Assembly (NCBI RefSeq): GCF_000150275.1
Contig: NW_002060944.1
Coordinates: forward strand, 4,096,123-4,160,122
Source: Trichoplax adhaerens
Lineage: Eukaryota > Animalia > Placozoa
Length of the DNA: 64,000 nt
Reading direction: 5' to 3'
Shown piece after piece: positions 1 through 64,000 of the stretch. The position numbers were made by a program, and so were the translations under genes. The notes under the pieces were generated by a model. That model saw only the letters and a program-made list of their open reading frames with translations. It was not told the origin of the DNA and ran no database searches. Within the stretch, counting starts at the first letter, position 1; each line of letters starts with the position of its first letter.

Positions 1-2551
1 ACTTACAGCAAAACCAATAATAATTTTTTATTTGGAGAGTATTCAAAAATTTCATTTTTCTTCAACATTAAGTAAGATAGGTAAAGATTTCCTTGAGTAA
101 CTTCAGCTTATTAGTATAGTTTAAGACATTCGGAACCTATTTTCCGCTAAAATTCTACCTATACTTAAATATTTTCAAACAGAACAGTAACAGTGATCTA
201 AAGAATATACATAGACTACTGGATTTGTATAGCCTATGATTTATTCTATTGAAATAATACTGTAGACTAAGATATGCTTGACAGCTGGCTATAGTTTTTA
301 ATTTCTTATAAGTTTTAATTTTCCTTATTGCAAATTTCGTGTAATTTATTATGCGATCTATATGTAGTAACTTAATCATTACATCATGGACGGATAGCAG
401 CCTACGTTAACAGAATTTTCTATCGATCAACTTTTAAATAGAAGCATGTGCGATAAAGATCTGTATTTTCTTCCTATCTTTTTTTGGATACATACATTTG
501 ATATCTACTTTTGCCCCTGCGGCATAACTTAGAGCTATTTCATAAACCATCGAATCTTTATTGAAATTAGAACTTTTAAATAAGGAGAAATGCTCACTCA
601 AATCCAAACAGGATAATACGGATGCAATTCGAAGATGGATAACACAAGTACACAATATCTAACTGTAGATAGTTTTTTGGTTTGTTTATTGCTAATCAAA
701 GACTATTACCAGCATACAAGGCATAAAATTAAGTTAGCTACTACTTTAATTTTATCTAATAGAATTGATTAGCTATAGAGAGTAAACGAAATATATTAAT
801 TTATCGGTAGAAAAGCAATTTACAGGGATAAAGAGGGTACAATAAATGCAAGACAGAAAGGGTGATTCAATAATTGTAAACGAAATTAGATGAAGGTATA
901 TCATGTAACAAATGCTAAATTTCCGAAAGATTATATTCACTTATTATTTCATATAAGTTAACGGTTGTGTTTTAACAGTAATTTTAATCGTCGTCTCTAA
1001 ATTTTTATCATTTTCATAATTGACGAAATTTCAATTATTGCGTTAAGATCACAGTATTAACCGGCAAAAAGTACAGTAATCTGATACTGACTACAACTAA
1101 GGGTGTCAGAGGTTCTAACAGCAATCATCAAGGAATCCAAAGGTCAATTCTATTCCTTTCAAAATATAAGCCATAATGATCAACTAACATGTAATAGATG
1201 AAGACATAGAAAAACAGTAAGTATCTTGATATTACTAATTAATTATTGTACAAACTCACGTTCTCTTGCCATGACTGGCTCTGCAGGAGTAATTTCAAGA
1301 TCAAATGCTTTCTGCTGGAATAATGATGATTGCATAATAACTCATAGAGATAATTATACTAATTTTAACCAATGCTGTTTACTTGAAAATAGAAATGGTT
1401 ACTATTACCATCTGCTAGTCCTTCCCAACAATAGAAAGCTCAATTCTAAATATTTTCTTTTAATGTATTATACGCAGGAACTCAGGTTGATCGCATTACT
1501 TGCATAATTTGTTGACGGTATAATTATATCAAAATCGTTATAATAACATATGTTCAAGCAGTTTGGCCATAATTCGAGAATGATCTACTGTTGCATTACT
1601 GCTAAACAAATACGGCCTAATATCGTGCAAGATAGACTACGGTCAACAGTTTGTAGAATAGACTGTTTAGAAAAGATGTAATCTATATTTTGTAAATCAT
1701 GGACCATATACAATACGCGTAAAAGGGATTAAAGGACAATTGCAGTCTTTAAGGAACTGTGAAATAAGTATAACGCAACAGCCTGATCAAATTGATTGAC
1801 ATTATATAGTATTATATGCTATTCAATAATTCAGGATTATCGATCCAAGTCAGCAAACTTTGGCTAGAAATACCAATATGAGCCATAAACAACTCATAAT
1901 ATTTCTCCTACAAGCAATCTTACTGTATTTCTGCGCCGACATCCCTGTATTAAGTAATATTCTCCTGTATTTATCATAGCGCACATAACTTTATAATGTA
2001 CTTCTAACAATGTCTCATATTTTCAATATGATAGTTAGGCAATAGAGACTTCTCTCTGCTCGATTAACAACAATGAAATATTTAACACAGGTCATTTCTT
2101 GGGTATTGTATACAGACTGTTTGCTCGCACATTAATCAACAGGAAATTTATCGAAGTATAAGCTTAGATTACCTTCAAACTGTAATACAAAGAATTTAGC
2201 GAATTTCGGATTCCAAAATTAGTGAACATTAACAACTAAAATCTGACTAGCTGCTGTATAAAGATACTAATATATTTATTGGAAAGTACAATTTTAAAGC
2301 TCACATCTCCGAGTGCTATTAGAATATTAGCATGAATTGTCCGCTCATCATTTACTGGTATAGTACTAGCTTCAATAATTAATGCCATAGATGAGTAAAT
2401 TGCATTTGATTTAGAGGTTTATAAGATATAGAAAGCTATTTTTGAGTTCATGTTAAATGATAAAGTCCAAACCATAAAGTTAAAACTGGCTGATGAATAA
2501 TCTAAGATTTTCATCGATTTCTTCGTCCATGGAAATGTAAACGTATCTAAA

Positions 2552-2990
2552 GCCTTTGTCAATAATTAAACATTAAATCCAGCTGATGTTGTTTGTCTCA
2601 TCAAAAAAATCGAAGTGGCAGCTATAGACACGGTAGTAATCAACCATTAGTTCGTTAGTCGTGTCCTTATTTTTCCTATTTCTACGTAAACAAATTCGAT
2701 GTCTTTGTCAATAATTAATAAAACAAATCAAAATTTAGCCGACGTTGTTTATGTAATCAAAATAATCGATATGATGGCTATAAATAAGGTAGTAATCAAT
2801 CATTACTTTTAAAGTTATGTCCTTATTTTCCTATTCCCTCGCTCTATACCGGCGCGTCACTATTTTAAGGTTTTACCTAAATGCAAATAAGTTGATTTAG
2901 CTAGTATTATTTATATGGCGAAGAAAAACAGGAATAGCAAGCACGGCAACGGTAGTGGTGACCATTTAGCTTTTAAATAAGCAATTTCCT
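2552..2990. repeat. Degenerate tandem repeat, ~150-170-bp unit, 2 clear copies plus 1 weak copy
   Basis: ctttgtcaataattaa...ggtagtaatcaa(c/t)catta...gtccttatttt(t)cctatt occurs at ~2553 and ~2703. A weaker copy (ggtagtggtgaccatt) lies near 2895-2990. Confidence 0.75.
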
Positions 2991-4051
2991 TTTGTTTTTC
3001 GCCTCTATATTCTATTGTATATTATCAGGAAGTAATTTTAATGCAGGGAAAAAACGATCTTGTTTTTCGTTGGATAATATAATCTAAAATGGATTAACTT
3101 TAATAGTAAAATACTTGCTATCTATTCGCATTTTTGTACAGAATCTGTCGTCACTGCATCTGATGCTTGTACTAGTAATATTAGATATTTACTCAGTTAA
3201 TCTATAATAAAAGATAGAGAAAATAGTAAGAAAAAATTATCGAATTGTCCTTATTTTTATCCTTTGCTAAATTTCGGTAACTATTAATCAAAATTTAGTC
3301 TTGATATCTAAACGTTTCTAGTACTAGTATAACTAATTGCCATGTTATGATCAATTTTTATAAATTGAAATTGATCGTAGCAAATATTTCAGAGTTGACC
3401 AGATTATATCCTCTTCCTGACTCGAGTCTATAAAATGGGATAGGGATCCGTCGAATATACTGTATAGCATTAAGTAAATTGCCAACAGATGGACATTGCA
3501 CGCTATGCTTTGGCTTCTTATTACCTTAACTTTAGATTAATTATTTCTTCTCAATAATGAAAAGAACTGAGAGTAAATCAAGCATAACCTTAGTGTTCAC
3601 GTGCATTAATTATCATTATTATTATAAATACCATCATGATTAATTATTAATGGTCAAACTTGCTACTCTAATATACTTATACTTTCAAGTTCAATAGACA
3701 ATTATAACTAAAGTTAATCACCTTTTATTTTGTTAATGTATAGGGATTTATTATATAAATAATAAGGTGGTGTTACGATTTAGACTTACGGAAATAAGAG
3801 TAATTGGGTCCTCCTTATTGGGGTTTATTTTAACTGGCTTCTAGCCATTGCCAATATTTCAATTGTGATATAGATTTTTCTTATAGTAAGAAACCTGTTT
3901 TCTGTAAGGAGTCAAAAGCGGAGACTAAGTTTGCAACTCTATTATAGGCTCTGATTGATTGGAACTGCACTCTTTCATATATGTTAAATCTACGCAATTC
4001 TTGCCACCCATTGATTACATAATTATAACGATCTTTAGTAAATCAATGTTT

Positions 4052-4540
4052 GTAAATACTTTAACTCCGCCTTAAACTCTTATTTAAATCAGTTCTTGAT
4101 ATTTACAACTATCGCGATGTTTTGTAAAGGATTTAAGGTAGCCAAACTGTCTTCTATATTTAATTAAATGAATTGGCAATTATGGATTATAATTACTAGA
4201 GTTGAATTTCGGTGTGGGCATTCGGTGAACACTCAAACGCTTTTGCGGTCAACTAGAAGTTAAAGTAATCCAAGTCAACCCAACAGAAATATTTTACTAA
4301 TGTAAAATCCTATTTTTCTTTTTAATCCACACCCAATGTAATAAAATACTTTAACTCCGCCCTAAAATGATTCGATTTAATCACTGCAGTTCTTGATATT
4401 TACGAATATCATCATAATTTTTGATAGACTTTTTCTTATAGTGCTAGATAAAAAACAATTTATGCATATTCAATGTGTCATATAGGATCGTAGTTTAACT
4501 CCGCTTCGAAATGGATTATATTAAAATCTGCTCTAGATCT
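4052..4540. repeat. Dispersed ~60-bp direct repeats (2 clear, 1 weak)
   Basis: aaatactttaactccgcc...cagttcttgatatttac at ~4054 and ~4345; tttaactccgc at ~4494. Confidence 0.7.
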
Positions 4541-4930
4541 ATCCATTAGCATCATTTAGGCTCTCAACAATAAAGATTACTACATTGACATATTACTCTT
4601 CCCGGTTGTAACTAGCTCTTGCCATATCAACATCCAACATGATCATCGTAGTATAAAAGTAAACTTATATGCGATAATTGATAGCGTGGTTACTAGAATC
4701 CGTAATACCTACCGTATGTAACTTGATTTCCTAAGAATAATTTTGTCATTTCTACTAAGCAACTACACGACCATCATCATTCCGACTGCGTATATATTAT
4801 ACATAATACGATTATTTTAGTCCATATTGAAATGTATCTGTACCATTCCATTGGACAAAATTAGTTTAAAACTACAAGATATTCCATTACTGTTCGCATG
4901 CATATCATGTCTATCCTTTCTGTTCTACGA

Positions 4931-5552
4931 TATCCAAGTTGAGCAGGATCGAAATAGCAGCTTTTAATTACCACTCAGGCGTAGGAAATAAAAATAAACC
5001 TCTTGCCACTCAATATAGCAATGTGTGATATGAAAGGTGAAAATATTTTTACACTAGGGCTCCATTGATAATTAAAATCACAGGTTAATTAATTTGTTTA
5101 TTCTCCTGATTTTCTAGAATTTACATGCTAACCGGATTAGAATTATAATATAATCACTGTAGCATAGAAATAAACTTATTCACGATAACCGATAGAGTAA
5201 TTATAATAACTGGTGATACCACAAGTAACTTAGTTTCCAAAAAATAATCCTGTCATTCATGCAAAGTAATTATACGATTATTCTGATTGCATACAGATTA
5301 TAGATATACAGTACGATCACAGTCTCATCTAGCATGTCCAAGTTAGCAGGGTCGAAATAATGACTTTTAATTATCGCTCTAGCGTAAAGAGTAAAAATAA
5401 ACCTCTTATTGCTCAGAATATAACAACATAGGGTATGAAAGGGTGAAAATAAATTTACCTTACTGCTCTATTGACAATTAATATATTAAAATCACAGGTT
5501 AATTAATTGTTGATTTTTCTAGGACTTGTAGGTTAATGGGATTTGAATTACA
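4931..5552. repeat. Degenerate direct duplication of ~220 bp (about 4931-5148 and 5335-5552)
   Basis: Shared blocks occur in the same order: tccaagtt..gcagg.tcgaaata, cttttaatta, aaaaataaacctctt, tatgaaagg.tgaaaata, ttaaaatcacaggttaattaatt. Confidence 0.8.
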
Positions 5553-5859
5553 ATAAAATTTACCTTTTCAAATACTTACGTAGCCTATTCACTATTGATA
5601 CTGAAATGAATCTGCTATAAATAGATCAACGCAGAATAAGAATAAGAAAGTATGAATGAAAGTCAAACTGAGCTTAAAATTGATCCTATGTTTATCAGAA
5701 TCGTGATATTTATCTGATAAAATTGTTAACTCATGATCCTCGCATCATAATGTTCTAAAAGTTTTTCAATACTATAATTTTATAACTAATAACTGTAAAA
5801 ATATTTTCAGCATCTTGTATTGAAAGATTAATATTATGATGAGAAGTATAAAGAAAGCT

Positions 5860-6880
5860 TTCATTCCTTTTACGTTATTATCAAGACAAGAGTAGTTTAG
5901 TATTTCCTACCTATTATTTAAAACTTCATATTCATCATGTCCAGATTCGTATTTGTCATGCAAATGATGGCTTGTGGTCAGTATTCGAAGAGTAAAAACA
6001 AATTGTTTGCTTTTCTTCGTGTTGATCGCTAAACAAGAATAGTTTAAATTTTAATCTCTTGCGTGCAGTTTGATATCCCGTCTTCCGGCTATTATTTAAA
6101 AGATCTACACTCAGAACGCCGAAATTTGTATTTGTCATGCAAATAATAACTTCTAGTTAGTATTAATTAAAAATTAACTAAGGCATTGATGTTTATTCGT
6201 CATGATAGCGAGAGAAGAATAGTCTGCAATTCAATCGTCCGGGTATTATTCTGTAATTATTTTTATCACGTCTAATATTATGCTTGTCATACGTTACTAA
6301 TAATGCCTTGATAAAAATAAGAAATAAAGTATTCATCTTTCTTCGTCAGCAAGACAAGAATAATTGCATTTCCTGACTACTATTTTGGAATCTATTTTCT
6401 CTAAGTCTAAAAATTATACTCATTATGCTAACGTTGATTGGTGGTTAATTTTGATAAGAAAGGAATCATCCGTCCTTCTCCATCCTGTTAGAAAGACAAG
6501 AATAACTGAACATTCTAAATATCTAGCCATTATTCTAAAGTCTACATTATTTAATACCCATCACGCCTAAAATTACGTTAGTCATTCAAATAAACATTAT
6601 AATTTAATAAAAACAAGAAATTTACTGATAAAATAATCATTTTTCTCTTTCGATTTGATAGCAAGATAGGAACAACTGAGTATTTCTAAATATTATATTT
6701 GAAGATTCATTATACCAATATTGACTTATGCGTACAGTTCCCTTACGTACGAAATCAACGGTTCATTTTCTCTCACTTGAATATCAAAGCTACTTTAAAA
6801 TTCTAGGAATCTAGGTACTATTATAAAATCTATTTTCATCACACCTTCAATTCTATTTGTCATGCTAATGACGCCTTAAT
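5860..6880. repeat. Degenerate tandem array, ~150-180-bp period, about 6-7 copies
   Basis: The pattern aagacaagaata / ctattatt / gtatttgtcatgc(a/t)aat recurs at ~5883, 6032, 6212, 6350, 6492, 6662 and 6815-6870. Confidence 0.7.
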
Positions 6881-7658
6881 ATCCTCATTGTAATCAAGAA
6901 TCTTTCATCAACATCCATTAGTAAACAATAATCATCACGGTAACATGAGGATTAATCTATTGAAGGCGTTAAAAAAACAATCATTCAAATTCACCACATA
7001 TGTTGCAAGGTGATAACAATTAATTTGAGACAAAAATAAAGAGGATCATCCATTTATTTATAATCTACCGGTAAATCTTCCTTAGCAACAATGGATAAGA
7101 TAGCCGACGATAATCTCAAGCAGAAATAAGTATTGATTTCTTTTTAATGATGATATCAATAGAATTTACATAACACTAGTAGAAAAACAGAGCATAATCG
7201 AATGAGATTCGTATTTACAATCAAGATCAAATAACGGAAGTTAGATTGGATATGTCAAATTATCCTATAAACAAAATACTCATTCAGATCAATTTGTAAT
7301 TGATGACGGCTTTATAAACTAATCTATATACCATATTGGATACAATTTGCCATTAAGTAGTTATTCAATGACATATTGAAATTATCAACTTGTCTGACAT
7401 TGGTTATCTCGCATACCTCTGTCATTCTTATTCTCCAACTTCTTTACTGACAATTAATCAATAGAATATTGTACTATTAATTCAATTTTCTACTTTTTTG
7501 CTCATTTGCATTGAAATTGATCGACATCATCTAGGACTATCAATGTTTCTTAGATTAGATTGATTACGATCATAATTTCCATTAGTTAATTTACATTGTA
7601 GTAGTACTAATACGATTAAAATCTTGTAGGATAGGAAATTGATTGCTTAAATACAAAT

Positions 7659-10600
7659 ATGAAGATTAGCATAGATCGGAAATCGAATCTTTCGATACGC
7701 ATATTGATTATAATTGGTTTAGTAGTCCCCTATCATGCTGTTACGTTGAATCATGATGTTAAAGGATGGGCTACTACATTAGGCGAAGAGATGATGGTAT
7801 TCACCGAAAAAATTCTCTCACCTGGTAAAATTCAACGATTCTATGATGGAATTGATTATCAACAAAATTTAACATCAGCTGTAGCAATCGTTGAAGATTT
7901 AAGGAGGCAGTTGAATGCAAGTTTAGCAGATATCATCAAGTTTGTTCAATCAGCAAAAAGTAATATTGAATCCGGTTACTCATCCAAGCAAGCTCAATCA
8001 TCGACCAGTTATCAACTATGCTGCAATCCAATTAATTTAAGATTTAATAAAGAATTAAATGATAAAATCAATTTATCATCGCCATGCATCACTTTTCCGG
8101 TGGAAACAACGCAGAGTTATATACCTAATTCTTTAAAATTGGCCTATCGACAAAATTTCGCCGACAATTTATCTGTTAAATGGCAATATTTTGCTGGAGC
8201 GGATAACATTTTCTATCAATATCCAACAACCCAAAGATATTGCAAAACGAATTATACCACTGAGACCAAATTCAAGTAAGAATAGCTTATTATAATTTAT
8301 TAATATCATGATCAGAATATATTGCGAAATAATCATTCCTAGAGCTTAAATTAGGATGATAGATTTTATAGAAGTTAACATTATATCGGTCCTACACTTT
8401 CATATTTCATGTTGACTGATTTTATTCCTCCGGGTATACGTAATAAAAATTTTCGAAGCTAGTTGTAGTACCTGAAGAAAGCACTCCAGTAAAAATTATT
8501 CCACGTAGATGTCCGAATAAGAAATTGATTTATTGCATCATATAGCTTCTTACCATTAAGTTAAATTAGTATAAAGATACACGCATGTTTAATTTGAATA
8601 TATTTAGAGCGAGTACGTGAGTACGCACTGCGTGACTCAATTTTCAGTCCTACAAATATATGACAGGACTTAGAAAATATGTTATCATTATAAAGTCTAA
8701 ATTCTTCTAGTAGATTAGCTCTGAAATAATAATTTAAAACCTAGCAAGATTCAATTTGGGTTATGCGACCTGGTATAGTAAAATTTTAAGATAAATAGCA
8801 AATAAATGACAAAATTATAGATACCAAGCTGTTAATAACACTTTACCCTATAATTACGCCACGCACGATCTAACTCTTTTGCAAATTACAGTAGTCTGCT
8901 ATACTAAAGTATTTCAGGATAATATTTCACACAGGCAGTCAAAATTAAAAGTCTACGTTTATTTATAATCCTTTCTAATTTCTGAAGAAGATCTTAAGCG
9001 CATTCATTTAAACATCTAATAATATCGCTTGTGTTGGTCCTAAATTTTCAGAAATTTAGTCTTACTCTTCATTCAAAAATACTGTATTTAAATAATACAG
9101 AATTTCTTCACCACACACACTAAAACACTATAACATTGGCCATTTATTTTATTCTCTATTTACAGGCAATGGTATGTTAATGCTGCATCACCAAGTTCCA
9201 AGCGCTTGGTATTAGTGTTGGATAGAAGTGGATCAATGTCTGGTGATCGATTTTTGAAAGTTAAGGAAGCAGCTACAGCTGTTCTAGACAGTCTTGGACC
9301 AAATGATGAGGTTAATATATGCACTGTATGGAAAACATGCCTAAAATATTTTGTTACTTGTAGAATATCACTTTTCTAATATTATCTACGTAGTACATAA
9401 ATGTTTAAAAAATAGAACACTGAACCTAGACGTTCCAAAGTTTTATCTAAATTAAATAATTATATTTAGAGCATGCATACGGCAATATCAGAGTTAAATA
9501 ATAGTGGCATAATATCCAATTTCAGTAATCTTCAAGTAATCATTTCATATAAATTACATGAGATATTTGCAACAACTTGCAGAATATATCACTCCATTGC
9601 GGTAGTTTCTTAATAAACAACTTACGGCTAATAGAACACTAAAGTTGAGATTTTCAAACGAGTAGTCGTAAAAGAATTTTTAATTGGAGTATACCTACAG
9701 TATTATCATAGTTCGAATAGTATTGTCGTAATATCAAGTCTAAAATCTACAATTAGAAATGATCATTCCACATTTAAAACTAGTAGTGTTTAATAAATAT
9801 TATGAAATTAAATACAATTACATGGTAAAAACTTTCTATTCATGATGGTATCAATATATTGATAGATTGGAGTCATTGCTTTTGACGATGAAATCAGAAT
9901 TCATGGAGGTTGCAAAGTAACCACAGTTTCACCAGCAACACCACAGTCTATAATATTTCTTAAAGATTTCATTAACAACAAAATTCAACCAGAATTTGGT
10001 AAATTTAATACTCTTCATTACAAGCAATTTTAAAAACTTTTAGATCATCAACTTAGAAAGCAATATTTATGTTGAAAATAAGAAATACAATAAGCATCAT
10101 CTTCCATTAACTTTACGTTTACTGCTTGATATTAAATTCAGGGAGTACTGGCTACGTACCAGCCTTGAAACATGCCTTTGATATGTTGTCCACGAATATG
10201 ACATCTAAGGTCTAGCAATAATTCTATAATTAAATAATAGGTTTCTAGATATATCATTAAGGGGAAAAGTATTTTCTTGACCATTTATTTCTATAATTCA
10301 GCCCCATAATGTAGGAAAATGTTAGGCTATTATTTATTAACCTGACAGAATTATCAAGCAGGCGTAAGATAAAAACTAATAATCTTAACCTTCTTATATT
10401 GGATACTGACAGGCTAAAACGAAAACCAACCTTATTGTATTTCTAACGGATGGTCATCCAGATGAACCAGAGTCTCAGATTTTGGATGTTATAAAGAACA
10501 GAAATGAGGCCTTGGTATGAATAATTTTACAATTGATGGGCATTATATATAGTAAAACAACAGTTTTATTCATTAAAAATTACCTAGGAATCCGTTCTTA

Positions 10601-13600
10601 ATTACAACTATTGAGTGTCGAGACAGCAAAAAATTTGTCCTAATCAATCCTAGCTCTCATACTGAGAGTTATTTTAGAATAATCCAGCACAATTTTTAAT
10701 CTTCCTTTCCGGGATTCTGTTTCTCTTCCTGAAACTTATTCTAGAACAATTCTGTGCTAATTTTCACCTACGGTTTTGGAAATCTGAATAATGACGGAAG
10801 ATCAATATTGACAAAAATGGCGACTCAAAACCACGATTTTTCATGGGGAAATCCTATCAAAGTGTGTAAAGATAACATATCTATAATATTATGCTTTAGA
10901 TAGTGTTCTAAATAAGTCTTCTATATATTACGCAAAGTATCCAAAGCCCTATGGACCCAACGGTACTATGACTTATCTAATGGACTACTCTGGCCATCGA
11001 TTAAGAAATCAGATGGGAACATATTACATGAACTTACGGGAATATTCTATCGATATTCAATATACTGTTCCTTATTACGATATAACCTTAGGTAAAAGAT
11101 TTTAATGAATATTCTCTTATAATTCAGATACTACAGCTACAAGATTTTCTATAAACGAGTAGTATGCACTTACATAATTATTAATTACTTTCATGTACAG
11201 GATCCGGATTATTTTTTACGATGTCCATAGCTTGCTACGACTCCAATGAATTGATAGGAGTAGTTGCAAGTGATGTATCACTCATCGAATTATTCCAAAG
11301 ACTTCCCTACTTTCGCTATGGGAAATATTCATATGCTTTCCTAATCGATAAGCAAGGTAAAATTAGCTAATCTTATGAGCTATAGTTACAAAGAAAATGT
11401 TGAAAATCCAATTACTAACTCGAACGCTTCTTAAAATAAATCTATTGACAACATGAGATAATTATAATAACTCTTAGCTTGAAATTTTAAAATAAAAGGT
11501 CGACTATTGATACATCCTAAACAAGCCTATGCAACGAAAACCAATCCTATGCCTAGTATTTTGCAATTGGAAACGATGGAACCAGAATTTATTCAAGTAG
11601 CTGGGATCAATACGATTTTAGATGGAGAAGGAGGAGAAATTTCAGTATTTGTAAGTTATTAAACTTTTGTTAATTTGAGTGGCTTTTACAAGTTATTCCC
11701 AAATTATCCCAATTATTTTAACAATTATTTTAACAATTATTAGTAAGATGATGTGCTACGCTATTCATGATTAAATATAAAGCTGCAATAATTCTAATGA
11801 TTTAGAAAATGTAGTAACATGTCTATCCAAAAACTATGTATCAATGTCATTTTTTATATCAGGCACCCCTTTATCTTGCAAATGGTAAAGATCCGGCTGA
11901 TGGTAGCCAAGTATTATTTAAGAATCTTACCTATGTCTGGCGCCCAATACCAAAGTCCCCATTTATTGTTGTGGGCGTATTTCCAATAGAAGATTACGTT
12001 CAAAATAAAGCCCAAAACGTGAGTGAAATGACAAATTTTAATGTTAATGTCACATCTAGAACCTTCCCAATTCTACGCTATATAGACTTTGTTATCGCAT
12101 TTTAAATATCTACGGTTCCGTAATGCATAAAATATCTAACACTTTGACTATTAACAGTTGTAGATATTCAATGAATGAGCGTTTTTATGCTATAAAACAA
12201 TCCTAATATTAACATGAATTATTTCATCCCTAAGGTGTATTGGCAGTCATTTGATGAGCCAGCTAATTATCACAATTTGGATAATGAATCCATTGCTAAT
12301 GGAATCAATATTTGCCTGCTAAACACGATAGCACTCTCTCCTAATAATTCAACCGTTAAGGTAATATCTATTCATCCAATCTGAGATCTCTACAAATTGA
12401 TTATCTAAGGTATTCCATTTGCAAGATAAGAAATAATTAACTTCACGATATTAAATTCCGTCTTTACCATCTTTACAAAACAATCATTATGACTAGCTGG
12501 CTCCTGGTAGTTTCGTGCTCCCACTAAGCTATATCGTCTATGGTGAAACAGAAAGGCTGAAATTAAATATTCAACAATATTTGAATAGCAATGCAACTAA
12601 CAATACCAATACAAGTAGGTTATAAAGTCTTTAATACTCTGCATAATCAGGTAAATTAAATTTCGTAATCATAAGCTAAGATTGCAATTAAAATCTTGGT
12701 CATCTTGTTCCACTAACTTCCTACTGTAGTCATCAATTCAGATGTTAAGCCAGATGTTATTACTACTGCCCATATCATTCCAACATGGCTGAAAAATAAA
12801 AAGTATAGTGAGGAAAATGGAGTTATATTTAGGTACAGTACGTCATAGTTATCATTTTTAAGTAGTAATAATACTGATATTAACATATATATTAGTATGT
12901 GAGCAACTCTTTCTCTTTTTATTTTTCTTTTACTGTTTTACTTCATATTATACATTTATGTTGTTATATTACTACTTAAAATAAATTAAGGGATAATCCA
13001 TATAATTTTGAACTCCACGTAACTAATATCTGCTGCGTTAGCAATGCGATATTTTATTAAGTAAAACAAGTTGTATTGGGTCATAATCAAGAGTGCTCAT
13101 AATATATTATGCGAAATCGATATTTACATCATTACTTTGAAGTCCTTCAAAATTTTATTGATAGCTTGGTAACTTTACTCAATTTTCCTAGATATATGGC
13201 AACTGAAAGTGGAGTATTCCGTATATTTCCTGGTGTAGAAGCGAATATGGAATATGATCCGAGGCTTGATAGTTGGTATCACAGATCATTAAAGAGCTAC
13301 TCCAAGATTACTGTATCATCACCGTTTAGCGAAAATGATAAAGCTTGGAATGGTTATGTTACTGTTAGTAAAACTATCTATCAAGGAAGGTATAGAGTGC
13401 TAGTTTTATCTCTTAACTTGTTTAATATATGATTTAAGAGGGTTCTATGGCCATAAAAATACCATATATATTCTTACAGAAAAGATCATTACCATCCTGG
13501 CAAAGGTGAAGTACCTGTTGGTGTTGCTGGCATGGATGTAACTTTTGGCCACTTTCGTAATGTGTTAATAACTGGGGTGAGAAATGATTTCTGAACGTCT

Positions 13601-16600
13601 AGCAAAGAAAAACGTAGACTATTTTACCTAGATCAGCCGCTAAATGAATCGATAATGTTGAAATGTTCAGCATAGCGATGTATTCGTCAAATTATTGCGA
13701 TATGTGCTAATATATATTTTACTAAATCAAGTTGACACCATGATCTAAAATGTTGATTTCTGTTATTGTAGGCTCCACAATGTGTTCTTTCCGATAACGA
13801 TTGCTATATTTTGGATAAATTAGGGTAAATAAAAATTCGTCGATATGGCGCATTTTGAGCGTTATTAGCGTTACTAAATGAGAATCTGTAAAACCATCTA
13901 TTAGTAATTATGATTTTTCATATCTTACTCTTGACTAGGTATATTATTGCTGACTTTAATAACAAAGCTGCGCAAAAGAAGGAACATATTAGTCAAAAAT
14001 TTCCTTGGCTCACCGCTTATTTAGTTAGCAAATCTTCAGTTCTTGAGGTATTTCTTAACAATGTTATCATGGAACAGCTATATCGGGTAAAATTGAATAT
14101 CTCTAGCAGAATAACTCTAATGCACTCGTTTATATCATTTGCGTATAGGGAACCTACTGCCGAGACTTTGAGCATGATAAAGCACATTTATTCTATTCGC
14201 TGAAAAACTTCACCATAATCAATCCTGATGTCAGCAATCCATGTTATAGTTTTGCTTTAGCATCAGTTCCTTACGGAGATTTCTACCTATTGGTTAGACC
14301 ACAATCGGCACGATCATGTAATTTTAATAGCCCACCTCCAGAATTTGAGGTAGGTTTCTAATGTAACGTCGCATCCAATTTTCTTTAATTTTTGGCTCCT
14401 AACATAAAAGGGAGCTCTAATTTTTATCAATTCACCAATGCTTTGAAATTCACTTTTATAAAATACTTCTAGAGTACTTGTAGCTGTAATAGTAATAAGA
14501 CGTGCTCTAACTGCAACGGAATAACTTCGATATGTCAGGTTAGTATACTTAGCGGAAAGTAATATTCATCTTACCGCTTCGGTGCATAAAGATTGTACGA
14601 TAAAAGTAACTCTTGGTTGAAGGCATTTAATAACTCGTAATTATGTCAGATTGCTCTTTCCTCTCCTAATTGCACAAGAACTGACTTATACTACCCCTTA
14701 ATTAATATTTTCTCAGTGCCCTTGTTCTTGCCCGCTTGGGCATGATCCTTGTACTCTTAAGACGACTAGCAATGCATCCGTTGTCTGTCCAAGTAAGTGT
14801 ACTGCGTATACTGTAAAGACATTATGTCGTTATGGATAACAATATTCGCTAGCGTAGAAAATTGAAACAGAATGATCAAATCAGTTGTAAAGTCTAACGG
14901 AATCATTTTTGATATTCTAGTTTATTTGCCCTATAAAAATGCAACCTATAATACTGCTACTCGATTAATTAATACCGCTAACCAATGCGATAGGGCATGC
15001 GAAATAGCGTAAGTCAATTTCATGTCATGAAGATATTCTGTTATATTTCCCTTTGATATTAATTTTGTCAGATAGTACTTTTATGGACTTGATTTGTTTC
15101 TGCATTGACATCTCTGATTTTATGAAGAGCTAATGAAGAGCTCTGCTTGATTAAATCATCGTGTAAATGGTGTGGAAATCAGAAAGTGCCAGCTTGTTCT
15201 ACATTTTGTTTAACTAATACAAGGTAAAAATGCCACGCAAGGACGCTTTAACAACTCTTTACTAAGTATTAATGCTATTTCTTTCTCTCCTACATCAGTT
15301 CTAGCGGATCATTTTGTATTTTTGGTGAGAATCCTCTATTACTAGATGCTTTCGAAAGAGATAAGCTTAGAACATCAGTTGTCCAAAGTCTTAATGCATT
15401 CATTGGTAATATCAATCCAAAATTGATATGGAACATTCGATTTACTACCGTAAGTTTGAGTATTGATAAAGCATGCAATGTTTTACTATAGGGAAAGAAG
15501 TAGCATTCTATTCGTTGCCCGGAATTTAAAATTAATAGGATAGAGCTTGCATTATTATTACGGCTTCTACAGCCGAGATAGTGTAGAGCTATTCTTCAAT
15601 TTTCTGTTATCTGATGCTGTCAAGAAGCTGTAAAAGTATAAAATCTTTATCTTAATTACAGTCAAAACATAATTTCTATATAAAAGTAAATTTTAGTTCT
15701 ATAATAACACATAATATAGCCATACTGAATTCTTACTTTTAAAATTAAAGGCTGGCCAAGTTTTCTATACTATTTTGGGCTCCGATGTGACACCAAATCC
15801 AGGATATTTAACTAGCAATATCTCCCAAGCAATTAACAACAGCCAAGTTTATATCAATTATTATAATAGGAAATTGGCACATATGGAAAATATTTGCACA
15901 ACAGGCCAGTAAGTCTGAACTAAGTATCAATTAACTATGGTATGATTTTATGCGTTAATATCTAACATGTGTATAACTAGAATAGATTGCTTAAGAATAA
16001 TGTTAAACAGCGTCCTATCTAAAAATAGCGAAGATTCTATACCTTATTCTTTATAGAACGAGTTTCAATTCTCGTAATTTCAAAAGAATTATCTTATATT
16101 CGTAGCAAATTGTTAGAGTATTTCATTGACTCGTAAACCTTTACTTCATGATTCGATAGCTTGAAAATAAATATTACATTTAAGCCACAAGATTTCTCTG
16201 AATACAACCAAGATACCGTCAAGATTGAATTTCTTAGATTTATCGAGGCTATAACGAGAACAACATTTCAATCAAGAATTTTGCAACGTCGATTGGAAAG
16301 CGTATGTGTTACTATTATAATTTATTATCGTTACCTTTAGTATTTACGCGGATCAGAAAAAGCAGTAAGTAGATGATTATATCAATAACAGTTTATCTCT
16401 TGTATCCTGTTGTAGTCTTCTTTCATGTTAGCTGTCATTAAATCTAAAAGTAAAGACCAAATCGAGGCAGAAGTAAAATCGCTTCAACAAGCTATCCGCA
16501 ATGGGATATCCATAGATCTACTTACTTTGCACAAGTCCTTAAAAATTCATCGACTTTATATCAATGGCAATCTAACTGAAACTTTCGTCCCAACGTAGGT

Positions 16601-19600
16601 TATCAACGGCTGTCGTCGTTATCGATAAATTCCTATCACATACTTAGATATCTATATCTGCGTCTTGATTTTGGTTAGTTACGTTTATGTCTGCAAATAG
16701 TCTCGAAATCATGATGTCCATCTAAGAGCTTTTAATTACAATCTATTACTTACATATTTTCTCTACGCCTACCTTTTTGGGTAGCAAAGTTATACCTAGA
16801 AAAATGTGTAGAATTATTTCTAATATTTAGATATCTCTTTCTGCGTCTGTGTTAGGTAGTTAAATTTATATCAGGAGAAAATTTGAAAACTATCGTAGTT
16901 ATCTAAAGCTTTTTAATAATCGTATCTACCATTTAGATTTCTTCCCACTCTTATTTATTATCATTAATATTAGATTATTTTTGCATCATCTCTATTTTAA
17001 AATTCTAGGTTACTTATTACCTTGTAATGTTTTTAAGTACTACAACAGCTATCAACATTGTTTAATAGAATTTAATACTTAAAGTACCGGTTTCTACTTG
17101 TACTTCCGATAAATAATTATATCTGCAGAAGGTCTGAGAAAAACTTACTGTATTACAGTCTTCCATATGGTCTTATCAAAATTGAAACTTGGATATTTTC
17201 AATACTTTGGGTGAAACTTATACTAGTGAAAGCTCGATAGACATTAGAATCGTCTACAGCCGAGTTAACATTTAATATAAAACTTCCGCCGCTTGCATCA
17301 TATTTTAGATAGCGAATTTATAGTATTTTAGTACCTAAAAATGTTCAGTAATCGCGCAAGTTAATTTTTAGACTAATACTTGATATTTCAAAGTATTTGC
17401 AGCGTCTATGGTTTAAGTAATTAATTTATGCTATATTGAAAGAAAACTTCAATTTTAGCATAATTATGATAGATATTTGCGGCACTTGCTTTTTTTGACA
17501 ACTATGATATGGAACAAAGCAGCTAAATACTTAGCTTAATTTTATCTTACAATACAGGATTAACGTGACATTCCAAATGTCCCGAAATATGTCAAACTTT
17601 TCTATGCCAGAAAGGGCTGAAATTTCAAATCAAGTTATTCCACTCCTGAGTGAATTATTTAACGCATCAGTTGCTTCCAATGTGAAGAATCTACGAATAG
17701 TAGATGAGGTTAGATATGTCATAAAATTGGCCATAATGCGTTTTCATCATAATCTTTAATATTATATGAATAAATCGCATACAGGGTGTTACATTTACCT
17801 TGGTTGGCGGTATCATCAATGATCTCTATTCATTCAGAGATGAAGAGATACGATTAGAAGAAGCCACTAAAACTGGTCAGATAGTCCTGAATACAACTGA
17901 CGAAGCTGGAATTATTGCACAAAAGTTATATATAAATGATGGCTTTCGAGTCAAGTTGATAGTACCCTCGTAAGTGTCAGGAACAGCAATCATTCGTTAA
18001 CCTGTTCTAAGCAAATTCTATACTATTTTTACGATTACTTAAAGTAAATCTTACTATAGACTGTATATTTAGTAACAAAATGCTACACATAAAATCTTAC
18101 ATCAATACTGAAGATTAATCCTATTTTCATTCATATTTAGCATGCTATTGAATCTAACCTTCTCCCATATGAATATGGACAGCAATGACTCAAGATTGTT
18201 TTCTGAAAGAGTCATAGTCAGTTTAGAAGATATATTACAAACCAGTCTTAAAAATAGGCTAAAGGATATTAGCATGGTTAAGGTAACTTATAAAAATTAT
18301 GTTAAAAAATAGACAACTGCAACAGTAATACTAATTTAAGATAATACAAAAAATGTAATTTCATTTTCTTACGTTACTATAATAAATTAATTATAGAGCC
18401 ATTTTGGCTGCCAGTTAGCGGGTCAACTGATTCAAAAATGGTATCCTATATCGCAAGAAATTGAAAAAATTAGAGCTTCAGTTAACAGAGGATTATATAT
18501 TCAAAAATTGGATAATCATTACGCTTATGTTGTTCGATTGTTTCAAGAATTCAGGGTTATCGCTGAATATTCACCATTGTAAGGAACATATTGCATAGTT
18601 AAAGTGTTATTATTTATTTTACCTAAGCTTTATCCTAATTTTCGAGATATTATGATTTTTATTACTTAAAAAATAGATTAATGAGCTCGCACTCAGTGTT
18701 TAACGTGAACATGATATTAACAAAATTAGAGAGATTGAATTGATGCATCAGTTCAATTTTAATTTGATTTGATTTAGTCAACCTTTGTCCCTACATTTCC
18801 CTCGAATATATTTTGGTAACTTTCAAGAAACACGAATGAACGCCATCTCCAAGAAATTATTATCTATTGTTCAAAAGATCTATAATGGTGATAGCATTAA
18901 CTTTGTTCAGGATGTTATATATTCCTTGGTAAACAGACACTGAATTGTGTGGTGATTCTACATGATTAATCCTAACCATCGAAAACCAAAATAAAGCTTA
19001 AGAGGTCTTTTAATTCGTAATTTATTTATAGGATAAAATAAAATTTCATCTACTCCGTGAAGTCTGGAATGAAGGAAGCATCAAAATTTACGATTTAAGT
19101 TTCTTATCAAATGGGGTTGCAGACGGAAAATTTACTCATTTAATCGATGATATACCACGATTAAATGCTCTCTATTCTGATAACCTTATGCAATCGCAAT
19201 ACATTCCTAGGTAAATTGCTTATTCCTATTTAATTTAACATTCAACTAAAGTAGATGCATTTTGAACTGTTTAAAGATGCTCTTTTTAATACAGAAATTA
19301 ATCATTTTGAACGATAAAAATAACTGTATGCTATTTTCATTACTTTAATATCAGAATACCTATGATCATGCAATTCCCAAGTTATATTACCAAATCTCTC
19401 GATATATATGAGAGTAAAGAAATGGAAACTGATATTATTACACAAATGAATAAGATTTTATCCGATAATATGATCAACCGAATTTTAAAATCAAATCTTA
19501 CGGCTGATGTAAGTAATCTCTAATTAAGAAATTTAACATACTTGCAGTCTTCTAGTTACATCAATATGCGGCAGTATAACACAATGTCGTATTTTACCTA

Positions 19601-22600
19601 ATGCAACGCTATATCTCTCCCCGTTTGCAAATGTAGGGTAGATTTGATTTTATATTGCGAGGTACAGGTAGCGCGAATTTACCAAGTCTACAGCAAGAGA
19701 CGAATACTTTAGCTCAGAGTATTAAGAAGAAATTGCTTATACAATTACCACAGAATAAAACAGTTCCAGTATACCGATATTATTCCAACAGAGTACTGAA
19801 AGCAGAATATCTGAATAGGTAAAAATGTCTAATAATTCCTATGGTTACATTTTATTGCTAGACTGAGATTTAATAGTCACCTAATTTAAAGGACATTAAT
19901 CAAAAAATTTTCTAATATGGATAATTTTACTTGCAGCATTGGATTTTCGTTTACCTTCACTTGTCAGAATTTGAATGGTATCAATCTTACAGATATCAGT
20001 GCAATCCAACTGGCAATTGATAAAAAGTTAGACCACGTTCTCGACAATGGTGGAACCGTTAAACCAAATAGCACCATCATGTGGCAGGTAAATCAATAAC
20101 CTAGTGATGTAGTAAAAGACTATCTGCGGTAATCATCACTCAATTAAACAGATCTACTTGTACTAAGATAGTCATGTATAAGCTACAAATACTGTATATA
20201 TCAATGCGAGCTCACAAAACTGTACCTCGGTTTATCTCACAATCTACATAATTATTAATTATTCCAATCGGTGAAATATCTTATTAGAATCAAATCATAT
20301 TTAATGTATATGAAAATGTACACTTTCGAAATTGGTCGGATATTGCAAAACAAGATTTAATTTATGGTGTCAAAAGCAAATTAGAAATTGATCTGCCTTC
20401 AAATAATTGTACTATTATTGCCACAAAGCTTTACTCACAAGCTGAGTTACTGGCAATCTATGTTCCAAGGTAAATTTAAACTATTTGATTTATTCATCTT
20501 TAGCCCTTTCATAAATAAGCATGGAAAAATTTGCTAAGACTAGAAGACAACCTTGTTGTGTAATATTGTAAGAAGATTTAACTCTATTCCCTCATCCATT
20601 GTTGTTTTAGTACCCCAATCACTTTTGCCTTAGCACTCAAAGTGCCAGTTATGTGGAGTAATGAAATTCTTTTCAACAGCATAAAGCAAGCAATGAAGAC
20701 ACATACAGGAAGAGGATTAGAGAACAAATTGGCCAAATTCTCATTATCGGGGGTATGGCTTACAAGAGATATTAAATCAAAATGCTTTACTAAGAATCGA
20801 TCGTGATGCCGCAGAAACTAAAATTTAATAGCCGTTTTTTCAGTAATCCTATAAATTATAATATCATAATAATACAATGCTAAGCAAGTACAGTAGATTA
20901 GCTCACAATATATAATGCATTTTGGTATATCTGAGTATACAATAAATTATTCATACCGATTTTCAAATTGTAAACCCGTTTTTCGTCATACACATTGCTA
21001 CACTAAATATAGCCGTAAGTAAAATTAATAACTTTTACGAAATTTTACCGTAGAGAAACGCTACGTTCTATGTCAATGGATTGCATTACTACAATCAGTC
21101 ATTTATGGATACCGATGTTGAAGCTATTAGTCTAAGTGTAGAAAACAAGCTTACCCTCCAATTATCCAATAATTCGATGACATATGTAACTGAAATGATA
21201 CAGAATGGCACAGTCCAAGCAAGTTATATGAAAAAGTGAGTACTTCTTTAGTAGGATATGGTTAAAATCTTGATTAAATTTATATTAATGAAAGCTTGAT
21301 TCAGCAATTTCTTGAAATATTAAGCACTATGCTAATGTATTGAATGATACAATGATTTCGTCATTTTTTTAAATAGGTCCGTTATGGTGCTAACACTACC
21401 GCCAATCTACTTAAGCTCACTCAGTACCGGAGATAAAAGTATCGTTAGCCAACGTTTAATGGAAAGTCTTCAACAAACAATTGGAATAAATACGAAGCAA
21501 CGCATGATTGGTGGTGTTACCATCTATAATGTAAGTGATCAATTTGCTCCTCTACTTAATACAAGCGGTAAAGAAATTATTTTAGTATTTATAATTACGT
21601 ATCCAGAAATATCTTAATTCTATCATATAACGTAGAAGTGATATTAACTCCTCAAGATGACAACTCGCCAGATGAGTCTTACTTTTTCTATATTTTTAGA
21701 GTAATATCACCTTCATGTTGATGGCAGATATAGAAAACGATGCTGAAAATAAGAAAGCTATAGAAGATATTAAAAAATTAGTTATCGTAGGATTTACGAT
21801 TTATTTACCAAAATCAAACGCGCTTGTCCGCAAGTTTTACTCTGATGATATATTTCAAGCAGAGCACGTGCCAAGGTAATGACTGCGTTTTAGGTTTGAT
21901 ATGCGCATTTTCTAATCTTTATGGCTATAAAGCAAAATTTAAATATCAAAAATGGATAATAAATAACGCTTTAGTATGTGGACTCTGAGCGTCAATTGGT
22001 CCACTTTCAATTTGTAAAGCATGATATTGATGCATTGAATACGAATATTACGATATGGATCCTTGAGATATAAAAATTTGAGTGCCAGTTCTCTCATGCA
22101 TTTAATCTTATTTTGCAGGTCTTTGATACGATTTGAGTTGCCAGCTGCTAATTTATTAGATTATAGCCAACTACAGCAGAATTCTATCAAGCACTCGATT
22201 CTGCTCGAGCTGCAAGAACGTTTCCTTACTAATAGCAGTGCCAAATTTACAAATGTCACTTTACTCAATGTAAGAATCCCTGAAAATTGCTATGAACTAT
22301 TCTCTTACTTTATCGCATTTAATAATAATTGCTTCTTGCTTGGCTAAAAAAGGATTAAAATATCACCTTAGTCAATGTAAGAGTCTCAGAAAATAGCTCT
22401 GAAAACTGTGATACCTTCAGTAAAGTCTTGTTAATAAGTCAAATAGCTCAATTATCCTACTTCTCTTTTAATTTATTACATTTATTAATAATTGTGTCTT
22501 GCTTGGCTATTAAAAACTAATTTATCAGCTTAGTCAATGCAAGAGTCTCAAAAAATAGTAATGAAAATTTTTATACCTCTAATAGAGTCTCATTAAAAAC

Positions 22601-23976
22601 TACATAGATTTGTTTTCCTATTACTTTTTACCTATCCTCATTGTTCATAACCGCTTATCCTATTGACTAATAAAGAAGTACTCTAGATTCAACCGTTAAT
22701 ACCTCTATTCTGTTTTATTTTATCACTAAAAATTGCTTTTTATCCGACTAATAATGTCCTCTCAACGCTTACAGAACGGAATCACCTTTGCATTGTATGA
22801 GGATATAGATGTTGAAAAATCACTCTTTGAAGAAGTTAGCTATATCGGGAAAACAGTGCAGCAGGGTTTTTATTTAACCTATCTCGAATCGAAGAAAATT
22901 GTTCGTAGGATGTTTGTTGATAAAGCATTCTGGTCTGAATATCTACCGAGGTATATTTAGATGCTATCATTGATCAGAGATTGTAAAACATTATATAATT
23001 CTAATTTCTTGTATCTTTGCTTAATCTAGCGAGTTGGTTTTGTTAGAATTCCTGGGTGTCGCTTTTGATAATATGACAGCAAGTGAACTAAATCAAGTAA
23101 AAACAACACTTTTTGAGAAAGTTAACCAAACTATTGGTCTATCGGCAATCCATCGTATAACTGAAACCGCTATTACTGACGTAAGTTGTCTGAATATTTG
23201 TACATGGGATTGCACTACATGACGATATTTTGATGTTCGTTGATATCATTCGATTGTAGCAGTATACATCAATGTAATTTTACATGGATCACTGATAAAG
23301 TCGATAATGACATTTGGAGTAGTTATCGTTACGATTATTGCTTAAACTAAATGATCATCAACAGTCTATTCATCATTACTAACTTTAATACTTATGATTG
23401 TTAATTTATTAGAATACAATTTCCTTCACCCTGACTGAACATCCGTTTAATGGTGATTCTAATGTACCTGAAACACTCCATAGTGATATCGCAAAACTAA
23501 ATGTCAAAGTCAAGAGCGGATGGTATTGGCAACTTCCAGTCTATCAAATGACACCAATATCTGGCATCTACATTAATGGAAATCTTACCGAAGAATATAT
23601 ACCACCCACAACAGAATCACCTCTATTCCAAACAGCATTTCCAGATAATACAACAGCAAACAACCAGAGCAGCCTCAATAATCATGTTGTTATTACATTT
23701 AGCTCGCTTCAAATGAATCCTATATTAATAGTAGTCATATCGGTTATGGTTTTCATTATACTTGGAGTTGGAGCAACTGCAGTTGTCATCATGAAAAGGC
23801 GAGAAGAAACGAAATATCGATTGTTGCGGTCCAGTGCTGATGTAGCCATTTCTGCTGATGATAATGACGATTATGTCACACCTATCGAAGTAAAGCGGCA
23901 AATATTAGAAAGTGCTAGAAAATTGCCTCCGCCTCCAACTGAAGTCTCTAACAGTAGTTATTCAGCACCATATTAA
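7659..23976 (+). CDS. CACHD1: CACHD1/alpha2delta-family VWA and Cache domain protein with an 11-module extracellular stalk; 44 coding exons, about 2,371 aa, type I membrane protein
   Basis: Hand-spliced GT-AG exons of the head: 7659-8275, 9166-9310, 9866-9998, 10142-10209, 10413-10514, 10745-10861, 10938-11091, 11201-11356, 11499-11650, 11863-12018, 12235-12360, 12497-12614, 12730-12832, 13192-13389, 13480-13576, 13772-13824, 13939-14047, 14149-14349, 14473-14538, 14717-14792, 14921-15008, 15128-15223. These are followed by 22 stalk exons (15299-23976). All phases are compatible and the total is 7116 nt, divisible by 3. Motifs seen: signal peptide; WQYFAG..YP; QWYVNAASP..LVLVLDRSGSM (VWA); IVFLTDG; IGVVASDV; YAFLIDKQGRLLIHP; RYMATESGVFRIFPG; GVAGMDV; CSC..CSNC..CQCPCSCP; CKWC. 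The order and spacing match CACHD1 as I recall it. TM helix ILIVVISVMVFIILGVGATAVVIM is near 23722-23793. Family assignment is firm; 1:1 orthology to CACHD1 is not established. Confidence 0.9.
15299..23610 (+). repeat. Array of 11 divergent protein modules (~103-112 aa), each encoded by a two-exon cassette within the CACHD1-like gene
   Basis: A/B exon pairs: 15299-15449/15751-15908, 16160-16301/16416-16594, 17558-17708/17785-17969, 18141-18282/18397-18578, 18778-18928/19032-19210, 19355-19508/19637-19818, 19937-20087/20288-20469, 20611-20752/21054-21235, 21377-21530/21700-21875, 22119-22269/22775-22950, 23030-23180/23413-23976. Every A exon is 142-154 nt (phase 2 to 0). B exons 1-10 are 158-185 nt (phase 0 to 2); the last B exon runs on into the TM and tail. 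A C-terminal motif like LYxNGxLxxxYxP recurs. Confidence 0.88.
22250..22580 (+). repeat. Triplicated exon-end/splice-donor segment in the intron after module 10A
   Basis: aaatgtcactttactcaat|gtaagaatccctgaaaattgc (true donor, 22270), aaatatcaccttagtcaat gtaagagtctcagaaaatagc (~22358) and tttatcagcttagtcaat gcaagagtctcaaaaaatagt (~22521). The block taataattg..tcttgcttggcta is also repeated. Confidence 0.75.
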
Positions 23977-25403
23977 ATGATGGTTATTACTTTACCCTTG
24001 ATAGTTATTCTTGATCCTATAACTACATAAATTAGTTATGGCCGTAACAATGACGTATTAGTATCATGACTCAAAATATGCTCTTTTCATCCAGTTGCAG
24101 ACGGTTTTTCTATCTAAAGCTGGGAAATTATCCGTCCATATTGGTACTAATTGATGATATATCTTTAGTATTTCTATAGATAATAAAAGGATATACTGCA
24201 ATTTTCTAATTATTCTAATACATTATTTGAAATGTACAAAAGTATTTATAGTGCTAATTAGTTAATATGATATGGCTTCGTTGATAATATTAGAAAAAAT
24301 TATCAAATCAATACAGTATGTCAACAAGATGCCAGTAAATGTCAAATTTTTGCTGCTAATCGTGTCGATTTCGAGCAATAAATTTGTCGGACAATCAAAA
24401 AAAGATTTAGATTACAGAATAGGTCAGTTTTTGAAGAGCTGTTGTTCACTATTGCTAAGAGATCAACTGATGTACATTCTGTTACAATATTATTCTACAG
24501 CAGTACTACGTCAATCATATTAGAAAATAACATGGGAACAAAATACCTTCTAGTTAATATGAACTTGAAATGGCCAGAAAGATATTTTATTTTACAATGC
24601 TGTGCTAACACTATAACATTTAATTTAATGCTATCTATTTAACGTGAATTATTATCCAATTTAATTAATAAGTTTGCCTTTTCAATAAATAGAGTCAAAC
24701 CTCTAATCAGAAAATTGATGATACCAATTAAGATAATTTTAAGCTGAAAACTTACACGATAGAGGATATAATTATAAAAATTATTAAACTCAAAATAAAA
24801 CTATTGATAAACCGTCTTCTGCCTCGTGTTTCGGATATAACCTTCTATTTTAGGACATTAAGAGAAAATTTCCAACATTATAAACGCGTCTTTGCTGTAC
24901 TGTATACTCGTATCCAGGGTATTGTATAATCGATTTTATTGCTCCTTTCAACTTAAAATAATCCTATGGATGTTTTATTCTATTTTTGTGATTGCAAGTC
25001 CACCCGAATTTTTAAGATTACTGAAGAAGTGTAGTAGTCCAAAAGTGAGACATTCTGAGTATATTCTAAACATTTAGATGTCGTTCCTATCTGTTATCAC
25101 ATTAGCAACGCACTGCACATTTAAGTGAAAAAATTTAAGGTCAATATACGTATAATATAAACGCATAGAGATTGACCGATTTGGCTGCTTTAGCAGAAAG
25201 AATTTCGTTATTTCGCATTTTGGTGAGTAGAGCTCGTCCGATATGAACTTTCTGTGGCATCAATATCGTGGAAACAGTATGTAGAGTACTTATTGCTTGG
25301 TCTAACATTTGATTACAACAGTTTTTCATAAAAATGTACCGGCACACTATAAATTCAATTTAATGTAGTTTGCTATGGCGATTCCTTTTGATTCAGAGAC
25401 GCA

Positions 25404-25500
25404 GTAGTCGGGCATTTTGTAAAATTCCTGGTCATTTTGCAAATTGCCCTTGATCTGTAGTCGGGTATTTTGTAAATGCCCGGTCATTTTGCAAAATGAT
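25404..25500. repeat. Tandem ~53-bp direct repeat built from ~20-bp subrepeats (CGG(G/T)CATTTTG(T/C)AAA); probable transposon-terminus relic
   Basis: gtagtcgggcattttgtaaaattcctggtcattttgcaaa at 25404 and gtagtcgggtattttgtaaatgcccggtcattttgcaaa at 25457. Confidence 0.7.
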
Positions 25501-25861
25501 CGATTATCTATACGGTAAACGACAATATATATTATTATAATATTATGGAAGTCAACTAAAATGCATACGTATAATCTTGCGACAATAATACATGTAGAGT
25601 TACTTCTGCGATCTTTTTTTTTTATTTCGAACGACTCATTTATATATGTCATATATATAATTGTTAATATCCCTTAATAATATAAATACTCAGTGGCAAC
25701 TATAATCATTTTTATTCAAATTGCGCGGCAGACACACCATGATTTTAATTGGCATATGCTTAAAACATAACTATAGCGCTGCATACTCCATTTTGACTGT
25801 TACAGAACGATTGCACAGTGTAATTGCAACCACTTCTTAGAAGTTTTCTCACCAGCGGTAA

Positions 25862-26367
25862 AGGCCGGCCTTTTTCATACTTCTGTAAATGCTGGTAAGA
25901 AAACTTCTATGAAATAGTTGTAATTATATCCTCGTGCAAGGCTATTACAACAATGCAGTTAGCATGACAAATAGACATGTTTTACGGTTAGCAGCCAAAT
26001 TTCCAGTTAGAATTGAAAACCGAACTTCTATTCTAGTCTTTTCTAGTCACTTTAAGAATTGTTCATACAAAAACATGCTTCGCGGAAACGTCCAGAAATT
26101 AGTATGAAACAGGCCGAAAGGCCGATCTGTTTCATACAAATTCCTACTCCAACATTTCCGCGATGGATATTTTTGTATGGGCAATTTTTATCCATGACTA
26201 GAAAATGTGGTTGGTTACTAATTCTAGCTGGAAATTTGACTACTGACAGGAAAACATGTCTATTTGGCATGCTAACTGCATCGTTGTAACAGCCTTGTTT
26301 GAGGGTATAATTATAACCATTTCATAAAAGTTTTCTTACCAGGAATTAGTATGGAAAAGGCTGGCCT
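25862..26367. mobile_element. ~505-bp imperfect palindrome formed by two inverted ~250-bp MITE-like units
   Basis: 25862-26116 aligns along its whole length to the reverse complement of 26120-26367. For example, gcagttagcatgacaaatagacatgtttt pairs with aaaacatgtctatttggcatgctaactgc. Each half has its own short TIRs: aggccggcctttttcatac...gtatgaaacaggccg and ggccgatctgtttcatac...gtatggaaaaggctggcct. No transposase ORF is present. Confidence 0.75.
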
Positions 26368-27639
26368 GCCTCCACTTCACCTACACAGTGATGTCGTAAA
26401 TCTAGCGTAGCAGCAGCGTTTCGCAAATACGAAAATTTTGATGCTTGGAACCCAACCGACTACTTGATACTTGCAACCTAGCCAACCCTTACTTTTTATT
26501 TTCTCAGCCCAACCCGAACCCGAATACTGTCATGGCCATTGCGAAATGCTGCAGCATAGTTACAGTCTTACGACAGACTCTAGGCCGGCCTTAACCGGTA
26601 ACAGTCTTTAAGCAAGACTACGAAAAAAGAAAGAGTGACTGTAATAAAAGTGTCTCGCAATAGCTATCTTAGTCAAATGGTATTTTCTAAAAGGCTTTTT
26701 ATTATAAGATTTTAGGAATAGTAGAGCAATCATCCATTACTACAAGAATCTAGTCTAAAATCGAAAGTATTCCGAGATCAAAGCGAAGTGAAGTCTCTTC
26801 TCTCTCGTGAGCTCATCTCTGCAGCTCTCATGTACATTTCGTTCAATCCATTCAAGACAACTTGATCAATCTACAATCAGACACATGAGTTATCGAATAA
26901 AATACTTTTCTCAAAGAGTACATCATTATCTTCTACAATCGAAATCATTCTACTTAATTAAGATATCACAGCTCTTCTATGAACGTCTAGCGTCTTTCTC
27001 CGAAGGGCATCTTAACAACTACAGTGTTTCTAGCCACCTAAATGTTGTACCATAATTAGTCAACTGGCTACTATTAGTCATCAACAATTTCTAACATAGC
27101 CGTTGGCCATCATCTAATTTTAGCTTTACGATCATATCTATTCAGAGTAACCTAACTATATCAAACAGAGCTATCCTTATAATCTAATATGGATGCATCA
27201 CTGCAGAGCGGTAAAACCGTCTCTCTTTCTCTCTTTTTAGCGTCTACTGGCGACAGGACTACTAAAAAGGAAGAAAAAATGACGTAAAACCGTCTCTCCT
27301 TTTACTTCCTGGTGGTCCTTTCCTGACGACATTATTAGCAGGTTCCGACAGATTCCCGCCCCACCCATGCCAACACTATAGTACAGTAGAGTACCGTAGT
27401 ACAGCACTGTACACTATTGTAACAGAGAGGAAGCTTTTTATAGGAAGTTTCGAACCTTGGTCAATGAAAGCTATACTGTACTCTGTCTGCTTGGAACTCT
27501 ATATGAGCACATGTAAATTACACAGTACTAGAGGGCAAGAAATCGCTCTATCAATTTCTTCTGAAATTGCAGTCATAATAACAAATCTGCTCGTCGACAG
27601 GAAGGATCTACTTGCAATCTCTCAATCTACATTGGAAAC

Positions 27640-32972
<5,333 letters not shown>

Positions 32973-34167
32973 TCGAGACAGCTAGATTTCTAGAATGGAC
33001 GTGTAGTGTTTCAGAGATAGATAATGCTTTATGCAAGTAATAGTACCTCTACGTCTACTTAGTATTAAAAGTCTTTGCCTTAGCTGTAACTTCTTTCATA
33101 AGACGACTCTTTTAATTATTCAGACACCAGCTAACAATCAAAATCGAATTCAATAACGCTTGTTGCTACATAAATATGTTGCTAATTGTTGCATAAACTT
33201 TACAACGTATAGACGATGTGTTATAATTTTAGAACTTAATTTTATAGCGCATTTTGGAATATACGAATACGCATTAATGTGTTATTCGCTCATAACCATC
33301 ATATTCGTATCATATCGTATAACTACAATTACAATTAATGCTAGTATAACTCCTGCAATATATATCAACCAAATTATGGACGGTAGCATTCAATAGTATT
33401 TTTAAGTTTACATTTTATGTTCGATTCGATTTCCTTCAAATTTTTTTCTAACACTGTAATTACGTACATGCGGTATTATTACGAGCTGATTATCAATTAC
33501 GGTTTGTAATTTGTAATTCTGCAGATTCTGTATACTGCTTTCTTGTCGTGAAATAACGGTCACTTAATATTACAACTGCTTCTCTGATCAACTATCGTTA
33601 ACATGTTATGCACTCATCCGCACTGCTACATTTTAAGACGATGCAGTTCCTGAATTGCCAAAGGATTAAATGAAATAACTCAAACAAGGATCATCATTGA
33701 TTTCATTTTAAGTACTATATTATTATAAAAAGATCTGAGATTCTCGACCAGACTTTAACTTTTCTGCTACGAATCTATTTATAGTATCATGTACGAGTAT
33801 ATATGATCACTTATAGCCTACAAGGAAGGAATTAATGTACAGATACATTCGCAGTATTAATATTTATAGATAAACGCTCAAACACTAAAATATAGATTAA
33901 GCTCAATGTACGTGTATCGATGTTATACTTACGCACAAGAATTCGGAATGTTACAATCTTTACTGTCTGTAACTCTTCCCAGCCTAATGATGCTTCAAAC
34001 TGAAGACTTTGCCAAGATAACATATTAACAAGATGCCAAACTTAAACATTTGAAACAATCTTTTAGAAAACTGACGCACAATAACTTAAAAATCCTTTAT
34101 TTTCAATCTTAAAAGATCATAATAGATATGCTTGAGAACTCAATACTTATTAAAATTCACATTAACA

Positions 34168-34185
34168 ATATATATATATATATAT
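34168..34185. repeat. (AT)n microsatellite in the TMEM115 3' region
   Basis: Run of atatatatatatatatat. Confidence 0.8.
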
Positions 34186-34271
34186 CACTTCTTTTCCATG
34201 AACAAAAATATTATAGCGTCGCAAGTTGAGTTTATAGTTTCATATTGATGCAAGTATTGCTACTTGGAAGG

Positions 34272-36931
34272 TTATACTATATCGGTTGATTCTTCTTTTA
34301 TTCCTTCGGAATTGACTTCATTTACCGTTATTGTGCCACCGGTAGTAGCTTCCTCTACGTGACTTTCACCTCCAGGTTCATCTAAAGAAGGCCAACTACC
34401 AGACTGATCTACTCCACTTAATCTTTTGTCTAATTCCTTCAAAGCTAATTGCCTATGTCAATAAAGTAACTATATGTAAACACAAATTCGTGGACATAAC
34501 AAGCTAATATAATAATATTACGAACTACTCAGCACATATCCTAGTATAGAAAGTAAGAAGTTGTCGTACTTTCTCCGTTCTGCATCTGCAGGATCGATTC
34601 CTGGGAGGCTTATCGTCACTGAAGACGGTCCTCCAACGTTATAACGTCTGACTTGTTTTGGGCAAATCTTCATTGATATGAGTAGAAGAAATAAGCTATT
34701 TGAAAACCATTTTATCGGTGGCCTAGAAAAGTAGTCGGAAAGATACAAACCAATTTATTAATTTATCTAACATAAAGCACGTAAAAAATGTAAATTTACT
34801 GAATAACTTCAGGGAAAAAGGTAGCAAATGCAAATCCATCGGAAAAATCTCCTTTAGATTCATTGGCTTTCTTCTGCAAAAATCTTAAGTATATCCAGCC
34901 ATTGAGAAAACCGAAAAAAGCCATGCATAGATCGGACATATTTAAGACTTTTAACAGCGATAACGATGCCACGATACAAATTAGAATAATTGGAACGTGC
35001 TATAGGTTAAGACATTAAACAAAAATTTTTATCGTCATAAATATTTTTGCCTACAATGTTTTTAAATTGTATATATCATATAAGAAGTATTGCTTACTTT
35101 AGCTCTAACTGAAGAAGTTCTTAATGGAATAATTTTAACTTCGCTGTATGACTGCTTAAGCGCGACAGATAAGGCAAAAGTGGTTCCGATCAATCCACCG
35201 AAGCCAGTAAATCTTGAGAACAATCATGGATATTAATTTAAAAGTTGATAAAATTCGAGAAATGAAAGCGCTAGAGTTATATCACCTATAAATTAAACTA
35301 CATATAGATAAAATGTTCGTTTTAAGTTCACATACAAATAAGCACTTCTTTTACTAATTGCATACGCTATGATATAAGTCATAGCGGCACCACCAGTTAC
35401 TGTGGCATTGATCAAGCCAATAAATTTCTGTTCAAAAAGATATACGAATTAGAGTCGAATAGTTATCTAACGTTACTTAAATTATCAAAGATTATATTCA
35501 GAAATACTACTGAAACCATATACGAATATGAAACTATATCATGCAATAACATAACTGTACTTTACAAGTAATTATGTTATGCACTTTGAAATATATCCTA
35601 CCAAAAACTCAAGTGCTCCCCAAGATGGTTCAATAAGTTTACCAGCAGTTAATAATACGGCTATATCAATGATAACCTAAGATACCAAAGAAGATAATAC
35701 AGTAATAGTTATAACTACTGTCTCATTGCCAATGTGATAATTATACTTAAGGGTATATCAATTATTTTATACATTTGATGCAAACAATTACAAATCAACA
35801 TAACACACTAAGTTAAAAGAGCTGCAGTTTAATTAAATTAATTGCTATAGATACTGAATAATTAGTTACTATGATATCCTATTCAATGTTTAGTACATGA
35901 TTTCTAATAAGAATCTAAAACGTATCTACAAGTGTGAAGCTATTTTAGAAGGTGCATACTCTTTATAGCATAAAAATACCATTAAAAGCTAGTGTAAAGA
36001 CGATCTAGAGCTGGAATTATAACTTGTATTAACGTAATTTGTATTTACGAAAATGAAATAACAAAATTTCCAATGCTATACCATTACTACCAATTTTCTC
36101 ACAAAGTGTACACATACTATTTAAATACGTAGTATCTCAAGAGCTATAAAATTTTATTGCATATTAACATTTTAGCATTTATTGTAAACACAATTCTGTA
36201 AAAATTTTACCTTAACTATAGAGTTTTCTGTTAACCCAGCGGTAACTAACATCCACAAAGAGAAATTTGGTGGAATTAAGCTATAATTAATCAAATACAA
36301 TTACAATCGTCTTCAATCCTTCAAGTCAATAATAGCTTCACTGTAAAAATTATTATTCTTATTATTTTTATAATTTTATATAGCTTTTCAATACAGAATA
36401 TATGAGTGTAAACCATAACAAAATTTTTATTTTCATTCAGAATTGAGAGCTGTAAGTTTACAATTACAAAGGCATCATGCTTTGTTAACAGCGATATTTG
36501 AGTAATGCTGTACAGTATATATTACTGTAATAATAATTTAGCAGTTAGACTATCATGAAACTAATACATAACAACAACAACAATCACTCATATCTTTCTG
36601 CTTGCATCTATCAAAATACCTTTGCTACTGCTGTACTAAGAATACCGTGTCTAAAATATTTATAACTCACCGGCCTGGTGCCATCAAGAGTACTTTTTGC
36701 ACCGAAGGTATTAATGCCAAAAGATAGCAAGATATCACAGAAACAATAGCAGACTTGATTACAACGGATGAATTATTTACCGAAGATATCACGTAAGCCT
36801 TTTATCAAATAGAAAATGGGAAAAGAGTTTTTAATGTAAATTGCTGGGCGAATGAAAGTTTAAGATAGAGACCATCGCCTAGCCTAAACTCTGTCACTGC
36901 TAATGTCTATGTCAAAAAGATTAGCCATCAT
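34272..36931 (-). CDS. TMEM115: Transmembrane protein 115 (Golgi rhomboid-like pseudoprotease family), 9 exons
   Basis: Minus-strand exons 36931-36890, 36798-36671, 36280-36211, 35676-35602, 35427-35336, 35212-35098, 34999-34800, 34722-34570, 34452-34272. Motifs: LIPPNFSLWMLVT, AGKLIEPSWGALEF, VALKQ, WIYLRFLQ, GDFSDGFAFATFFPE, and VRRYNVGGPSSVTISLPGIDPADAERRKQLALKELDKRL. The first 42-nt exon is the least certain. Confidence 0.93.
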
Positions 36932-37826
36932 GAACACCAAGCACACTGTTTAGAACAGGAATGGGTGTACTACCGTATGTATTTACTGCACATTTGTCCA
37001 GTCATTACAGCCTTAAGCTTAGTACTTGACTACTTCTATCCTTATCCTACGAGTTTTTACTCAGTAAGTACCATAATTCAGGTAATATGCAAATCGGACA
37101 TTAAAATTACCTTGAAATTATTGCCAAAAGGAGAGCTATATTGTCCTGTCAAGGCTGCCATTTTCTCTTTTATGAGAGTATATCGTGATACGTATCTTCG
37201 TGTAGTCTGTCACAAATCTTACAAATTTGGATTTTTGGAAAGAATAGTATTATTACCGGTATATCTTGGACTTGGATTGATTGCCTGCTCTATAATCGCA
37301 ATTAATTCCAACTTGAAATTAAATCGATAGCACCATCTTGATCCAACCACTACCTTCCATTTCAGCAGCAGTCCAGTACTGAAAGCAGCTGCAAGCTTGT
37401 AGTTATACTTTGGTCTCGATACTGTAGCCTGATACTGTAATTATTACCAAGACTATGCATTACACTGCTTTGTAGTACAGTATATAGGATCGCCAACAGA
37501 TAGCTGGACAGAATGACGCTGTATTCTACAGTGTACAGTACAGTATTCTACAGTACTCATCGCTCAGCACGGTACATTGTACAGTACCGTATTGTACGCG
37601 TACTGTACATTCATCAATCATGACACGTTGCAAACTAAGGATATATTGGCCATAGAAGCAGTTGATATCTTGGATGTATACTAGGTACAGACTGGGTTAA
37701 GGACTACTACAACAGCACCTGGTTAGGCGATTGATTGATAAACCATCGAGTAATAGGACTGTATGATACAGATACCTCTACAAATTGAGACTGGATGAGT
37801 ATCCCTAGCAATGGAAAATGGCCTTA

Positions 37827-38239
37827 GTTTTAGAATGTTTTAACTTAATTTAACATTAAATTACTTTAGAACATGCTTGGAGTAATATTAAACTTGTTTG
37901 CATTTTGATGCATTGCAGCTCTTACAAGAAATCTAGAGTATAACAGTTTATGTTATACCCTATGCAGCCGTTGATTGTATGACCTCTTCTTAGTGGAGGA
38001 TAAATACCGCCATAGTGCAGCGTTTTTCTAGTTGTTTTAGCATGTTTTAACTTAATTTAACATTAAATTACTTCAGAACCTGCTTGGAGTAATATTAAAC
38101 TTGTTTGCATTTTATGCATTGCAGCTCTTACAAGAAATCTAGAGTACAACAGTATATGTTATACCATCTGCAGCCGTTGATTGTATGACCTCTTCTTAGT
38201 GGAGGATAAATACCGCCATAATGCAGCGTTTTTCTAGTT
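37827..38239. repeat. Recent tandem duplication of a ~207-bp unit between TMEM115 and ANKRD45-like
   Basis: 37827-38033 and 38034-38239 are nearly identical, with roughly ten differences by eye. The unit runs gttttag(a/c)atgttttaacttaatttaacattaaa...gcagcgtttttctagtt. Confidence 0.95.
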
Positions 38240-38754
38240 TAGTATGGCGCTATGCCAGCCAATTCTACCTGCGTGAAAATATATTCTCCACGGTGTAATT
38301 ATATCGTATAGTGTGTCGGGAAGTTCAGTGCCCACAGTGATAGAATCAAATTGAATTTAAATTTATTGGTTGACCGTATTAATTATATTAATTAAATTTT
38401 AATTGCGCTTACACACGATTATGGCTGTTACTCGTTGTAGCGTGGAAAAGCAGTCGCCAACAGACCACAGACACAGCTGTGGTAGTGGGATTTTAGTCAT
38501 ATTATCTTTTAAGGTTAGAACCGATCATAACCAAGAGATTGTTCGAAAATCTATTTTCTATTTTTCATTTTTAATAAAGAATCTCTGCCATAGTTTGCAG
38601 TGTAGGTGTATATTAACCGTAAGTAAATAGTCTAGTCAAGTTTGGTCAATACATTGTACCGAATAGTATCAGTGTACCCTACTAAAGCCTGTATGCTTAG
38701 GTGTCTTACGCGCATAATTTGTCAAATCTTTGCGCTATAGTATACAATTATGCA

Positions 38755-38768
38755 GTTGCTAAGGAGAC
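38755..38768. promoter_or_regulatory. RFX X-box
   Basis: GTTGCTAAGGAGAC (reverse complement GTCTCC-TT-AGCAAC) fits the X-box consensus RTHNYY-WT-RRNRAC. It lies ~200 bp upstream of the ANKRD45-like ATG. Confidence 0.6.
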
Positions 38769-38967
38769 GGAGAATGTTTTATTACTGCACTCAATTAGCC
38801 ACTGCTTAGTCTACTAATCGGAAATCTTCAATAGTAACTGCTATCCCTGATAGCAGCATACAGAATTAGCTAGAGTTGAGTGGAATTGCTTTTTTCTTTT
38901 TAAATAAACTCCATTAGAATATCAACGACTCTACCCAATTATCCTGTACAGTGTGCGTACATTGACT

Positions 38968-40891
38968 ATGGCAACTGAAATTATCAAAGCAGTCATATAT
39001 AATGATGCAGAAAAAATACAGCAATTCATAACCAATGAAGAAGGCGAGATTAATGGTGAATTATTGGATATTAGAGATGATGAAGGCAAATCTCCATTAG
39101 ATATAGCATGTATGTTAGGTAAAGTTGACGTCATTGAAGGCTTAATAGCAAATGGAGCAAATATGGATAGCATATCGAGCCAAGGTTAGAACATAAAAAT
39201 AAATCAGTAGCATAGTAATAAAATGATGCGATAACTGTTCTCGAAATGACATCATGACTAATTGTAAGATTGGACTATGTCAATACACGATCAATTATTA
39301 CATTGTATAACTCAATAATTAATTTGATATCGGTATGCTGTACGTTCCTATAAATACAAGATGGCCAATATGATGGAGCAGAAATCCTGTAGAGTAATAC
39401 ACTATTATTTCATCACAAAAATTGGATTTTTTTTTATCATTTATTCAAAAATTATTATGTAATTTACAATCGATGTAGGCAATACTGCTATGCATAGAGC
39501 TGCATCATGGGGAAGGATTGAATGTCTAAAAATCTTAGCCGAAAAGGGTGCAAACTTACATTTAAAAAACCTGAAAGGAGAATGCCCGCGTGATATAGCT
39601 AGACGTTATGGACATAGTGCGTGCTACGACTACTTAGTACGAGCAGGTATTTCATTTTTAAAATATATCATAATGTTATAATATTACTGAAGAGGTTCAA
39701 TTTTAATTATGCCACATTATTTATATGCGCCTATAATTAGCCATACGAAGAAATTATAAGTACAAAATGCTAGCGTATAATGAAACCCTAACAGATCATG
39801 ACCTAATCGCTGGAAAACTTAATAAAGACGATAGGGTAAGATATAAAGTAAGACCATACATCATTTACTAATATAGCTGAGAATCGGTAACACATTAGCA
39901 GTACATTAAATTTGTATGCAAGCTACTGATATACATTTTAGAAAACGTGCAAGATATTTTTTATATAACCACCATTCCCAGATATACTTACACTTTATTT
40001 AGTAATACTTTACCATATCTAGTACAATGTTTATTACTGTATTCAATGCGCAACAGAATAACTATTTAGTATGTGATTATCCCAAGTGCACTCATATTTG
40101 TGCTGGTATTATAATTAAATTTTAAAGATGAGAAGAATTACTATAACATGGCGATGATAACTATTGTTCCATCATATACATGATATATCAATAGACTTTA
40201 AATTCGTATGGTGCCTACAGTAATTATTACAAAATCTTCCTGGGCCAATGTACGAGCCTTATATAGTAATCCTGTACATCATATAACAACGATCTGAATA
40301 GCAATAACAATAAAACAAATAAATAATAAATTGGAGCTTTAAATTTATTGTGAAGCTTAAATGCGATTTTCTTACAGATACAAGCGGCAGCGTTATTTAA
40401 AACATTAACGGAATGGTACGAGAGCAATACAGATCCTATAATTGCCGAAGTGCAGGAACAAACGAAAGTATTGCTGGAAGGCGTACTTCCATTTATACGA
40501 AAACTAATACCTGAGAAAGGTAAATCATTAAAAGTGTAATACATGCAACTTGGAATATTCTACAAGTAGTAATATCGTATATTTAGTTCAATACTTTAAA
40601 AAAACTCAACTTATTGACACTTGCTATGTCATACTATACCATACAAAAGCTTTCTATTAAAAAATTATAGATATTATTTTAAACCTTTTATAAAGTGATG
40701 CTAAAATGAACATTTATGAAGTGAAGGCATAAACTATTACTTATCTTTCTTCTTGAACCACAATCAAAGTCAATTATGGTAACATTTCATTTTATTGTGC
40801 TTTTTCTCTCACAGTAAATAAGGAATTACTGCAAGAAATCAAGCAATACGAGGAAGATAGAGTTGCAGAACAAGTTTCTCAACAATCTTAG
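38968..40891 (+). CDS. ANKRD45: Ankyrin repeat protein, ANKRD45-like, 5 exons
   Basis: Exons 38968-39184, 39479-39646, 39741-39835, 40378-40519, 40815-40891. Ankyrin repeats GKSPLDIACMLG..GAN and GNTAMHRAASWGRIECLKIL..GANL..GECPRDIARRYGH are followed by a helical C-terminal region with TD...GKLNKDDR, as I recall for ANKRD45. Confidence 0.78.
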
Positions 40892-41605
40892 TAAATTTTG
40901 TAATATTTGCTTTGTACAATTATCTTATCAAACTTTAAATTACATTTTTTACTCATTTTACGACCTTTGATGTCATATAATGTAAAGCATCTATTACAAG
41001 TTCAGGCATTAACAAAGTTCATAAGTAAGTTGGCTTAATCGTACTATAATATATGTTTGTATGAAATTAAGAACTATCGAGGTAGCCAGAACGTATTTTA
41101 CTATTTAGTTATTATATTATAGTATTTATTTGAGTATGGACTAACAGCATGAATACAAGCGTTTACACAGCCCTGTCAAAATCTTTTCTGACGTCCAGCT
41201 ATGTACGATGTCTAAGAAAATAAACAATTTTCAAGTAACAGTATAAAAAATAAGGAGAATAAAGTACTCAGCAGGGAAACCTTTAAATCATTGCTGTAAT
41301 ACCTTAAGATTATGGGACACATTCCATAATTCAGGAATAAAAATCTTTAATAAAAATCGCCAGTTGGCCTTCAATTCTTACAATCGATTGGGCAGTAAAA
41401 ATGATTAATTAGTTATTGAAAGACCATGAACTACAAATAATACACATAGGATACAGTGGATATTGCATTTTTCCCATATTACTATCTAGTTTTAGAGTCT
41501 ATTTCTATTGAAGAACGCTAAGCAACGACGCCAATAATTCTCACGTACGAACACTTTTCAGTTTGGCTTAAGCGATTGGTACTTTTTTAGATTATTCCAT
41601 ACATC

Positions 41606-44460
41606 ATGAACTCTTCTTCTCAAAATTTGAACTTACCATTTGCTTTAAATGAGCGCCCTAGAGGCGGCTCAAGATCATCATCAACTGCTAGTGCTGATAT
41701 CAGCAGTAATGGAATTAAGCATAGATCCAGGAAACACGCTGCTAAGGTATTACATTATTTCAATAAATTGCGACGTAAAGGTCAGTTGTGTGATGTAACA
41801 TTGGTCGTTGAAAGTAAAAGATTCTACTGCCATCGTGGTATTCTAGCGGCTTGTAGCCCTTATTTTCGTGCCGTATTTAACGAAAATTCATCAATAAATC
41901 CTGAAGAAGAAATTTGCATTCAGGATGCGGACGAAGAATCAGTTGAAGCTATCCTTGATTATATGTATACGGCAAATATTATAATTAACGAAAATAACGC
42001 ACATATTCTATTTCCTATTGCTAGTCTAATGCAACTGGATGAAATATTGGATACTTGCTCTCAATTTTTAAGGGATCAGCTAACTCTTTCCAACTGTTTA
42101 AGTGTACGAACTTATGCTGATGATCATTCGTCTCAAGACTTATATCAAACCGCAACAGCTTATATTCAAGAAAATTTTACTGAGATTGTACTACAAACTG
42201 AATTTTTGGCATTATCCATAACACAATTAGTGGCAATCTTAAGATCAGGTAATCTTAATGTTCCGAACGAAGAATTTATTTACCAAGCAATTATCGATTG
42301 GGCAAGGTATGATATTAAGCAAAGGCGAGATCAGTTACATCAGGCTTTACAGCATGTTCGTTTATCCTCGCTTAATCCTCGATATCTAGTTACCGTTGTA
42401 AGTCAAGAACCACTAATTAGATGTGATGAAAAATGTCGTGATTTAGTAGATCAAGCAAAAAATATCCTACTTTTACCAGAGGCGATTGCGAATAGAGCTA
42501 ACACTACCACCGTTAGAATTCATCAATCAAAGCAACCTCCTGTTACTAACATGAATGGAGCCAGCACTACTATGATTTACGTTGTAGGTGGTTGGAGCCA
42601 TGGAAAAGCTGATAATACTGTTGAAGTTTGCCATGCATGCTATGGAAACTGGAAAGTAGTTTCTAAAATGAATAAACCGCGATATGGAGTTGGTGTAGCA
42701 GTCTTGGAAGATAGTATCTTTGCTATTGGAGGTCATGGTAAGTTTCTTGATATCAGATCTTCGTATCTATTCTTTGCTAAGTTAAACTTATCATCCAAAA
42801 TCTCCATCACAGATTGTACAAGAGCTACTATGTAGGATAAATTACCTCATTCTTCATTAACAGATTGATCTATCCCTGTATTAACTTGTGTAGAAATACT
42901 AAGTTAGTTAAAAAAAAGAAAAATAAATAGTATTGCAATCAATTTTTTAACATTCACATCACCAACCTTGCGTACTATCGATCCTGTCATTCAATTACTA
43001 TGTATATAAACACTAATTTAAAAGCGTACGACAAAGTAAGTCAGAGGTACGATTACTGCATATATAATTTGTCTAATTCTTTGAACTACTATAATACTTT
43101 TTACATCACGTAGATGGTAAAAATTATTTAGACACTGTGGAACAATTTAATCCGAAAACAAAGTATTGGTCTCTAGACATTGCGACGACTCGCACTTGCC
43201 ATACCAGTCATGGCGTTGCTACTGTAAATAACTGTATTTACGCCATTGGAGGCCAAGATGGCGTTTCCAGTTTAAATCTAGTCGAACGTTATGATCCTCA
43301 TCACAATGAGTGGTATTCTGTTGTACCCATGAAATCTCGTCGATTAGGGCTTGCAACGGCTGTAGTAAATAATTGTATTTATGCTGCAGGTGGATTTGAT
43401 GGTACTGCGATTCTTTCAACAGTTGAACGGTTAGATCCTAGAGAGAATCAATGGGTAGCAATATCGCCCATGAATAAAAGAAGAAAGCATCATGGAGCAA
43501 CGGTTATCAACGGTAAGTGTAGTTTTACTGCTATCGATACCATTTTAGTATCTACAAACGCAAAATGAAATCTACTAAAATATTTATGCTAATAATGATA
43601 TGGTAATAATAGATACAGCTAAGGATTAGCTGCTTTTTTTATTAAACTTTTAACCAAATAGCGCCGTCTACATTAAATTGTAGCCATGTAAAGGTTAATA
43701 TCTTAATTAAACTTTCATACCAATCGTACAATCTTCATTGAATAGCAACTATCCACTTAATTTTTCTTCTAAGGGGGATTAATGTAACATCCATTTTAAA
43801 AGTCTAATAAATGAAGTCTTCTATTCCTATTCATATAACAGAAGAAGTTGAAATAAATGCTTTAGTAGACATTGTCATTACATTAGAAACTTTCACGATA
43901 TAATATGATATTGAAATAGACAACGGCAGAAGTAGATATCTTGGATAGGCTGGATAGCTAGCGTCAATTAAATGATTAATAGCTGAATTGAATAACTATT
44001 CATTTACCCTATCATTGCGGTTGTTTTGACCTAAATTAAAGTATGATTGATTTGTCATAATATTCTTCATGAATAGCTTACAGTTGTAGTCAATAATTTA
44101 GGTATAAATTATAGAAATTTGACTTGTTCTTTAAAATCTCAGAATCAAGTCAAATATTATTAAATTCTAGGAATATTGCATGTCGCTGGTGGACGAGATG
44201 ACTCTAAAGAACTTAAAACTGTAGAATATTACGATAGCAGAAATAACACCTGGATTCCAACCACGTCTATGACTACGTTACGTAGTGGAATGATCCTGAC
44301 TGCATTCAATGACCAATTAGCTGTAATTGGCGGCTTTGATGGTGTAGATTACTTGAAAAGTGTAGAGATACTTGATAGGGAATTAGAGGAGTGGAAATAT
44401 TGTTCAGGAATGAATCATTCGCGCTTAGGAGCTGGTGTTGCCGTGTTAGAGTCGCCTTGA
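41606..44460 (+). CDS. Kelch-like BTB-BACK-Kelch protein (CUL3 adaptor), KLHL20/diablo-like, 3 exons
   Basis: Exons 41606-42737, 43114-43512, 44171-44460. BTB (LCDVTLVV..HRGILAACSPYFRAVF), BACK (NCL..EFLAL..EE.IY..W), a KLHL20-like linker (EPLIRCDEKCRDLVDQAKNILLLP) and six GG-containing Kelch repeats. Confidence 0.92.
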
Positions 44461-47400
44461 CTCCTTTCGACTGAACTATTTGTTTATGGGAAAGTCCAGC
44501 TAGCGAGCTGATTTTTGAAGCCTTTCTGTCTAATAGCTTTGTAACAACAAAATTCAAACCTCTAAGCGTTAATTCATTAATATTCTAGCGTTCATTTATT
44601 AATCCAAAAAAATAGGTTAATGATTCGCTTTCTAGTGCAGAAAAATACAAATTTTAATGTATTACAAATATAATCAGAACGTAGTAATACTTGAATTTTA
44701 ACAACGCCTCATATAATTTGGCAAAATGGCATAATTTAGGTCAATCAAACGGTCAATTTTGCTCTAATTGGTGTTTCAATAGTGTAAATTACTTAAAAAT
44801 TGTGGAGATCAGAGTACTGCATAATACTCCCCAAGGTGACCACCTTTCTGTACACAAATTAGGAAAGTAGATCAAAAATGGAAGCTGGTATTATGGCATT
44901 GAAATCACTTCAATTACCTGTTCGTTTTTGCACTGGATGGCCTCTAGAACAGCAAGCTCATTGTTAACTTTCTGTCATCTTTTCTTTAGTAAATGAATAC
45001 AAACTAATCTAATCTTAAACTTTAGCTATCCCATTAATTTATTATGGACTTCCGATATTAAATAATCATTGTCTATTCTCATAGAGAAATGTGCTAACAA
45101 GAATAACTGTTAATAATATAAATATCCCCAATTTCTTTTTGTATAATATTCCAATCGATCATTGTAAAAGTCCTCCTATTCTGAATATTACTATAGCAAG
45201 GATTATCTAGTAAACTCTCTTAAATAGATTGACAATATCATCACTATTGATCTTCTGCAAGTAACATTATAGTTTCAACCATAGTAGTTAGACGAAAAGA
45301 ATATTGATAGCTTAGTAAGCTTAAGACTTCTCTACGTGCTGCTTCTAATGATTTATGCAACACAGTCTATCGATAATACTGCTAATAGTCATAAGGAAGT
45401 TCTATAATTTCATCTATTCGTATAGTTGTTATTAATGCTTGTTAGGCTTTTCGTTCATGCTATCATAGAAATTTGACGTCATATGAAGAGAAAGAGATTA
45501 TAGGAAATTGACAAGGATAAATATTATTCATGCGTGCCAAAAAGTAATACTTATGAATTAAATAATCTATCAAAAGCGATGATAAACTTACTATTAAAAA
45601 GAATCAGATAATTTTCATGGAAGATTAGTTCTCAATCCTATAATGTAATATTAAATCGCATCTAAACTGGAAAGTTTTTGAAGAATTCCAATATCACAAC
45701 AAAGCTTGTCACAATATCAAAATGATACTTAGAATCTCATATGTCAAGTGTAAAGCATTGATGTAAGCTAGGAAATATTATTCGTAATTTCATCTAGATA
45801 ACTAGATATTAAGAATAATATCTCCTAACTTACATAAATGAGCTATTTCTAATTAGAAGTATAGGATATTTAAAAGCTGCTGTATTTACTGAGAATAGTT
45901 ATAAAATTAGTTAATACATGACATCGCTGAATTTAAAACGCTCATCAGAAGCAAAATTTATTAACATTACGTATTAAATATACTAATAGGATAATATTTC
46001 ATCACATATATCTATTAAGTTAACTTAATGAAGAATTCTGTAGATGATTGGGATCCACCGTCTTCCGTATTAATTTATACGCTTGATTGAGCAATAAGAT
46101 TTTAATTATAAACTAATACTAAGTCACACATTATTTTGAACATCTACTATTATAGCAGAAGAAATTTCTTTCGCTAAAATCGCTTATCTATTCATTTAGG
46201 GTTAAAAGTTAAGACAATTGTTTCAATCACTTCCATTCAGGATCAATGATTGACTAATTACAGCAACTCTAAATAAGGACTGCTTATCATGTCAGTAAAC
46301 ATATGCTTTCATTTATTAATTGTAAGTTACTTTAATGCAAGATAGAGGATGATTTCTTTTGCGGTTGATATATAGATCAATTTATACTAGGCTCAAGCTT
46401 ATTTAAATAAGGATAGCATAGTAAGCTGGTTAAAAAACAACTTCAGTCCTCTTTAATATACGCGTATTTGTGGTTGAAATGAAAGGAGATGTTTTAGCGT
46501 AATTACGGCAGCTGTAGATTGATCACTGTCAAACTAGCTTACTACTATTAATAATAAGCTTATTTTTATATAGAGTTTAAGAATGATGGCTGTTATTTTT
46601 CACCTTTATAAATATTATAAAGGATAGGAGTACTTAACTGTCAATTTGGATCCCAAAAATGTTAATTTCACTATAAAATTAAAATGAGAACATGGCTTCT
46701 CTTGTAATCTCTTTATTGCAGTGGGCTTTTAAGTCCACTCTCAGTGATAAAAGTTATTACAGTATTATAAGGTTAAAGATTGTCCATGAATAAACCTGTA
46801 AATGATTCTTATATCAATTTTAATACCTAGATTAAAATGCTTATTTACTAAAAAATTATGCTTCGCCATCGAACTAATACCCTTAATTAACGTAGAATAA
46901 GCAATAACATAAAGATATGTAAATTGAATGAGCTCTCGTTCATTATTAGAGTCAGATGAAATGTTGTTTCTATTCCATTGGTGTATTAATAAGATACATT
47001 AAGATGAGAATATCTTGCCATCCTAATCGAATATGCTCTGACTTACTACCGTATGCTGATCTTGTAGGGCTAGGAAAAAATAGATATTTCTATCACGCTA
47101 GTGCGCTAATGAAAATGTACGCGTACTTATGTCAACGATAAATAAAGGATCTTTCACTACGCTAAATAATATAAATCTCCTTTGTTAACTTAGTCTTCTA
47201 CAGAGTTTGTGAGCAATTGTTTTCAACTAGTTAGTTGCCAAATGGTGCTATTAGATAGATTATAGACAAATACTTTTTAGTAGGCTTGCCAAGCAAAGGT
47301 TAAAGATATATATAATACATAAAATACAGACAACTCAAGCATGGCAATGCGTTTTTTTTAATCCTGGAGTGTAAGCATATAACACAGTATCACGAAACAG

Positions 47401-50400
47401 CTTCGTAATAAGGGCTAGGTAACAGCAAGTCTCTAAAATTCTAAAATCTCCAGGATCGGGTATCCCTTAGCTTCTTACGAGAAATTAGACGCCTTTGCTT
47501 CTACGTGATACGACTAGAGAATTAATTTTATTTAATTGCATACCAAGATTATATACCGTACTCTTCAGTAACAGCTAAAATTGATGGATCATCTTAATAT
47601 TCTAACAGCTAATTCATGTTCGATAACCAAATTAATACAGAAATATTCATATTAGCCATAAATCTTTACTGACTAATTCTAGATATAATGGGTTATCATC
47701 AGGATTGCATTCACAGAAAGTAGTACTGTAATCCGTGAATGTCAATTACTATATGAGAATTCTTATTACAGTATAGTATATAATTAACTGTAACAAGGTA
47801 TAACCATGGTGATTCCCATCCAGTAATTCATCATAATCACCATATAAAAATGTTAAATTCACCAAATTTAGTCATCTAATTCTCCATGGTATTTCATACC
47901 GTGACAAACAGTTATATGTCAAATAGAAAATACGTATGAAGTCGTATTTATTAAAGCTATATTGATTATGCTCAATCAAGCAGAAATGCTTGGCTACTAT
48001 ATGAACCCGTAAACAATTCAATATTTTGTTGAATATTAGACTTAGCTCTAATGTCATTAAACGTTATTAACATTCATATCACGGAATTAGTCGCTGCTGT
48101 AACAACTAACAGACAGATATTTATATCAGAATGAAATAGCATCATCTATCAGACATCTTCAATAAAAAAATCTCAGATTATTGTAAATATAGTTTAAATA
48201 ATTTATTGGACATTAGCAACTAAGATCATATTTGTGAAAGCGATTTATCAATTTCATTCTTATCATTTCGTCTATGACTGACAGTAAGAAATATTAGCGA
48301 TTCTTCCTTCATATAAGTCTTTGTCTATTCAATACTAATATATACTATCAGATAGCATTTCCTATTTATAAGGGCCACAATGTTATTTTAACATAATAGG
48401 TATCAAAGTACAATCTAAAATATTTTCTTGTCAAATTTCATCAATTATTTTAAATCAGGGATACACGTATATCCAATAACGTAGCCATAGTTTAGCATAA
48501 CATATTGTCCACGAAACATCGATAAATCTCACCAAAGCTAAACCTGTCTCTGATAGAACCATAGTATCACTATATCCGCCTTTTGATCAACAAATGTTCT
48601 ATTGCATATATTCTTTAACAGAAAAAAATCAAATTAAATATTTTTATCCAGTATTACAGATCTCTCGATCATAAAACAACGTAGTCATATATAATTGGAG
48701 AATTTCTCTACAGATAAATGTATACAATTACAATTTCATTTTAAATCTTTAGCCTTATTCAATTCAATTTTGCTTGACATGTACAATCTTCCAATTTACT
48801 TTTTATTCAAGTATTGCATAGACGTCAGCATTGAACTACAGATTTACCTGATCGAGGATTATAATATTGATGTAAAATAAAACCTCTTGCGATGCTACTA
48901 TCTATTGACGTGCAAGCATATAAAAATAGACAGAAGTAAAAAAGTAGGCTCGTTCATGCTTTTAATAAAGAATGAATTTGTCGTAATATACTGTAGTATA
49001 AATTAAACATTATAAAATGATCTTTAATACTGGTTATAATTATTGATGTTCATGACACATAGGATACTACACTATCCCATAATTATTACAAAATAGCTAG
49101 TTTATAATTTTCTATCTAGCTTATAAATATTAGACGAAATCTATCCGCACACAATAGCTTTCAATTCATAAAATAACTAAAATTCAATAACCTCATCAAC
49201 TTCATTTGCCCATCCTACGCTATTGACCGGATATATTGAACTAATTGTTCGATATAACCATGACTACCTATTCTATTCGGTACTGAAGTAAGATACCAAG
49301 TTGCCACATAATTTCATATTCGATTGTAATCAACTATGGATCTTCACATCTGCCCATTATATTCTTCAATCGTCCAATCACGAAATTAACCTTATTTGCT
49401 GGCAAAGTATTCATGCTAGGAAGTTACACTTTTTTTAGCGATTAGTCCAATTTAATATTATGTAAAATTGGCACTTGAGATCTTAAAGTATTTCTAGAAA
49501 TGAAATTTTCTTGCTAGAATTGTTATTAAAAATTATGACACAACAAAAACAATAGATGGTCAATTTCTAGAAATGGATTTCATTATTGCCTCCAAACACA
49601 ATTACGTTGTAATCATTTGGTACAAAATTAGACCTTAAAATAGCTTAAACTTGACTAAATTAATTTAAAGAATCGCCACCCATACAAATTATTACTTTAG
49701 ACGCTATTTATACAAGAAATAGTTGCCGTCTTCTTCATAAAAAAATGGATATCGCGATTTTGTATTGAAAAATTATTTAATCAATTTCTAATTTGCGTAT
49801 GAATCCCCAAAACCAATTGTACGATCATCAAAATAATATCTTTCCAGCGGCTTTAACTTGGGCTATTAATTAACTTAATAATAACTTTGATCCATCTCAA
49901 TTACAAGAAAGAGCCGATGAAGATTGTGTCAGTAAGGTTTGAGTATTGTGTGACGATTATTGTATTACAATTATCAATTTCGTTTTTACTATCTGCGGCT
50001 TAATCTTGTTTTTAAGTTTAATTATAGTATCGAGCTTAAGGGATAGTGGGTTTTATTATCGAATTAAACCAGTACTATAACAGTATACATAATCAATGTG
50101 TAAAGCAAACATATAAATAAAAGTTTAATTAGATATCAATTTATTTCGATAAATATGAATCCAGTTGTAAAATTATCTGCTACTTTTCCTGTATAAAATT
50201 ACATCATTAGCAGACATTTTATCGACTAAATCAATCGCATAGCGCTGTGCGACTCGTTTAATCTAAACGGTTGTTTGCCAATAGAGATCTTATGTAGATC
50301 AGACAAGGGTTATAAAATATAAACTGTACAGATTATATATAATGATTGGTTTATCTAAAAATTACTTCTCCTATGAATAATATTATGACAATTCCTTGAT

Positions 50401-52449
50401 TTTCGTTCACTTACTTTACTCCCACGACACTTTGTTAACATTCTGTTAACGATTTTGTACTTTAACATCGATATCAGATACGAATTTATGTCATGAAAAT
50501 GCGACCGGCATGCTTGTTCTACTATATAAGCTTAAGCAGTAATATAATTTGCATTTAGTTTACTTAGTTATTCAGTTTTTTCATCGATGCAATTTATCGT
50601 AATTATTTAATTAAATATCAACCAGTATTATCGGTTAATGTTGGTCTTCTACAAGTAAATATACTACAATCAGTTTCTTTTCCATCCTGAATAGTAATCT
50701 GAGCCAATATTTATGTGTTAGGTAAAAATTAGACGGAAAAGTCATGACTAGAAGCTGGTTTGATAAAAGTTTCTATAATCCATTATTAGCTACCGTATTC
50801 AATATGGGCTGTAAGAAATACTATTTTAAGTGAGTCGATCGCTAGGGTTGTCAGTTTTTCAAAATCTTGAACCGAGCATTTTTCCAGTACTTGCTTTAAC
50901 TTCTATATTCTAAACATACCTAATTGAAAGTGCCAATCTATTGACGAAATCTCTTATCGCACTGTGATGAATAATAATTTTGATAAATTGACTTTAAGAG
51001 GAAATTTTAAGACACATTACGGAGTCTTCTCAATCCTAAGCGTAACGTTTTGTCAATTTTCTAATTATGATGACGTTCATGGGAAGATTTCGTAAAATTT
51101 CAATGTGTTCACTAACCCCATAGTGACTTTTACATTGTTATTATTAAATTTAGGTACTAATATTGAAGGAAAATGTTGATTCTATATTGCAATAATTCAG
51201 AATCACAGTTAATATAAAATAAAAACAAAATTTATGACCTACGATAATATAGTTTTATCAACTGATTTCTAATATTACACCATTATTTTAGTAAGAGTAC
51301 CGTAGTTTAATACTTTATTGTATTTACTATCAGCATAATTCCATTTCAGAAGTGTGCGTAACATGTACCATATATCATAATTAATACTGAATAGGGTTTA
51401 AAGTGAACGTGCGCAATTTTCCATTTATTTCTGAAATAGAATACAAACAATTTAGTATCTTTATTTGTGTACAAAGATAACGAGTTTTTATATACAGTTT
51501 GACGGCAATAAATAGGTTAAACCAGTTTACTATTGATCAGAAGTTACCGCAGCGTAGGGTGGAGTACATCGCTCGATGCGAATACCATTATCAAATAGAA
51601 AGAATTTTTGCATTTAATAAACATTCATACAGACAATTTTATCTAAATTGAGTCTTCTAAAGAAATAATCCATTTTATGTAGCATCATTTAAAGATCTTT
51701 GATTTCTACTTCATGGCATAGATTGATTCGCGAAAGGTCACTAATAGAGGTACTGCATAAATACTCCATAATCGTTCGGCTATTTCCAACGTCACTAAGA
51801 TTATAAACTGACAATTCGAAAAATATTTTAATACCTATGATGGTTATAGCTTACTTTGCTACGCAATCAGTTGATTATTAAGAATAATTAGCCTTTCATT
51901 AATCGACATGTCGCATTTGAAAGATGTAAGATCGCCACAAGCTATTAATCAATATTATTTTATTAGTAATTTTGACACCTTCAAAGTACATTTTTCTATT
52001 TGATGAAGCGACTACTGAAACAAGTTCTTATAAAGTTATAGAATCATAAAGGATAAAAGTCGTAATGTGATTATGAATAGGGAAGTACAATTCTGATATT
52101 ATTGGTTAGTTCTTGATTTACGTCAAGGAGTCTTTCGAAGATAATACCATATTTGTTTCATAAGAACTTTATCATTTATCTTGTGTACATATGGCTGGTT
52201 CAAATTCTATTTGAATGGATGCTTGAACTTTAGATGGACGTGTTTGTCCGGTATAGAAATCTCCACCGTTATAGCTTTAATCCTATTAAAGTGTTGCAAA
52301 ATCTTCAACAGCTTCTCATTGATTCACTTTTATGAATTGTTATCGGTTAAGATATTTTAAAGCCCTAGCATTAGAATTAATTCATCTTTATTTTAGTATT
52401 TATTCCTAATTTTTCTATTTTCCTTCTAACTCTATCGTCTAGCTGTAAT

Positions 52450-54304
52450 ATGGAGGAGGATTCATCTATGAATGAACGCCTAAATTATTCACGTTTTACT
52501 AATTCAAAAAGAAGTTTGGGAGGCGCCTTCTTCATTTTACTATATATTACCATTATCGTTAGTAACTTTATCTGTGTCATTAAAATAATAAAGCAACATT
52601 ATAGAAGAAAGAAACGAACACTCGATATTTACAGTCAATATTCCTATGGTAAAGCTCATGCGTTTATTATCGTTTTATCATCATCTAATATTTTTTTTCC
52701 ATTAACATTATCGCCTATCATATTAGTACCCAATTTTATTGGTAGATGGATTGGTCATCATTCTGCTTGCTATGCTAGCACCTTTCTATTGGTGACATGG
52801 ACTAATATTAGCACGATTGTATCCCTTTTTATGGGTTTTGAACGTTATGTTGCGGTAAAAAAGCCATTTCAATATCAGCGTATCTTAACATGGTATAACT
52901 TTACATTAGCTAACGTATGTATGGTGATCTATTGCTTGATGATAGCCGGGCTTACTATTCGATTTGATATGACACGATTTTATGAACAAGTACCGTTATG
53001 CTATACATATTATAATTTATCTTCAAGAGAACAACAAGGAGTTTTAGCTACCAGCACCATTACACATAGCTTATGTTTCATTTTATTAACTCTGACAAGT
53101 ATACTAGTTTTACAAGAATTGCGGCAGATGCATCATCGCATATGTCAAGTTGCTTCTGTACAGGCTAATTCACGAGATGATCTGAATATACAGCGTTCTA
53201 GACTTATTAGCGTTGGGCGGAATCCAGTAGCTGCAACGCGAAAAACAGCTAAAGTTACAATTTTAGTAACGACAGTCCATTTAATTTCATGGCTTCCAGG
53301 CAGGGTAAGTAATTCTTAAACTTCTTCTATTTTAATCTGTTTGATACCAAAATTCCATTTTTACCTTTTACTAGCAGAATAGAATTATTAATTACTCTAT
53401 TGATATCAATTAGATATTAAATTTTTTATTTAATCTATTTTAGTGTCACAATTTTATTACTATTCGCTCTAGTTTCAACAAATTGGTATTAATCTTTTCT
53501 ATTTTCTAATGCTTAACATCATTTCACGCTATGCCCTTTCCATATCCAACGAATAGGAGCATTTTGTTTCCTATTTTTCACTAGTGGAAGCTGCCATTCA
53601 CACTATCTAGTAAATAAGCAGCGAAATATTGACTACAGAGTCGTTGTGTTTGCTATTTAGTATACACAAATGAGATTATTATTCGATGAGAGCAATTTGT
53701 TATGTAACGTCTTTGTGCCTCTTATTTGTGTTCATTACTTTAGTAATATGTTCATAGGCAATTTGACAGGAAGTCAGCACAGTACTTGAATAATGCAATA
53801 GAAATATGTTCGTAGACAATTTGACAGGACGTCAGCACAGTACTTGAATAATGCCTTAGCAGATTCTAATACGATTACGATTGTGTTAACACATAATCAA
53901 GAAGCTATAAAAAAATTTCTATTATCTCTACTGTTCTGTGTTAAAGTGAGGACTATTATAAGTTATTGTAGCTGAAAGATCACAAATTTCATCCTCTTTA
54001 TGTACCAAAGTTTGAAGTTATAAACCAAATGATAGTATTTTATCTTAAAAGATAGAACAACAATGAATGCTTACTACCGAAATGATTAAACTTTGTTTAA
54101 GAAATTTCATACTGACACTTACAAGATCTTATTTAATATTTGTAGATTGCGCAGTATTGGATGATTACTACAGGAACTATTCCTCCATCTGCTTGGAGAA
54201 TATCTATTTTACTTGCTCGAATAGCTGAAACAATCATTATTCCGTTAATCATCATTGTATCAAGAAAAAAAAATATTAGACGATATCTTAAAAGATTATT
54301 TTGA
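52450..54304 (+). CDS. Rhodopsin-class GPCR, prostanoid-receptor-like, 2 coding exons
   Basis: Exon 1 (52450-53304) covers TM1-TM6, with WIGHHSAC, MGFERYVAVKKPFQY and ISWLPGR|gtaagt. Exon 2 (54146-54304) supplies TM7 (AWRISILLARIAETIIIPLIIIV) and a short basic tail ending at TGA. A polypyrimidine/AG acceptor sits just upstream of the ATG (52441-52442). Confidence 0.85.
53745..53854. repeat. 58-bp-period tandem duplication in the intron of the first GPCR
   Basis: aatatgttc(a/g)tag(g/a)caatttgacagga(a/c)gtcagcacagtacttgaataatgc at 53745 and 53803. Confidence 0.9.
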
Positions 54305-57300
54305 TAATCTTAATCTTTATTATCATATTTTATATTTTATATGTCGAAGATATTTTGAGTGTCGAGTTATTTCGCTTTAAATAGTATACAATTATAAAAT
54401 GGACAAGAAATTTTAATGCAACATCATTTTATATCACATTCTTTCATGTTAGTTGTGTGAACATGAAATTTTCTTTAATTTACATCTTCAAAGAACTCAC
54501 ATTTGTAAAATTGTTCATACTTGATGCGTTAGTAAATAAAATTGAAAAGATTTTTATAAATCGCTTTAAAAATTAAATGGAAAGAGACAAGAGCTTACAC
54601 TATACTGAGACTGATACACAGGTAGATTAAGAATTTTAGAAGAACACTGGTAATAGCTATTTAGCACTGAATCAGACCTGCAGCATATAATTCCTGCTTT
54701 TAATTTAGCAGGCGGCTAAGTAGCCATGTTTAATATTATTATCATTTACAGCTAGTCAATATTTTTATTTCATAAGTTCGTAGACTAAACATTGTTTTAT
54801 TTGTTACTTTTATGACATTAAAAACCTTCTTCATAGTATGGTGCGACGGGCATATCTTACTCCGACGGGATTGGCCCCATCATTAGCAGGCAGTTTACAT
54901 AATCGCCTACTCTTCATTTAGCTACAACCAAATATTACTTTTATTTATTTATATCTTACGTCTCTTCAAAATGGTACGGTACCAAATATTTAAATCTTCG
55001 GTAGAATAGGTTGATAGACGGATAAACCGTGAACGTATCAGCGAAGACGGTATCGCTTTACTTTAAACATGTAAAATAGTTGTTAATTTATCTACAATAC
55101 CCGGCATATATTATATACGAAAGATGAATTTATTGTATAGTATTTCTTATAAAAAGGGTAAATTCATATTCAAGTACTAGTACGGCATATGAAACTTCGT
55201 GAAGGGTTACATTCAATCAAATATTATGGACGAGAGAAAAGTTTACAATTAATTGAATATCAGACCTGTTAGGAACCTACAGAGTGTATATGTTCAGAGA
55301 GTCAGAATAATGATTAATTATCAATAGGGATATTTAATACATGAACTTGCAGTATAAGTAGAAAAGGCTGTGAGATGGTGCCGATAGATAATAAACTATA
55401 GCCAGTAAATTGATTACTAGATCAACAGAAATTATAAGTATGTTAGCAATAGCGTGAATATAGTCATGATTCGTGAATAAGCTGAAACTAATATTATATA
55501 ATTAAAGACTGATCAGGGTTGAATTTGACACGAAATACCTATTTAGCATTCTAAAATAAATTCTGAGTCATGTTTGTATCTGTACATATGCGAATGTGCT
55601 GACAAATAAGAAGGTCAAAATTAGTGTGTCTGACCCATAGCAATCAAATCATATGGCGTCTGGATTTCAGCAAACTAATTTCTTTCTTTTGGTTAAATTT
55701 CATAAGGCAAATCCAATTTGATTTTTCGTTTACTTTGAATAAATTTAACAATGTCCTAAACACGATTGAGTAGTATGCTTACTCTTACTTGTATATCCCT
55801 GCATATGTTATCGATTTTGCACATTTGAGTACTTGCGACATTTTTACTAGATATTGAAAATAGTAATCCTGACATTTATGTCATTGATAAGATTCAGCGA
55901 TCAAGTCATAATTTTTTTCCACTTCACTTCCTGTCTAAGCCATATCCGAGTCGATGTACGCATACAGCGAGAATGGAACACACTTGATATTAGCTCATCC
56001 ACACTTAGTTTCATAAGATCAACTTGTTGGCAATAGTATTAATGGGATTCTCTAATACTAATTTCTAGCTGACTTTTTGTTTATTAAATTTTGATAGCTT
56101 ATTTCTTTATAAGTTATGGAATCTACCGTATATTTTTAATATCATTCCTTAAAATTGCTATAGTATATAAAATAAATTATGATTATTGTTTCATTCATAT
56201 CATGTTTATGGAGCCTTTCTATCTGGCGTTGAAGGAAAGAAGGACAAACGTGTGATTGTTCATTATACATATTATTGTATGCAGTATGTTTTATGCATAG
56301 ATAGTGTTTAATTTTTATAAATATATTACTACGGCTATTTCGAAGTGGTGTTGTACGATAAAATCATCTGCGATGTACGTATAGTTTGTAACTATGAGTG
56401 CGCAAGAAAATTATCAGAATAAAAATTTATTTCCGTCCGCTGTTCTAACAATATTTTTAATTTATAAAAGAATTAACACTATAGATAATTTCTTATAAAA
56501 GAATTGGTTCTGTTATGAAAGAAAGCTAGACTAAGGCGAATACTGTATTATTAAATACAGTATTGTCTCAAAATGACCTTTTGCCATCGATTTTGCAACT
56601 TTAGAAACTTGCTACTACAAAGATGAGTTTTACGTTACTTTGCAAATTTATAGTATGCAAAATATTGATCTAACATAACAGCGTTAAAAAGTAGGATAGT
56701 TCTATGAATACATTATGTATAGTATATTCACATCCACATTTTCGTAGTACCGGATGATAAGGACTTCCGTTAGATTTCTAAAGCTAGGATAGAAAAATTG
56801 TTTATTTATTTCCTTGTCATACATCTATACTGGCCTGGTTTTCTTTATAATGTCGTGACGGCGCATAAATTTTAACGTCATTGTTAAAATATGTTTCTTT
56901 AAATACAATGATGATGTAATCTTTTCTGATTTTTGTAGGCTAATAAGCGTATACTTTATTTTGCTTTATAGTATCTCCTTATTCACATGCCAACAAAAAA
57001 ATGTCAAATTTTCATTCATATATACTACTGTCATAATATTCATATAGAAAAGCTGTACTTTCTCAAGATCATAGAAAAAGTCTTAAAGCAAAATTCGTAT
57101 GCCTAACGCCTTATATGATCTCCTTAATATCGAATGTAATCCAAATCTTGATAACCCTCCCATGGAAAGATGAAATTGATATACACAAGCCTCGGGCTAA
57201 GCCAAACTGTGAATTCAAAGATTCGAAGTTATGGTTGAATTTCGTAATTACTTCTCATACACTTGTCTATTGGAAAATCGTATCATAATATGTAAAATTA

Positions 57301-60054
57301 TATATACAAAGGTATCAGTAAGTCTATTTGATGTTAACCTAAATTTCATCCAGCAAAACAAAAATTGCGCAGTACTTGCATGATAGGATACTATAGAAAT
57401 TTATTGAATATAGTAGGTAATGACGTTATAAATATATCATATTATATACATAGATATGAGTTTCGTATATAATATACGGACATACGTACGTATATGCCCT
57501 TGCAAAGGTATACATTATCCAGTATACAAGTATAGCAAAAAATTTTTTCTATAGAAATTGAAATGCAATCAAAACACAGTCTAAAAATCGATTGAATCTC
57601 TCAATTAATAGATTTAATTACTGGCTCCCGGTATTTTTGTTCGTAACATTAATTACCTACATAAAAGCTCAGATTACTTCCGTCGAAACTAAGAAAAGAG
57701 ACCGTTAAGTCTGCTACACTAAACAATGCCTCCCGTATAAAAGATAATGAAATAAAGTATCTCTTTGAATACATAACATTACATTGGCCATTGACACGTA
57801 CGTAACAAAAACTACAATCCGATGCCAAATATCATTACAATCAGAAGATAATCGCCAGTTATAATTGTAAACTAGTTCTGTTTCATTAATGACCATTATT
57901 TAAAAATTCTTCAAATAAATTAAATATTCCGTATTATAATTTAAATACAGAATAAAGTACCGGTAATTGTACTGATATTATAGATGCTCTCTCTAGTAGG
58001 TACCGTGGTTATGATTAGTTGAAACGAAAAATAGACAAGTCCTAAACATAATCATCGCACGTCAAATAAATTAACTGTACATTATTATACGAAGAGAAAT
58101 CGATCTACTATTTCCAGAAAGGCTATTACTAATCAAAGCTTTCCGAAATGTTAATCAAATGATTCAATTTCTTTAAATCTCAGCAATTACGAACTTATAT
58201 CACAAACTTGGTAGTTTAAAGTGACGTTTAAAAATTTATGTAATTATCTCTCCGATGTCACAACATATATACTACTGCTATTTCAGTTTAAGTTTGAAAG
58301 TCACGTAGATAGTATACAGTGTGAGATTTAGGAAAATATTAAATAAAGATTTTATACAGTTGGAATTGTCGACTAATAGAGTTAAGGAAATGGTTGAACT
58401 CTGTAATGGCCTTCGAAAATAATTAATACAGCATTGTCTATTAATTTGAACTAAGTATTGTCAAAATATGATGAAAAATAATTAAATATCCTTTACTGAA
58501 GATTTCATACAAGATATTCTAGAAAAATCATCACTTATATTTTGTCCTGTAGGAAATCTTCATTTAGCTAACGAATATTGCTTCTGTTATGTTATTGGTA
58601 TTGTTTTCATTTGCATGTCTATTTTTTGAGACTTTATAGTGTTTGTTACGTCATTTATTTTAAATATTACATCATTGTTTTCTATGTCACTTGGAGACTG
58701 GATTTACTTAATGTTGCCAATTTAAGCTTGGATACAATTACTTAAAAATGCTATTTACTAAATGTAAATACAATATCTATTTTTAAGTTAAAATGTATAA
58801 GGTTTAAATTGCTACAATTCCAGATCAAAGTGATAATTTCAGGTTTGTTCCCATAAGATATCAATTCTTATTCTCAGAGAAGTAAATTGTTTAACGTTTG
58901 AGAAATGAAAATCAATCTCTGGCAGAGACTGTTGTATTAATTATTTGTGGAGAAGTAGTAAAAGCAAATTTTATTAATACCACAACCCTTAAGAAACCCA
59001 TTCAATATTCTAGTTGTATAAATCCTCTCCTACGATAAAGTTATTGGATAGAGATTCTAGATAATCTAGAAGATTCTCTAAGATAAATAGTTACCAACTT
59101 TTCAAACTTATAGTGGTACTTACTTTCAGTCCTAATGGTATCATTCTAGTATAACTTTATACGCTGCATTCGAGGTAAAAAATTTTATAGCAAGATATAA
59201 ATGAATAGGAAAATATGAAGTCATTCACCTCATTTAACTTTTAGGTTACTCAATCTATAGGTAATTTAGAATTAGATTGTTGATTTTATACTGACTGTAC
59301 AATAAATATCGATAGTCAATGTTATAAAGAAAAACAGCTTTGTTGTTGATCTTAGGAATACAACTACTGTCAGCTTGAGTAATACTAATTATAATCGAAA
59401 TTTTGCTTTCCTAGGTATCAATAACTTAGAATTAAATTTACTTCCTAGGATAAAAATAACCCTGGGAAGATGTATATAATAAATACTTATAATTTGTAAA
59501 ACTATAATAATAGCAGGTCCTAGATCATTCTTTATGTTAAATTGTATTTACCGTTGCGATAGTGAAGAAATCACGTAATATCTATAATTTACCTATACAA
59601 ATCTTAATCTTATACAAGTATTTATTGTTGCCATGATATTATTTTATTTATACTCATTATCTACTGGACATTTGTTGTCTCGGCGTTGTCATTATAGCCT
59701 GTACTTTTTATTTATATTATGCGTCATATAGAGTCTGATTAACTAATTATTTGGCAAAATAATTTAACCACCGTTATTTGAATGCTTCCATTTTTTGGCC
59801 TATCTATTCATTACTATCCAATCACATGTTTGACATATGCATATATAAAGGGAGTATAGCAAAAGGACATCATTCACAAATTATTACATCCTTACGTTAA
59901 TATTTCAATTATCGAAAATCATCGTGTTTAGCAAGCAACGTTTCGACTATAATTATCTGCAACGGTCAATACTATGATAATTTATTACTTCAACATTGGC
60001 TATCCATCAATTTACCATTAATACATATGTAGATTGCTATTACCAACTAGAAAA

Positions 60055-61448
60055 ATGAATATTCACGACAACATATCTGAATTTATGGAGAACATAAACG
60101 GTGCTATTAATGGTTCTATATCCAAAGACTGGCTTTTACCGAAGCGAAGCATTGTAATTGATATTTCATTTATTATTTTAGCATTAGTTATTACAGTCAG
60201 CAATGTCAAATGTGTCTATAAGATTGGTAAATCATTTCGAAAATATAAAAGTAACACATTTTATAGCGCCGCTCGTTTACTGATGACCTTGTTAGTCGTT
60301 GTCAACACATCATTTTTGATACTAATTTCATCAATCATAGTTCCTAGTCAATTGGTTGGTTATTGGATTGGTGGTATTTATACTTGCAATACTGTAGGAG
60401 TCTTAATCGAGATATGGACAAATTTTGTTACATTATTAGCTACTATCATCAGTTTGGAGAGATACCTAGCCATTAAAAAGCCATTCCGCTATAATAATTT
60501 ATGTAGTCCATGGAAGATTAAACTATTATTAATTTTCATATTAATCATCAGCTCGCTTGTTGGAATATTATCTCTATTTTTAAATAGATTTGCTTTAATC
60601 GCTTACGTTCCTGTCTGTCAAATCGTTATTGATAATGTACACGATATTAATTCTTTGGAATATGCTACTCTGTGGCTAGATATGAGCTGTTTTATTCCTT
60701 GCTGTGGCATTTTACTGTTAACAACAATGGAAGTTTTACTAGAATTGAAGCAAATGTCAGTTCGAGTTAGAAATCTATCCGTTATACCATTACCTTTATC
60801 CCAATACGGTCATAATCGAGATCTTCGGCAAACTAAGAGATTGGCGAGAATTGTAATTATGATAACGGTTCTGCATCTATTATGTTGGATTCCTCAAAGA
60901 GTAAGTAAAAAGCGCAATACTACGCATATCTTTACGCAATAGATCGCTTATGCCAAGTTCTAATTAGAATTCTTAGTTCTATAGTAAATCAAATAGATGA
61001 TACGCGTTGGATTTGAGTTACTTGTAGAATTTATAATGTGAATTCGAGTAGAAGATTACTATTTCTTAAAAGAATTAGCTGGCGAAATAATTAATATTAA
61101 GCAAGTGATTAAGAATAATATTTTAGTGTAGAAATTACTTGATGCCATTTAGATTTTATATCAATTTTCAATATCCAATAATTCAATCGTTAATAATTTC
61201 AATTTATTATCGCTAAATCAATTCACAATAATTTATTAATTCTTTATCGCCTCTAGATATGTACTTACATACAGCGCTTGAGCGGTATCGATCAAGCAAG
61301 CTATGTATTCTACTCTCACGTTTCCGTTATAACAAAAATGCTAGACATGTTAGTTGTGCCATTGGCTATATTCTGGAGTCAGCAAAAATGTATTAGCAAG
61401 AAACGTCGGTCAAGAATTGGAAAGTCGTTACCATTGGTTCCGCCATAA
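60055..61448 (+). CDS. Rhodopsin-class GPCR, paralog of the 52450 receptor, 2 coding exons
   Basis: Exon 1 (60055-60900) has WIGGIYTC, ISLERYLAIKKPFRY and LCWIPQR|gtaagt. Exon 2 (61257-61448) has TM7 (VSVITKMLDMLVVPLAIFW) and stop TAA. The intron position and phase match the neighbouring GPCR. An AG acceptor lies at 60031-60032. Confidence 0.85.
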
Positions 61449-63360
61449 TTGTTAATATTTCTTTATATGTGACTATGCTGGCTATCTTGATAAACCAGCT
61501 TCATACAAATAAAGTTAATGAATGTATATATATGTATGCTTTTGCCAGCTTGAATATTAAAGATGCTATACTACATATTTTATATATTGAAATGCATTAT
61601 ATTTATTTATGCAATAAATAATTGATACCCATTGCAGCTATTATCAATTGTCAGTTAAAGGTGTAATTCATTCACAAATCACGTATTACTTTCTTACTGC
61701 ATGTATCTTCCGGTCTTCTTGGAGTAAATTCCGGTATGATGTGTCAGCCATTGATAATTTATGGTTAAATTAGCAAAATGGGGCAATTTTAAGGTTTAAA
61801 TTATTAGAGTAATTTGAAATAATACTCAAACTACAGTATTTGCATTGTATTAACTTGGTTTAGGCTAGATAGTCCTGGACACTATACACGTATCATATTC
61901 ATTCTAAGTATATCTGTTAATTTACTTTAATTTTTAATTTATCACTAGAGAACATATAAATTCATAATGCAAGTAAAAGCACAACATAATATCTAACATA
62001 TATCCTGATGACTGTTTGATCTTTTATGAAGATATACTGCTATGGATATTTCGAGTCATGACAAAAATCACATATGAGGTTTGCCCAACTTATAACTATA
62101 TATTTGCGCGAATAAATCATTGAAACAACTCACCTAACTATTTTTAGCAATATTTTGATTTTTTATGACAGAATTAATGACAAGCAGTTTCGTATTTGAA
62201 ATGCTTTTCTGTTACAAATGAATTATACATTGGGGTAATTGTGAATTATTGTATTAGCTCAGGAATACTCTCTGATATTGATAAATTTTAAAATTTTAAA
62301 TCTACGTATGCAAGGTTGTGTGTACATCAAATCATATATTGCATCAAGTGTTTAAAGTAAAATTAGATTTTTAGGTTGTGCTACGATAATTATAATGCTT
62401 TGTACCAAATAGAAATCGAAGCGTTCAGCGACGGTAAAATGAAAATTTTTTCATCGTAGTTTCTGCAGCTAGAATGCAAAACAGATTCTACTTATTTCTT
62501 GCTCTTACCTCTACATTTACCTCCAGGATTTTCTTGAAATGCTGCTACTGAACGCTAAATCATCTTCTACGTTAGCTTCTTCATAATACCAATGATTTGG
62601 CCCTCTGTTATTCTAATAAAGCTTCTAAATGATAACCTTTTAGTATATATTTACTTCATGATACTCATTCAATCAGTTTCATTCGTGTTCACTAATACTA
62701 CAATGCTCTTATAAAAACGTGCAATTGTAATTATTGATAGCAACTAATAAAGATCGCAAGAGCAAAAGTATCAAGTCTCGTACCCGGTGTGTCCTCCTAA
62801 GCATCTTAAATATAATTTATAACTTGATAATATTTCGATGGCAAGTCCGTTTCTTATTAAAATATGCCTCTCTGTAGGCTAATTTATAACTTTAGGAAGT
62901 ACAATGTAAACCAATTTATAGCAAACCTTAATGAATGCAATTGACATTTATAATTGTATAAAATCGTAGTACCATGTAATTAACTGTATCATTATAGCAG
63001 AAAATGTCAATAAAGTCTAGCACATATCAAGTTCAATTGCTATGCACTTAATAAAATGAATAAACCATTTCATAAAATTTATATTTTAGGATACTACAGG
63101 ACGTTTATGGTGGTATGCTAGGTAATAGCAGTACATTGTAAAGCACAAATATATACTGTCTACGTATAATTATATATAATGAACTACAAAGTGATATTCG
63201 CTTATTTATGGAGAGAAAATCTTTTTCAACGGAGATAAAAAATAAAATAAATGTGGTCACGTTTTAACTTGGAAACCTATTGAATTTTAGCGATTACATT
63301 GTTCTATTAATCTTCGTTGTTACCGTTCAAGTTTTTAAAACTGAACCATTCTTAATAAAC

Positions 63361-63583
63361 TACATGATATAGAGATTTAAATTTTGTTGCGATTACGAAA
63401 AGAGAGAATCTTAAAATATGCTCTATTGTACTACAGTAAGCAAAACATTACTTATGCGATATAATGCAGAGATTCAAATTTTGTTGAAATACAAAAAGAG
63501 ACTCTTGATTAAAATGTGCTCTGCTGCACTACAGTAGCCAATACATTACTTATGCTATATGATACAGAGATTCAAATTTTGTT
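63361..63583. repeat. ~98-bp-period tandem repeat, about 2.3 copies
   Basis: agagatt(t/c)aaattttgtt occurs three times; ttaaaat(a/g)tgctct..tg.actacagta..caa.acattacttatgc occurs twice. Confidence 0.85.
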
Positions 63584-64000
63584 TATTTGGAGGGTCCATT
63601 ATACTATATTACAATCAAAAATATATTCTGTGTGAAAACATCGAGCTAAAAATTTTTCTTCGACTAGAGGATGTTAGATCAGCCGTTGACAGGTGCTTCA
63701 GAAATTGGAGATCCCTGTTAGATATCGCTGCAGTATGAAGACGATCACAGCTATAATAAATCATCGTAAGCATATTTTAAATTATTAATAACTTTTGTCT
63801 AAACTTCTGACTAAGTTTTTTTCATGGAAAATGATCATTGTTTCATCTAATTTAACTAGAACATAGATACGTTGTCGCGATAAATAGTAAAGCACGGTAC
63901 CTGCAAGTAATATTAAAATAAAAACGGGTCTAAAATAAAAATTACCTGCATCAAATTATTGCTACATGAAGGCAAATAAATCGATTGCCTCTAACATTAG

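Follow-up and report, generated by a model that had tools for sequence, protein, structure and literature searches.

A locus of Trichoplax adhaerens raises the question of whether a CACHD1-type head and a long array of repeated exons downstream of it belong to one membrane protein and, if so, what the array encodes. Recent work has shown that CACHD1 links Frizzled to LRP6 and also modulates CaV channels; the ectodomain of the vertebrate protein rests directly on the membrane. Trichoplax is an animal without neurons. We analysed a 64,000-nucleotide stretch of its genome (the window), and all searches, alignments and structure predictions were run on single exons or half-modules. The reading we prefer, to which we would give a probability of about 0.62, is that positions 7659–23976 of the forward strand encode one type I membrane protein, a placozoan orthologue of CACHD1 with a glycosylated spacer that is specific to its lineage and arose through duplication of a cassette.

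Gene model and splice architecture

A splice-site and frame search yielded one consistent model, in which the stalk (15299–23604) is made of 22 exons in 11 A/B pairs ahead of a single transmembrane (TM) helix (Table 1). This is the arrangement put forward in the initial annotation, and the peptide strings quoted there were all located in their frames and positions. The A exons are 142–154 nt and the B exons 158–185 nt in size, and the modules, at 309–345 nt, are each divisible by 3. Intron phase is 0 between A and B (11/11) and 2 between B and A (10/10), and GT..AG borders are present in 22/22 introns of the stalk model. As the chance of an open frame of at least 50 codons is ~0.018 at 31% GC, 22 frames in strict register lie far beyond chance. 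Because each cassette is bounded by phase-2 introns and split internally by a phase-0 intron, it can be tandemly duplicated, lost or skipped without disturbing the reading frame. The long introns at 16595–17557 and 22270–22774 were scanned for degenerate extra modules and none was found. We infer that head and stalk lie on a single transcript with the exon usage given in the table.

Table 1. Features of the proposed gene (positions within the window)
Feature	Position	Strand	Evidence and remarks
CACHD1-type head	7659..15223	+	~21 exons, ~1,100 aa (rough count); exon-by-exon Pfam and PDB 8s7c_A matches
Module 0 exon A, divergent	15299..15449	+	splice model; shuffle z=3.8; no HMM support
Module 0 exon B, short, divergent, weak acceptor	15751..15908	+	splice model; z=1.3; no sequence support
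Module 1 exon A	16160..16301	+	splice model; z=3.7
Module 1 exon B	16416..16594	+	leave-one-out E=4e-6; orthologue P0002, 63% identity
Module 2 exon A	17558..17708	+	splice model; z=6.0
Module 2 exon B	17785..17969	+	splice model; z=8.6; leave-one-out weak, E=1.4
Module 3 exon A	18141..18282	+	leave-one-out rank 1
Module 3 exon B	18397..18578	+	leave-one-out E=2e-6; orthologue P0008, 78% identity
Module 4 exon A	18778..18928	+	splice model; z=5.8
Module 4 exon B	19032..19210	+	splice model; z=10.2
Module 5 exon A	19355..19508	+	orthologue P0010, 65% identity
Module 5 exon B	19637..19818	+	leave-one-out E=2e-9
Module 6 exon A	19937..20087	+	splice model; weak, z=2.2
Module 6 exon B	20288..20469	+	leave-one-out E=8e-3, rank 1
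Module 7 exon A	20611..20752	+	splice model; weak, z=2.0
Module 7 exon B	21054..21235	+	leave-one-out E=8e-6; orthologue P0004, 65% identity
Module 8 exon A	21377..21530	+	leave-one-out E=2e-3, rank 1; AF2 half-model helix, pLDDT 77
Module 8 exon B	21700..21875	+	leave-one-out E=5e-7; orthologue P0009, 77% identity; AF2 half-model helix and hairpin
Module 9 exon A	22119..22269	+	splice model; z=5.8
Module 9 exon B	22775..22950	+	leave-one-out E=7.5e-7
Module 10 exon A	23030..23180	+	leave-one-out rank 2
Module 10 B half, first part of last exon	23413..23604	+	leave-one-out E=2e-4
Juxtamembrane linker, 37 residues, S/T/N/P-rich	23605..23715	+	
Single transmembrane helix	23716..23793	+	followed by basic stop-transfer stretch KRREETK
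Cytoplasmic tail, 60 residues (YRLL, PPPP), and stop codon	23794..23976	+	

The CACHD1-type head and membrane anchor

After a signal peptide, the head has VWA_N and VWA, followed by two dCache regions and, C-terminally, Cys-rich exons. Its proposed likeness to CACHD1 is supported exon by exon through matches to Pfam VWA_N, VWA and dCache_1, and by four exons that are co-linear with the CACHD1 chain 8s7c_A (residues 59–225, 229–284, 476–528 and 737–809); for each of these four, CACHD1 is the best or only match in the alpha2delta family. The MIDAS reads VLVLDRSGSMSG, an intact DxSxS (DRSGS), whereas that of vertebrate CACHD1 is degenerate. The Cys-rich exons (14473–15223), which had no sequence match in the PDB, are located where the FZI domain would be, and the 11 modules separate them from the TM helix. 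A type I topology is predicted, with an N-terminal hydrophobic signal, one TM helix and a 60-aa cytoplasmic tail rather than a GPI anchor.

Homology and composition of the modules

Relationships within the array were examined with leave-one-out HMMs, searched against 888 six-frame segments of the window, and with shuffle tests. Eight of the 11 B exons ranked first (E 8e-3 to 2e-9), and just three of the 11 A exons ranked first or second. The shuffle tests gave z=23.7 for the B set and z=11.9 for the A set; B1–B10 individually reached z of at least 8.6, and A6 and A7 were weak (z ~2). The proposal of 11 related modules therefore stands in part: as judged from sequence, modules 1–10 are homologous, whereas module 0 is placed only by exon size and phase, its B exon being shorter, with z=1.3, no HMM support and a weak acceptor, TTAAAG. 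No mutual relationship was detectable between the A and B halves, which gives no support to an internal beta-alpha-beta duplication.

The modules had also been described as Cys-poor and rich in sequons, and the counts agree, with 5 Cys among the 1,194 residues of the stalk (0.4%) and 27 N-x-S/T sequons where 13.4 are expected from composition, a twofold enrichment. The array would then consist of a two-exon cassette in ten clearly homologous copies preceded by a degenerate one; each cassette would encode an N-glycosylated, Cys-poor alpha/beta module of ~108 residues, and the array would have grown by tandem duplication of these frame-preserving cassettes.

Conservation and occurrence elsewhere

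Five stalk exons (B1, B3, A5, B7 and B8) have gapless orthologous ORFs in other public assemblies, with 63–78% identity and 82–95% positives, so the array codes for protein and has been conserved. The alignments of B3 and B8 extend past the exon end, and the match ends at or just before the exon boundary. The B3 orthologue keeps FGCQLAG, which favours the 18397 acceptor for this exon.

In the 105.6-Mb genome, the A and B profiles match these exons only. Against 1.84e9 representative proteins, the B profile found two genuine exon-sized fragments; its other five matches (P0001, P0003 and P0005–7) were unrelated repetitive proteins and were rejected on inspection. No protein with whole modules was found in that collection, just exon-sized ORF fragments, and the last exon (187 aa) had no match among 5.8e9 proteins. 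The ESM Atlas gave no usable match for B8 and only leads scoring <0.9 for A10. These fragments fit an unannotated or split gene, as the initial annotation had anticipated, and low expression could explain the absence of a long stalk protein from the libraries as easily as missing annotation. As the gene is apparently missing from the protein collections searched, comparisons of predicted proteomes may treat CACHD1 as truncated. The module itself is a candidate new domain, with no relatives detectable by sequence outside close placozoan-like genomes.

Fold of the module

The column patterns show hydrophobic strands alternating with amphipathic helices, and the order of elements would be strand, helix, (strand) / strand, helix, strand, hairpin, where the slash is the A/B junction. 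Such an order would suit a sandwich of the non-cleaving SEA-like or the ferredoxin-like type. A less likely alternative to our preferred reading is that the modules truly belong to the SEA superfamily, as strongly diverged members that do not cleave. They would then be akin to the SEA repeats of MUC16 or to the ferredoxin-like domains next to the membrane in protocadherin-15 and dystroglycan, and the stalk would be a known kind of juxtamembrane array. Their length of ~108 aa, the inferred strand-helix-strand / strand-helix-strand order and a predicted extracellular, juxtamembrane, Cys-poor and glycosylated (sequon-bearing) character all point this way; the N-terminal pattern 'hxhxF ... F/L ... 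amphipathic helix' looks, by eye, like that of genuine Trichoplax SEA domains, and the A helix aligns, at the place one would expect, with SEA helix 1, although not significantly. The profile comparisons speak against it. PF01390 (SEA) found no stalk exon at E<=1, a threshold passed by 8 genuine SEA domains elsewhere in the same genome, and in hhalign comparisons with those domains both the A and B halves scored a probability of 0.4%, the B half being matched to the N-terminal part of SEA, which is the wrong one. Pfam and PDB sequence searches with the stalk halves gave no matches, and the modules carry an extra C-terminal hairpin. A G|SVVV-type cleavage motif is absent from the A/B junction, where the residues are variable (TT|AG, ES|SS, DE|GV, VK|SH and others); many SEA domains lack the autoproteolysis motif, so its absence excludes the cleaving type only. 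The SEA/ferredoxin-like assignment suggested at the outset was thus not upheld by these searches.

Structure prediction returned low-confidence half-domains. AF2 gave the B8 half a helix (14–29) and a hairpin (45–55) with pLDDT 64 and modelled the A8 half as one long, strandless helix (pLDDT 77), so that the C-terminal hairpin of B8 was the only strand structure in the two half-models. The A8 and B8 halves, predicted as a two-chain complex (alignments not used), reached an ipSAE of 0.01, a value that carries no weight in either direction, and Foldseek with the low-confidence B8 half-model found nothing.

A more far-reaching proposal, which we regard as rather doubtful, is that the module represents an undescribed, placozoan-only extracellular domain family, and that its elevenfold expansion makes a long-reach receptor of a membrane-hugging CACHD1 co-receptor, the head acting in trans or in mucus/glycocalyx and not in cis on Frizzled/LRP6 or CaV.

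One protein or several products

The array might instead be mainly a substrate for alternative splicing, in which case the predominant isoforms may contain few modules or none, and the protein with all 11 may be uncommon. The strict phase symmetry, each cassette being phase 2 / phase 2, would suit this role, as would the triplicated donor region of the A9 exon, which hints at local rearrangement. However, the modules are conserved one-to-one in the related genome(s) at the identities given earlier, which argues that each is used, and the splice sites of the stalk are mostly strong; we consider this explanation unlikely. A split into two products, with the head secreted and the stalk exons in another transcript, is very improbable: an in-frame TAA stop lies directly 3' of the 15223 donor should this go unused, and no annotated long protein was found, but the donor (AAG|GTAAAA, phase 2) leads through a good 75-nt intron to the 15299 acceptor with matching phases (2/2), no start codon with a signal peptide was found for the stalk exons, and a head terminated at 15223 would be without the TM and tail typical of CACHD1 (PMC7615972), the signal peptide of the model being at 7659 and its sole TM helix after module 10.

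In the single type I protein that we prefer, the modules adjoin without mucin-like linkers, and so a beads-on-a-string glycosylated rod is its most likely form. At an assumed 3–4 nm per domain, the rod would be a few tens of nm long, length and rigidity both being guesses, and it would presumably keep the VWA/dCache head far above the membrane, acting as a spacer and not as a ligand-binding part. A conserved, glycosylated spacer of ~1,200 residues in a placozoan CACHD1 implies a different working geometry, and this protein could reveal which CACHD1 interactions are ancestral. The cassette would also be a clean example of the growth of a domain array via duplicated symmetric-phase exons.

Comparison with known systems

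Vertebrate CACHD1 (VWFA and cache domain-containing protein 1; PDB 8S7C/9EQ6) resembles the Trichoplax protein in its signal peptide, VWA_N, VWA and two dCache regions, and further in a Cys-containing C-terminal part of the ectodomain, a single TM and a short cytoplasmic tail. In zebrafish Cachd1 (1290 residues), the TM comes immediately behind the FZI domain, near residue 1122 (PMC7615972), in line with the initial statement that the vertebrate protein has no stalk; the Trichoplax stalk is therefore extra, placing ~1,200 residues in 11 modules between ectodomain and TM. The two proteins also differ in the DxSxS, intact in Trichoplax, and in the FZI-equivalent exons, for which no match was detectable.

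The alpha2delta subunits have the VWA_N-VWA-dCache head in common with it, and the VWA exon matches alpha2delta-1 chains (E ~4e-3), but for every exon tested the alpha2delta match is weaker than that to CACHD1 or absent. Moreover, alpha2delta is kept close to the membrane by a GPI anchor, whereas the Trichoplax protein has a TM, a 60-aa tail and the ~1,200-aa stalk. Two other VWA_N loci in the genome, on another contig, may be the two bona fide alpha2delta genes that have been reported (PMC8980814).

The tandem SEA arrays of MUC16 and the SEA-like membrane-adjacent domains of PCDH15 (MAD12) and dystroglycan offer a parallel of another kind, in that there too glycosylated, Cys-poor alpha/beta modules of ~110 aa recur beside the membrane, and the order of secondary structure in SEA arrays is similar to that proposed for the stalk modules from column patterns. 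The stalk differs from these SEA systems in showing no sequence or profile similarity to them, no autoproteolysis motif and no mucin PTS spacers between its modules, and in the hairpin, ending Y-h-x-P, which its modules add at the C-terminus.

Exon organization of the stalk

The window is AT-rich (~31% GC) and contains many introns. All peptides quoted in the initial annotation are present in a three-frame reading of 14800-24100, and a search for frame-keeping GT/AG pairs gave one regular solution, bearing out the proposed 11 regular A/B exon pairs followed by a TM helix. Beyond the last, Cys-rich head exon, A exons of 142-154 nt alternate with B exons of 158-185 nt. Every A-to-B intron is in phase 0 and every B-to-A intron in phase 2, and each module (0 to 10, an A exon with its B exon) is 309-345 nt long, divisible by three in every case. 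At a stop frequency of 0.078 per codon, 50 codons would stay free of stops with a probability of ~0.018; this pattern is not chance. Over its 1,194 residues the stalk contains 5 cysteines and 27 sequons, where 13.4 sequons would be expected.

Features of the head-and-stalk gene and its downstream neighbours (window positions)
Feature	Position	Length	Remarks
Signal peptide	7659
VWA MIDAS	9200-9240		DRSGSMSG, DxSxS intact
End of last head exon	15223		donor AAG/GTAAAA, phase 2
Head-stalk intron	15223/15299	75 nt	acceptor at 15299
Modules 0-10	15299-23604
B1-to-A2 intron	16595-17557	963 nt	remaining stalk introns 76-505 nt
A9-end copies	22251-22296, 22358-22403, 22520-22565		83% and 70% identity, spacing 107 and 162 nt
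In-frame stop	22345
S/T/N/P-rich linker		37 residues	continuation of last B exon
TM helix	23716-23793	26 residues	then KRREETK
Cytoplasmic tail	23794-23973	60 residues	membrane-proximal YRLL (YxxPhi-type sorting motif by sequence), acidic DDNDDY, PPPP run
BTB/Kelch-like gene and two intron-poor ORFs (+)	41606-43568, 52450-53319, 60034-60942

Three copies exist of the A9 exon end (~20 nt) with its donor and the start of its intron. The second copy retains AATGTAAGA, GT is replaced by GC in the third, and the copies look as though a partial local duplication had left them behind. With a stop in frame, the later A9 donors are unlikely to be used.

A single gene is the parsimonious, if unproven, reading of head and stalk. 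A signal peptide opens the head and the sole TM helix lies downstream of module 10. Intron phases match across the junction, and in the stalk no start codon comes with a signal sequence of its own. A head-only product would stop at a TAA that the donor forms when left unspliced, and it would be missing the TM helix and tail typical of CACHD1. The downstream neighbours, in which the two intron-poor ORFs have the look of seven-TM receptors, appear unrelated to the stalk.

Identity of the head

The head is CACHD1-like, as had been proposed. Exon by exon, Pfam matched VWA_N, VWA, dCache_1 and VGCC_alpha2, and in a PDB sequence search four head exons matched the CACHD1 ectodomain chain 8s7c_A at residues 59-225, 229-284, 476-528 and 737-809, their order along CACHD1 agreeing with that in the genome. 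Only the VWA exon matched alpha2delta-1, and more weakly than CACHD1. CACHD1 residues 810-1102 would correspond in place to the head exons between 13457 and 15223, which encode roughly 290 aa. Roughly counted, the head therefore has about the length of the vertebrate ectodomain. The MIDAS of vertebrate CACHD1 is degenerate, whereas that of the placozoan head is intact, and the latter may therefore retain alpha2delta-type metal and ligand binding.

Two alpha2delta genes, one CACHD1 and one alpha2delta-like gene are reported for Trichoplax (Gauberg et al., PMC8980814), and the head-and-stalk gene is the CACHD1 gene. Two further VWA_N loci lie ~68 kb apart on another contig of the same genome (G000:C1410:7648081-7648424 and 7716349-7716818) and possibly correspond to the pair of bona fide alpha2delta genes in that study; one of these matches has an in-frame TAG, probably an intron.

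Homology and distribution of the modules

In alignments, A exons among themselves and B exons among themselves are 10-30% identical and share a common pattern. Profile similarity from module to module was confirmed by leave-one-out HMM searches of every open segment of the window in six frames (888 in all). Of the 11 B exons, 8 took first rank (E 8e-3 to 2e-9), B2 and B4 scored weakly and B0 failed; among the 11 A exons, only A3, A8 and A10 ranked first or second. In composition-preserving shuffles the B set scored z = 23.7 and the A set z = 11.9; exon by exon, z was at least 8.6 for each of B1-B10, 2.0 to 8.3 for A exons and 1.3 for B0. On these scores, sequence homology holds for ten modules. 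Module 0 owes its place to exon size and phase only and is at best a shortened, divergent copy. No relationship is detectable between A and B halves, and the A and B profiles found no further degenerate module in the long stalk introns, including that between B1 and A2.

Against 1.84e9 representative proteins, the B1-B10 profile found two genuine matches, P0002 and P0004, both exon-sized ORFs; five others were unrelated repeat proteins and were rejected. A 5.8e9-protein collection, searched with the B and the A profiles, yielded P0008, P0009 and P0010 in addition. These ORFs, from ENA and Logan contigs, are gapless one-to-one orthologues of B1 (P0002, 63% identity), B7 (P0004, 65%), B3 (P0008, 78%), B8 (P0009, 77%) and A5 (P0010, 65%), with 82-95% positives. 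In B3 and B8, whose alignments can be traced to the exon end, similarity ends at or just before the exon boundary. The array is therefore coding, under constraint and older than the split between these genomes. The listings for P0008 and P0010 agree (3 contigs, the longest 7,706 nt), which would fit their lying on one contig, as B3 and A5 are 1 kb apart in the window.

Throughout the window's own genome (105.6 Mb, 1,414 contigs) both profiles match these exons only, so that the module occurs there in the CACHD1 gene alone. The protein libraries contain no long protein with these modules, hence no transcript-derived one. It had been suggested that automatic annotation could split the gene; this absence fits missing annotation as well as split annotation.

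Fold of the module

In the A half, column statistics indicate first a strand of strict h-x-h-x-h pattern. A loop carrying a conserved aromatic residue follows, then an amphipathic helix whose hydrophobic positions are i, i+4, i+5, i+8, i+11 and i+12, and last a hydrophobic segment that is less clear. In the B half they indicate an x-I-x-F-x-L strand followed by a helix and Gly, next an h-x-h-x-h strand and a loop, and then L-Y-x-N-(G/D), a hairpin and finally Y-h-x-P. From single halves, each with a 10-row paralogue alignment, AF2 modelled B8 with a helix at 14-29 and a hairpin at 45-55 (pLDDT 64), and A8 as one long helix (pLDDT 77) that is probably over-extended without its partner half. A beta-alpha-beta-beta-alpha-beta fold with an extra hairpin would be compatible with the columns and half-models, which are not proof of it.

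The initial annotation had the modules as SEA/ferredoxin-like or an undescribed domain. The SEA resemblance did not hold up with the halves searched separately. PF01390 matches nothing in the stalk, yet it recovers eight genuine SEA domains in other parts of the genome. When six of these eight were aligned and each half was compared with that alignment by hhalign, the probability was 0.4%. Pfam and PDB sequence searches were empty, and the G/S motif is absent at the A/B junction. A SEA assignment is a hypothesis, and the module that repeats along the stalk is a candidate for a new domain. Four canonical SEA matches (L011, L014, L016 and L018) cluster within ~55 kb (G000:C1412:3935383-3988962); L016 has an in-frame TGA, and L012, on the small contig C1328, is identical to L011 and probably an assembly duplicate.

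Origin of the stalk and comparison with vertebrate CACHD1

The array most likely arose by tandem duplication of the two-exon cassette, whose symmetric outer phase would let it duplicate with the frame intact. Low identity between paralogues together with high identity between orthologous copies points to old duplications. Copies that abut without PTS linkers, are essentially Cys-free and carry twice the expected sequons suggest a glycosylated chain of compact domains, a spacer between head and membrane. If 3-4 nm is assumed per domain, the head would protrude a few tens of nm.

Vertebrate CACHD1 docks in cis, in CACHD1-FZD-LRP6 or CaV complexes, and the Trichoplax protein would have to bend its stalk to do likewise; binding in trans or directed at the matrix is proposed as an alternative. 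The function of the stalk is put forward as a hypothesis. The TM helix of zebrafish Cachd1 lies at ~residue 1122 of 1290, immediately after the FZD-interaction (FZI) domain (PMC7615972), which upholds the earlier statement that vertebrate CACHD1 has no such stalk. In the Trichoplax gene an array of roughly 1,200 residues lies between head and TM helix and thus represents an insertion when compared with vertebrate CACHD1.
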